A DNA stretch of 60,126 nucleotides, filler included, from Squatina squatina (lineage: Eukaryota), in assembly GCA_031763465.1 (NCBI GenBank). It is 4 parts of 4 records of this genome, joined end to end, with 100 filler letters (N's around TTAATTAATTAA, not from the genome) between each part and the next. Parts side by side here need not be neighbours in the genome. Positions count along the whole stretch, not along the records: positions 14,078 to 28,564 come from JARFOE010000016.1; 3 more parts are not named here. One strand, written 5' to 3'. This document shows, piece after piece, positions 1 through 60,126 of this stretch; positions within the stretch are counted from its first letter, which is position 1, and each line of letters starts with the position of its first letter. The notes beneath the pieces are model-generated. The model saw only the letters and a list, made by a program, of their open reading frames with translations, was not told the DNA's origin and ran no database searches. The position numbers were made by a program, and so were the translations under genes.

Positions 1-345
1 GGTACCTTGCCCAAGTGCCATTTCCTCATCTGCAAGCTCAGAGAGTAAGAACTGGTAAGTTATCACAGCCAAGCCTGATCCAGTACTCACCAAATACATG
101 TGTACATACACACAACCATTTTCCTCCTGGAATCACTGGATACCAGGGGTCCTAGTTATGTTTCACTTCCTTAGCCCAAAGCACTGAGGTTAATTGTAAT
201 CCACTACCAATGCCCGAGCTGAAATTAGCTACCTGATTTCTTGTTCCATATGATTCGCTTTCACAGAAAACTCAGACTTTCTGAATCTAATTGTGGGATC
301 AAATGCATTTTGCACTATAATATACACACATTTTTAATCACTTAC

Positions 346-548
346 TCTCCTTTCACTTCTCCATGTACATAGGCTTCTTTCCACATGTGACCTTGTAGTT
401 GTTTCAAAGCTGTCGTCTTCCTGTCCCGGGACATCTGCCACAAGATGTTGTTTATCACCGTTTGGATTGTTTGTTCCTTGTCAGCATTCTCCCCCGGGCA
501 TGATTCAGGAATTAGCACTGCTCCGTCTAATTCCTTGTCATCTTTAGC
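346..548 (-). CDS. ENOPH1: Enolase-phosphatase E1, internal coding exon (203 nt)
   Basis: Translates AKDDKELDGAVLIP...NNILWQMSRDRKTTALKQLQGHMWKEAY...GE, with the ENOPH1 DRKTTALKQLQGHMW motif. Bounded by a ttcag acceptor (AG at 550-549) and a GTAAGT donor (345). Divergent from HNRNPDL, as in other vertebrates. Confidence 0.93.
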
Positions 549-968
549 CTGAATGAATGAATGACTGAATGAATGAATGAAATTAATTTTTAAAATTCTC
601 CTAATTGCATAAGACTGAATACCGATTATTAAATGCAATCCACTTAATCGAATATGTTTCTATTTCATTACTTTTATTGTTTTTGAAGAAGGTTACTGCT
701 TGGAAGTGGAATGGCCCTCACCTCTGCTCCCTTAGGTCCAAGGGACGCAGGCTTGAATGGAAATGGTGGACAAATGGTTTAGCCATTCACCGCCAGATCT
801 GGCTGGACCACATAACGCACTATCAGGTCCTGCTCTCGTCTGCCAAAACTGCTCACTATTCCACAGTCNNNNNNNNNNNNNNNNNNNNNNNNNNNNNNNN
901 NNNNNNNNNNNNNNNNNNNNNNNNNNNNNNNNNNNNNNNNNNNNNNNNNNNNNNNNNNNNNNNNNNNN

Positions 969-1330
969 TGTTCCGGGTTTTCTTTTCTGTTTTGTTTGTT
1001 TGGCTCCATACGTGGCGCAATGACTCGGCGCCATGCTGTGTGTGACCTAGTTTTAGTATGTCTCGCCCGTTTCTACACATCGGTCTGTTTTCTGTTTGCG
1101 GTTGGGCTCTTCTTGCGGTGGATGAAGAATGTGCGAGTGTGGCCTCGCTGGTTCACCACTGAACTCGCCAGGCCTTTTTTTAATCGCTTTCCACAAGATC
1201 TTGAACATCAGCGAATTGTTGCGCCGCATTGAAGCCATTTTTCAAGATGGTTACAAAATAAAGCTACGTCCTCGTTTCTTCATACTTATGTTATTTGGCG
1301 GGGAAACACAACAGTCGTATTACATTTTGT
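969..1330. promoter_or_regulatory. CpG-enriched region, probably HNRNPDL intron 1 or the edge of the ENOPH1/HNRNPDL bidirectional promoter
   Basis: Raised CpG density and YY1-like motifs (CGCCATG; GCCATTTTTCAAGATGG) just upstream of the first visible HNRNPDL exon. Exon 1 itself is not visible. Confidence 0.4.
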
Positions 1331-1536
1331 AATAAAATATTAACACATTAGTAATGTACAGCGTTTAAAAATGAAAATACGTCCCCAAGAGACATGGGAA
1401 CGAGCAACTTATCCACAAGGCATGGTTACTTGAGATAACTTTAACTTTTACTATATCTTGCTATTGGTTTGATTATAAATATTGTATTAAAATAACAGGA
1501 TTGTCAAGGTCACTATATATATATTACTGTTCGCAG

Positions 1537-1705
1537 AAAAATGTTCATTGGGGGTCTTAGCTGGGATACAAGCAAGAAGGATTTGACAGATTACTTGTCC
1601 AGGTTCGGTGAAGTAGTGGACTGTACCATAAAGATGGATGCGGTGACGGGACGGTCAAGAGGATTTGGTTTTGTACTATTCAGAGAACCTGCAAGCGTGG
1701 ACAGG
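1537..1705 (+). CDS. HNRNPDL: hnRNP D-like, RRM1 exon (169 nt)
   Basis: [48 protein letters not shown] contains RNP2 and RNP1. cgcag acceptor at 1535-1536, GTAAAT donor at 1706. Confidence 0.92.
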
Positions 1706-3099
1706 GTAAATCAAAATTCTAATACTGCTACAAATCACATCAAAATGTGTGTGTGTCTGTGGATAAAAGTTGTATTGGGAAATGTTTACAATAGTATGTT
1801 ACACATGGGTATCAACTCTTTGAAAATCTGAATATCCAGTTGTGACATTTATAAAAACAAACCTTACTGAGCTGTAGAATTTGGTTTCCCTCCTTTGGTT
1901 GCAATATTTAGTGAAATAAGTAGTTCCGATGTCCTAGTTTGGATGTGCTACAGGTCCGGTACTTGATTCATGCCCTTCTGTAAGTGACCTCAATTGTGTT
2001 AACCCATCCAGTGGTGGGAGGGAGGGCTGTCTCATTTGCTTAATTTGTTTCTTGGGGGTAGTTCATAATTATGGGTGGGGGTGGGGGGGAAGTGGAAGGA
2101 AGCAGTGTTCCATATACNNNNNNNNNNNNNNNNNNNNNNNNNNNNNNNNNNNNNNNNNNNNNNNNNNNNNNNNNNNNNNNNNNNNNNNNNNNNNNNNNNN
2201 NNNNNNNNNNNNNNNNNNNNNNNNNNNNNNNNNNNNNNNNNNNNNNNNNNNNNNNNNNNNNNNNNNNNNNNNNNNNNNNNNNNNNNNNNNNNNNNNNNNN
2301 NNNNNNNNNNNNNNNNNNNNNNNNNNNNNNNNNNNNNNNNNNNNNNNNNNNNNNNNNNNNNNNNNNNNNNNNNNNNNNNNNNNNNNNNNNNNNNNNNNNN
2401 NNNNNNNNNNNNNNNNNNNNNNNNNNNNNNNNNNNNNNNNNNNNNGTAAAGAGCGGATGTGATCATTTTAAGTACACAAATGTGCTTTTTGTTATTGATC
2501 CCCGCTGGGAAAAATATATTGGATTGAGGTAGGAGCTTCTCCTGTGCACCTGAATCTGACCTCTGCTGTAGAAGTTTGAATATCTTCATAGCTTATGGTA
2601 CCAGACATTTATTTAAACCAGGCAACTATATTGGTTCCTACTTGATATGATTGGGGTACAATTTTAAATAGCTATGAATTTACCAGAAAGTATAATTTGG
2701 TCAAGAGTTAATAAAATATTAAATTTCATAGAGCCTTGATATTGTAGAAATGCTCTTTAGGGTGGGGTGGGAGGTGGCGGTGGATGAGTTGTGAAACCCA
2801 AGTCCCCCCCGCTCCCACAGACACACCACGTCAAATATGTTAACACTAACGACAGGCTGTCTGAGAGGTTGAAATGTTTGGAGTTTAGGTGGACAGATGC
2901 AGATTTCTGCTGATCCCTGAGATACCAGATACTGCCCACTGATATTGCAGAAGAGCAGATACTATTGCATTAATACAATCCCATATTCCAGTCGAAATGA
3001 CTCCATTCCCCACCTCACCCACAGTTTTACACCCTCCTTTCCTGAAGGCGCTGACTCTCGCTGGGGTTTCTACGGGTGATGTCCATCCTTAAACGTATA

Positions 3100-3417
3100 C
3101 AAGTCTTTGAAGGCGGCAGGGCAAACTGAGAAGGCTGTTANNNNNNNNNNATCCTAGACTTCCATAACAGAGGCGTAGGGCACAAAAGCAAGGAGGTCGT
3201 GCTAAACCTGAGTAAAAGATTGGTTGGGCCCCACTGGAGCACCGTGTCCGCGTCCAATACTGGGCACCGCGCTTCAGGGAGGATACCGAGGCCTTGGAGA
3301 GGGTTGCGGAGGAAGTTTACTGGCATGGACCCAGGGATGAGGTGCTTCAGTTACCCGGAGAAGCTGGGGTTGATCTCCTTAGAACCGAGAAGGTTAAGGG
3401 GAGATTTGATAGAGGTG
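3100..3417 (+). mobile_element. CR1-type LINE ORF2 3' fragment (degenerate)
   Basis: Frameshifted remnants of the CR1 C-terminus (LVxPxLExCVQxW, ALERxxRxFT, LGLxSLExRRLRGDLIEV). Confidence 0.85.
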
Positions 3418-3581
3418 NNNNNNNNNNNNNNNNNNNNNNNNNNNNNNNNNNNNNNNNNNNNNNNNNNNNNNNNNNNNNNNNNNNNNNNNNNNNNNNNNNN
3501 NNNNNNNNNNNNNNNNNCTGACTGTTTTTAAATAAGGTTCTGTCAGTTATTATTGATGTTGAATAAGAATATATAACTTCT

Positions 3582-3627
3582 GAAAATTGTAGTTTTAGTA
3601 CAGAAAATTGTAGTTTTAGTACAGAAA
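3582..3627. repeat. 21-bp tandem duplication
   Basis: gaaaattgtagttttagtaca occurs twice plus a partial copy, immediately upstream of an HNRNPDL acceptor. Confidence 0.9.
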
Positions 3628-3647
3628 CTCTTCTTAAACTCTTGTAG

Positions 3648-3809
3648 GTCTTGGAACTGAAGGAACACAAACTGGATGGGAGGCTCATTGACCCTAAAAG
3701 AGCAAAGGCAATAAAAGGCAAGGAGCCAGCTAAAAAAGTTTTTGTTGGTGGCCTAAGTCCTGACGTACCAGAAGAAATGGTTAAGGACTACTTTGGAGCA
3801 TATGGAGAG
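3648..3809 (+). CDS. HNRNPDL: hnRNP D-like, RRM1 end, linker and RRM2 start exon (162 nt), GC donor
   Basis: [54 protein letters not shown]. The [11 protein letters not shown] and KGKEP motifs fit DL better than D or AB. tgtag acceptor; donor GAG|GCAAGT. Confidence 0.92.
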
Positions 3810-4359
3810 GCAAGTTGTAACTCATAATCTCAGCAGAGTTTGATGTAAACAGCCTCCATTTGTACTAAATATAGCTAGCTTCTATTTTTAGGCCTGTCAA
3901 AAACCCATACTGTAAGTTAGAGGGACTCTACTTCGCTAATGTTCACAGGCATATTGTGCTTCTCTGTACATACAATAAATAAAAACTTGTTATATTATGT
4001 GTATTGAAATGTTGACCAGGTTTTTCCATTGTAAATGTTGAAGCTTTACTCAAAATTGTGACACAGAAAGCAAGAGTATTATAGATAAGAATTACATGCG
4101 AAGTGTGAAACTCACAAGGTACCCAATTTTATTGTGGGGATGGGAGGAAATGTTCCCTTGTGAAGTTGCTTAATTAAAATTATTTGATCATTCAACTATT
4201 TTTAAGCTCTAAATTACCACTTTATGGTGTGATGCTTAATTTGAATTGTTTGATTCAATTTTTGTGTGGGGAAAAAGTATACTGTTAGTTTCTTTAAATA
4301 ATGAACTGAACAGGACTGTGCACAAAGTCTTGAAATATATCTGAATGGTTCTCTTGTAG

Positions 4360-4443
4360 ATTGAAGGTATTGAACTTCCCATTGACAACAAGACGAATGA
4401 ACGGAGAGGATTCTGCTTCATCACGTTCAAGGAGGAAGAACCA
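4360..4443 (+). CDS. HNRNPDL: hnRNP D-like, RRM2 exon (cut off by gap)
   Basis: IEGIELPIDNKTNERRGFCFITFKEEEP follows a cttgtag acceptor and is in frame with the previous exon. Confidence 0.9.
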
Positions 4444-5815
4444 NNNNNNNNNNNNNNNNNNNNNNNNNNNNNNNNNNNNNNNNNNNNNNNNNNNNNNNNN
4501 NNNNNNNNNNNNNNNNNNNNNNNNNNNNNNNNNNNNNNNNNNNACACGAAATGGTTTCTTTACTGGAACAGTAAAGGAATGCATGGCTAGGTAATTATCG
4601 GTTTATCCGGTTAACCTTTTCCCACTTGTTCAATGGGGGATTCAGTCTAGTTCTGACTGTTGGGTGGGAGAGATAAAACACATGGTCTTGAGGAAGAATG
4701 GTATAGCATTACTTTGTTGAACAACATGGCTGTCGAGGTCTTGATCTAGATCCTTTTTAATAAAATAAAGAATCTCTATCAGGTAATGCACACAGCACTT
4801 TGTTCACAAAGTTGTAGTTAGTGGAGGAGTATGTAAAAGTCCAGTAAATCTGTCTTGCAAGGCTTGTGTTTACAAGGAACAGGAAAAGTAAAAAGTCATC
4901 ACATTGGGATTCCCATTTTCCCCATCTTGTGTAAGAGTAGTGACAGAAGAGACTTGAATCACTAGTCAGCAAGTAATACTTAAGGTAATTGATACACCCA
5001 TTGGCTGACTCACAGCAATGATCCTNNNNNNNNNNAACTGTGTCTCTGCTCTTTTTTTCCTTTTACTACGTGGTTTAGGGGTTTTTAGGTTAGTTAGGAT
5101 GGGAAGTAGATTTAACAGTAGAAATATAATTGCAGCCATCTTGAACCTGCATAGTAACTTAGTGGGGTTACTTTTACGTAATGGTACAATAAAATTACTT
5201 TAAAAGTATTTGGTGTAATTCCTAGTGGGAACACTTCATCCTTTTAATAATAAAAGAAACGTAAGTGTTTTCCACAATTCCAAGATGCATTCATCTATCA
5301 GATTATAACAAACATTTTATGGGCACTATATTGAATTTCAAATACAGATTTACCAAAAGTGTTGCTGGAATTGAAATGGTTTCACTCTCTTAAATAGGTA
5401 CCTAGATTTATGTAATGCATCTTCTACATTTTGCCTAAATCTAGGAGATGGCTATGTAGTTCTATAAACGTTTGTGAGGCTCTTGTTTTGCCTTAAGATA
5501 TATGCCTACATATTTAAACATCTTGCCACTAACGAGTGGCATTCCTGTATGAGCAAAGTTGCAGTGTAAACTGGATTTATTGCATACACAAACAATGTGG
5601 TAGCATCGGATTCTATTATGCAGGCTTTCTATTTCTTGTATGATACAGTAGAAGTCTCCTGCAGGTTTTCTGGGTTTTAGCATAGGACACAATGAGTAGT
5701 GTGTTGCAGGCTTTTTTTTTACTTTTAGGTCTCGTGTTTCCTCTTGCAAACATTCTGGGTTATGGTGTGCCTTAGAACAAACTCCAAAGTTGTTTGTATT
5801 GCTATCTTTTCTTAG

Positions 5816-5967
5816 GACAAAATCAGAACTGGAACCAGGGATACAACAGCTACTGGAATCAAGGTTATAGTAGTTACAACAATGGCTATAGCAATCCAGG
5901 TTACAATNNNNNNNNNNGTATAACTACAACAACTACGGATAAGCTCCAGAATATGATACCTACAATA
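5816..5967 (+). CDS. HNRNPDL: hnRNP D-like Gly/Tyr-rich exon (10-N gap; in-frame TAA at 5940-5942)
   Basis: GQNQNWNQGYNSYWNQGYSSYNNGYSNPGYN..YNYNNYG*APEYDTYN. cttag acceptor, GTAAGT donor at 5968. Confidence 0.8.
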
Positions 5968-8099
5968 GTAAGTTGCACCATTTGGCTAATTGGCTGGTAA
6001 TGCACTTTTTGTGAAGTGGTAAGGTTTCAGAGACATGTTGGTAAACTGCCAGAAGGCCTCAAAAGGTGTATTTATTTGCTGAAAATATTGTAACAAAGAA
6101 ATCAAATATTTTAAAGAACAAAACTTTTATGGGAGGAGTGTTAAAAGCTTTGTAGCCCCTCTGATGTCTCTTCTGTTTTCCTTGGTGCTGCTAGTTAAGC
6201 ACCATGTTATCTTTGTTGTTTAACTACATGAAGTGTGTGTGTTATTTCTGATGACACCACATTGGTGTCCTTCAAGGTGCTTCATCTATAGATAGATTGA
6301 ATTGGCCAGAAAACTTTTGGACCTAAACTTCTGTAAAGGATTTATGGTAGTGGAATCAGCTTGTTTTATGTTTGGAGGCTTTTTGTTATTACTAGTGTTA
6401 AGGGGAGTGTTTAGCCAGCTTTTGTCCAGGTAACAGAGCGTTCCATCTTGGAGAGGAGGAAAAACTAACATTACTCATATCTCCTCGTAGCAAATGTGCC
6501 TCCTGATGGTCAATCAAGGAGCGGCATTGATGGTCGTGGAGAAGTCTGCGGCCTGGACTGCCTCACCCTCTCTGCTGAAGGAGGCTGTTTAGAGGCAAGT
6601 GGCCAGGTGGGTAAAATTATAGGGGTGAAAGAAGAGAATAGGATAAGCCGTAAATCAAAATGAGCTTTTACCCGTTTCCTGCAACCTGCAGAGAATCAAA
6701 TTTTGGTACTGAAACTCATATTTTGGTCCAGGTATTACTAAGCTAGGCCAAAGATGTGTAATAATTAAATTTGTAAATGGGCCACTTTGTTTTGTAATTT
6801 TGTGTATATGTAGATATACAAATTGCATGTTAAACTTGTAANNNNNNNNNNNNNNNNNNNNNNNNNNNNNNNNNNNNNNNNNNNNNNNNNNNNNNNNNNN
6901 NNNNNNNNNNNNNNNNNNNNNNNNNNNNNNNNNNNNNNNNNCGATAGTTTCATGGTCACCATTACTGACACTAGCTTTTTTATTCCAGATTATTTTATTA
7001 ATTATCTGAATTCTGCCATGGTGGGATGACCTACTCTTGCTCCCATTTCTCATGTTCTTATTCCAAGCTTAATGTTCTAAACAGTGAAAACTTGAAACAA
7101 AATATTGAACAAGGATGTTCTTGCCATCCTGAAAGTTAATACAGTACTCTAACTTTGGAGGCATCAAAATACTAGAGGGGGAAAAGCTGATCTGTGAAGC
7201 CAACACTTCAGATTTGTCAACAACCTTTAAATCCACTAAATTATTACGTGAAGACAATCAAGTCGGTCACTTTACAAAATATGGAACGCAAACTTACTTT
7301 TACATGTTGGGACCTGATCATTCCAACCATCGGGTGTGCATAACTGGTAGTCCCGACCAACCAGCTTGTACCTAGAAAAGAAAAACAAGCCATTGTAGAA
7401 AACCACAAGAAAGATCACCTGTTGTCAGACAGTGAGCTGAAGGTTACATGTGACAGTGCTTCCGAGTGCTGGGCCTATCCTGTCTGCTATTTTTCGGTTG
7501 GGCACCTCCCAGTGCTGCTGAAATGTACGGATTTCATTAAAGGTCCAAAAAAAAAGAGAATCTGCCATTTGAAATGTCATTGCTGTGCGCTTCTATAAAT
7601 TGGGCACATTTTCAAACTGACACCCTGGTTTTCAGAACGTACCTTCTTAATGGTAAATGTCCTCAAATTTTGCAAATGGCTGCAAAGATCTTTTCTTGGC
7701 TGTTTTAGTTTGGGTTTGCTTCTATTTTTGGTCTTTGTTTACAATCATTTTGCAGTTAACTGCTGATTTTACCTGTTTTTGTCACCACCTATAGTCAAGG
7801 GGAGTTGCCCTCTGAATCAAAACAGCCTTTCCTGCAGAGGATTGGCATTCCTTTGAAAATTTCTCCTGTTCACTGAGAGCTTGAGGATAATGAAGAGTCC
7901 AATGGGTATGAGTAGAGGCAGGTGCATTGAGGCACTGAAGGTGGCTTGAGTTGTTCCACTCTGACTTAAGCAGCGGTGTATAGGCACCACAATGGTTCCT
8001 TCAACAAGGAACTTTTTCTTTACTACTGGCCGATTTGTTCAACTCTGAGGTGACCATATCCGCTTCATCACAAAGACGGCCTATTTCTACCTCTATCTC

Positions 8100-8435
8100 A
8101 GCCCATTTAAATCCTCATGTTTATATCCTTGCATGACCTTGTCCTCCCGAGCTATGTGACCTCTTCCAGCTGTACAACTCCCAACCGCACCCCCCACCCC
8201 CTACTACTCCATTCGTTTGACTCTGACATACCATGCATTCCTCCCACCCCTTAAGCTGCCTTGAGCCCATGGTGTGGAATTCCCTCCTTAAGGCCCTTTG
8301 CCTCTCCAATTCCCTATCCTCACCTCCCACCCCTTCCTTCACTCTGCTTCTTGGGCTCGGTGTCTGTTTCTCTTTGCTAGCGGAGTGCCTTGGATCCTTT
8401 TTATGTTAAAGGTGCTATGGAAATGCAAGTGGTTA
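8100..8435 (+). mobile_element. L2-type LINE 3' tail fragment
   Basis: ...tgtggaattccctccttaa...ttatgttaaaggtgctatggaaatgcaagt resembles an L2 3' end. Confidence 0.55.
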
Positions 8436-8479
8436 CTGTTGATGTTGCAGTTCACCAGGATTCAATTTTAGAACTTTGT

Positions 8480-9390
8480 CATGTCCTGCAGTCAGAGTTT
8501 CAACCCTCAGCCATGACTAGGATGGCTCTACCGAACATCACTAATTTTTAGAACATCCAAATCACTGGCTCCTTTCACGCTTCTTCACATAGCATCTATC
8601 AGATCAGACAGTCTGCTGTGCAACCTTGCATACATTAGGTCAATGATAGGCCAGGGCAAAGGACTTCCTCACTTTTCTGAAAGAAAATGACCGGCAGAAA
8701 AAGAGGGATCTTCACCTTTTCAGAGTAGCTAGTTCCTCAAGAATGTAGGGCATCATCAATGAAATCTCTGTGGTCATATGGGTTCCTATAAACAATGCTA
8801 TGGGACTTAGGAATAGGAAATATGAACATCTGGGTCGTATGTGACCATTAGAATCACATCATACAGTTGGACGCCGGGTACTCTTGCGGTTTCCATAATA
8901 CGTTTAATTTACATCAGTCTGCAGCTCCACCATTATTGAATGGCACTTATATGCTGGATGGGTGGAGCCTGGTTGGCCAGGGATACCCTCTTGAGCGATG
9001 GTTACTGGCACTAGTACAGAATCCATAAAGTGCACCAGAAAGTAAACATGCCCACAGAGGGACACAAACAAAGCATATAATAGACATGCTGAAACAAAGG
9101 TCCCATTGTCTGGATAGAGCTGGTGTTGTTCCTACTGTGTAGACTTCAAAAGGTGTCCAAAATGATAGCAGTGTGCTGTATGTGGCACAATGGATGCCAT
9201 CAGGCAGAGGAGTCACCATGCAGCAAAATGTAAGAGGAGTGTCCAGAACGGCCAGAAAATGGAGAAAGCGAGGCAGATGCTGCTGAGTTGCCAGTTCCAC
9301 TGGAACTGCAGCAAGGACGACAAATCTGATACTTAGTGGAGAACCATTTCACTCAAATTTTGAAGATCCCCTGCTGCATGTTCTCAATGA
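8480..9390 (+). mobile_element. Degenerate PIF/Harbinger (HARBI1-like) DDE transposase remnant
   Basis: Frameshifted remnants in the expected order: N-x-x-L-V-C-D-H, GW-x-LV-GQGYPLERWLL, MLKQR-x-HCLDRAG. Confidence 0.7.
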
Positions 9391-9949
9391 ACTGTCACAG
9401 GACAGCCAAATGATACCTCAACCCTGTCCTTCACCTCACCCAAGCATGCACATCTGTTCCTCTCCTGCTGCAGAAATGTAGCCCAGGACAAATTAGCTCT
9501 CTGCACAACTCCAAATCCATAATTCCAAATCCATAAATTCAAAGATTTATTACTGCTGTAGTGTTTGAAGTGCTGACAGTGTCTCTTACCACAGTGCGTC
9601 TCCCTTGTGACTGTGTCTGGAGAGTAAATCCTACTGCCTAATATCATTCTCTTTTTAGCTGCTATTCTTATAGGAGAAGGAAGTGCACTGACTGGCTACC
9701 AGGTATATCTGAGTAAATCCTGAATGGTGGTGGCTCTGCATTTTGCGGGGTCAATAGCAGACCCTGCAATTGCGAATGTAGTGGCTGGGCTAGACTGCTT
9801 TCTGACTTTGTATGGGCCATTTGACCAAGGGGTATGGATGTAGAGTTGCACTGGGAAACAGCTTCTTTATCCATGTCCATGCCCTCATTCAGCATGTCCA
9901 CCGACCTGTATGGGAGCGGATCACAATACTACAATGAGGCTGTTGAAAT

Positions 9950-10700
9950 CTCATGCAAGGGTACTGTGCAGACAATTACCCAGCATGGTAACTCCAGAGA
10001 AAACAGACTCACAGACATTGGTTTCTACAGCATCAGGCATGAGATTTCCAAGAACCTGCAGCTGTGCTTTGGATCCCTGTTCAGGTGGGGCTATGCTGCA
10101 CATGACTCTGGTGGTGCCATGCACTCCAAAGTGGACTACAGTTCTGTGAAGCAGATAAACAACTACACAAATTGAGGCAGTGCAGTCCTCCATACTAAAT
10201 GCTACATATTCCAGGGTGCTTCACACACTCCCAAAGGACTCAATAAGTCCAATGATGGGATGGCAGATATCCCATATTTTTGGGGAGTGAAGGCCCGAGG
10301 CCAATAACATCCCAATATGGCCGAATGCAGACAGTGAGATCAAAGGAGCCTCCACACAAGTTGTGCACTCGGCTCATTAGGTCCCTGATGTCAACTTTAA
10401 ATTGTGAGTCCATCTCAATGTAACTGGAGCACCTAAGCAATGCTCCAGCCACACAGAATGGGCATTGAAGGTGAAGCTACCATCTTTTGAAAAGGCAAAA
10501 GAAATTGTTGGCACGGCAACCCCAAAGCATCCGTGATTGGTACTCCTTCCCCAAAACTAGAAAATCCCTGGTGCACAACAAATTTAACCCACTCACCTTG
10601 GCAAACTTTTTCAGTGTGTTAAACTCCTTGCATTGATGAACTGCATCACCAAGAACCTGCACTGACCTGCTCCAGCATCATCTTCCTATGCAGCCCCGAC
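9950..10700. mobile_element. Harbinger remnants: transposase C-terminal piece (+) and Myb/SANT-like ORF piece (-)
   Basis: The + strand gives GMRF...ALDPCSGGAML. The - strand gives QCKEFNTLKKFAK followed by GTGAGT, like the end of a Harbinger Myb/SANT domain exon. Confidence 0.5.
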
Positions 10701-11284
10701 ATCTCCCTCCTGATGATGATGTCCCTCCAAACTAAAGATGGCAAACCTCCCCAGTTTCACCTCTCACAATATTACCCACAGGGTTCTGTCTATAAAAAAG
10801 CAATTCTCCCTCCGGCTTGAGCTGCACAAGGAGATACTGTGATGGCTCTCGACATAATCACAACATTAAAACATAACATTTCACCCAAAATCATTCAGGA
10901 ATTGGTGCAAATGAATACTCACCCTTCATCACAATGATAAGAAGCTCTACTTCCAAAAGTAGTAGCTGGTGCTTCATAATATCCATTCTGAATCTCTCCT
11001 GGATTACCACAGTCCTTTGCTAGACAGAAAAAATGCGATGTTACGAAACACTAAAATCTTCAAACGATTTTTCAATGCAATTCATAGAAATTTAAACATT
11101 AAGGGGATTAAACCGCTGCACATTGTTCCAGAATGCCAGGTTAGTCCAAATGTTGGATTTATTTTCAAAATTTTGGCAACACAAATACAAGATTCACTCC
11201 AATGTTGCAAAACGCCATGATAGCAGGGCCATATCTTCAGCCCAAATTACAAAAATAGCCAATGCACCTTTGCATGACTCGGCA

Positions 11285-11414
11285 AACAGCAATTACGGAT
11301 ATGCTCCAGAATATGATACCTACAGTGGTCTTCAGTGCAACTCCTGAAAGGCATCTAGAGGTGCAGGCAGTCACCAGAATAACTACCAACCATACTAAAG
11401 AAACACTGGTACAG
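11285..11414 (+). pseudogene. HNRNPDL: Processed (spliced) fragment of the HNRNPDL 3' coding end
   Basis: [36 protein letters not shown]. 11294-11324 matches 5934-5964 at 30/31 nt, then runs without an intron into the terminal PY-NLS coding sequence. Internal TGA at 11345-11347. Confidence 0.85.
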
Positions 11415-11589
11415 TTACATCTTTATCAGCCATCAGAAACGCAGCGGAGTGAAGCCAAGGGCACTTCCCTGTCGAGCTCCTGCAGTGATGTCCCTGCACT
11501 GATGTTTGGCCACGACAATCACAACTGTGTGTGTGTGTCAGTCACTACTCCAGCCATTGGAGGCTTCCCCCTTTGACTCCCAGTGATCT

Positions 11590-12100
11590 CAGTTTTGTAA
11601 GGGATCCTTTCTGCCTTAGTTAAATACCAGTTTGATGGTGAGAGCAACTACTCCCACCTTTCAATGCAGACCCTTTGCACCAATTTTCTTGGTTTCACCT
11701 CTATTTCCTACAGTATTTCCTCCTCTTCGGCTACTGCTACTCCTTTATCTCCTTTACCTGCTACATGCTTGCACCTTTCTGTGCTGCAGTTATGGAGCAG
11801 ACCACAATTATTTTGGACACCGTTACTGGGCGATAGAGGGCCACCTCGTTGAAGCAATCCAAACAGCAATATATACAGTTTAGCATGCCAATGCTGTGCC
11901 CTACATTAATTATGGCCTCCTTGCAGTTGCATTTGTCTGCTTTTCAGCACTTTCTCAGTGAGGTCAACAATGGCTACGGTGAATAGTCCTGGTCTCTCAG
12001 CAATCCTCTATTCAGTCAATATGACCTTTTAAATAACACATGCACCAGGGACTTCTGCATAATGAAGGCATCATGACCTCTTCCTTGAGAACAGGCACTT
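11590..12100 (-). mobile_element. Second degenerate Harbinger transposase remnant
   Basis: The minus strand reads GRGHDAFIMQKS...GLL-x-DQ...HSIGMLN, matching the HARBI1-type PGSxHDxFI, LLGD and IGxLK blocks. Confidence 0.6.
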
Positions 12101-12149
12101 ACTTTCATTATATTTCTGTGCAGAGACTAACTAAACTTTAATTGAATAA

Positions 12150-12273
12150 GACCATAAGACCATAAGAAATAGGAGCAGGAGTAGGCCATTCGGCCTGTCG
12201 AGCCCACTCCGCCATTCAATTGGATCATGGCTGATCCGACATTTCTCAATTCCACCTCCCCGCCTTCTCCCCA
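12150..12273 (-). mobile_element. CR1-type LINE 3' end with microsatellite tail
   Basis: cataagaccataagaaataggagcaggagtaggccattcggcc... The same tail recurs at about 22660-22780, 40187-40258, 41823-41886 and 52300-52395. Confidence 0.8.
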
Positions 12274-12758
12274 NNNNNNNNNNNNNNNNNNNNNNNNNNN
12301 NNNNNNNNNNNNNNNNNNNNNNNNNNNNNNNNNNNNNNNNNNNNNNNNNNNNNNNNNNNNNNNNNNNNNNNNNCATTTGTTTTGTTAAATGTATAATGAC
12401 TTCTTACTGCATAATTAATTCAGTATTCTTTATTTGGTAACATCTTGTATTTCAGTTATGGATCTTCAGTGTGGTAATTTTTTATTTAAAGTTAAATGTT
12501 AATGCTGTTTTTTTTCTTTGTAGCTCAGTAGTGAAAACTACAAATGATAACCAAACAACATCAAGCAAGCTGTAGTATATTTTGGTTTGACTGGGTTAAA
12601 TGTGTCAGACTTGATAAAACCAAGTCTGATGTCACTAGATCTGCTGCAGTAAAATGCTTTCCAGTGCAGCACCTTGAAGTATTGGCCAGTGTGTGTTATA
12701 ATCTTGTGTGAAACTTTGAACTTCTTTCCTGTCCTAAAACATTTGTACTCTCTCCTAG

Positions 12759-13020
12759 GTGGAGAAACGGAGGTATAAACATCATTGTAGCAGAAGAGCA
12801 TGTCAAGAGGAAATGTTAAATCTGAAAACATCTTTGTTTCCCTTTTGGGACTTTTTTTGTACCACATTAAATCTGAAATCAACATCTTTTGTGTCCCAAA
12901 TGTATATAGCATCTAAACATTTTTTATGTTGTAGTTACTTTGCTTTGTACAACTTGAGAAACGCATTCCTTTAACTTCTGTGTACTGTGATAGTATATAA
13001 TAAAGTTGCTACTAACTGGT
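12759..13020 (+). other. HNRNPDL: HNRNPDL terminal non-coding (3' UTR) exon with polyA signal
   Basis: ctctcctag acceptor at 12757-12758. TGTGTCCCAAATGTATATAGC resembles a block I recall from the mammalian HNRNPDL 3' UTR. AATAAA at 12999-13004, with a second at 13083-13088. Confidence 0.65.
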
Positions 13021-13289
13021 GTGATGCAGCACTTGTTTGTTAGCGTACCCTGTTGTATGTGATGCATTGCATCTGTTGCTGAAATAAAATTGAGTATGAA
13101 TGCTCAAATGTTAATTGTGGTTTTGTACATGGCTGTGGATTTCTGATTTTNNNNNNNNNNNNNNNNNNNNNNNNNNNNNNNNNNNNNNNNNNNNNNNNNN
13201 NNNNNNNNNNNNNNNNNNNNNNNNNNNNNNNNNNNNNNNNNNNNNNNNNNTAAGATTGCGCTGCATTTAACGCCAGAGTGAGGGACACA

Positions 13290-13815
13290 TTATGACGCTA
13301 ATGCCTGACTCGGCACCATAGAGTCCTCACCTCCTGCGCATGACGTCATAATGCCCACTTTATTCCTCCTCCTGTTGCTTCCGGCGGCGCGGTTCCCTCT
13401 TGCCCACAGGGCCGGCTGAATGGGCTCTCTTTGGTAACATTCCAGTCGCCTCACCCCCCTCCCCCACCGAGGCGCCGGCGCCGGCTCTTCCCAAGCTCCG
13501 ATTGGTTGCCGCCCGAGCTCACGTGGTCGGCATTGGGCCTTGGTCCCGGCCGCGGCGGCCATTTTGTGAGGACGCCATTATTTAAAGAGAAGAGCGTGCG
13601 CGGCAGCTCTCCCTCCAGCGGTGTGTGTAGGCGCGGGCAGAGAAACTTCACTCACCACCGGGTTTTTTTTAAAAACAGCAACGTACATTTTAAGGCCCGG
13701 AGGTGGTACCGCGCGCGGGGCTCGACTACTCGGTGAGTCCGGTGTCGGCTGTGTGTTTTTTCCCTTTTGATCAGGGCGGCGGCGGGCGGTGCAGCGGGTT
13801 CCCGGGTGCGGAGTG
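13290..13815 (+). promoter_or_regulatory. CpG-island promoter and 5' UTR, probably of HNRNPD
   Basis: CRE TGACGTCA at 13341-13348, ETS CTTCCGG at 13378-13384, inverted CCAAT boxes at 13501 and 13532, E-box CACGTG at 13520-13525, YY1 CGGCCATTTT at 13556-13565. High CpG density. Confidence 0.8.
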
Positions 13816-13977
13816 ATGTCGGAGGCGGTGCAGTTCTCCGCGGTGGAGGCCGAGGCTGCCGAGCAAGGCCTAGAAGAGATGGCGGCAGCTGCTGAGACGG
13901 GGGCGGCGGCTGGCATAACCGATCCAGCTTTGGAGGCCAAACCGACCGACGGGGGCGACGGGTCGGTGGCAGTCACC
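13816..13977 (+). CDS. HNRNPD: Probable hnRNP D0 (AUF1) first coding exon (truncated)
   Basis: ATG TCG GAG: MSEAVQFSAVEAEAAEQGLEEMAAAAETGAAAG..., an Ala-rich N-terminus like human MSEEQFG. Lies tandem downstream of HNRNPDL, as in other vertebrates. No RRM is visible to confirm the paralogue. Confidence 0.7.
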
Positions 13978-14077
13978 NNNNNNNNNNNNNNNNNNNNNNN
14001 NNNNNNNNNNNNNNNNNNNNNTTAATTAATTAANNNNNNNNNNNNNNNNNNNNNNNNNNNNNNNNNNNNNNNNNNNN
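13978..14077. other. Artificial scaffold linker
   Basis: N44-TTAATTAATTAA-N44, giving stops in all six frames. Confidence 0.97.
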
Positions 14078-15470
14078 CCATCAATGATCATAATGACCCT
14101 AAACTTCATCAATGAACATAGTGACCCCAAACACCATCATTGGTCATAGTGACCTCAAACACCATTAATGATCATAGTGACTCCAAACATCATAATCAGT
14201 GATCGGAGTGACACGAATCACAGTCAATAAAGATCCTCGCCCCAAATATCAGCCATGATCATAGTGCCCCCAAACTCCATCATCAATGATCGTAGTGCCC
14301 CCAAACTCCATCATTAATGATAATAGTGACCCCAAACACCTTCAATGATCAAAGTGAACCCAAACACAATCTGCAATTAATATAATGACCCCAAACATCA
14401 TCAATGATCACAGCGACCCCAAACATCATCAATGGTAATAGTGACCCCAACACCATCAATGATCATAGCGACCCCAAACACCATCAGTGATCAGAGTGAC
14501 TCCAAAAACCATCAATGATCACAGTGACCCCAAACACCATCAATATTCATCGTAACCCAAACACCATCAATGATCATAGTGATGTCAAACACCATCATCA
14601 ATGATCATAGTGACCCGAAACACCATCAATGAGCATAGTGACCCCAAATCCATCAATGAACAGAGTGACCCCAAATCCATCAATGTACATAGTGGCCCCA
14701 AACTTCATCAAAGCTCATAGTGACCTCCAAACAACATCAATTGTCGTAGTGACCCCAAACTCCATCAATGATAATAGTGACCCCAAACACCATCAATTAT
14801 CATAGTGACCCCAAATACCATCAATGATCAAAATGACCCCAAACATCATCAATGATCATAGTGACCCCAAACATCATCAATGATCATAGTGACCCCAAAC
14901 ATCATCAATGATCATACTGACCCCAAACAACATCAATGATCATAGTGACCCCAAAGATCATCAATGATCACAGTGACAACAATCATCATCAACGATCAGA
15001 GTGAACCCAAACACCATCAATGATCATTGTGACCCCAAAATCCATCAATGATCATTCTGACCCCGAACAGCATCGATGATCGTACTGACCCCAAACACCA
15101 TCAATGATCATAGTGACCCCAAACACCATCAATGATCATAGTGACCCCAAACACCATCAACGATCACAGTGAGCCCAAACACCATCAATGATCATTCTGA
15201 TCCCAAACAGCATCAATGATCACAGTGAGAACAAACACCATCAAAGATCATAGTAACCCGAAACATCATCAATTTTCGCAATGACCCAAAACACTGGCGA
15301 TGATGATAGTGACCCCAAAAGCCATCAATGATCATAGTGACCCCAAACACCATCAATTATCATAGTGACACCAAATACCATCATTGATCATAGTGACACC
15401 AAACACCATCAATGATCATAATGACGCTAAACTTCATCAATGATCATAGTGACCCCCAACACCATCAATG
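14078..15470. repeat. 28-bp tandem satellite/minisatellite, roughly 50 diverged copies
   Basis: Consensus CACCATCAATGATCATAGTGACCCCAAA, head to tail with no spacers. Confidence 0.95.
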
Positions 15471-17393
15471 AAATTCCTGAATCCCTTGGCTAAAAAAGTT
15501 GGATTTGCAAAATCTTATCAACCAGTATCTAACAAAATCAAAGCTGGCAGATAATCCTTGCAGATGTAGTGGTGGAATATATATTTTGAGCCATAATAAA
15601 AAATTGATAGAAACAGAGGACCATTTTGCTTTTAAAAATAGCTGTACACTTGAAGATATATACTAAATGGATATGCATTGACAGATATGCACTCAAGTGG
15701 AGTAACTGAAGATGATTGTATGCAGAACATATGACATTTGATCATGATGTTCTGTTCAACATTCAAGCAGCCAAATCTGATTAGAGAATCAATTCTTTGC
15801 ATGCTCATTGCTAATATAAACTCCAGGGATTTAATTTGACAGAACTATGCTCATTTGTTTAAAGCATTATTAAACAATTAAGGTGTCATCCATTGGGAAG
15901 CTATTTTCGGAACATCAAAATTAAGTTGACATATGTTGTTTTTCTGGATGACATTTAAAAATTACATGTTCACCTGTACCTGCTATGTATCAAGTTATTA
16001 AATCCATATGCTACTAAATGTCCTTAAAAAAAGTCCTTTACTTAACTCAAACTTGCACATATACCTGGAGGGAGTGATTTAGAACAAATCATTTGATTTA
16101 CAGAACACATTTTAATTAGCGATGAGATGTGATGTGAACTGGAAGTGATCTGAATTAGATCTTTTCAATTTAATTCATCAATACTCAAATTTGACCTTAA
16201 TTGGGCAATTCAGATTTGTTTGTCACTTTAATGATGCTGAAATGCAGAGAGAAATCAAACACAGTTTTGAGTATTGTGCTATTTGTTTTGTTACCATAAT
16301 GGTTAGGCTAAATTTCTCATTCATCTTCAAAAGCTTTGGTTATGAATTTTAAATCATTTTGAATTGAGTTAATAGATCACTGGGTGCAGTATTACCATAA
16401 ATCTATCTACCTGTCCCTCCCAAATTAATGTATATGAGCAATGCACAATTTTAAGGCCACTTATTCCCTCCAGGGATTGGATGGTGCATGATTATTACAG
16501 GACTACTAAAGTAACAGCAATTTGGATGCAGATTTATTCGGAATTATTTGCACCCCATCCCCATAGACACCAGACAATGGGTATGATGTTTTAAATTCTA
16601 TTAAAAAAAACTCTACTTTTTTTTACTGTGGCTTCTAACACAGATAACACTCATTTGTCCCTTGCCTTCACAGTGGGGAAATATAGCAAGCTATATAGAA
16701 CGGCAGTTCTTATCCACAGACATATTTGATGCATCTGCACTCCTCTCTGGAAAGTTGTGTGTCCTTGCTGTGGTATGATTTCATGAATGTTCATCACCCT
16801 CTTTCACTTCACCCAAATGGTCTCTATTTGTGTGTGAGCCTTGATGGTATGTTGGTAGCTTATTCAATTGAGCCAAACAGAGCTGAGTCTGATCTTGTCT
16901 TCGTCTGCTCACTTCCATCACTGGTCCTTAGATAGTGATCAGGAACAAGAAACCCTAGCCAATTTTCTTCTCCCTGACTCAGAGATCCAACCAATGACGG
17001 TCTGAATTGAGAATGTATTGTGGTGAAATTTTCTATCCTTTGTGAATGCCAGAATTTTTTTCCTATCTCCGTTAGCAGCAAGTAGCAAGAGATCTCAAAC
17101 ACCTCGGGGACTAAATTCAATAGCCCCCAAAAATGGGCGTGGGTATCACGATGCGCGATTAGCCCACGCCCGTTGAGTCCAATGCAGACAGCATGCTAAC
17201 TTCATGCTGCCTGCCACTTAAAATGATTGCAGCTGTGAGGAAAGCGCTAAACATGCTTCAAAAGGGGGCCCAAGTTCGTGTGAGGCTCGCACNNNNNNNN
17301 NNNNNNNNNNNNNNNNNNNNNNNNNNNNNNNNNNNNNNNNNNNNNNNNNNNNNNNNNNNNNNNNNNNNNNNNNNNNNNNNNNNNNNNNNNNNA

Positions 17394-17640
17394 AGAGCAA
17401 GGGCAGCAGGTGCATGGGAACACCACCACCTGAATGTTCCCCTCCAAGCCAAACACCATCCTGACTTGAAATTTATCACCCTTCCTTCATCATCCCTAGG
17501 TCAAAGTCCTGGAACTCACTATCTAACAGCATTGTGAGAGTACCTTCAACACACAAACCGCAGTGGTTGTCAAGGGCAATTAGTATGGGCAATAAATGCT
17601 GGCCGTGCCAGCGATGCCACAATGAATAAATAAAAAATAA
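17394..17640 (+). mobile_element. Non-LTR retrotransposon 3' end
   Basis: Ends gggcaataaatgctggcc...gccagcgatgcc. Related copies lie at 19917-20360 (-), about 27240 and 38290-38360 (-). Confidence 0.7.
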
Positions 17641-18479
17641 AAATGCCACAACCCAAGAAAGCCTGNNNNNNNNNNAGCCTGGAAACTTTATGGAATGCAA
17701 TAAAAACATTTTATATTAAAAAAAGATTCTGTCCCTCAAAAAGTCCACGGTACTTGATTATTGAAAACTATTTTCCACTGACATATTTTATTATTTCTTG
17801 TAAGTGAAACAGTAGACAGACTATAAGATCACATGATATTCCCTTTTCTCAACAAAACAGATTATAGGCTTGGTGATGCATATGTGACACTGCAGATTTT
17901 CTTTACAGAGGCTCCATCCATGCTGTGCTGGTTTTCTTTTCAATCTTAGCTCTTGTATTCTAACACAGTAGTTGAGTAGCAGAGGTCAAAATGTGATGCG
18001 CTGGTTTATTATTTCTTCTTTTCAATCACAATTCTATCACCTTTTGGGACCTAAAGTGAAGCAACATGAAAAAACATGCACACGTTATAAGGAAAAATAA
18101 CATGGAAATGAAGCCATTATCCTACTACTATATAAATTCAAAGAAAATCTTGTCAAACGGATTTATATTAAGCAGTTCTTTTATCTAAAAAAAATATATT
18201 GAGTGAAATGTAATCATTGAGTAGAACTGAAAAAAATTCACAGGGATGTAAAGACCAGTTAAAACATAAAATTTTAAATAGGCTAATATGTTTTGCTGAA
18301 GTAAAATACATAGTGACGGGGAAGAAATTGATAACGGTAAGCATTTTAGTGAAAAGTTGATTGAAATTTGCAAATANNNNNNNNNNNNNNNNNNNNNNNN
18401 NNNNNNNNNNNNNNNNNNNNNNNNNNNNNNNNNNNNNNNNNNNNNNNNNNNNNNNNNNNNNNNNNNNNNNNNNNNNGAG

Positions 18480-19020
18480 GAACGGAGATGATGGAAATTG
18501 TAGAACTGGAGGAGGCTACAGCATTAAAGTGGGGTGAAGCCATGGAGGGATTTAAACAAATTGATGAGAATTTTAAATCTGAGGCAATGGGGGTCCAGGA
18601 GCTTATTTAGGTCAGTGAGGACAGGGCTGGTGGGTGAATGGGATTGGTGTAAGATAGAATGCAGGTACCAGAGTCTTGAATGAACTGTAATTTAGAGAAT
18701 GTAGAATTGTACACTGGCCAGGAGAGTATTAGAAAAGTAGAGTCTGGAGGTGGCAAAGACATGGATGAGAGGTTCAGCGGCAAATGTGCTGAGGTAGAGC
18801 GTGGAGATGGTCGCTGTTACAGATATGGAGATAGGCATTTCTTCGTAATGAGATAATATGGAATTGGAGCTCAATTTATGAATGAATAGGATGCTGCAAT
18901 TCTGGACAGCAATGAAGAGGCATTGGAGGAAAATTGTGTGATTGACTACATCAAAGGTTGCAGAGGGGTCGAGGAGGACAAGGGGCATAATACACTATGG
19001 TCACATTCACAGAGAATAGA
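18480..19020 (-). mobile_element. L2-clade LINE reverse transcriptase remnant
   Basis: LVLLDPSATFDVVNHTIFL (compare LDLSAAFDTVDH) and AEPLIHVFATSRLYFSNTLLA (compare LIHAFVTSRLDYxN). Confidence 0.8.
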
Positions 19021-19720
19021 GAAAATGATTGGTAGAAGAAAATTTCATTCCAATTCAGAAGGTATATATTGTTAGTTATATTGCTCTTGGTTCCAATACT
19101 AGTGTTACCACTACCGTTTGTCTAATATGGAAGGAGAGAATATGCAGCTAGGTGGAGAAGGCCCTTTAAAAATTTCTCTACGGATATTCTGTATAATTTG
19201 CTTGGCAGAAGATGTTCATATTGACAGCTACTTAGCCAATCCATTTAAAACTGCATCTGCAATTAGCTGTGTTTTTAATTGGTTCTGGTCATGTATTGAT
19301 TCCCTATCCTTAGGTTCTTCTTTCTTAATTAAATAAGGTCACATTTTAAGATGCAAGATAATCATTTGCATGTTACACAACTCAAAACATAAAAGGATCC
19401 ATTGTTCAATTCACTATTTTAACACAAAATATGATAAATCATCAGAGGTTTGGATTCTTCAAAAACGCCGGTCATGGGTCATCTCTCACCCACTGGGTGA
19501 CAGATTGTGACACCAAACAGTATCTCATACAAACAGAAAGCAAGGAAATTGCACAATGGCATCTTCTGCTGAATAGTTCAATAATTGTATTAACACAAGT
19601 TCGGCATTCGATTCGGCACACATATGTAGAACACAGAAGTTGTACGCCATTCATGTGGATGATGTATGTAATTGGTTTACTTAATGCTTGATAAATACTT
19701 ATTTGTTTCTGTCTTCACAG

Positions 19721-19810
19721 GAGACAAAGAAGATAAAGTACTAGAGATTTGAAGAAAACTAAAACTAAATCAAGGGGAAGAACTGACTAGATTTAATGAG
19801 TAAAGAAAAG
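19721..19810 (+). other. Candidate upstream exon of the ninjurin-like gene
   Basis: Strong acceptor (tttctgtcttcacag) and donor (AAG|GTAATG), with ATG at 19796. The phase does not join directly to the 22814 exon, so the link is unproven. Confidence 0.3.
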
Positions 19811-19916
19811 GTAATGNNNNNNNNNNNNNNNNNNNNNNNNNNNNNNNNNNNNNNNNNNNNNNNNNNNNNNNNNNNNNNNNNNNNNNNNNNNNNNNNNNNN
19901 NNNNNNNNNNNNNNNN

Positions 19917-20360
19917 ATCGTTGGTACTGCCAGAATTTCTTGCCTGTCCCTATGGTGGTGGGCTGCCTTCTTGAGTCGCTACATTCATTGTGGCGATGGT
20001 ACTCCCTTGTGGTGAAGGTATTGGGTAGGGAATTCCAGGATTCTGGCCTTGTGATGATGAAGGAATTGTGATATATGACCAAGCTAGGATGGTGTGAGAT
20101 TTGGAGTGGAGCTTGGAGGTGGTGGTGTTCCCACAGCATTGCTGCTCTTGGTCTTCTTGAAGGTAGAGGTGGCAGAGGAGGGAGGTGCTGTCGAAGTAAC
20201 CTTTGTGAGGTGCTGCGGTGTATCCTACAGATTGTGCACACTGTGGACATGGTGCACCGGTGGAGGGAGTGGATATTGAGTCCTGCTCTTTTAGCCATGG
20301 TATTGATGTGGCTGGTCCAGTTCAGCGTCTGGTCAGTGGTGACCCCCAGGATGATGAGAA
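19917..20360 (-). mobile_element. Non-LTR retrotransposon ORF2 end and 3' UTR fragment
   Basis: ILGVTTDQTLNWTSHINTMAKRAG and SWNSLP motifs; same family as 17394-17640. Confidence 0.8.
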
Positions 20361-20580
20361 GCACTGGACCACCCATAGAACTGTACTCTAGAATGAGCCA
20401 CAGCCATCAGGACAGGAAGAGAGCAAACTGAATGGAATCTTTCTACAGTGAAATAATTGGAGCAAAGTTAAGACAGAGTACGAACTGTAGGGAGAACCCT
20501 TGCCATCCAGTTCAATCCTTGAGTGAAAAAATAAGTGAGTTATATATCTCAGTATTTTTCTCTTTATCGTTGATATTTAT

Positions 20581-20726
20581 CTCATTGCTGTTTGTGTGAA
20601 AGTTGGCTACCACATTTTCCTACATTGCAACAGTGATCGCACTCCAAAGGTACTTCATTGGCTGTGAGCACTTTGGGACGTCCTGCGGCCGTGGAAGGTG
20701 CTATATAAATGCAGGATCTTTCTTTG
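20581..20726 (+). mobile_element. Deu-SINE / L2-derived 3' tail
   Basis: cctacattgcaacagtga...ttcattggctgtgagcactttgggacgtcctg...gtgctatataaatgcag-tcttt. Confidence 0.65.
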
Positions 20727-20899
20727 TTATGTTAAAGCCTGTTTTTGTCCAAACATTTGTGTTACAAAGCAGTGATCACATTTTGTGGAACAGGCTCTGA
20801 CAGGGTAAAATTCCTATCTGTAAATTAGTCAGTGTGAGCATGGGATGCCTATTTTGTAGTCACTCCAGCATTATTGCTAAGTTGGGAGCGGGGTTAAAC

Positions 20900-22290
20900 T
20901 AATTTGACAGGGGAGAAGCATTAGAGAGGAGAAACAAGGTGCACAGAATACTGGGATAGGCAAATAGCACTAGAGCAAAGATAGTTCAGAAATAGGAGGG
21001 ATCAGACAGGGAGAAAATGTGAGGCAGTCTAAGCTGAGTTCGGAGTGCATGTGCACAAATGCATGTAGCACGGTAAAAAGCTTAGTGAGCTGCAAGCACA
21101 AGTTGCCACATGGGACTATGATGCAACGGCAATAACAGACACCTGGCTCAAAGAAGGGGAGGATTAGGAGCTTAATCTTCCTGGCTACAAGGCACTTAGC
21201 AAAGATAGCGAAGGGAAGGTTGGGGAGAGGGGGGAAGGGGGCATGGCCAATGTTCTCGCTAAGGTGTGCTTGCGGCCATGCAGTAATCTGAAAGTTCCCG
21301 TGCAGGCCGCTCACTGGCTTTTACTTTGTAAATACAGCACATGCGCAGACATTTAATGGTAGCGCACATTTAAAGAAACAGGCCAAGCAGAACAAAGCGC
21401 AGCTTACAGGAAACATTGGGGTGACAGTATAGATCAAAGAAACTGTGATAGCACTGGACAGGAATAATGTGTTGAGGGGTCAAAGACAGAATTTATTTGG
21501 TTAGAGTTAAGGAATAATAGAGGAGCTATTATGCTGCTGGGTGTATACTTATAGACCACCAAATAGTGGGAAGGAGAAAGAGGAGTAAATTTGCAGGCAA
21601 AATACAGAAAGATGCAAGAACTATAGAATAGTGATAATGGGGGACTTCAATTATTTCAATTTTGACTGGAATAGTAACAGTTTAAAGGGCAAAGAGGGGG
21701 AGGAATTCCTGAAAGTGTATAAGAGAACTTTCCTGATCAGTGTGTTTCTATCCCAACGAGGAAGGAACAGTGCTGGATCTGGTTCTGGGGAATGAAGTGG
21801 GGCAAGTGGAGCATGTTCCAGGGGGAGCATTTGGGAAATAGTGATCACAATATTATTAGGTTTAGAATAGTTATGGAAATGGTAAGGGAACAATCAAACA
21901 TAAAAACACTTAACTGAAGGAGGGCTAATTTTAGCATGTTAAAAAGGGATCTTGCTTAGGTGGATTGGAATCAAAAATTGGCATGTGAAACAGTAATTGA
22001 TCAATGGGAGGCCTTCAAGGAGGAGATGTTTTGGGTACAGAACAGACACTTTCCCACATGGGGGGAAAGGAAAGGCATCCAAAGCCAGAGCTACCTGGAT
22101 GACTAAAGAGATGGAGATTAAAATGAAACAGAAAAAGGAGGTTTATGATCAATGTCAGGTTTGTAATACAGGAGAGAATCGAGCTGAATACAGAAAGTAC
22201 CGAGGCAAACTGGAAAAGGAAATAAGGACAAAGAGAGTGCGTGAGAAAAGAGTAGCATAAGAGGGAACACTAAAGTATTTTATAAACACA
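20900..22290 (+). mobile_element. CR1 LINE ORF2 5' part (APE endonuclease), degenerate
   Basis: Motif remnants in order: NA-x-S, AITDTWL, YRPPNSG, VIMGDFNY, LDLVLGNE, EHLGNSDHN, WMTKE. Confidence 0.88.
21248..21418. mobile_element. About 170-bp MITE (hAT-like TIRs) nested in the CR1 element
   Basis: Imperfect TIRs CAATGTTCTCGCTAAG ... CTTACAGGAAACATTG. Flanking 8-mers ggcatggc and ggggtgac match at 5/8. A related end lies at about 28262-28354. Confidence 0.65.
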
Positions 22291-22813
22291 TAAAGAGTAA
22301 AGTACATAGAATTACGTTACATAAAATCTTACAGCACAGAAACAGGGCATTTGGCCCAAAGGTCTATGCTGGTGCTCCATACGAGCCTCCTCCTCCCTTA
22401 CTCCACCGAGTGAAAGTGTCGTCAAAGGAAGGCTGGGGCTGATTCGGGACCAAAAAGGAGTTCTTCATAGAATCATAGAAACTTACAGCACAAAAAGAGG
22501 CCATTCGGCACATCGTGCTTGTGCTGCCTCTTTTGAAAGAGCAGCGCTGCTAAGTNNNNNNNNNNNNNNNNNNNNNNNNNNNNNNNNNNNNNNNNNNNNN
22601 NNNNNNNNNNNNNNNNNNNNNNNNNNNNNNNNNNNNNNNNNNNNNNNNNNNNNNNAATGGCGGAGCAGGCTTGAAGGGCCGTATGGCCTATTCCTGCTCC
22701 TATTTTCTATGTTTTGTTCAAATTTATGAATGGCAGAACAGGCTCGAGGGGCTGGATGGTTTACTCCTGTTCCTATGTTCCTCAGAAAACAACCATTTAT
22801 TTATTTTCCACAG

Positions 22814-22877
22814 GCCAGAAAAAAAACATCCCTTTATTTATTCAAATTTGGATGCAGAGACAGAGACTAACGAGGAG
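22814..22877 (+). CDS. Ninjurin-like gene, probable N-terminal exon (64 nt)
   Basis: ttttccacag acceptor and GAG|GTAAAA donor. PEKKHPFIYSNLDAETETNEE ends in phase 0, in frame with the 25832 exon. Confidence 0.5.
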
Positions 22878-24201
22878 GTAAAAAGTAAGAAACTTGCTTC
22901 AAAGTTAAAAGTTGATAGCATAAACAGTATAAGAGCAAAATAACTAAGGGATTGCAGTGCTTGGAGGTGTAAGCTGTGAAATTTGGAACCTGTGATTTTT
23001 TTATTTCTGACAGGAGTCCAATTTTAATTATTTCTTTTCCAGCCAGAGAACCGGGGGCAAAAAGGTCTAAATAAATTGTAAAACTTGCCTGTACAGTTAA
23101 AAGTTAAGAAGAAATACCTGTAAATTTGGTGCTCTGGAGACTAAACTAGGAAAACAGCCATTTATTTTTGTCACAAAGAGTGAATACGTTAGCACCACTG
23201 ATGGAGGAAATGTATAATGCGGGCATTACTTCTGAATATGTAAATTCAACCCATTGTGGTATTGNNNNNNNNNNNNNNNNNNNNNNNNNNNNNNNNNNNN
23301 NNNNNNNNNNNNNNNNNNNNNNNNNNNNNNNNNNNNNNNNNNNNNNNNNNNNNNNNNNNNNNNNGGCTTCCGCGCCAGGCGCAGGAAGTCCCGCCTCACC
23401 AAGGTTAACGCCCCCAAACAGGGTGATACGCACTTTCGCCCCCATGATATCTTCCCTGCTCTTGGAATAGATCAGGTTCCCTCGCCAAGTTTAATATAAT
23501 TATAATTATAATGATCAATATTCAAAAGGATAGCACCTTCACGAAAAAGCTATTAACCAAACTTTAAATTGCTTGGGAAGGAATATGAGACAAAAGTATC
23601 TGTCACTGTTATCATTGTGTAAATGGTCCACAGGTCAACATGATACTACAATTGGACACATTTAAATATTGTTGTGTTCTGTGTTTGTGAAGGAATGGAG
23701 ATAGGTTTGACAAATAAATTAATAATTGATGTGGTATTCATCATGGCTAATAATTATGTAACTAACAAGTAATTACATCCAGGGTAATGCAAAGGACACA
23801 AAAAAAATGTAAGAGGCAGCTAAAAGCTTTCAACAGCTCACATGAGTCAGCAACTCTGGAGCTTTCATTCAATGTAATTGTAAAAGAGAAACGCCACACC
23901 ACGGTGTATAACGAGAGTACCAGAATTACAGCACATTCATATTTTGCATTTACTGCCACTGATACAGTGAATGTTAACCATGGCTTAAATTTCCTGAAAC
24001 AGACACGAGCCATAAAGCATACTGCTTTCACTACTGTTAGCAACAGCTTATGAAAATTCCAGAAGGATTTGGAAATTGATTGTGCATCCATAAAACCTCA
24101 TNNNNNNNNNNNNNNNNNNNNNNNNNNNNNNNNNNNNNNNNNNNNNNNNNNNNNNNNNNNNNNNNNNNNNNNNNNNNNNNNNNNNNNNNNNNNNNNNNNN
24201 N

Positions 24202-24930
24202 TCTGGTGGAGAGGGTGATGGCCCCAGGGGAGTCCTGCACTACCTGCCTTCTTCCACTGTGCCTGGCAGTCACTTATTTCCATCCTGTCTGTGCAGTCTT
24301 TACCTCTGGTGTGACCGCATCACTAAACGTGTTATCCAAGTACATCTCAGCATCGTGGATACTCCACAATGAATCCATCCACAGCTCTAGCGCCGCAATG
24401 CGGTCTGCCAGTAGCTACAGCTGGATACATTTCCTGCACAGGTGGTCACTAGGGACACTGGGATTTCCCACATAGCGCAGGAGGAGCATGCCATGAGGCC
24501 AACCTTTCCTGCAATGACTTACCCTTAGATTAAGCTCCTCAGTTACTGCCTTTAATTAAGAGTGCTAATTACACTAGGGACCTTATTCCACTCCAAACAC
24601 TACTTACTACAATCTAAAGACCCTACCTTTACTTTTACTTAAGCTAACGAAGTTAGTAAAAAATGGTAGATATACCCACCTGTTCCCACTTACCAATCAG
24701 CTGCCTCCCCTTGCACCGCATCACTTTCTAAACTGTGACGTCAGTCCTGGAATTCATTCGCTGTCCCCTGTCTGGTCCTGCCGCCGCCGCTGCCGTTTGC
24801 CCCCTCGCAGGTCCGCTGCTCTCAGTGGAGTGCTGGGCCTCTCCTCTCCTATATGCCTCACTCTGTCGCTGCTGCTGCCACTGCCGCCGCTTGCCCCCTC
24901 ACAAGTCCGCTGCTCTCTGTCTGGTTAAAA
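24202..24930 (-). mobile_element. CR1 LINE 5' UTR and ORF1 fragment
   Basis: The minus strand gives CSSCAMWE...DHLCRKCIQL..LADRIAALEL...VTARHSGRRQVVQDSPGAITLS, typical of the CR1 ORF1 zinc finger and coiled coil. GC-rich tandem units at 24780-24920. Confidence 0.8.
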
Positions 24931-25831
24931 CTGGTGTGGACACTCATTATGCATAAATCATTACTCATTACGCTGGACCTCTGCCCATTTTTACAGCCGT
25001 CATATCACTTCCACTGAAACGAGTTATAAACTTAAAATGTAATGTTTGAATTTCACTCCCTTAGTGGAGACACAACATGTTCCTTGCTGGAGAGGCTGCC
25101 TGGAGCTTTAAGCCGTTACTGGCATTACAGCAGCAATTATTTCCTATTCACTGCCCCAGCCCCTCAAGTGGTGAGTTCCCAAGTATAAGGCAGGTGTCAC
25201 CAAAAATATTTAAATTAGTCTGACCCCAAAAAGTTCATTAAGATCCGTGTCAAATCCTTCAAGTGTATAAGAATCCTGCCCTGTCATACTTACAACAGAA
25301 CTCATACCAGACAGGAAAATCTAAAGTCCGTAGAGCTCACATTCACTGTCACTTACTGACATGTTTGTTGCCTCTCCATTATATTCATTTTTTTTCCATG
25401 CAGGGCCTCTTAAGTAAAATGGGCTTGTCAAATTTGTGACTCAACCACTTTGCATCAATATCCAGCATTCCATAATTACATTACTGAACTTTCCATTACT
25501 TACACCAGTTACGTGAATTGTTAGCTGCTTAAGAAATGTCAATGGATGATTATTATAGGTGTGTCATGGTTGGCTACTCTTTCATTCCTGCTAATGAAAT
25601 AACATTCAACCAAATTACACCTTTCAAAACTGCACACTGCTACCCTCTTGTTAGTAGACCAGAAATGAAATAGAGCATTTAGCCACCTTTGAATAAAGAA
25701 AGAAAATATGGCCTAAGGTGTTTTATAACAGTGAGTTTGTATTTTTTTTAATTCCTAATTTCTTTAGACATCTGCCATTCTGCTAAATTCAGGGATGATA
25801 TACTGTATTTACAGTCTATTTTCTGTTCTAG

Positions 25832-25984
25832 GTAATAAGGAACATCAACACATATGCCAGAACAAAGACTATTGCTCAGGGCTTTCTAGATATAGCCCTA
25901 TTTACTGCGAATGCATCACAGATGAAACATCTCCTGCAACAAGGCCCAGGGATACAGTTTTACTATTTCCTATTTGTTCTATTG
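25832..25984 (+). CDS. Ninjurin-family protein, amphipathic-helix exon (153 nt)
   Basis: VIRNINTYARTKTIAQGFLDIALFTANASQMKHLLQQGPGIQFYYFLFVLL aligns without gaps to human NINJ1 NVNHYASKKSAAESMLDIALLMANASQLKAVVEQGPSFAFYVPLVVLI. ttctag acceptor, TTG|GTGTGT donor. Confidence 0.88.
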
Positions 25985-27685
25985 GTGTGTATGTGAAATA
26001 CTTTTTATTATATAGTACCATTAAAGTGGCCTCAGGACCCACTGTTCAGCATCCATTGCATGTGATGGGACAACTATTGAAAGCAAAACAGTGTTTTTTT
26101 ATGCAAACTATGAATTCACTACAACATAGAAAATTACATTTGCTTATGGGTGTGATTGTATATTGGTTATTGATAAGGAGGAGAGAGGTGAGTGCGGGCG
26201 CAGCTGGGGATTTTTATTTCAGCACTTAAATTTCGCGGGGCCGAGGTCGGGANNNNNNNNNNNNNNNNNNNNNNNNNNNNNNNNNNNNNNNNNNNNNNNN
26301 NNNNNNNNNNNNNNNNNNNNNNNNNNNNNNNNNNNNNNNNNNNNNNNNNNNNNNNNNNNNNNNNNNNNNNNNNNNNNNNNNNNNNNNNNNNNNNNNNNNN
26401 NNNNNNNNNNNNNNNNNNNNNNNNNNNNNNNNNNNNNNNNNNNNNNNNNNNNNNNNNNNNNNNNNNNNNNNNNNNNNNNNNNNNNNNNNNNNNNNNNNNN
26501 NNNNNNNNNNNNNNNNNNNNNNNNNNNNNNNNNNNNNNNNNNNNNNNNNNNNNNNNNNNNNNNNNNNNNNNNNNNNNNNNNNNNNNNNNNNNNNNNNNNN
26601 NNNNNNNNNNNNNNNNNNNNNNNNNNNNNNNNNNNNNNNNNNNNNNNNNNNNNNNNNNNNNNNNNNNNNNNNNNNNNNNNNNNNNNNNNNNNNNNNNNNN
26701 NNNNNNNNNNNNNNNNNNNNNNNNNNNNNNNNNNNNNNNNNNNNNNNNNNNNNNNNNNNNNNNNNNNNNNNNNNNNNNNNNNNNNNNNNNNNNNNNNNNN
26801 NNNNNNNNNNNNNNNNNNNNNNNNNNNNNNNNNNNNNNNNNNNNNNNNNNNNNNNNNNNNNNNNNNNNNNNNNNNNNNNNNNNNNNNNNNNNNNNNNNNN
26901 NNNNNNNNNNNNNNNNNNNNNNNNNNNNNNNNNNNNNNNNNNNNNNNNNNNNNNNNNNNNNNNNNNNNNNNNNNNNNNNNNNNNNNNNNNNNNNNNNNNN
27001 NNNNNNNNNNNNNNNNNNNNNNNNNNNNNNNNNNNNAGCGTTATGGGCTCTGCGCCTATTTTGCACCAGCGCAAACGGGACCCAAATTTTGCGCCTGCGT
27101 TTTAGCGACAAAGGTGGCTTAGCGCCAGTTTTGCGTCACTTTCACGCTCGAAGTTTTACCACAAATTGGCTGCCCTTAATGTCCTCTGGATTGCATGGGC
27201 ATCTCATTCAGTTGTAAAAGCAATTACTATAGCAACTATGGATGGGCAATAAATGCAGCCCTGTCAGTCTCACCCACATGCCGAGAACAATTTTTTAAGA
27301 AAACTTGATTTGGTTCTATTTGTGTAAGGTTCATATACAATACAAACCTTTGTGTATTGAGAGGATTGAAGTAATATGGGTTCGGCTATTCAACATTTGA
27401 ATTCACTTTTTTAAATGAATTAAATCATCAAATAAGACAACCCATTTCCTCTTAAACTGCTCACTTGTGAGAAATGTATAGATAGAAGTGCAAATTTCAT
27501 TCTAAAGCAAAGCAATGGTCTATTTAAGAATGTTTCAAAGACTTCGCACTAAAGCGTAAGTATATATCAATGATAAACCATTTTTATATCGAGAGTGATT
27601 CGTGAAATATTAGATAAAACAATGGGTTGTTGTGCACTGTCATACACTACAGGTTTTTCCAATGTTAACGTTTGTTGTTTTACAG

Positions 27686-27786
27686 TGCATCTCCATCATA
27701 CTTCAGCTGATTGTTGCAGCCCTGTTAATTTATAAAGGATCAAAGAACATAGAATGTGATGATCCCGAACGCAGGCTCAGTGACAG
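27686..27786 (+). CDS. Ninjurin-family protein, TM1 and loop exon (101 nt)
   Basis: CISIILQLIVAALLIYKGSKNIECDDPERRLSD(R) continues the NINJ1 alignment (SISLVLQIGVGVLLIF). ttttacag acceptor, AG|GTATAT donor. The TM2 exon is not in this scaffold. Confidence 0.82.
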
Positions 27787-28564
27787 GTATATTGGTTCTT
27801 ACCATAGATACGCAGCTTGTTCTTTGAAGATTTGTCTTGTCTTTCACTTGGTAGCCCCTATGTTAAGATTTAATTTGAAGCAGACAAGAATTTCTTATGT
27901 ACTAGGTATGTCAGTAACACAGTTGAATAAGAATGTGGGGATAGAGTTGTGCTAGAAAAGTTTCCAGCGCAATTTGCCCAAAATTGGCCATATCAGCGCA
28001 AAAAATTCAGAATTTCAAAGAGCATGTTGCGTTCAGCACAAATCGAGTTTCCGTGATCTTTTGCGCTAGTTTAAAAAACATCGCACTGGAAGCTGGCCCC
28101 GCCCACACAACTGGCCACGCCCCCAGATCGAATTAATCACACATGGCGAATTTCCGTTAATTCTGCCTGTTTATGGGCTTTCGACGCTCTGAAACTTAAG
28201 CTTTTGAATATCATGTTTTAAATTTACTACGAAACTGACTCCACTTTTTTTGGCGCCACACGGCCTCTTTAAGGGATGCAGCGTTTTGTATTGACAGGCC
28301 GGCTGCACGGGTTCCCTGGAGCACTGCGTGGCGGCGCAGTTTACAGGAAACATTCTGTACACTAATAACTAGCAAATGGTCCTGCATAGTTTTTTAAAGT
28401 CTTTTTCAGTTATTTAAAATTGAGTTACTCATAGATGGTGGACTAAGCACTCTGATTAAAAATGCTTATTTTTTGTGATAAACCCATTTTCAGTTATATT
28501 AATCAAACTGGACCAAGTTACCACTCTTAAATATATCAAAGATTATTATTTAAACTTAAAATAA

Positions 28565-28664
28565 NNNNNNNNNNNNNNNNNNNNNNNNNNNNNNNNNNNN
28601 NNNNNNNNTTAATTAATTAANNNNNNNNNNNNNNNNNNNNNNNNNNNNNNNNNNNNNNNNNNNN
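28565..28664. other. Artificial scaffold linker
   Basis: N44-TTAATTAATTAA-N44. Confidence 0.97.
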
Positions 28665-28840
28665 TCTATGGCAAGTACATCCTTTCTTCGGTAAGGAGAC
28701 CAGAACTGTATACAATACTCCAGGTGTGGTCTCAAGGTCCCATATAACAGTAAGACATCTTTACTCCTGTACTCAAATCCTCTTGTAATAAAGGCCAACA
28801 TATCATTTGCCTTGCCAATTGCTTGCTGCACCTGCATGTT
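28665..28840 (-). mobile_element. CR1 LINE ORF2 fragment
   Basis: QVQQAIGKANDMLAFITRGFEYRSKDVLL...RPHLEYCIQFWSPYRRKDVLAI. Confidence 0.9.
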
Positions 28841-29040
28841 AGCACTAGGATAAAGTTCTCACAACTGCCACTTGTCATTATATCTTGAGTGGAATATTTT
28901 CAGCTGTCAAAAGCATCACCAAACCTCATTTAGCAGCCCACTCTACAGCTATGCTATCAGATGAAAGCTCGGAGACAATTATAAAAAAGTGCATAATTTG
29001 TTAAGTAATCAGCCCTGGTTAAAAAGGATTGCTTTCTTAC

Positions 29041-29174
29041 CTGATGCTCCTTGAGGTACATCTTCTGTGCGTGCAGAAGAATTTGCTCCATCCTGGTTGT
29101 TATCAGGATCTGCCATCTTCTCCTGTCGGCGAGCCTCAGATGCTCCTCTTTTGCCCAGGCCAGAGCCTCGCCGA
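29041..29174 (-). CDS. TRIP12: E3 ubiquitin ligase TRIP12, internal exon (134 nt)
   Basis: [45 protein letters not shown]. aatag acceptor, CAG|GTAAGA donor. Confidence 0.92.
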
Positions 29175-29379
29175 CTATTTTCGGGTATGGAGGAAAAAAA
29201 CTATCTGAAATTCTTTCCACTTTCTAAGTAATACAAAGCAATTGCTGTGGAGAGTCTGCAACTCCAACTCGTGAAACCANNNNNNNNNNNNNNNNNNNNN
29301 NNNNNNNNNNNNNNNNNNNNNNNNNNNNNNNNNNNNNNNNNNNNNNNNNNNNNNNNNNNNNNNNNNNNNNNNNNNNNNN

Positions 29380-30228
29380 CACACAGCACAGGGTGCATAT
29401 TGTCACACAGCACAGTGTGCATATTGTCACACAGCACAATATACACATTGTCACACAGCACAGTGTACACATTGTCACAGAGCACAGTGTGCACATTGGC
29501 ACACAGCACAGTGTGCATATTGTCACACAGCACAGTTTACACATTGTCACACAGCACATTTTACACATTGTCACATAGCACATTTTACACATTGTCACAT
29601 AGCACATTTTACACATTGTCACATAGCACAGTTTACACATTGTCACACAGCACAGTGTGCTCATTGTCACACAGCACAGTATACACATTGTCACACAGCA
29701 CAGTTTACACATTGTCACACAGCACAGTATACACATTGTCACACAGCACAGTGTATACAATGTCAAACATCACAGTATATACATTGTCACACAGCACAGT
29801 GTATACGTTGTCACACATCACAGTGTATGTGTTGTTGCACAGCACCTTGTCACACAGCACAGTGTACACATTGTCACAGAGCAAAGTGTGTACATTGTCA
29901 CACAGCACATTGTATATCTTGTCACACGGCACAGTATAAACATTGTCACAGAGCACACTGTACACAGTGTCACAGAGCAGAGTGTATACATTGTCACACA
30001 GCACAATGTGCACATTGACACATAGCACATTGTACACATTATCACGCAGCACAGTGTACACATTGTCAAACTGCACAGTATATACATTGTCACACAGCAC
30101 ACTGTATACCTTGTCACACAGCACAGTGTACGCGTTTTCACAAATCACAGTATACACATTGTCACAAAGCACAGTGTATACATTGTCACACAGCACAGTA
30201 TACACATTGTCACAGAACACAGTGTATA
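29380..30228. repeat. 24-bp minisatellite, about 35 copies, in a TRIP12 intron
   Basis: Unit TGTCACACAGCACAGTGTACACAT. It produces the 8-aa periodic ORFs (TLSHSTVY, VYTVLCDN). Confidence 0.95.
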
Positions 30229-31328
30229 AATTGGTATGTCTACACAATGTTCCAAATACCAAGCTCAGATTACAATTTCCTTTGCTTTTTTCAATTCCTC
30301 TCCAAAATTATACTTATTCTCTACTGAACAGGATAAGACAACCTTCTAAGCCACTGATGCTCTATATTTAGTCAGCTGGTGTGTCTTACTGGCCCTCATT
30401 TTTGCACCTCAAGAAATGGACCATCTTCATGTAACAGTTAGTTTGAATGTAGCTACCCTCCATATACCTCGTGAGTTCAATTCACCAATATCACAACTTT
30501 AAAAGTACCCCTTTAAAAAGCTTTTCTAACTTCAGCCTCAAGGGCCATATTATCTTAGCTTGTACAATCAAGTCAGCCTTTGAAGTATGCTGTAGTTTCC
30601 TAGGGAAAATGCAGATACTGGTTCTAGTTCAGAGTTTCGTGGGGTGAACCAAGTTACACTATTTTCAATATTAACTAACAGGAAAAAAAACTCTTTTCCA
30701 AATTAAATTCATTTAACTTTGATCACAAACTACAGTTGAAGCTCAGGTTTAATACAGCATTTCGTTTCAATAGGGCACATCAGTAGCACAAAATCCAGAT
30801 CAATTACCTAGGTTAAGCAAGTGCAAGAATGTAGAACAGAGGTCACAGACTCAATAGCTGAACACTCAGTTAAACTATTTACTCTGATCAAGGACCAGAC
30901 TTTAAACCTTTCCCTCGATCTAGGAAAACAGAACAGCCAGCAATAATTCTCAGCACTAGCGTATGTTTGGGAAAGGGTCAAATGTCTTAGTGCTTGAATG
31001 AATTGTTTTCCTAATATCAAGTCACAAATGCAATTTATTNNNNNNNNNNGACAGAAAATTACCCAAGGCATGGCATTGAAGAACACACACACATTTTGCT
31101 TTTCAATAAACATAGGAGTACACACTGGTAAGGATATTTCATACTTGTGACAATGCCCCAGTTTAGCTGGCTCTCACCATTTAAGGTTTTGGTTAGTTCA
31201 GCATTTCATTTGTGAATTGTTTACAAAAATGGATTCAACAGTTCCAAAATTGAACATTTTAATACAAAAGGTTTTAATTTGTTGCATTATCTAATAAAAA
31301 ATACAATCAATTAATTTCATCCACTCAC

Positions 31329-32258
31329 TGGCTAACTTTGCTTGTAGGCCTGAAGGCCCTGGTTTTGAAGTCTCCGATTTGGAAGACCCTGGGAGTGACA
31401 GTTTTGCTTTTGGCAGGCTAACTTTAGGGCTAAAACGAGCAGCCCACTCAAATTTGGAGGAACCACCAGTTTTGCTCTGCTCCTTTTCCCGACTGCTTCT
31501 GCGAGGGCTGGGGCTAGAGGCTGAGCGGGAACGACGAGCCTTATTCTGATCTTTTCCTTGTTTTAGCCTGGCTCCCTGAGGCACAGCAGCAGAAGAGGAG
31601 GATGATGTAGAGGCAGAAGAAGAAGAATCAGTGACAGTGCTACACCCAGCTTTGGCTGAGGTCGCTGATTTTGAAGCCAGCTTGGTTGGTTTAGCAGGCC
31701 TNNNNNNNNNNNNNNNNNNNNNNNNNNNNNNNNNNNNNNNNNNNNNNNNNNNNNNNNNNNNNNNNNNNNNNNNNNNNNNNNNNNNNNNNNNNNNNNNNNN
31801 NGGTTGGTTTAGCAGGCCTCTCTTCAGCACTGATCGAGTCAGCCACAGAATCACTATTTACAGCAGAAGTAGTAGTTTCAATCTTTTTCCTTTTTTGAAA
31901 TGGGGAGGCGCCAGCAGGCCCAGTCTGTTTTCTGCTCTGGGTCTTACTCGTTGATGCTACCTGGGCAGTTCTTATCTGCTGATCTTGCACAGACTTCCTT
32001 TTCTTTGGGGACTTTGTTTGCACCTTGTGTTTTTGTGTTTCAGTAGGATTCTCTGAGGGTTGAAGTGCTTTGGGCCTTTTTGCAGAGCAGGTGGAGTTTG
32101 AACTGCTGTAATCAGGACTTGGACCACGTTTCACACCTCTCAAGCTACTTTTGGAGCTGTCCCTTTTAGGTTGTCCCGTTTTGGGTTTTTCTGACCTAAT
32201 TCTATCTTCTTGCTGCGGCACAGAAGCAACCGATGAAGAGCTACAGCTCCTTGAGTTC
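31329..32258 (-). CDS. TRIP12: TRIP12 large N-terminal disordered-region exon (internal N gap is spurious)
   Basis: RSCSSSS...[11 protein letters not shown]...[24 protein letters not shown]...[15 protein letters not shown]...[11 protein letters not shown]. ttttcag acceptor at 32260-32259, GTGAGT donor at 31328. Confidence 0.95.
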
Positions 32259-33844
32259 CTGAAAAGACAACATGGAACGATTACATGTGCCTCTATGGCA
32301 ATGGCTATACATACAACTCAGTAACTGAGCAGAAGCTTGACCACGGCTGTAGATTTTCAAATGCATTTTGCAGTGACTACTTCCAATTTCCAAATGCCAA
32401 GATCCTGACTAGCATGAAGCTGAATTTATCAACCNNNNNNNNNNNNNNNNNNNNNNNNNNNNNNNNNNNNNNNNNNNNNNNNNNNNNNNNNNNNNNNNNN
32501 NNNNNNNNNNNNNNNNNNNNNNNNNNNNNNNNNNNNNNNNNNNNNNNNNNNNNNNNNNNNNNNNNNNNNNNNNNNNNNNNNNNNNNNNNNNNNNNNNNNN
32601 NNNNNNNNNNNNNNNNNNNNNNNNNNNNNNNNNNNNNNNNNNNNNNNNNNNNNNNNNNNNNNNNNNNNNNNNNNNNNNNNNNNNNNNNNNNNNNNNNNNN
32701 NNNNNNNNNNNNNNNNNNNNNNNNNNNNNNNNNNNNNNNNNNNNNNNNNNNNNNNNNNNNNNNNNNNNNNNNNNNNNNNNNNNNNNNNNNNNNNNNNNNN
32801 NNNNNNNNNNNNNNNNNNNNNNNNNNNNNNNNNNNNNNNNNNNNNNNNNNNNNNNNNNNNNNNNNNNNNNNNNNNNNNNNNNNNNNNNNNNNNNNNNNNN
32901 NNNNNNNNNNNNNNNNNNNNNNNNNNNNNNNNNNNNNNNNNNNNNNNNNNNNNNNNNNNNNNNNNNNNNNNNNNNNNNNNNNNNNNNNNNNNNNNNNNNN
33001 NNNNNNNNNNNNNNNNNNNNNNNNNNNNNNNNNNNNNNNNNNNNNNNNNNNNNNNNNNNNNNNNNNNNNNNNNNNNNNNNNNNNNNNNNNNNNNNNNNNN
33101 NNNNNNNNNNNNNNNNNNNNNNNNNNNNNNNNNNNNNNNNNNNNNNNNNNNNNNNNNGCTCAGACAGCCCCTTATTTCTTGCCAAGAAATTGCAGGCTAT
33201 GATGGATATGTAGCCACACTTGCTAAATCTAATTGTTAAATAGCATCACAGCTGTTAACGCTTCAGTGGCTGCTGGTTGTGGTAAAGGGGTACAAAGTTA
33301 TACTCAAATCCCCTACGTACAAATAGCTTCCTCTCATTTAGAAGTGTTTTGCTCCTACTCCTCCCTTCCGGGGCAGACTTCTTCCCCAATTTACCCCTCA
33401 TCACTTCAACTGCTTAAATGTTCATGGATCCAATTCTGCTACATCGTAGGGGCAAGAACTAGTGATCTCTCAGCTAAAACATGGAACGGGGTTCAATTTC
33501 CAAGTTAAGCAGCAGCAGGAGAAAGGAATTAGGAGCATAAATTAGAATTAACTTGGGAAGTTTGGGATTTACAGATTACATGAAAAAAAAGTGCAGTCAC
33601 AATTCTCCAGCAGCCTGAAACAGAAAAAAGGAATCCAGAAAAAGTAATGTATCCTGCAGCAATTCCAATAGGGCATTATGGAGGCCACATCATTTTCACT
33701 TGAGTATAAAATCCTGCAAAGGCCACTTGCTCAATAAATTTGCTTTTGGAAGATTGGTATGTCTTAAAGTATGTAGTTTAACTAATTTCTATCAAATATA
33801 AAGAGTCATGAAAATTTATGCTGTTAAGCAAAATATTTTAATAC

Positions 33845-33958
33845 CTTTGCGACACACGCCCTCTGGACTGTCCAGAGGTAGGGTCTGACTGCAATTTTGT
33901 TGCTTTAGCAGTTGGCCTACTTGGAATCGGCTTCTGTTTCCTCTCTTCCGACTGTGAC
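33845..33958 (-). CDS. TRIP12: TRIP12 symmetric cassette exon (114 nt)
   Basis: SQSEERKQKPIPSRPTAKATKLQSDPTSGQSRGRVSQR. Pyrimidine tract plus caatag acceptor, AAG|GTAT donor, phase 2-2. Resembles the mammalian alternative exon ending ...KVQSNTTSELSRGHLSKR. Confidence 0.8.
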
Positions 33959-34498
33959 CTATTGCAAGGGAAAACAAAGGGAAGGAAATCTAAAAACAAT
34001 GGATCTCAATTTCTCACAAATATATTGCAGATTTCATAGTCCCATCCATGAAAAATTCATAAGGATAGATTTTTGCCAGCTCTATCAACTGTAGTCCAAA
34101 TGAAATGATTAAAAATTCTGCACTTTAATTCCATTCAGTACCAGTAAAAAATGTTTTTTTATTTTTAAAAAAAAGACTTGTCTATGAATGGAGCACTTTC
34201 CAACTTCAGACACTATTAAATACTCCCAGAATATAGGTTAAAGTTCCTACTATTTTTCCCTAACTTCAAGAGCACCTTTTTCTTCACTAATTTGCCATCT
34301 TCCATTTTATTGGTAAAGCATGCTCTGCCTTCAGTGAATGTGCCCATTTAGTGCTAAAATAGGGCAGTTCTGTGGGCCCACTAGAACTAGACTGACTATG
34401 CAAAGCTAAGAACGGTCATCCCAGCATGGGCTTGTTGTCAGAATACAAAAGTATAAGATGGCAATTTAAGAGGCTTTAAAAATCTGTAGTCTACTTGC

Positions 34499-34596
34499 CT
34501 TCCTCCTGCTGCTGCGTCTTGTGGCTGGGCCCCGGCAGTGTTCCTCTGTGAACGTCGCAGTGACCCCCCTGTATTGTAATTAGGCCGGTTGGACAT
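34499..34596 (-). CDS. TRIP12: TRIP12 first coding exon (whole exon 34499-34645 including 49 nt of 5' UTR), GC donor
   Basis: [33 protein letters not shown]. ttttcag acceptor at 34647-34646, donor AAG|GCAAGT. Confidence 0.93.
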
Positions 34597-36433
34597 TGGC
34601 ACCTCTCTCCTTAAGGGACATACCCTTTCTAGACACTATCATTCACTGAAAAAATAAAATCAGTTTAAAATCAACACAAAATAATTTGTAATTTAAATAG
34701 TAACTAGTAGGTACAATAGTAATACAATCATTTCATNNNNNNNNNNNNNNNNNNNNNNNNNNNNNNNNNNNNNNNNNNNNNNNNNNNNNNNNNNNNNNNN
34801 NNNNNNNNNNNNNNNNNNNNNNNNNNNNNNNNNNNNAACAGAAATACAAAAAGTTGACCACTTTATACATATTCGATTATAAAAACACCCATAACAAATA
34901 GTTATTTGATGACGACTATTCTTGGCAAAACACGCACACTCAAATTAACTCAACTTGCTTCACAAAAGGAAGAGAAATTAAAGCATTTCAGTCTTCAATA
35001 AACGTTTAAAAATGGTACCGAACTTTCGACTGTCCGTGCACAGAAAAGTTTCGATAAATCAGCTAAATATGCTGTCGTCTTTGTTGAAATTAAGGCAGAC
35101 AATGGGTTTACGGAGATACGTGGTGCGTTGGCCATTCCTGTTTACTTTTGCGGCCTACACAACACTGCTGCCGCAGGATCGCACCGCCATGTCGGTGCTA
35201 GTACTAACAAAACTCATCTTTCTGAACGAGATAAATATATATCCTAAACCAACAGCCCCATCCCTTGCTGTAAAGTGTACAAGTCGCTTTTTAAAATTCT
35301 ATTTTGAAGTACATTTTTAACATATGAAAACAAATTGCTGCCCGCAAAATGGGGTATTATTGCACGTCCGTCTGGATCATGGAAAATATTACTTAGCAGG
35401 CCTAGACAACAGGTCTTTATTTTAGAGCTTTCATTCTGGTTACAAGCGGCCTACCTCGTAGGGGGTTCAAGCCCAACAACCACTAGAGAAGGGGGAGGGG
35501 GAGGGAAAGAGGAATAAAACAGCTATATTTACTGTGAAGTTCAAGTTTAGCCGCCTCTTGATCACATAAAAAACTCTTTCAGAAAGATTAGGGAAAGGGG
35601 AAAAAGGCTGTGGGGAAATTAGCGTCCAGGCCTGTATTTCAGCATCAATCCCCGCTGTCGGAGTTACAGCTGTCGCCGGATGTGTGAACGTCAAACACCA
35701 AGTGCTGCTGGGAAAGAAAAAAGGGGGGGGGGGGGGGAGGATTGTGGGGGGGAAGAGAGNNNNNNNNNNNNNNNNNNNNNNNNNNNNNNNNNNNNNNNNN
35801 NNNNNNNNNNNNNNNNNNNNNNNNNNNNNNNNNNNNNNNNNNNNNNNNNNNNNNNNNNNNNNNNNNNNNNNNNNNNNNNNNNNNNNNNNNNNNNNNNNNN
35901 NNNNNNNNNNNNNNNNNNNNNNNNNNNNNNNNNNNNNNNNNNNNNNNNNNNNNNNNNNNNNNNNNNNNNNNNNNNNNNNNNNNNNNNNNNNNNNNNNNNN
36001 NNNNNNNNNNNNNNNNNNNNNNNNNNNNNNNNNNNNNNNNNNNNNNNNNNNNNNNNNNNNNNNNNNNNNNNNNNNNNNNNNNNNNNNNNNNNNNNNNNNN
36101 NNNNNNNNNNNNNNNNNNNNNNNNNNNNNNNNNNNNNNNNNNNNNNNNNNNNNNNNNNNNNNNNNNNNNNNNNNNNNNNNNNNNNNNNNNNNNNNNNNNN
36201 NNNNNNNNNNNNNNNNNNNNNNNNNNNNNNNNNNNNNNNNNNNNNNNNNNNNNNNNNNNNNNNNNNNNNNNNNNNNNNNNNNNNNNNNNNNNNNNNNNNN
36301 NNNNNNNNNNNNNNNNNNNNNNNNNNNNNNNNNNNNNNNNNNNNNNNNNNNNNNNNNNNNNNNNNNNNNNNNNNNNNNNNNNNNNNNNNNNNNNNNNNNN
36401 NNNNNNNNNNNNNNNNNNNNNNNNNNNNNNNNN

Positions 36434-37114
36434 CGGCTCCACTCGGCCCGCTCACCCCACGCGTCGCCCTGTATCCTTCCCCGGCACTAGCTCGCCAGCC
36501 AGCATCATTTTCCTTTTTTTTCTTTGGTGGGGGCTCCTTCTGGTTAGAGAGTTTAAAAGGAGAGAGGAGAAAGGGGGAAGCGCGGGGTTAAAGAAAGTGG
36601 TCTCACTCCCTCCCTGACCCCCCACAATTTCAACCAAACCAGCCCTGCACACACAAAATCTGTGGCAGGTTTCATAACCAAAAAAATAAATAAAAATTAG
36701 AATCCGTCTTTTACTTCTTCTTCGTACATTTTTTTCGTCCTTTCAGATCATCGTGCGCGGAATTATCTATTTTTTTTTAAACTCCGTGTAATCCGCTATA
36801 TTTACAATTAATCAACTCTTCTTCCTCCTACCGCCTTCACCATTGTATTCCTCCGCGGGGTCATGACCCCCCTCCTCCTTTCAAGTCTTGGGAAATGTTG
36901 GTCACATTCCACCCGGTTACGATTACAAGTGTATTTGAGCGGAATTTATTTAAAAAGAAATCTGCTAAATATTGTCTTTTTTTTAAATGTCAAGCGGTGT
37001 TAATTGGGGGTTTTGGCGAATTTGTGTGGCGTGAACTTGGTGTGAAGTAAAACTAGTCGCCGTTGCTCTTGTTTACATTCGACGCCGTTGCTTTGGCAAT
37101 AAGAAGCGTCCAAA
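36434..37114. promoter_or_regulatory. TRIP12/FBXO36 bidirectional promoter region
   Basis: CpG-enriched interval between divergent genes. RFX X-box-like GTTGCTTTGGCAAT at 37087-37100, forkhead TGTTTAC at 37070-37076, YY1-like AAAATGGCG over the FBXO36 ATG. Confidence 0.7.
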
Positions 37115-37210
37115 ATGGCGTCTTTGTTACAGGGCACAATTTTTGAAATCAGCGCTCAAGCTCCAGCCCCAAGTAAGGATTATCATCACCTGCTTGTTAC
37201 AGATTCAAAG
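37115..37210 (+). CDS. FBXO36: F-box only protein 36, first coding exon
   Basis: MASLLQGTIFEISAQAPAPSKDYHHLLVTDSK, compared with human MASWLPETLFETVGQGPPPSKDYYQLLVTRSQ. AAG|GTGAGT donor. Head-to-head with TRIP12. Confidence 0.9.
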
Positions 37211-37573
37211 GTGAGTATGTCAGTCGAGAAATTCGCTCGACTATCTTGTCGCGTTGACCTGGCGCAATACATCAAGTTNNNNNNNNNNNNNNNNNNNNNN
37301 NNNNNNNNNNNNNNNNNNNNNNNNNNNNNNNNNNNNNNNNNNNNNNNNNNNNNNNNNNNNNNNNNNNNNNNNNNNNNNCTAGGTCTTTATATCGAGTTTC
37401 CAGGCCTCAGCCACAAGCACGGATATAGCGTTCATCATAGAGGCTTTACACACTCCCCACCCCAGATATTGAAACCTTTAATAAAATCATATTTTTTTAA
37501 AGAATAAAGGTTAAAGATAATGATTATTGTAATGAAAATTTCTAACTACCTGTTTCTTTGTTTTGAACTTTAG

Positions 37574-37746
37574 TTCACATTGCTGTAATTTTTGGCAATG
37601 AAACCCTCGAGTACATTTGTAAACTGTGTCAACATCAGTTTGATTATCTCGAACGCCTTCCTAAAGGCCTGCTCATGTATATAATTTCATTTTTGGAGCT
37701 TGAGGACATTGCCAGACTTTCCCAAACATCCAGACAATTTGAAAAG
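37574..37746 (+). CDS. FBXO36: FBXO36 F-box exon (173 nt); the preceding exon is missing in the gap
   Basis: HIAVIFGNETLEYICKLCQHQFDYLERLPKGLLMYIISFLELEDIARLSQTSRQFEK. tttag acceptor, AAG|GTAAAA donor. Confidence 0.92.
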
Positions 37747-38089
37747 GTAAAACATTTGTTATTAATTTTGTTAATATTTTAGAAGCCTGAAAAGTTAGAA
37801 TAATTTAGTTTGAAATATTATCATACTGTGTTTATAATGGCCAACGGGAGACAAATCAATGAAAGTATTCACTCGATCCTGTTTATGTCTCACTGTGGAC
37901 CTAAAAGTTAATGGCTCATTTTCTGAAATCAGAGTTCCCATTGTTATAAGAACTGACACTCCACACACAATTCAAAACTGTGAATTACCATAGTCACTGT
38001 CGGTCGAGTCGACTTGCTTCCCACCCTGCAAGTCAGGCAGCATCTGTAAAGAAAGGAAAAAAGTTGATGTTTCAGGATTTGTCCTTTCT

Positions 38090-38720
38090 TTACAGATGCT
38101 TGGAGTACTGTGCACACTTCTGCTCTCCATGTTACAAAAAGGATATAGAGGCACTGGAGGTGCAAGAAGGTGCAAAAAAGATTTACAAGGATACCAGAAC
38201 TGAGAGGTTATAACTATCAGGAAAGACTGAACAGGCTGGGGCTCTTTTCTCCAGAGAAGGAATGGCTAAGGGTTGATTTTTTTTTTAATCGTTCCGGCAT
38301 GTGGGTGTCTCGGGCAAGGCCAGCATTTATTGCCCATCCCTAACTGTCCTTGAGAAGGTGGAGATTTCCTTCCCTAAAGGACATTAGTGAACCAGATGGG
38401 TTTTTACGACAACCCGGTAGTTTCATAGTCACCATTACTGATAGGCGCCAATAAATCCAGTAAGGAATTCAGGAGAAACTTCTTTACCCAGAGAGTAGTT
38501 AGAATGTGGAACTCACTACCACAAGGAGTAGTTGAGGCAACTAGTATAGATACATCTAAGAGAAATCTAGACAAACACACGAGGGAGAAAGGAATAGAAG
38601 GATATGTAAATGGGGTTAGATGATGAAGGGTGAGATGAGGCTCGTGTGGAGCATAAACTCCAGCATGGGCCTGTTGGGCCAAATGGCCTGTTTCTGTGCC
38701 ATAAATACTATGTAATACAT
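38090..38720 (+). mobile_element. CR1 LINE 3' end with a nested antisense fragment of another LINE
   Basis: CLEYCAHFCSPCYKKDIEALE and FFTQRVVRMWNSLP plus 3' UTR, interrupted at about 38280-38445 by the gccagcatttattgcccatcc family. Confidence 0.8.
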
Positions 38721-40726
38721 TGTTGGTGGTTCCTTGATAGCCCAGCAGCTATATCCAGTGAGTCGCCAAGCCATAGAGACCAGGAATATTCCAGGGTTAA
38801 TGGTTTGTACTGAGTTACCTAATCTGAGCCATGGTGAGTGCCAGAATCAGCCTCAATAACCCTGAATTCGAGAGGGCAAGAAGGTCCGCTGTCATCTCCT
38901 CCATGACAGTCAGGGATAAGGAATAAATGCGGCCTTGCTGGCATCACTTACATTCTGAGATCAAATTAATAAAAGAATTAGAAAGGGTAAAATTGGGAGG
39001 GGTTCAGGGCCCTTTTGGTATCTAGTGACCATTGCTGAAAGTATAAATATTAGATGACGGTGTTCACCTGTGATGTTTTCAATAGTCAAATAGCCTACAG
39101 ACACTGTGAAGGCTTTTTGATGAATATTGAGAAAGCTGAACTGTAATACACCAAGGAATCAGATTATTTCAGAAGAGTGGGGAGGGGAAAAGTGGAGAAA
39201 ATTGACAAGAAAACAAAGAAAAAATGCATAGGTCTTGAATTTCCTCAAGGATCAGGTCAGCCTGCCTGCGTAATTGGGTGGGCAGGGACTAGCGGGGGTG
39301 AACAATGAGGCGGAACTCTGATGCAATAAAAGGAGTGGAGACTTGAGGAATGGAGTCACCTGCTCCAATTCCTACTAGTTCCATCCACCTGTGCCGTTGA
39401 TGGACATGGGGCCTAAAAGAGTGTTCTGGGCCGAATTCACAGCCTGAAGGACTCAGAAGAAGACATTTAGCCCTGAGGGGCTGATGCGCCATTTTTATTT
39501 TATTCTTCTGCCAGCCCTCTTGGCTTTGACCACACTGCATCTGGCCAATACCATCTTTTGCTACATACCCCTAAACCCTATCAACATTCATATATGTGCC
39601 TTCCCTCAACTAGTGGGCGACTAAGATGCACCAATACTGGTGCGGTCAGACACCCCTATTGTGCAAATGATCTGATCCTATGAACTCCAGGGTCAGACAC
39701 TTGGGATACCAGACAGGTTAGAACTCCCACTCCACTATAGTTATGGCACTAGTGGTTTGTGGTTACTTGGGCAGGTAATGTTTACGCTTCTGTGAGAGTA
39801 TGGCTCGGATTTTGTGGCCAGTGGCAAACAAACGGCATTTGCCGTTCATTGCACTTACACTTGCCCAGAAACTTTCTGTGGGATTTTACACTGTCATTTG
39901 CGGTAATTCGAGAGTCAAAACAGCGCCGTGCCCTCTACAGGGGATCTGGGACCTGTGTGAACAGGACAAGCAATGGCGTGACAAAGCCCTAACTTTTTAA
40001 TGGGTATCTAGTGGGCAAGTACCCCAACTTCACGCCATTGCATGTATGCAAAGGCCGAGTCTCTTGACGCAATACCAGTATTGTGAAGCTTGTGGAGTAA
40101 CAGGGCAACTCGGACAGCAATTCCTGATTACTGTGTTTATCTGGGCAGGTGCCGACGCTGGAAGTTGCTTTCCGATTTACTCCTTAATAGAAACATAGAA
40201 ACATAGAAAATAGGTGCAGGAGTAGGCCATTAGGCCCTTCGAGCCTGCACCGCCATTCNNNNNNNNNNNNNNNNNNNNNNNNNNNNNNNNNNNNNNNNNN
40301 NNNNNNNNNNNNNNNNNNNNNNNNNNNNNNNNNNNNNNNNNNNNNNNNNNNNNNNNNNTTTCAGGACCTGACATGTGGGATTACTTATACAATGGAAGTA
40401 TTTTATTAGAACCTGTGTAAACACAAATAAAACAATAGTTATGCACATAAATCAGTGGTAAAGCTATCATTATGAGTAATTATCAAATCTGAAGTATTTC
40501 CTCCGTGGAAATTAACACTTGGGTTACTTGCTTAAGTAAGTGTTTGAAACAGAATATTATTGAATCTTGTAAATATAGGATACATGTAAATGAGGAATGC
40601 AAGCTTCAGCACAAATTGTGACTATTTCATGCAATAAAGGTATAAAATCACTTTTCAAATCTCAGAAGTTGATCTCCCAAGTGAAATAACGAAAACAAGA
40701 GCTACCTTTTTTTTGCAGTAGATGTG

Positions 40727-42865
40727 TCAGGTTTCAGAAATTCCATGATTTTTCTTTTCAGTGTTTCCCTTTATGTGGACACAATGCTTCACCAGCAGGC
40801 AGGCTATTCCAACCATGGAGAGGAGACCACATACATAAAACGAGAAGTCGTACTTGTTTGTCAAGTCAAAGATCTAACCTAATTAAAGAGAGGGCTCATT
40901 AAGTAGCCAACAATAGATATTCTTATAATTTAGTAGTTTCAGTTACTCTTCATTGTCTTTTAGTGCCTTTAGGCCTTCCAATAAGCTACAGTGGTAATGA
41001 GCTCCGTGCAACATATATACTTGCCACAGAATTTTCCCTTACTAAAAACTAGATTTTTTTTGTTGCATCNNNNNNNNNNNNNNNNNNNNNNNNNNNNNNN
41101 NNNNNNNNNNNNNNNNNNNNNNNNNNNNNNNNNNNNNNNNNNNNNNNNNNNNNNNNNNNNNNNNNNNNNGAATTATCAAAATGCAGACGCCAAGACAAAA
41201 GTTAGACAAGTGTAATACATTCCAGACGTTGACAAATGGGAGGTCGCAGATTATACCCAAAATCACTTTTCCAAAAATATGGAATATAGCTATGATTGAG
41301 GTTAGAGGAAACCTGTCATTTTTGGAGGATAAACCATACTGTTTTACAATCTCTGGTAGATGAATAACAGGTATAACAAAACTACAATAAGCAAATAAAG
41401 CCCGGAAAATGAATGCTACAAAAAGCTTATTTTGGAACAGTGATTCACCTCCGAAGTACCAAATGTGAAATCCTAGCCTCACAGAGTTTGTGCACTGGCT
41501 AAGTGTTTTAAAGAGGCTTAGTGCATACACGTCCTTAAAGATGATGCCTTTAGTGTCTTTATATTTCTATGCAGTTTCTGATGCACTTCTCACACAATCT
41601 CTGTCTGAATTTTCTTTATACTCCTCTGCCTTGTTTTTCGTCTTCCTTCTTTCAGTATTTTGGTTGTTAATGGCAAGTGCTGTGTCATCACTTTCAGCAG
41701 CCTGCTTCCTGTTACACTCCTGCACACCACATAACTCTGGTACACTTCCTTTGTCGGATGAAAATGGTTGTAGTAGAGCGCCACAGACACACAGGTTTAA
41801 ATTTACTGCTCCACGGATCAACATTGCGGTGCAGGCTCGAAGGGCCGAATGGCCTACTCTTGCATCTATTTTCTATTTCTATATTGTACCTCTCCATCCA
41901 AACTCTGCAGAAAGGGTTTGGAGTAAAATTGTTACAAGGAACGCTCCGAACCCAGTGCCAGTTGTGCTTATTCCCTGTGCAGAGTGCTCTCCGCTTTTGA
42001 AAATACTGTCCCACCATGACTATGTTCGTTGCAAATCCCTGATCACACAATGAAGAAAAGACATTTTAATTATACAGAAAAAGCTATCTGTATTACATAG
42101 GATAGACAGCACAGAAACCCAACCAGTCCATTCTTTCAAATGGAATCTTTTGAACATAATCAACATTGGGAGCATAAATTAAACAAAATCCATTGTTTAG
42201 TCAGGATGGTGTATCCTCCAGACATCATCCCTCAGATAGCGCCAGTGGTGCTCCTTGGATGATCTAGCAGGCAATGAATACTATTGCAATGTGAGATGGG
42301 ACCATTGTTTGTAGACAGTTTATCCAGACAACTCATTTGAAACAGATAAATTCAGGATTTGAAATGTTTTAGGAAACAAAGTACAGCCAAAAGTTGTTTT
42401 ATTCTACNNNNNNNNNNNNNNNNNNNNNNNNNNNNNNNNNNNNNNNNNNNNNNNNNNNNNNNNNNNNNNNNNNNNNNNNNNNNNNNNNNNNNNNNNNNNN
42501 NNNNNNNNNNNNNNNNNNNNNNNNNNNNNNNNNNNNNNNNNNNNNNNNNNNNNNNNNNNNNNNNNNNNNNNNNNNNNNNNNNNNNNNNNNNNNNNNNNNN
42601 NNNNNNNNNNNNNNNNNNNNNNNNNNNNNNNNNNNNNNNNNNNNNNNNNNNNNNNNNNNNNNNNNNNNNNTGCCAATTATTATAAAAGACCATTTGACCA
42701 AATGCTTAAAATGCACTCACCAGTTACTACCCCAAATGAAATACAAAGATAGTAAACGCTTGTTGCATAAGCACTCAGTGCCCAGCCCAGTGTGGTTATT
42801 ATCCCTCCAACTACTGCAGTTGTACGACATCCACGTGCGTCCATAAAAAAAACTCACAAATGGGC
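40727..42865 (-). pseudogene. SLC16A14: Monocarboxylate transporter 14, disabled; exons 42721-42865, about 41170-42038 and 40727-40878
   Basis: MCT14 motifs GPF..GCRTTAVVGG, VMVGQYFQKRRAL, LNLCVCGALL, FAYCSFVIPVIHLPEIV, FPLTSIIAIFHIFGKVILG, KYDFSFYVCGLL. Syntenic with TRIP12/FBXO36. Frameshifts, in-frame TAG codons and a 60-nt insertion. Confidence 0.9.
41823..41886 (+). mobile_element. Truncated CR1-type 3' tail inserted in an SLC16A14 exon
   Basis: 56 nt (cggtgcaggctcgaagggccgaatggcctactcttgcatctattttctatttctat) between direct ATTG repeats at 41823-41826 and 41883-41886. Reverse complement of the tail at 40187-40258. Confidence 0.88.
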
Positions 42866-43843
42866 CTGTATTGCAGAAAAAGAAAAGATCTGAATTAACT
42901 GGGCAGAAAGGATAGCAAACAAGATAGACAGATATTAGGCATTGAGATGTATAGATGTATTCCATAAGGCAAAAAGAGAGAAGTAGCAAAGAATAGAGTC
43001 TCAATGATAAATAGAAAGGTTAAAACTAAATTGAAACTGAAAAGGGAGGGATATGATAAAATTCAAGCTAACACTACGAAAGATAATCAGGAGAAACATC
43101 GAAAGTGTAATAAGTAGGTGAATAGAATGATCCGATGAGCTAAAGGGATTCTGAAAAAAAAACAAGTAGATTATATAACATGAAATTGTCAGGGGGTTTG
43201 TAAGCNNNNNNNNNNNNNNNNNNNNNNNNNNNNNNNNNNNNNNNNNNNNNNNNNNNNNNNNNNNNNNNNNNNNNNNNNNNNNNNNNNNNNNNNNNNNNNN
43301 NNNNNATGGCCACTGGACAGCCACGTCTGTTCAATAAAATCAATAGAAAGGAAGCTGAATAAAGACAAACAGCTGACTGTTACCCCTTCCTGAGGTACCC
43401 GGTGCTTATTGCAGCAATTACAGGAAAGAATATTCTGTTCTTTGGAAAGCATATACCTGTTCTTTATAAACACATTGATGACCTAGAATGTAGAAGAAAT
43501 TTTCCCCAATATTTTTTGGAGGATGTGATATTAACCCACATATCCTCTTCAGTAAAGTGTGCTCAGACACCTGATCTTACAGTAATTATACATCCCTTTA
43601 GACATGTTACTATCACTTCCATCGCTTGTGTTGCTAGGTTTGATTTATTTCAGCTGAGTTGATTGTTTTCTATCTTTTTTTTGACCTTTATAGAGTTGCA
43701 GTTACAGACGGATAACATCAATGCGCAGTGAAGCCCATAAACTAACATGACAAGATGGCCTTTAAGTGTAACTACCTTTGATGGAGGAATAGCTTTAAAC
43801 AATTTATTCATTTCATTTATAAAGAAGAGTATCAAACGGAGCC

Positions 43844-44805
43844 ATGAACAGCACCAATGAGACTTCCGATTACATTTTTAACACAGTGAAGACTTCAGTT
43901 TATCTGACTGATTTTATCATCACTGCTGTGTGCAGTTATGTAATAATAAGCACAGTGCAGCAAGACTTGGAATTAAAATGTGAGACCAGATACATCCTCC
44001 TGTGCCAGCATCTCATCTATGCTTCTACATATTTTGCCGTGGGCACCCTGACAAATGGCTTTCGACTCTTCAGTATCAATTCACCCAGGATTCTTTGCTG
44101 GATCCTGTTCGCAGTGCAAGTAACATTCGCACAATGCATTAAGCTAACTTTAACCCTAATGTCCTTGAACGCTTGTCTAGCTATCTGTCGTCCTTTGCGA
44201 TACAATTCGCTTGTTGATTCAGCTAAAAAGAAGATAACTGCAATAATGTGGATATTAGCAATGCAGAATCCATTGTGGTCAATAATATATCAAAGCCTGA
44301 ATGTCTCGTTGACATATATAATTGAGAAGGACAATAGCTGTCCCAGTCCAATGAATGGAGTTGTTTCAAGACAAATTGGAATTGTATTTGTCCTTCTGTG
44401 TTTCATCTTGATNNNNNNNNNNGCTACTGTTTAATATATAGAGAAGGAAAAAGAGCTGGTCACTTTGTCTCCTTGAATGTTCAAGCAAGGAAGACGATTC
44501 TTATTCATGGTGTGCAATTAAGTTTTTTCATTGTCCCTGTTTTGATCACACTTGGACTCGGTAAAAAGCCTAAATTAGCAACGTTGTATCTGGTCAATAC
44601 TGTCATTTTCTCTGTGGCCCAGTGCCTTAGTCCTGTGGTCTATGGCCTCAGATCTAAAGAGCTTCGAAGTAAGTTAACTAAGACCAAATTCTGCTGCTGC
44701 ACTTTTAAAAATGGGAAGGAAAATGGTGGTGTTATTCAGCTGAGTGAAAGCCTTGCCGCTGGCACTGTAACTGATAACCAGAGCAGTCAAGTCTGCAACC
44801 CCTGA
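43844..44805 (+). CDS. Intronless class A GPCR, type-2 odorant-receptor-like (GPR148 / OR131-2 related); 10-N gap at 44413-44422
   Basis: N-glycosylation sequons in MNSTNET, multiple hydrophobic segments, and the motifs ETRYILL, CLAICRPLRY, ARKTILIHGVQL and LSPVVYGLRSKEL. Confidence 0.85.
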
Positions 44806-45884
44806 CTATTGCATTGCTATTCTTACCAGTCTTGTATTACAGCATTTCATAGAATGATACAGTACAGAAAGAAGCTGTTCGGTCCCTTGTAACTGTGCCA
44901 GCTATTTGAAAGAGCTATCTCGTTAGTTCAACTGCCCTGCTCCTTCTCCATAGCCCTGCAAATTATTGTCCTTCAATATTTATTCAATTCCCTTTTAAAA
45001 TTGTTATTGAATCTGCTTCCACCACCCTTTCAAGCAGTGCGTTCCAGATCATAACTCTTTGAATGAGCTATTTGATTAGTCCCACTGCCCTGCTCCTTCC
45101 CCATAGACCTTCAAATTCCCTCCCCTGCCCCCATCCCAGTATTGGGAAAATATTTTTAGGAAATAAAGTAAATGTTTCAAACTGTAGAAAATACACTTTT
45201 TTATATGTACAAGTGATATCAATGGCTCGATATTTGCATTTTTTTTAAACTACAGAAAGGTAAATATTATTTGCAAAAATAAATTAAGCTTAGGCTGCTG
45301 TTATACAGTGGACACCAGCTTGAGACTATTAGAGTGTATAGCACCAGGGAGTCGTCAGAACTGAGTTTCGTGTATTGCCAGGTTTGTATTAATCTCTAAT
45401 TAGGGAAAGCAGAAGCCGTGCTCATTGGAATCCAAATGCTGGCTCTCTGCTTAATTAAAATGACAAAAAAAAAGTTCTCTTCACCCCCCCCAAAATCCCA
45501 GATAACATTGTAAGAAAATGCATTTACACAGCAGGGACTATTAATGGTTCTGACGCTATAGCCTCTGACCTCACCAAACAGCCTTCAATGTGAGGTATTG
45601 CTACAATTGATTAATTTAAGTAAAATTGCCACTTTTGTCTTCAGGTCAAGAAAAGCTAGGAATTATTTGGTCCATTGAAACAGTTCCTGTACAAAAATGC
45701 AGCATGGCATAAAGGTCCCCACATTTCGGCAAATATTAACCCTCTTTCTATAAATCAAACCAGTTCAACCAGCCACTCCTTACCAAAAACAATAGACATA
45801 TCTGAATAGTCAATATCGACGCTAGTGGTCAAATGTGCCAGTGTTAATTACAGAATTAAATAACCTACTACAAAAGGGGGGGGG

Positions 45885-45984
45885 NNNNNNNNNNNNNNNN
45901 NNNNNNNNNNNNNNNNNNNNNNNNNNNNTTAATTAATTAANNNNNNNNNNNNNNNNNNNNNNNNNNNNNNNNNNNNNNNNNNNN
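45885..45984. other. Artificial scaffold linker
   Basis: N44-TTAATTAATTAA-N44. Confidence 0.97.
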
Positions 45985-46338
45985 GGCTAATGGAATGTTT
46001 GCCATCATTTCAAGAAGGCTGGAATATGAAAGTGAAAAAGTGATGGCCTTGTGATAGTTTTGTAAAATACTTCACTGTTCCTTAATGTTTATTTTTTTTC
46101 CCTTATGTGCCCTCTTAGCTTTCCTTATCCCGCTCTTATCCTCTTTTCTTATTTACTCCCACTTTCCGAGTTCCCAATCTCCACATGTCCTCAGAGGAAG
46201 GTGCCGAGTGCTTTCCTCTCATTCCTGTTTTAGGAAGGGTGGGAAGAGAAGGGCAAAACTCAATCAGCCAGTCACCTTTCAGTGGCTTGGTGCAGGGCAG
46301 TGCTGGTGTAGGTCTCAGGTGCTCTTCANNNNNNNNNN

Positions 46339-46900
46339 CACAACTCCACTCCCTTCAGTTTGTTGCTCTGCCCGTCTCCCCCGCGTGCTGACGTCAGGAG
46401 CGCGGCCGGGCCTCCCTTAAAGGGGAGGGCCGCCGGCCATCCTGATGGTGCCCCGCAGCCCGACACTGGGCCACCAGAGATAGCGCCGATCGGGACACCA
46501 GCCTGGCAGGTCAGTCGACGTAACAGGCGAGGGGATGGTGGCCCGAGCGGGCTGTGACCTGCCATCATTCGGCCGACATGAGAGTCGGCCGATAAATAAA
46601 GATGGCAGCTGCAGGCGTCCACGCCCTCCCTTTTAAGAGGGCCGCTGCAGCGACAGGTTTTGCTGTCACTGCAACGGCCCAGCACTGCGGCCGCCTCAGG
46701 CTGGTGAATTCTGCCCACGGGACACAAACGGAGCGCAAAGGGGGTCGTGGCTGCGCAGTGCAGGTCGGCGCGCGTCTTTATGTCGTCACGTGCCGACCAG
46801 CCACGGAATTGGCCAGGCCAGGTGCAAAGGCATTTGTGCCCCAGCTGAATTCCCCTGGAGGAGCTAACGGGATGCAACAGGAGATGAATTTCTCACCCCC
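46339..46900. mobile_element. GC-rich non-autonomous DNA transposon-like element (Harbinger-type end)
   Basis: CpG-rich with internal palindromes (cccttaaagggg). Ends aatttctcacccc; similar ends occur at 17107, 23442, 51040 and 51950. Confidence 0.45.
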
Positions 46901-49455
46901 AATGCTTTAGGCAAACCCGTTGTTCTGGAGACTTGACTTGGAAAGCATGCTACCAATTACTTGTTGTGATCATTTGATATTGAAACCAGAGCAAACCAAA
47001 TGAGTGTGACATGCACAATTTCCAGCGCAGATGAAAAATGTCACTACTTACAAGATCTTTAGACTGAATTACATTTAAATATGCTTTGTCAGCAATATTC
47101 AGATTTATTCCAATTATGCTTGCATCCAATTCACTCATGATCATTCCTCAATATACGCAATGCTAGCTAAGATTTTCGGCAAAGTCCTTTTAAGCATTTA
47201 AATAAGAACTTACATGAAAAGGAGGAAAAACAGCACTCCAGGACAATTGGCTACGGCAGCGAGGGTACGCCAATCCCTGATGTAATAGCCAATAACAGAG
47301 AAAGCAGCAATTCCAACTGCGAACACTAAATTGGTGAGTGACCCTGAATTTTAAAAAGAATTCCAGTTATATAAAACACAATGCAATTCTTATCCGACTT
47401 TTGGCCAATTTAGATGAAGCATCAATCTACCAAAGCTTCCGCATTTCTGAAATAATCCTCCCCAATTATTTTATAATAAGGGAGATCGAGAACGATCCAT
47501 CTGGGGCTGCATCTGCCACTCCTTTTGATCATTAAGGCCCATGATGTAACTCATGTTTTTTAAAAAAAAATCTATCAAACAGTTATAAATTCAACTGTTC
47601 AATCTTCATCAAATCATAAATACAACATGGAATGTGCTGGGCAAAACAAATCAGCATTCTTCATCTACAAGTCAACCCAAATGTTGAGAGAAAAAAATAC
47701 CCATTACAGGACTTTTTTTTTTAATAATGTATTCAGAATGTCCAACTGCAGCACTGCAGGGCCAGACCAGTGTGCACATCTTCAAAGGGCAAACGGTGAA
47801 ACTGTGCGGTAAAATATTATCAGGGAGATAGAAAGCCCAAGACAGAAATGAGCCACACCTTCCCCATTTGTGGAAATGAAGGGAGACGGCAAGAAGCTAA
47901 ACGAGGGAGGTATAGACTGTGCGGAGATGGTCTGAAGCCAGATCATTGTGAGACTCGCTACATACGATTGATCACCCTGGGTCTTTTCTCTCTTGAAAAG
48001 ACTGAGAGGGGATAGGATAGAGGTGTTTTATAATGATGAGAGCTTTGGACAAAGTACATCCAAGTGAGCCATTCTGCCATGTACAGAGTTTCAGCACAAA
48101 GGGTCAGATTAATGTCAACAAAGGAAAAGAGGAAATGGAGGAGGAACTGTTTGATAAACGANNNNNNNNNNNNNNNNNNNNNNNNNNNNNNNNNNNNNNN
48201 NNNNNNNNNNNNNNNNNNNNNNNNNNNNNNNNNNNNNNNNNNNNNNNNNNNNNNNNNNNNNGCAGCTCAGCTGCATGCTAAATATCAAAATAAAGCCAAC
48301 AGCTTCAGTGAAGGTTATCTGAGGACCTGGTAAATAAATAGTCATGTACTGCAGTGCCAACATTTATCTGAATGTCAGAATCCCAAGAACACTCTACATT
48401 CAAGAGTACACACGACAATTTCCCCAAGTACTTGCTACTGAAATAAGATCAGTATATTCCATATTTAAAATGTAGAAAGTTGAAGAATTTACAACATACA
48501 CCAACCGACTTAAAGTGCTGAAGGCACCCATTGACCTTACAAAATTTATAAAAACATGCAATTAGTGTTTGAGATATTTGCATTTCAAAATACTAAATAT
48601 TTTGCATTTTGGCTTTAAATATACACAACTTTTGAACATTCCATCTGAAACACACACACACACACTATGAACATTTCAAATATTAACCCAGATAGTTCAA
48701 AAATCATTACTGAAAACACTGTGATAAGTATGGTTTCTGTGAGTCAAGTGCGCATTTCCGTGACAAAGATGCATTTGGAATATTTATAATTGCTTTTGTT
48801 GTTGTAACCATCGATCAAATTTTCACAAGCTGCTCCAGTAATTCTGAAAACATGGAAGTATTTTCACATTTTCTCCTTGAAATAATCAATCTACGACTTG
48901 CTAGCCCAATTCTACTTTGCACTGTTCCTTGGTTAACTTTTCTCCTGAAGTATAATACACAAGTTTATGAAAAAAACATGACCTTTCCTGTTAATGACTT
49001 CAAATGACCAGTCAATAACACACATTATTTTCAAGTCCCATTATCACAGGACACCCCGACAATAAACGCAGTCCTCATTTACTGGACCAACTCAGCGAGA
49101 TGAGTCAGGAAGACAAAGAGGAATCTGTCGGAACCACCAATTTGGAGCTTTTTTTTTTGAAAAGTAAAATATTTACAACAGAAATCAAACTGCACAGAGT
49201 CAGGTCAAGTCACAATCAGGAGGAACATTCACAAAATGGTTCATTTTATCCTGTAGTGATGTAACTACATTGGGGTCTCTTCTTGGCCCTCAACTTCAGT
49301 GATCCATATCGAACCTGGAACCAAAAACAAAACTGTTCTCAATACATTTACTTTAAACAAAGTACACAGAATCCCCAATTTACGGCAAATCAACTTGCGG
49401 ACTTGATTATAAACAAATCATTCTTAAATTCCCAATCATAATAAATCATCATTTC

Positions 49456-49842
49456 TTGGGACAGGGTGCAGAGGGGGTTTACTCGAATGGGACCAGGGAT
49501 GATAGAGAGACGAGGGAGCTGGGACTGTTCTCCTTCGAGCACAGAGGGGCAAGGGATTTAATAGAGGCATTCACAACCAGGAGGGGCTTTGACAGATTCA
49601 CTAAGAAGAAACGTTTTTCCATTGGCAGGAGAGTCACTCACCAGTAGACATATTTAAGATAACTGGCTGAAGAACGAGAGCAGAGATGAGTGGATTTCCT
49701 TAAAAATATAAACGCAGCAAGTTGTGATTATCTGGAATGCGCTGCCTGTAAGGGCGGTGGAAGCAGATTCAATAGTAACTTTCAAAAGGGAATCGGAGAA
49801 ATACTTGCACAACAAAAATTTGCAGGGCTGCGGGGAAAGAGC
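49456..49842 (+). mobile_element. CR1 LINE 3' fragment
   Basis: RELGLFSFEHRG.RDLIEAF and IWNALPVRAVEADSIVTFKRE. Confidence 0.85.
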
Positions 49843-50824
49843 NNNNNNNNNNNNNNNNNNNNNNNNNNNNNNNNNNNNNNNNNNNNNNNNNNNNNNNNNN
49901 NNNNNNNNNNNNNNNNNNNNNNNNNNNNNNNNNNNNNNNNNNCATGTGGGTGCGGAGAAGACAAAGAGTAGTGACCCTCGGACTCTCTTGTGAACACTCC
50001 AGTGGCTGGTTTCAGCAGTTTCCCCTCTTAATCAAGGATGGTGTGCAGCATTGGGAGAAAGTACGTTGGACTGAGAGGGCCCAGTAACAACGGCGCACCA
50101 GAATCTACCCATATCCACTATTTGCACCATATAGTGGTTACCCAAGCATGTGAATGGCATGTATGTAGCTCAAGACATCCAGCTCACTAAGCTGTAAAAT
50201 ACGATGCAGGTGGGATAGATTTGGGGAATTGAATAGCAGCATTGCCCAGGCATACCTGTCAAATACATACAATTCAGTATCAAGCGAGTGTCCCTTAACA
50301 TCCTGTTGAGGTGCATATAGTCATGTGAACATGTTTAAGATATTACATTCCAATATACACACACACACACACGCACACTTAGAATTTCAGTGTTGTTTCT
50401 TAAAAAGTTATGTGATGGCGCTCAACAGTTCAATCCCACTTCGCAATTAAAGGGCTATTTTAAGCTTGAGTGAATGAAGTAAAATGAATGCGTGCCACGT
50501 CGAAATTGCTGCTGTGACAAGCAATGTTAGGCTTTAATTGATGAACTTTCCATGAACCTGGCCATCTGTTTCTCTCATGCTACTGTTGTACTCATGGTAT
50601 AAGTTCGACATCAGTGCCTGTTTTGAGCTGGTGCGAGCCTGTGGTACGAGTTGTGCTGCTGTCTCCATTTGGCTCCCAGTAGGCAGCAAAGCAAGGCACN
50701 NNNNNNNNNNNNNNNNNNNNNNNNNNNNNNNNNNNNNNNNNNNNNNNNNNNNNNNNNNNNNNNNNNNNNNNNNNNNNNNNNNNNNNNNNNNNNNNNNNNT
50801 TGCTTTTACCATGTGTAACAAATT

Positions 50825-51950
50825 AAAGGGTGTTCTCTGGGCAAGAGTTGGGCAAATAGCCCAATTCTCCGCCCAGGGAGAGCTCTTTTTGCAGTGGAGG
50901 CCGTGGATCTGTCAATCCTTGACAGACAGAAGTTCCGGGTTTATGGGCACGTGCAGTACAGCCCTAAACCTGGACCTTGTGGGGCGTCTCCGGGCACATG
51001 AGCGCTGCACACGCCCCCGAGGGTACGGAATTTCTGCCCCATTGTGTTTAGTCAAACTAAATATCACGCATGGGGAAGTGATACAGCTCATGACCATTTC
51101 TGCTGTGATATTTCCATGCCTACTTCCAATATCTGGCGACGAGAAGGACTTGTTGAACGTTTTTAACTTACCAGTTCTAGAGCACAATTGCAACGTTGCA
51201 TATGGGCAGGGAGACCTGTGCAGATAAGGAGTGGGATAAATCTGACTGATTCTCATGCTGGTGGACTCCGTATGGAATCGAATAACGCTTGGCGTACTGA
51301 GCCCTGTTCTGGTTTTCATATTAATGGCACAATGTTTTTAGTCCGAGTCTTGCGCCACCGGGCCTTGACCAGTTGGCCAGCGTAGAGGCCCACGTATCCC
51401 AGGGACACCCGCGGTTCGTAAGCACTCCTGGGATCACGTGGGCCCGCCCAAGCAATAAAGGAAGGGGTAATCCCCATTCATACTCATGGGGTTTCCGTTT
51501 GTACGCAACTCCTATAAAAATGTAAATTTAAACTCACTTAAAAATACACTAAAACATGAATTAAAAAGAAAATGACAGATTTAAAATTAATTAAAATGCC
51601 ATTTAATTAACTGTTTTAATGAAAAATTTAATTGTTTGAAAAAAATAATGTTAACCGGGCTAAAAATAAACTTACCTTAAAGGACAGGTTTTTAAGGTAT
51701 AAATGAGTGGTAACATTTTATTTTTCTATTTTTTAGAACTCTTACACTGCAGGCATATCACCCAACTCTCCTCCTGCAGAGGCCCTTCTCTTTCGGACGC
51801 ATGCGATTGGTCAAGAGGATTCTCGGTCGATCGCAAGTCCCAGATTTCAGCACATGCGCAGTGCCTGCCTGATCATGGAACCTGTGGGGTCTCTTTTGGG
51901 CTCGTGCTCACTCTTCGTACCCACGTGTAGGTGCCACAAATTCTGCCCCA
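50825..51950. mobile_element. Cluster of MITE-like elements with CCCC/GGGG-terminated ends
   Basis: Related segments at about 50900-51040 and 51770-51950 both end aatt(t)ctgcccca. An AT-rich core at 51510-51740 sits between GC-rich arms. Confidence 0.5.
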
Positions 51951-51954
51951 TTAT

Positions 51955-52529
51955 AAAAAAATGATAGAGAGGTATTGGGGAAATTTCGAAAAAGATTTAC
52001 AAGGGTGAAAGCAGAATTGAGAAATTATACCTATCAGGACATGTCGAGCAGGCTGATGCACTTCTCTCCACAAAAGACCAGGCTGAGGTGGGACAAGATA
52101 GAGCTCTTTAAGGTTCTTGAAAGGGGTCGGCCAATTAGGACAGAGATGAGGAGATATTTCTTCACTCAGTGGGTGTTGAATCTTTGGAGTTCTCCACCCA
52201 GAGAGCTGTGGTGGCTCAGTCTTTGAGTATATTCAAGACAGAGATCGATACATTTTCAAGAACTACGGGAATTAAGGGATATGGGGATAGTACAGGAAGG
52301 TGGAGATGAGGTAGAAGATCAGCCATGATCTCGGTCAACGGCGGAGCAGGATGGCAGGGGCGGAACGCCCTACTCCTCCTCCTATTTCTTATATTCGTAT
52401 CTTGAAGGGTTTGAAAGATTACTTGTAGAGAAGCTGTTCACAGTCGTGGGGGAGACCAGAATTAGGGGCTATACATATAATACAATCAATAATGGATTCA
52501 ATAGGGAATGCAGGAAAACACCTTCATGC
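51955..52529 (+). mobile_element. Nested CR1 LINE 3' fragments
   Basis: KRFTRVKAELRNYTYQD..RL and TEMRRYFFTQWVLNLWSSPP. The tail cctactcctcctcctatttcttat ends at about 52395. Confidence 0.8.
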
Positions 52530-53535
52530 NNNNNNNNNNNNNNNNNNNNNNNNNNNNNNNNNNNNNNNNNNNNNNNNNNNNNNNNNNNNNNNNNNNNNNN
52601 NNNNNNNNNNNNNNNNNNNNNNNNNNNNNTCTGTATGTACTGGACTGTAATCTGTGTTGGCTAGTGTTTTTTTTAAAAAAACTCTCACCATGGTGTCTCA
52701 CAATTAAGTACTTTTCTAGTAGTTACTTTTTAAAGGTGAACGGAACTGAAATAAGCTAATCTTTATTGTTGGAAAAACAACCTATTGACAGTTTTGTCAC
52801 AGTTGAGGTTGAATGGGATAATTTCTCTTTCGTTAACAGACAAAAAATAATGACTTTTAAGCAAAAACGCAAGAAAAATACTGCCCTCTAAGCATTGTTG
52901 CAGTGTTTGCACTTAAAATTGCTTAAATCTGCCAGTTTGATTTTGTTAATATTTAAAATAAATTATATAATATAAAAAACATACTGGTTTGATTTTTTTG
53001 ATAGTTGCTGAATTACAACAGAGACTCTGTTCCTTTAAAAGCTCTGCGCAAAACCAAGACAAGGTTAGATTGATTCTCAAAATTCACCAGATCTCCAGAC
53101 TTTCTGTCTGCACCCACTGATTGTACTACAGTACTGTAAAGTCTTGGTTAAGTGAAAACAGCTGGATTGTATTTGTGTTCAGTGCAGAGTGGTGTATAAT
53201 TGCAGGCTTCAGCAGGTAAAATAAATTCTTTAGGAACCAGAAATTTGAATCCTGTGGGACCAAAAAAAGAAAGTGATATCCATTGAAATCTGAAAGTTTC
53301 TGCTATCAGTGGTTTGAAGCTGACTTGGTGACCCAGACTTGGAAATTGTAGACTTAAAAGAAATAACATTATATAGTGTCTTTCCTGTTCTCAGGGCATC
53401 CCGTAGTGCTTCACAGTACTTTTGAAATGTAGTCANNNNNNNNNNNNNNNNNNNNNNNNNNNNNNNNNNNNNNNNNNNNNNNNNNNNNNNNNNNNNNNNN
53501 NNNNNNNNNNNNNNNNNNNNNNNNNNNNNNNNNNN

Positions 53536-53680
53536 ATTGACCTGGTCTCCCGCTCGCTGTCGCTCCTCCTGCTCCGCTCCGCCGCCGAGTGTGAGGCCTC
53601 TCTGCAGGCCTCGCGCTCTATTTACCTGGTCTCCCGCTCGCTGTCGCTCCTCCTCCTCTGCTCCGCCGCCGAGTGTGAAC
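53536..53680. repeat. Tandem duplication of a GC-rich unit (about 85-nt period), probably a LINE 5' UTR
   Basis: acctggtctcccgctcgctgtcgctcctcct...ctccgccgccgagtgtga occurs twice. Confidence 0.7.
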
Positions 53681-53902
53681 TAATGGGGCAAAGGGAGGGT
53701 ACTCCTATACTGCCCATGTGAAGTGGCTTATAGAGGCACCAGAGTAGTTGGATGAAACCTTGTGTGTAATGTTTATCTTACGGATGCTAGTACAGGTTTA
53801 GCATTACTAAAAGAGCTAGCCAAGTGTCACATGTTTTGCTATTTTTGATTTCTGTAATCAAATGAAACCTGCTGTATTGATTTTCTGTTTAATTTTCCCT
53901 AG

Positions 53903-54067
53903 GTATATGTGGAATTTGATGACCTAGAATGGGAAAAACGTGAGTGGGTTAAAGTTTATGAAGATTTCCAGATTTTCTTGGTGGAGCACCAGCTGGTCTG
54001 GGCTAAGAGAAAGAGCCCCAGCCAGTCTCAGGGATCAAAGAATAAGCAGATTCAGTGGCCTGCTTTG
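53903..54067 (+). CDS. JMJD1C: Jumonji domain-containing 1C, early coding exon (165 nt)
   Basis: VYVEFDDLEWEKREWVKVYEDFQIFLVEHQLVWAKRKSPSQSQGSKNKQIQWPAL. ccctag acceptor, TTG|GTGAGT donor. Confidence 0.93.
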
Positions 54068-54932
54068 GTGAGTAAAACAGTTCACACACAGCTTAAAAAA
54101 TTGTCTATCTCTATATCTGCAATTCAATTTCTGTTCCATCTTTAAATGTTCCTTTTTGTTTCCCTCCAAATAACTTTTCTATAATTATCAGTAGTCTTCA
54201 TTGCTCTGATTTAAAAAAAAAATCTTTTGAAATAATTTGGCTCAGCCTTTTGGTTGTTTTGACCTCTATATTCTGTAACTGTACTCTTGATCTTGATTTT
54301 CTTCCCCCTCATATGGAAAGATTTCCTGTGCACATCCCTAAAGGCAGTCTTAAAAATAGCGTTGTTATTTTTTCTTCTGGTTCTGTTTCCCAGTTCTTCT
54401 TCCCAAGACTGTCGTCATAATTCCAAAGTTTGATCCAGACAAAGCAGCAAAATGGAAATATCTATCATTTTGTTTCCAAAGTTGCTAATTTACAGTATTC
54501 TGCACTATACATGAAGTCGTGAAGCAATAGCAATTAAAGAGAGGTACAAAATGAGCAATTACAATCTTGAATGTAAAACCTCTTTGCCGATTGTTTTCTG
54601 TATTTAAAGATAACTCAAATACAAACTCGGTAACAGTATTGCTTATTTGAGCACTGTAGGCTGTTGAAGTGGACCATACATCAAAGAAAAATTGAGTCTT
54701 TCTCTTCATTCACTGAACTAAAACTGTTTCAACTGTCAGTTTCACTCTTTCACTTCCTTTTTATCTCTGGTTTCCAAAACCGTGAGCTCAGCAAGCATGA
54801 CATTTTATGTTCACAAAAGGTTATTAATAATTTCCACAGCATGTAATGGCTTTTGCATTTTATATAGAAAATGTTCATTTCATAACTGGATAACTGGCTC
54901 CAGGATTATTCTGTAAGCGAAAGTGAAGTTTG

Positions 54933-55180
54933 TTGAGGAATAAATGTTGGCCAGGACACTGGGAGAACTCGCCTCCTGCTCTGCGAACAGTGCCGTGGAA
55001 TTTTGCCTGCCTGAGAGGGAGACAGCCCTTCAGTTTAATGTCTCATCCGAAAGACGGCACTTCCAACATTAATACGGTACAAAAGTGGCAGCCTAGATTA
55101 TGTACTTGAGACACTGGAGTAATGGTTCAACCCACAACTTTCTGACGGAGGTGAAAGTGCTACCACTGAGCCAAGCCCGA
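54933..55180 (-). mobile_element. tRNA-derived Deu-domain SINE (SacSINE1-like)
   Basis: The minus strand has A box TGGCTCAGTGG, B box GGTTGAACC and a Deu-like core gtgccgtctttcggatgagacattaaac. Confidence 0.75.
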
Positions 55181-58100
55181 TGCCTTGACCAGGGAAATCA
55201 TAGTCAGTGGATGGGCTCAGGAATTGCTGGTAGAATTTATTGTGAACAGATTTAAAGTTCTGCATACTGGTACATGAAACATGAGTACACATTGAAGTGT
55301 CCATTTCTGAGAGGGACACAGCAAAAAATGTGGGTTTGATTATCAGTTGGTTATTGATATTATCCAGTCATTGTGATTATTTGCAAAATTAATCAAATAC
55401 TGGGATGCATTTTGAGAACATGAACAGGTAGATTTAACTCTGAATAACTCATTGCTATGATTATATTTAGAATATTTTGTGACATTTTGGGCACCTTCAA
55501 AAGGACATTGATGCATTGGTGAGAATTTGGAGAAAAGTGAGGATAATTCCCGCCCCCACCCCAATTTTTCTCTCTCTATTCTTAAAACATAGGTTTGTGC
55601 TGAGTTATAGTCCGATANNNNNNNNNNTCTTTGGTAGCTCAACCAAGGAGCTGTTCTTCACGTGTGAACCCACACAGTGGGTGTCAGCATGCCACTCAGC
55701 AATGGTGGGCATCACAACTGAAGTCAGTCCTGACCTTGCCCAATGTCCATACATGTACCTGAACTCAGGGGTCACAGGATAGCATGAGGAACAAAACCCA
55801 GGCTAGTTCTTTTCCTTTCTTTCCTTCCAAATTGATGGGCATGCTCGACATTTGTAATGNNNNNNNNNNNNNNNNNNNNNNNNNNNNNNNNNNNNNNNNN
55901 NNNNNNNNNNNNNNNNNNNNNNNNNNNNNNNNNNNNNNNNNNNNNNNNNNNNNNNNNNNATGATAAGTAACAGACTGTTTTAACTGGTCAGTGATATTGT
56001 GACATGAGGGCATAAATTTTGAGATGATTACAAAAGGAACTCAAGGGTGGTTAGAAAAACATTTCTTCAGAGGATGGTTAAAAATAGACTTCTCTCGCAC
56101 AAAATATTAAAGTAGTCTGTAAATTCTTTCAGTTGGGAATTACACTGGGGCCCCGCTATAGCATGGAATTCAATATAACGTGGGTCTGTCTTGGACCCCA
56201 AAATTCTGCACGTTTGAAAGGACCTCTGGAATAATTAGGTTCGTGTTTCAAATCGGTAAGTAACTGTACAGTGAACAACCCTTTGCTATTTATTTTCTCC
56301 AAAGGACCTCGCTATAACATGATCTAGCACGAAAGACCCCATGGACCGCGGGGTCCCAGTGTTGCTTGAAAAAGAGGAATATTCAAGGATACAGGGAGTG
56401 AAGAGGAGAATGGGTTTTAGCTCGGTGGCTCATGTTTAGAAAAACACCACCACATGAGCTGAATTGTTTGGTTTATTTCTGTGCTGTAGCACTCCATAAT
56501 TCTCTGACAGTCGGTGCAAGGAAGGAAGGATGCTTCTATACCTTGGTAATTAGTCTTGTATATTAATAAGCATATTGGGCACTGGACAGAATCCATGTTC
56601 GTGAATGGTGCTTAATGATGTCATAAAGGAGCAGTTCCACCCAAAATGTTGACTTGATGTAGTTGGCCTTGTTGAAGCATGATACAGGGTATACAGCTCG
56701 TGTGTCTTACAGGTTTTGTATGGCTGTGTGTGTCAAGGTGCTGTGCACTGGCTCCCTTTGGCATCGATGCACTGCTCTGGCTGCAAATATGTGTATACCC
56801 TTTATGCACCACAGAAACATTTTTGGGTTCTTGTGTCTTGTGCACATCAGTAAGGTGCCATAAGTGTTGCACCGTAATAAGGTATGTCACATTAAAAAAA
56901 AGTGTATGTAGAGTGGAATGCCTTAAAAGCTGTGAGTGTCTCTTCTCGTCAAAAAAATTAAGTTAATCATACTGTTTCATTCAAATTTCCAAATGTCAAT
57001 AAACAAGTCAGAAACGCCACTGTCGGTAAGGAATTAGCAACCCACACACAATTAGCGAATCAAGTTGTTTAAATATTTTTTTTCCTACATTGTTTAGATG
57101 GTCATGGACTGCACAGCGAAAAATAGAATATATAACTTATATAAAAACTAAAAAAAAATTAAAATTTAAACAAAATTGCCCAGGTCCTGTTGGAAATCTG
57201 TCCAATGAGATTTGTTGACCATGGTGTACTGTCACTTGGATGCTTGAACCTGGAATTTCTCTGCATTCCTGGAGTTCATTGACTTCAGCTGGGCTTTGCC
57301 TACTGAAACTTTGTAAATCTCTGCACATTCATGACCTTGCAGTCCTTTCCAAATGCGTGACCTCCGACCTCCAGATCATAAGTAATTACATAACGTGTTA
57401 TCTGTTTATTGTATACAAATTTCAGTATGTGTGGTACACAGTTTATTGTAAAGAGTAAGTGCCTGCAGCATCTGCTGCTCCTGCAGTTGGTGCTGTGAAA
57501 GTTATTTTCAGTATTAAAGGTGTTGAGCTTCCCCATCACCGCCTGTATCTCTCTCGATATCTGTGACTGCACAATCTGGCAGCTGAATTCCCTCAAATCA
57601 ATTGATGATTTTTGAAAATATTTTGAGCTGCTATTTTTTCTCTACCTGAAATTTCTCCTGTCCAGAAAAAAGTTTTAAACTTAAAAAAAAAGATAAATCT
57701 AAAGCTTAGATATTTTACAATGGCACGATGAAACCTATCCATTGAATTCTCACTTGAATATTTTCATTCCTTCATTAAAGTTTTTACATATAATGTACAG
57801 CACAGAAATAAACCATTTGACCNNNNNNNNNNNNNNNNNNNNNNNNNNNNNNNNNNNNNNNNNNNNNNNNNNNNNNNNNNNNNNNNNNNNNNNNNNNNNN
57901 NNNNNNNNNNNNNNNNNNNNNNCAAAAATATGCTCGGCGAGGCTGATTTATTTAACACGGCGCCGATGGCCCCACACACAACAGAACGCACACTGTTCAA
58001 ATGCAGAATTCTTAATGAAATGCTAAATGAAGTCAAAGAAGTGAACATTTTTAATACGGGAGAACTTATTAGATATAACAAAAGATGGAAGTACAATTTT

Positions 58101-59984
58101 CGATACCAGCTTCAATTATTGAAGCGTAACCTCGATTTCTTGCATGTGCTGACTGGGTGGGCAGCTGGACGTGACATTCCAACATGTCTGCATAATGAGA
58201 AGGGATTCCTGTGACGAGGCTTGTTGCTGAAGTTGCGATACCTTTTATAATTTTTATCGTCCAAGAATACTTTTTACCCGCATTAATAACCACTACACAA
58301 TAAATAAAGTTGTAACTTAGTCGTTTTATAGGGTTATATTTGGTCAGTAAAAGTGTGAATGTTTTTGTGCAATGAAAAGTTGTTTAGTGAATAGGTATTT
58401 CATAAGTTTTGGTGCTCTTCAGACATGTCTAATTGACTGCAACAGTTGACATATATTTAACATAAAATTGCAATATTTATTTAACCTTCTAAGTAACTTT
58501 AACACTAAATGTCACTTGGCTGAGCCATCTGATTTTAAAAATTAAGTTCTTTTCAGTAAGAACTCATCTGTTTTGCTGTTTTCATGTGAATGAAATGTGG
58601 TACCACACCAAGCCCAAAACAGGATACAGTTGTTGCAGATTTTTCCGTAGTCAAAGTATCATTTAGGCTACAAAGAATGCAGAAGTCTTGCAAATCTGAG
58701 TATGTGGCTGGTTTAACATTATAGTACAGAGATGCATTCTGGGTAGGGCTCCATTAAGATCTTATTTATTAATAGAACTGTGTGCAGGCAGGTTCAAACT
58801 CGTCCTAGTTGTTAAACTATTAGCAGCTGTGTTGGCTTCATGTATTTATAGGTTGGAAACATTTTCTTTGTCGTTTTACTGATAGCCACCTTTACGGTGT
58901 TTCTGTATAGTAGTTACTGTTTAATCTCACTGTGCATTGTACAACCAGAACTGTGCACCATTTTGACCTTTGTCAGATGGCAGCCTTTCCCTTCGACCAT
59001 TGGCAAATCTGTTGAGTGGTGGAGTTGCACAGACATTGGATAACTTAACTATGCTTGAATTCAATCAGCATTTCTTCACATGCTATTACACTCCCTTGTG
59101 GAAATATTTACTATAGAATTGATGTGGAACTCCGAATACTATCACACAGGTTTTTTTGAGCATACACCCTGCTGAAGTATGGTTATCTGATGGCGTAGAC
59201 AGCTGTGACGGATTTAGTGTAGCAGAGGATACAGTTATGACAGTGCATCTGATTGTGGTGCAGCACATGATGACTCCTCATCTTGCCTGTGCGTTATGAA
59301 GATTAATCATTTTACCTTGAGTTAAAATCTAAATGCAGGTAGAATATTTGCAGTTTAAACCCCTTTGATGACGTCCAAGCTCTCTACCTAACTCAGCTCA
59401 TAAATATGGTACCCAATATTGAGGTGAAGCACTGAGTCAAGGCCCAGGTGCAGTTCCCATGTTTGTGCTGCGTTGGTTGGTCTTTGCCAGGTTTGCAGTA
59501 AGGGTACAACAACTGGCCTTAAGATTTCTGGTCCAGGAGGGGGGATATAATTTCAGCTACCCCAACTGAATGTTAACCACTGACTTCTGGTGGAAAGTAT
59601 GGATATGTGGACAGGATAGTTTGGGCGCGAGTCCCCCAAGCACTGGCACAATCATCACTCCAAATAGGTGAGATGGTCCTGACCAACATTTAGCAGAATC
59701 ATCTCTCTTGCATCCACCCCCACCCCCAAAATAATTTTACATACACTTACATTTCAGTCGTAGCAATGAGCCGTGATGTGAATCATCCCGATATTGCTGC
59801 AGGGATCTACTTGGGTTTATGTGCAGCTGTTAGACACCATTAACCAAGCTGTCGTCTCAAAAGTGTTATGATTTTGCAGGCATATCTCTAATGGCGTGTG
59901 AAGGTACTATAAATATGTACGCTTAATTAAATTTGTTACACACCACAGGAACTCAAAACAATTGATGCTTATGAAAATAGTTTA

Positions 59985-60126
59985 ACCCTTTGAAGATATT
60001 TACGGTGATTGGCAAAAGAACCAGAGGGGAGATGAGAATTCTTTTTTTACACAGCGAGTTGTTATGACCTGGAACGCGCTGCCTGAAAGTGTGATGGAAG
60101 CAGACTCAACATTAAATCTGAAAAGT
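59985..60126 (+). mobile_element. CR1 LINE 3' fragment
   Basis: FFTQRVVMTWNALPESVMEADS. Confidence 0.8.

Follow-up and report, generated by a model that had tools for sequence, protein, structure and literature searches.

Two coding exons in the Squatina squatina genome point to an ancient third lineage of vertebrate ninjurins

Gene Organization at the Locus

The window analysed here, a stretch of 60,126 nucleotides joined from four parts of the Squatina squatina assembly GCA_031763465.1, carries two coding exons of a ninjurin gene. The features of this region are:

22814..22877 (+): PEKKHPFIYSNLDAETETNEE, the previously proposed ETETNEE 'exon', with a donor GT starting at 22878; rejected as part of the gene, a unit of a degenerate AT-rich repeat
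25832..25984 (+): coding exon, the second coding exon of the orthologues; 51 codons, phase 0/0, flanked by AG and GT
25985..27685 (+): intron inside the first transmembrane helix (TM1), at a point corresponding to the I84/S85 boundary of NINJ1, with GT-AG ends
27686..27786 (+): coding exon, the third coding exon of the orthologues; phase 0/2, flanked by AG and GT
28609..28620 (no strand): TTAATTAATTAA, a linker between runs of N, where the scaffold piece ends

The exon at 25832-25984 encodes the amphipathic N-terminal helix and the first part of TM1, and the exon at 27686-27786 encodes the remainder of TM1 and an acidic loop. Both are open. The first-pass annotation had recognized a divergent ninjurin here, and the Pfam Ninjurin HMM indeed matches both exons over contiguous spans, 1–47 (E 6.7e-18) and 48–77 (E 0.0055), i.e., positions 1–77 together; the upstream exon alone reaches 64.9 bits, above the curated PF04923 cut-off of 26. 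Its peptide is identical to 7 cartilaginous-fish records and that of the downstream exon to 10 records. In Heterodontus, Cetorhinus, and Carcharodon, RefSeq proteins contain the two directly joined and without a mismatch. Records P0003, P0005, and P0012 part from the downstream exon exactly past SDR. The donor of the upstream exon is weak (GTGTGT), and the intron includes a 784-base N gap. The suggestion of an intron within TM1 holds, as the same break recurs in chimaera, frog, and eel records (chimaera and others read through its donor) and a frog isoform (P0203) skips an exon with exactly the boundaries of 25832-25984. In turn, NINJ1 possesses no intron inside TM1 but one just after it, a position partly supported by record P0114. 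In one insect-type pair, the TM1 break lies seven codons further on than in the gene described here.

Of the three in-frame, lesion-free exons originally proposed, the two above stand and the first does not. Anchored at the junction, the product of 22814-22877 matches at 0–1 of 21 positions in every comparison with the 12 orthologue N-termini; the catshark reference N-terminus has 13–20 of 21 residues in common with 9 of the 11 other orthologues, those of axolotl and lamprey being shifted by indels. The alignment of unit 1 with unit 2 of the AT-rich repeat beats 200 of 200 shuffles, and the segment adjoins a dispersed repeat family (D7). The mismatch and the repeat nature led us to reject it as the orthologous first exon. 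Four distinct stop-free AG-GT candidates ending in phase 0 are located upstream.

Neither the true exon 1 nor the exon encoding the second transmembrane helix (TM2) was found in the window by profile search (best E 0.052 and 0.071, respectively, vs 1.4e-38 for exon 2) or by tblastn. This gappy scaffold piece lacks the genuine first and last coding exons, their places coinciding with N gaps and a scaffold end: the piece terminates at 28609, so that the TM2 exon and the true neighbours lie outside the window. The same linker is present at 14022 and 45929. Since linkers join its pieces, the window is a mosaic and in-window synteny was dropped as unusable. No other gene was identified in the scaffold piece bearing the ninjurin exons.

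Phylogeny and Distribution of the Lineage

In a tree built from 140 columns, 16 rows form one clade (support 100/99) outside NINJ1 and NINJ2, which group together with the cyclostome rows at 96/93. The AU test rejects joining the clade with NINJ1 (p 4.7e-5, the NINJ1 rows themselves being unresolved in the free tree) and with NINJ2 (p 1.5e-4, with 8 of the 9 NINJ2 rows grouped and the unstable Leptobrachium row left out). The idea of an ancient third lineage nested in neither NINJ1 nor NINJ2 is thus upheld. Core identity of the lineage is 42–43% to NINJ1 and 39–42% to NINJ2 (39–43% overall), while NINJ1 and NINJ2 share 55–63%. Between shark and other vertebrates, the lineage retains 89–94% core identity compared with 75–86% for NINJ1, a difference that holds in all 6 of the roughly matched pairs compared.

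The closest non-vertebrate matches are amphioxus proteins (Branchiostoma P0047, P0204, and P0205; 136 bits, the best NINJ1 scoring 104). These share A95, a residue other than F at 127, R36, F51, and H116 with the lineage, yet core identity is 48%, the DEEPL motif is missing, G140 is kept, and orthology is not proven. The lineage groups with them on one side of a 96/94 branch, the direct sister branch being weak (90/39). Forcing all vertebrate ninjurins into a single clade costs 24.7 log-likelihood units but is not rejected (p 0.115), so that a firm pre-vertebrate origin is not established. The KT-x-AQG motif, initially taken as insect-like, proved to be ancestral: arthropod (NijA type) ninjurins possess it but keep G95, F127, and K44, and their rows fall on the NINJ1/2 side of the 96/93 branch, for which reason we rejected an insect affinity.

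Members of the lineage are encoded by lampreys, cartilaginous fish, bichirs, sturgeons, gars, eels, bony-tongues, amphibians, and crocodilians, mostly alongside a separate canonical NINJ1 in the same species. Protein searches found none in mammals, birds, turtles, squamates, or higher teleosts. A paralogue kept in cartilaginous fish and lost in mammals therefore describes only part of the picture, as the mammalian side agrees but the lineage extends from lampreys to frogs and crocodilians. The orthologues are RefSeq models named 'ninjurin-1-like' or 'ninjurin-2-like' (e.g., XP_072322892.1, XP_041047619.1, XP_017948848.2, XP_032816678.1), some of which match the window exons letter for letter. 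As to prior description, RefSeq already lists the proteins, though only with automatic names; the papers searched do not recognise them as a distinct group, and no paper naming it was found among them.

Such names, together with the two exons missing in the window, would also suit a reading without a separate lineage, in which the gene is a NINJ1 or NINJ2 orthologue that diverged fast or, in the Squatina squatina genome, a broken remnant. The contigs listed for the lineage gene and for NINJ1 are of equal length in 4 of 20 species (they differ in 16), and no chondrichthyan NINJ2 appears among the rows listed, which points the same way. However, both placements are rejected by the AU test, the core identities lie well below those between NINJ1 and NINJ2, intron positions differ, arowana and eel carry a lineage member beside a named NINJ2, both exons are identical to intact shark proteins, and the missing exons coincide with assembly gaps and a scaffold end. 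This explanation is already largely refuted and seems very improbable. Considering the exons, the clade, the coexistence with NINJ1, the strong conservation, and the residue pattern, the two exons very probably come from a gene that looks intact and is a member of a third ninjurin lineage, distinct from both NINJ1 and NINJ2.

Conserved Residues and Predicted Structure

The AlphaFold2 monomer of orthologue P0004, which scores 114 bits over the full Pfam Ninjurin model, consists of an unkinked long helix and two TM helices (residues 33–76, 83–113, and 120–152). The model is modest (pLDDT 63.8, pTM 0.46; the input alignment includes NINJ1/2), and an earlier one, built from 22 close sequences, was of low quality (pLDDT 53). 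The former is closest to inactive NINJ1 (9BIA, rmsd 2.0 Å); the six top PDB matches are all ninjurins, and ESM Atlas returned Ninjurin clusters only. We take PDB 8CQR, 8SZA, and 8UIP to represent the active NINJ1 filament, 9BIA the inactive dimer, and 8SZB NINJ2. A three-helix fold, with an amphipathic N-terminal helix and two TM helices, is predicted for P0004.

Among the NINJ1 residues given as needed for filaments and lysis in the available text of Degen (2023), K45 and D53 are kept in 28 of 28 lineage sequences and Q91, T123, K65, and F135 in 32 of 32, while I84 and I134 are conservatively changed. N60, Q63, and N133 are also kept, as are the dimer-pocket residues N119, N120, and Y/F41. 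For the window gene, the alignment agrees with the earlier reading that K45, D53, and N60 have retained equivalents and that G93 and G95 align to I and A. Nevertheless, G93I cannot serve as a distinguishing change because 15 of 33 NINJ1 sequences have I there. Position 95 is A throughout the lineage (32/32) and G in NINJ1 (33/33), NINJ2 (12/12), and other ninjurins (34/34), and position 127 is L in 32/32. As F127 is the top co-evolving inter-subunit partner of G95 in NINJ1 (Degen 2023, available text), the G95A/F127L pair reads as a compensated filament contact. The lineage-specific set further includes K44T, G140W, an acidic loop 4 residues longer than in NINJ1, and a conserved S-x-DEEPL[F/L] tail motif. 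Its signature is TKT[LI]AQGFLD with A95 and L127, compared with KKS-x-AESMLD, G95, and F127 in NINJ1. The dimer pocket is altered by K44T, E49Q, and D116H, and P79 is lost, NINJ2 likewise having no proline there.

Of the 36 members whose N-tail has at least 25 residues, 31 carry the tail pattern [DE][DE][DE]P[LI][LIFM], derived from this lineage itself, against 0 of 274 other ninjurins. The exon bearing it is absent from the window, and the motif is known from orthologues, where it is retained between lamprey and frog although the tail around it varies. It ends in LF in 22 of the 31 cases, in LL or LI (fitting the strict [DE]xxxL[LI] consensus) in 8, and in II in 1. By analogy with inactive NINJ1, whose N-terminus is on the cytoplasmic side, we infer the same side for this tail. 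The motif resembles EQQPLL/EREPLL, described as lysosomal signals in the available part of PMC4649669.

Possible Function

NINJ1 is the protein that bursts dying cells through plasma-membrane rupture. At rest, the lineage protein would likely be a NINJ1-like three-helix dimer, which likely polymerises into amphipathic membrane-breaking filaments; judging from sequence, dimer, filament, and lysis together appear rather probable. The acidic tail motif would steer the protein to endosomal/lysosomal membranes and not to the cell surface, a sorting that we regard as less likely than not; the predominant LF ending departs from the strict consensus. To the combined reading, a putative ninjurin that forms filaments and acts at a regulated and probably internal site, we assign a probability of roughly 0.4. 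A homologue from the fly, which presumably represents the ancestral type, is lethal to cells (as cited in the available text of PMC13503662). Both K45 and D53 are also present in non-lytic NINJ2, so that their conservation is no predictor of lysis, and the altered pocket and the changes at A47 and L57 count against it.

These changes are central to another possibility, namely a non-lytic, NINJ2-like protein that oligomerises and serves adhesion, signalling, or NINJ1 damping, e.g., by capping mixed filaments. Position 47 carries L/I in 28/28 members, bulky as in NINJ2, and A47L abolishes NINJ1 killing in cells; L57 is replaced by F in 32/32, as in human NINJ2, and both positions are named as possible reasons for NINJ2 being non-lytic (Degen 2023, available text). 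G140W, the loss of P79, and rupture-independent WNT roles of zebrafish ninjurins agree with such a protein, and conservation tighter than that of NINJ1 suggests a fixed partner. Yet 33 of 34 other ninjurins also have I/V/L at position 47, and the fly protein kills cells. The F117 position is L in 32/32 and not Gln, which distorts the filaments of human NINJ2 (its Q103 position is L in the lineage), and the G95A/F127L pair looks compensated. We consider a non-lytic role rather unlikely.

The protein could instead be a second, NINJ1-like executor of plasma-membrane rupture acting in other tissues or upon other triggers, its tail motif being a phosphorylation or endocytic turnover site. The kept lytic core residues, the prevalent LF endings, and the retained amphipathic helix (first-part moment 0.25–0.30 vs 0.14–0.15 in NINJ1, on a crude scale) speak for it, but plain redundancy with a co-present NINJ1 poorly explains either conservation above that of NINJ1 or an acidic P-L-hydrophobic motif kept from lamprey to frog; we find it rather doubtful. 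The internally acting, filament-forming ninjurin may also be extended into a second chordate ninjurin system predating vertebrates: an endolysosome-targeted rupture protein with an acidic dileucine-like signal, a re-packed G95A/F127L interface blocking co-assembly with NINJ1, and independent losses in mammals, birds, and most teleosts. This full scenario is speculative and, in our view, improbable.

The ninjurin literature, in the texts available, deals with two vertebrate ninjurins, NINJ1 being lytic and NINJ2 not, and argues the lytic determinants from that pair. That the third lineage is apparently missing in mouse, human, and zebrafish-type teleosts would account for its having been overlooked, and its presence in Xenopus and axolotl makes it amenable to knockout. 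Older and more conserved, it offers a natural test of what makes a ninjurin lytic, as it keeps the K45-D53 bridge, has both strongest-contact partners swapped, and carries NINJ2-like residues at positions 47 and 57.

Ninjurin exons and gene structure

The first-pass annotation had claimed three in-frame ninjurin exons, and two of them stand: 25832-25984 (exon 2, the second coding exon of orthologues) and 27686-27786 (the third). Both lie within the piece 14034-28608 and match Pfam Ninjurin, a check proposed in that annotation, and three RefSeq proteins of sharks contain their peptides side by side in identical form, which makes a shark the likely source. With 5,716 N in its 60,126 nt, the window is a draft with many gaps; TTAATTAATTAA linkers, each with 44 N on either side, occupy 14022-14033, 28609-28620 and 45929-45940. 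The scaffold pieces across them are unrelated, and gene neighbourhoods spanning them are artefacts.

Features of the window
1535-5970, plus strand: two-RRM RNA-binding protein exons (Pfam RRM_1), presumably of hnRNP A/B or D type
13816-13977, plus strand: CpG-rich first coding exon, Ala/Glu-rich, no Pfam match, cut by a linker
14078-15470: minisatellite array, 28-base unit
25832-25984: ninjurin exon, 51 residues, AG/GT ends, Pfam Ninjurin positions 1-47
27686-27786: ninjurin exon, 33 codons plus two bases, AG/GT ends, Pfam Ninjurin positions 48-77
29042-32260, minus strand: Ser/Lys-rich N-terminal exons, no Pfam match, which we take to resemble TRIP12
about 29380-30230: CA-rich minisatellite array, by eye
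37116-37746, plus strand: F-box exons (Pfam F-box), presumably FBXO36-like
41171-41443, minus strand: major-facilitator transporter fragment (MFS_1, E 0.011), possibly SLC16A14, a neighbour of FBXO36
about 43750-44805, plus strand: candidate single-exon rhodopsin-class receptor, by eye, broken at 44413 by an N gap of 10 bases; no stop-free frame was found across it
53903-54067, plus strand: KDM3/JMJD1-family demethylase exon (PWWP_KDM3B, E 3.9e-8)

The TRIP12-like and FBXO36-like exons form a head-to-head pair.

The remaining claimed exon, 22814-22877 (encoding ETETNEE), was rejected as first exon: aligned from the junction, 0-1 of its 21 residues agree with any one of 12 orthologue N-termini, it is located in a degenerate repeat, and the upstream sequence offers four candidates that have a phase-0 donor, this one included. 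Neither the true first exon nor the TM2 exon was found within the window, which can be explained by the N gaps and the scaffold end.

Orthologue records break at three identical places. A Pelobates isoform omits precisely exon 2, the exon 2 donor is read through in chimaera, poison-frog and further records, and three orthologue records diverge directly after SDR; the proposed intron inside TM1 is therefore conserved. We take the NINJ1 intron to follow TM1, in agreement with an insertion at that point in one lizard record (P0114).

Phylogeny and distribution

The tree comprised 79 rows picked from about 380 proteins (140 columns retained), with near-identical orthologues standing for the window exons. 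The third lineage formed a single clade (16 rows, 100/99), separate from a second clade of NINJ1, NINJ2 and canonical-type hagfish and lamprey rows (27 rows, 96/93), which groups with arthropod, annelid and other rows (96/93). A 96/94 branch unites the third lineage with five amphioxus rows, two of which are long branches, while the direct sister branch reaches just 90/39. AU tests rejected trees that join it to NINJ1 (p 4.7e-5) or to NINJ2 (p 1.5e-4, one unstable row outside the group), and did not reject an all-vertebrate-ninjurin clade (p 0.115). The suggestion of a separate ancient lineage is thus borne out: the split predates the lamprey-jawed vertebrate divergence, and probably vertebrates. 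That these are mis-sorted NINJ1 or NINJ2 sequences, or a remnant, is highly improbable. The lineage shares 39-43% core identity with NINJ1/2 and is better conserved than NINJ1 in all six roughly matched species pairs. The amphioxus proteins (P0047-P0065, P0108) fall into several distinct ninjurin groups, an expansion.

With exon 2 as query, 44 of 48 candidates matched (identity 82-100%). A 22-sequence profile gave 152 matches among 8,000 scored candidates; the best 120 comprised 48 third-lineage, 3 amphioxus and 69 NINJ1, NINJ2 or unnamed rows, the latter scoring at most 104 bits among the matches listed. The gene had been thought kept in cartilaginous fish and lost in mammals. No mammal, bird, turtle or squamate member, nor any from coelacanth, lungfish or clupeocephalan teleosts, was among the matches listed in this word-indexed protein search, which does not imply loss, but retention is wider than cartilaginous fish: members occur in at least lamprey, chimaera, sharks, rays, bichirs, sturgeon, gar, bowfin, bony-tongues, eels, frogs, salamanders and crocodilians. 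The crocodilian proteins (P0024, P0045, P0046) are N-truncated or C-terminally frameshifted, which may reflect gene decay in archosaurs or annotation error.

Canonical NINJ1 accompanies the lineage member in at least catshark, horn shark, bamboo shark, numbfish, skate, chimaera, reedfish, Xenopus and axolotl. By-eye size comparison of listed sequences puts the two genes on separate ones in 16 of 20 species; in the other four (two lamniform sharks, two frogs) they share a sequence. Arowana and eel also have a named NINJ2; no chondrichthyan NINJ2 was among the best 120 of 1,137 matches.

Residue pattern and predicted function

Residues (marmoset NINJ1 numbering, matching 8UIP) were compared across 33 NINJ1, 12 NINJ2, 32 lineage, 3 amphioxus and 34 other rows, five of these 34 being named invertebrates. 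The lineage retains K45, D53 and N60, as first noticed, together with Q63, K65, Q91, N119, N120, T123, N133 and F135. Its KT-x-AQG motif had been likened to insect ninjurins; T46/Q49/G50 is present in 30-34 of the 34 others and is therefore ancestral. As for the changes at G93 and G95, only the second sets the gene apart, since 15/33 NINJ1 carry I at 93. At position 95, A stands in 32/32 lineage rows, where the 79 NINJ1, NINJ2 and other rows have G without exception; F127 is L in 32/32 and F in 75/79. The lineage alone carries G140W and an extended acidic loop. According to Degen et al. (PMC10307626), F127-G95 is the strongest co-evolving NINJ1 pair, bridging helices of adjacent subunits, and G95L is non-lytic. 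As a larger residue here faces a smaller one, the sequences suggest a filament contact kept but re-packed.

A47L/I and L57F count against lysis, changes at these positions being tied to NINJ2 inactivity in the same source; a bulky residue at 47 in 33/34 other ninjurins tempers the first argument. A non-lytic modulator of the NINJ2 kind is a possible, though somewhat unlikely, reading. K44T, E49Q and D116H fall in the dimer pocket described for NINJ1 by Pourmal et al. (PMC11711097).

An AlphaFold2 monomer of the orthologue P0004 (138-sequence alignment; pLDDT 63.8, pTM 0.46) predicts a long helix without a kink plus two TM helices. Its best structural match is inactive NINJ1 (9BIA, E 5e-6, rmsd 2.0 A), followed by filament structures, a likeness that is not independent because NINJ1/2 are in the alignment. 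An N-tail of at least 25 residues precedes the exon-2 peptide in 36 of 47 members examined, and an acidic motif, S-x-[DE]3-P-L-hydrophobic, is present in 31 of these tails against 0/274 other ninjurins; its exon lies outside the window. The motif resembles the proline-containing acidic dileucine signals that send transporters to lysosomes via AP-3 (PMC4649669), although 22/31 end in LF; by this analogy, a sorting role is a lead, short of a finding. A second surface executor is a possible, though again somewhat unlikely, reading. The reading we tentatively prefer (probability about 0.4) is a three-helix resting dimer that would open into amphipathic filaments as in NINJ1, with the tail retaining the protein on internal membranes.

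Literature searches, mostly of main texts in non-subscription journals and some of them off-topic, retrieved no described third ninjurin lineage, nor any match for "NINJ3" together with "ninjurin". Its proteins are already in databases under misleading automatic names. The third vertebrate ninjurin lineage is real, nameless and strongly conserved; its structural differences from NINJ1 and NINJ2 are open to test, and its function is a prediction.

Follow-up and report, generated by a model that had tools for sequence, protein, structure and literature searches.

A disabled SLC16A14 (MCT14) orthologue at its syntenic position in the squalomorph shark Squatina squatina

Primate GULO and UOX are unitary pseudogenes, that is, unprocessed genes that have been disabled. 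Convergent loss of a solute carrier gene has been described for slc26a9 in stomachless fishes (accessible part of PMC10991444). The SLC16A14 gene of Squatina squatina resembled the members of this class in being disabled in place, with its introns kept, with several independent lesions and with intact orthologues elsewhere; unlike them, its loss has no phenotype or known substrate attached to it, and its single-copy status here is putative.

The mammalian SLC16A14/MCT14 gene is a one-to-one orthologue and, like the gene studied here, has SLC16A9 as its closest paralogue. According to the accessible parts of PMC4929735, PMC5490967 and PMC12130231, mammalian MCT14 is intact and expressed (kidney thick ascending limb, neurons), and in oocytes it took up neither the classic MCT substrates nor phosphate; the neuronal expression and the kinship to SLC16A9 are stated in PMC4929735. 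In contrast, the shark copy described here was non-functional.

Closer at hand, intact MCT14 models were found, among the matches listed (120 of 130 and 91 of 91), for Heterodontus francisci (XP_067897634.1), Cetorhinus maximus (XP_078420577.1), Carcharodon carcharias (XP_041060585.1), Scyliorhinus canicula, S. torazame, Mustelus asterias (XP_078060180.1) and Callorhinchus milii (XP_042195228.1). The exon limits of these chondrichthyan genes fit the Squatina copy. Their open frames span 520-666 residues, whereas the Squatina copy stopped at about codon 142 and carried seven lesions.

The window, that is, the whole stretch of DNA analysed (60,126 nucleotides of assembly GCA_031763465.1), consisted of four unrelated pieces separated by linkers at 13978-14077, 28565-28664 and 45885-45984, each a 12-nt motif with stops in all frames between two stretches of 44 N, so that gene order across linkers is meaningless; it held 45 N runs. 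The SLC16A14 remnant lay in the third piece, past a large TRIP12 exon and two FBXO36 exons. Sequencing reads of relatives, about 92% alike, were compared in four runs: X1 (organism A), X2 (organism B), and X4 and X5 (both organism C). The runs matched at most 8% of the words of the window (range 4-8% over eight runs), and the kinship is judged from similarity. X2 did not cover exon 4, neither X1 nor X2 covered exon 3, and coverage holes were given no weight. Substitutions and indels of the relatives were read among the rows listed; the extra T of exon 3 and the stop at 41567 lay outside this comparison.

Identity, neighbours and exon structure

With an intact shark MCT14 protein as query, TBLASTN recovered four minus-strand segments that lay in changing frames: residues 93-136, 146-163, 154-413 and 475-524. 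The read-through of these pieces was placed in a tree of 23 rows, where it joined six shark MCT14 proteins with support of 100/99 and was sister to the galeomorphs (93/83); it fell inside vertebrate MCT14, far from MCT9 (P0294), which lay outside. Over about 355 aligned residues the read-through was 79-83% identical to the six shark proteins and 63% identical to that of the elephant shark; identity to Pongo SLC16A14 was 52%. All named matches of the MCT14 protein searches, among the matches listed, were labelled MCT14/SLC16A14 or hypothetical MFS proteins. The read-through piece scored 21.2 bits against MFS_1, for which the Pfam cut-off is 33.4, compared to 134.9 for the intact protein P0002. 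The identification as SLC16A14, proposed in a preliminary description of this DNA, was borne out by the elasmobranch MCT14 clade of the tree.

The neighbourhood agreed with this identification. Exons 1 and 3 of FBXO36 (37115..37746, plus strand; protein matches), a convergent, tail-to-tail neighbour that served as the synteny anchor, were intact and lay 3 kb off across two N gaps. They matched Pristiophorus japonicus at 30/32 and 52/57 residues and 14 other sharks and rays at 24-27 and 38-47. Taken together with the MCT14 tree, these matches mark the organism as a squalomorph shark. Exons 2 and 4 were absent from the window (37211-40726), presumably within N gaps, and the intactness of FBXO36 holds for the two visible exons only. 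An open reading frame on the minus strand at 31330..32290, which we take to be the large exon of TRIP12, was open on either side of a 100-N gap and was used as an error control. The earlier statement that the visible TRIP12 and FBXO36 exons are intact was therefore confirmed within these limits. In all six galeomorph species the MCT14 and FBXO36 records came with contigs of equal length, in keeping with conserved linkage, and the syntenic position claimed for the gene was upheld. Human 2q36.3 presumably has the same gene order.

Two other features of this piece were recorded. The 100-N run within the TRIP12 exon (31702-31801) was flanked by 18 identical letters on both sides, which marks it as an assembly gap with overlapping ends and not as a lesion. 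A long low-complexity tandem repeat at 29200-30370, with His/Thr/Val/Cys-rich open frames on both strands, is probably a minisatellite.

Three pseudo-exons were visible, all on the minus strand. Pseudo-exon 3 (42721..42865, 145 nt; TBLASTN and junctions) encodes residues ~88-136 of the Heterodontus protein and had intact AG and GT borders. Intron 3 (42039..42720) held a 263-N gap and was bridged at similar length by a relative's contig. The visible part of pseudo-exon 4 (41170..42038) corresponds to residues ~136-413; its 3' end and donor, an unseen stretch of about 61 codons plus the donor site, lay in a 100-N gap at 41070-41169. Pseudo-exon 5 (40727..40878) had an intact AG acceptor and ran through the original TGA. 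Coding exon 2 (residues 1-88) and residues 414-474 were not found in the window at a sensitive setting; both fall at 100-N gaps, at 43206-43305 and 41070-41169 respectively, and they count as unseen and not as lost. The visible splice sites were canonical; since introns and splice sites were kept, the gene is no retrocopy, as the preliminary description had concluded, and a processed pseudogene was ruled out by the kept introns together with the synteny. The window copy is an intron-containing, disabled SLC16A14 orthologue at the syntenic place, a conclusion that these results support.

A single-exon rhodopsin-type GPCR gene, with a weak 7tm_1 match and a reading frame that is open to either side of a 10-N gap, was seen at 43841-44802 (plus strand). 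Relative to SLC16A14 exon 3 it is directly upstream and on the other strand, and it may sit in intron 2 if the scaffold order is right; alternatively, SLC16A14 exon 2 has been lost or falls within a gap.

Disabling lesions in the coding exons

When spliced as in other sharks, the frame left the native sequence after Phe94, ran through 47 foreign codons and ended at the TAG at 42022-42020 (42020..42022, minus strand), the first premature stop of the spliced frame at about codon 142 of 524; an open frame for 12 transmembrane helices was therefore not found. The lesions listed in the preliminary description were all recovered. A run of eight T at 42845..42852 (minus strand), where intact shark MCT14 led us to expect seven, produced the +1 frameshift after Phe94 and lengthened exon 3 (42865-42721) to 145 nt from an expected 144. 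Taken alone, this extra T could be a homopolymer error. Skipping of exon 3 would not have rescued the frame, because a 17-nt deletion in exon 4 stopped it after 22 codons. This deletion, previously given as about 17 nt near 42023, was positioned at 42026..42027 (minus strand), where the X1 contig restored 3+6+8 = 17 letters at 42027/42026 and the X5 lengths agreed. One extra nucleotide at 41981 (41981..41984, minus strand), lacking in X1, X4 and X5, shifted the frame again.

Two further codons had changed from Trp to TAG on the minus strand, one at 41567..41569, where intact orthologues have Trp, and one at 40874..40876 (Trp476), where the four relative runs all read TGG. In addition, an in-frame 9-nt deletion at 41456..41457 (minus strand), which removed Tyr-Ser-Ser and whose nine letters are present in X1, X4 and X5, is a seventh lesion that the earlier reading had missed. 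The three frames of exon 4 contained 4, 17 and 19 stops. Although the three indels sum to -15, rescue of the frame was rejected since the stop precedes the return of the frame and the insert described below adds two more.

This insert, on the plus strand and antisense to the gene, was a 56-nt retroposon 3' tail lying between two 4-nt copies of a target-site duplication at 41823..41886, as seen from the runs and from repeats in the window. The 60-nt insertion of the preliminary description thus corresponds to 41823-41882, or 41823-41886 with both copies of the duplication, and it placed two in-frame TAG codons on the strand of the gene, as had been stated. The X1, X4 and X5 contigs skipped exactly 60 letters, and four letters fit on both sides, which is the target-site duplication. 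Depth in the bin of the insert exceeded 1 million in all four runs, and loose ends carried an 8-nt repeat tail. Four further copies were present in the window, the best with 53 of 58 positions identical. The insert therefore showed the features of a high-copy, 5'-truncated 3' tail ending in short tandem repeats, with a target-site duplication. Its 8-nt terminal repeat suggested a putative CR1-type LINE or its SINE partner (family names HER1/HE1); a literature search brought up no paper on this repeat.

If the gene were intact and the lesions were errors of a fragmented assembly, similar damage might be sought next door. In TRIP12, FBXO36 and the nearby GPCR gene, 692 codons were visible and no lesion was found, compared to six in about 388 codons of SLC16A14 (p of about 0.002). 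The assembly is indeed fragmented and one lesion falls in a homopolymer, but such errors do not typically produce deletions of 17 and 9 nt, two Trp-to-stop transitions or a retroposon tail bordered by an exact 4-nt target-site duplication. Chance or assembly error is an unlikely source of the lesions, and we consider it extremely improbable that an intact gene underlies this sequence.

The lesions might instead belong to a dead duplicate, with a working SLC16A14 elsewhere in the genome, either in tandem within a gap or transposed, in which case no gene would have been lost. The many gaps of the assembly, among them one within exon 4 and another directly upstream of exon 3, leave room for such a copy. 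However, the window copy occupies the ancestral position, each of the seven chondrichthyan species with a model had one locus (among the matches listed), and for each relative a single long contig covered each region (among the rows listed). A second, working copy was accordingly judged improbable. The loss of the gene at its own locus is preferred: several disabling lesions lacking in relatives were found in a gene that retained its introns at the ancestral locus, as in unprocessed pseudogenes, and SLC16A14 is very probably a real, old, in-place pseudogene of the ordinary kind in this shark.

A stop well before the last exon junction dooms an mRNA to nonsense-mediated decay. The first stop lay more than 800 nt ahead of the last junction, and any mRNA would therefore be expected to go to nonsense-mediated decay; any peptide would retain about two helices out of the twelve that make up an MFS carrier. 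The ancestral SLC16A14 of this squalomorph shark is very probably no longer a working protein-coding gene, and its decay would be unconstrained.

Possible relaxation of constraint and comparison with relatives

To measure the decay, we used 120 conserved columns, in each of which the shark majority agreed with a residue common to at least 95% of 112 bony-vertebrate proteins. Ten of the 120 columns had changed in the window copy, compared to 1, 1, 4, 2, 2 and 2 in six intact sharks and 6 of 120 in Callorhinchus; the changed residues included C98R, R211Q, W336R and Y495S, and one of the ten changes was common to three intact sharks. By Fisher's test, the difference from five of the sharks gave p values of 0.01-0.03, that from S. 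canicula 0.17 and that from Callorhinchus 0.44. The window branch (0.11) was no longer than the galeomorph root-to-tip distances (0.085-0.19).

Changes per replacement site amounted to 0.03-0.044 (95% limits 0.013-0.076), and the 3' flank differed from all four runs at 16 of 325 sites (0.049). In exon 5, 7 of 152 sites differed from every one of the four runs, with five replacement or nonsense changes and two silent ones, in a comparison whose shared differences are unpolarised. Because replacement-site change was close to the divergence of the flank, selection probably ended early on this branch, although the numbers are small. The lesions would then have piled up once selection ended, probably over most of the time since the split from the three relatives. 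An absolute date was rejected: the mutation rate of the epaulette shark, 7e-10 per generation (accessible part of PMC10587355), gave 43-63 million generations, too long for any likely generation time, and no date is given. At 40836 in exon 5, X1 and X2 (organisms A and B) had Phe, and the window and nine orthologues keep Tyr (where covered).

The preliminary description had regarded the loss as lineage-specific. The contigs of the relatives lacked the 60-nt insert, both deletions, the extra nucleotide at 41981 and the last stop, and the compared lesions therefore arose on this lineage; to that extent the claim stood. A single, one-off loss was nevertheless improbable in view of the models missing in rays and squalomorphs and of frameshifts that the relatives carried themselves. 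In X1 (organism A), 2 nt were deleted at 41208, near residue 401; by length arithmetic this deletion was uncompensated, and it was seen in one contig at a depth of 17.8. X5 (organism C) was short of 4 nt at 40809, near residue 497, in one contig at a depth of 18.3; since X4, which bears the same organism label, did not show this second deletion, it may be segregating.

These observations bear on whether the gene was lost once, at or near the base of the squalomorphs, by a lesion hidden in exon 2, the promoter or the unseen end of exon 4, with private lesions added later. Such a history would account for the deletions found in X1 exon 4 and X5 exon 5, and it fits the absence of an MCT14 model for Pristiophorus and Heptranchias, for both of which FBXO36 was present. 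Divergence from the relatives in exon 4 (7.4-8.0%) also equalled that of a mostly non-coding 3' piece (7.0-7.9%), but exon 4 includes a loop that is variable in intact genes too. Furthermore, none of the five compared lesions was shared (among the rows listed), and X4 showed no indel of its own across exon 5 and most of exon 4. We therefore regard a shared ancient loss as possible but rather doubtful; were it true, the gene would still be dead, with the loss shared and not specific to this lineage. Decay after selection ended on the branch leading to Squatina remains the preferred reading.

Distribution of MCT14 and possible consequences of its loss

Besides the chondrichthyan genes, intact models for bichirs, sturgeons, paddlefish, gars, bowfins, coelacanth and tetrapods were found among the matches listed. 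With FBXO36 as a control in 17 chondrichthyan species, an MCT14 model was present in 6/6 galeomorphs, 0/2 squalomorphs and 0/9 batoids; this control lacked Callorhinchus and every orectolobiform and expanded only part of the clusters, and its missing models represent an absence of annotation, which is no proof of loss. A HMMER search against 50% representatives gave six clusters above 60% identity, two chondrichthyan and four from coelacanth, bat, frog and bird, within which batoid, squalomorph or teleost proteins could hide. Among 98 MCT14-like proteins that were short or unnamed, none matched a chondrichthyan protein best.

No teleost name occurred among the 211 listed MCT14 matches. In the accessible part of PMC3319611, the MCT14 entry of Table 1 is blank for five teleosts and also for Xenopus tropicalis; as X. 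tropicalis has a model (P0020), such blanks can be wrong. The earlier description of the gene as conserved in bony vertebrates thus held for non-teleost ray-finned fishes, coelacanth and tetrapods and failed for teleosts, on the evidence of the 211 matches and these blanks. Because galeomorphs keep the gene, the absences in squalomorphs, batoids and teleosts would be separate events. We put at roughly even the chance that fishes lost SLC16A14 in at least three independent events, in squalomorphs (perhaps several times, and still in progress), in batoids and in teleosts, while galeomorphs, chimaeras, non-teleost ray-finned fishes, coelacanth and tetrapods kept it. No report of this SLC16A14/MCT14 loss was found in a literature search that extended to SLC loss in cartilaginous fishes and for which subscription journals and supplementary gene-loss tables were mostly outside scope.

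Two unnamed primate-like MCT14 proteins, P0224 and P0226, had a frame-shifted middle and were 81% and 71% identical to primate MCT14. We presume that they come from a primate SLC16A14 pseudogene copy.

Human MCT14 is an orphan transporter of kidney and neurons whose substrate class is tentative. In HEK293 cells, intracellular taurine and creatine fell on overexpression of SLC16A14, as did carnitine, propionyl- and butyrylcarnitine, and the study suggests overlap with SLC16A9 (accessible part of PMC12130231); the transporter is a putative acylcarnitine exporter. The closest paralogue, SLC16A9 (MCT9), may overlap in the efflux of carnitine, acylcarnitine and osmolytes, and redundancy with MCT9 is our preferred candidate reason for dispensability, put forward tentatively. 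A tie to the ketone-based metabolism of sharks (accessible part of PMC11320369) was set aside as weak, because galeomorphs keep the gene while teleosts, which oxidise fatty acids, seem to be without it. The supplements of a stingray kidney study (PMC9396271) held no MCT14 entry; since the table with its two transporter matches appears to cover only changed genes, this says nothing either way. The accessible parts of PMC10709897, PMC5504015 and PMC5577775 had no bearing on the loss.

Clean loss of the gene in a single shark is nothing out of the ordinary, and the interest of this locus lies in the likely pattern of repeated loss. With less confidence than the death of the gene in Squatina, the comparisons suggest that SLC16A14 may be dispensable in many fishes and may have been lost several times. 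If true, the repeated losses would show that the gene is dispensable in many vertebrates, and they would, alongside near relatives with the gene still in place, make possible comparisons of co-loss and of physiology, including the renal handling of carnitine and osmolytes and compensation by MCT9. They would also be natural knockouts with which the carnitine/osmolyte-efflux hypothesis may be tested.
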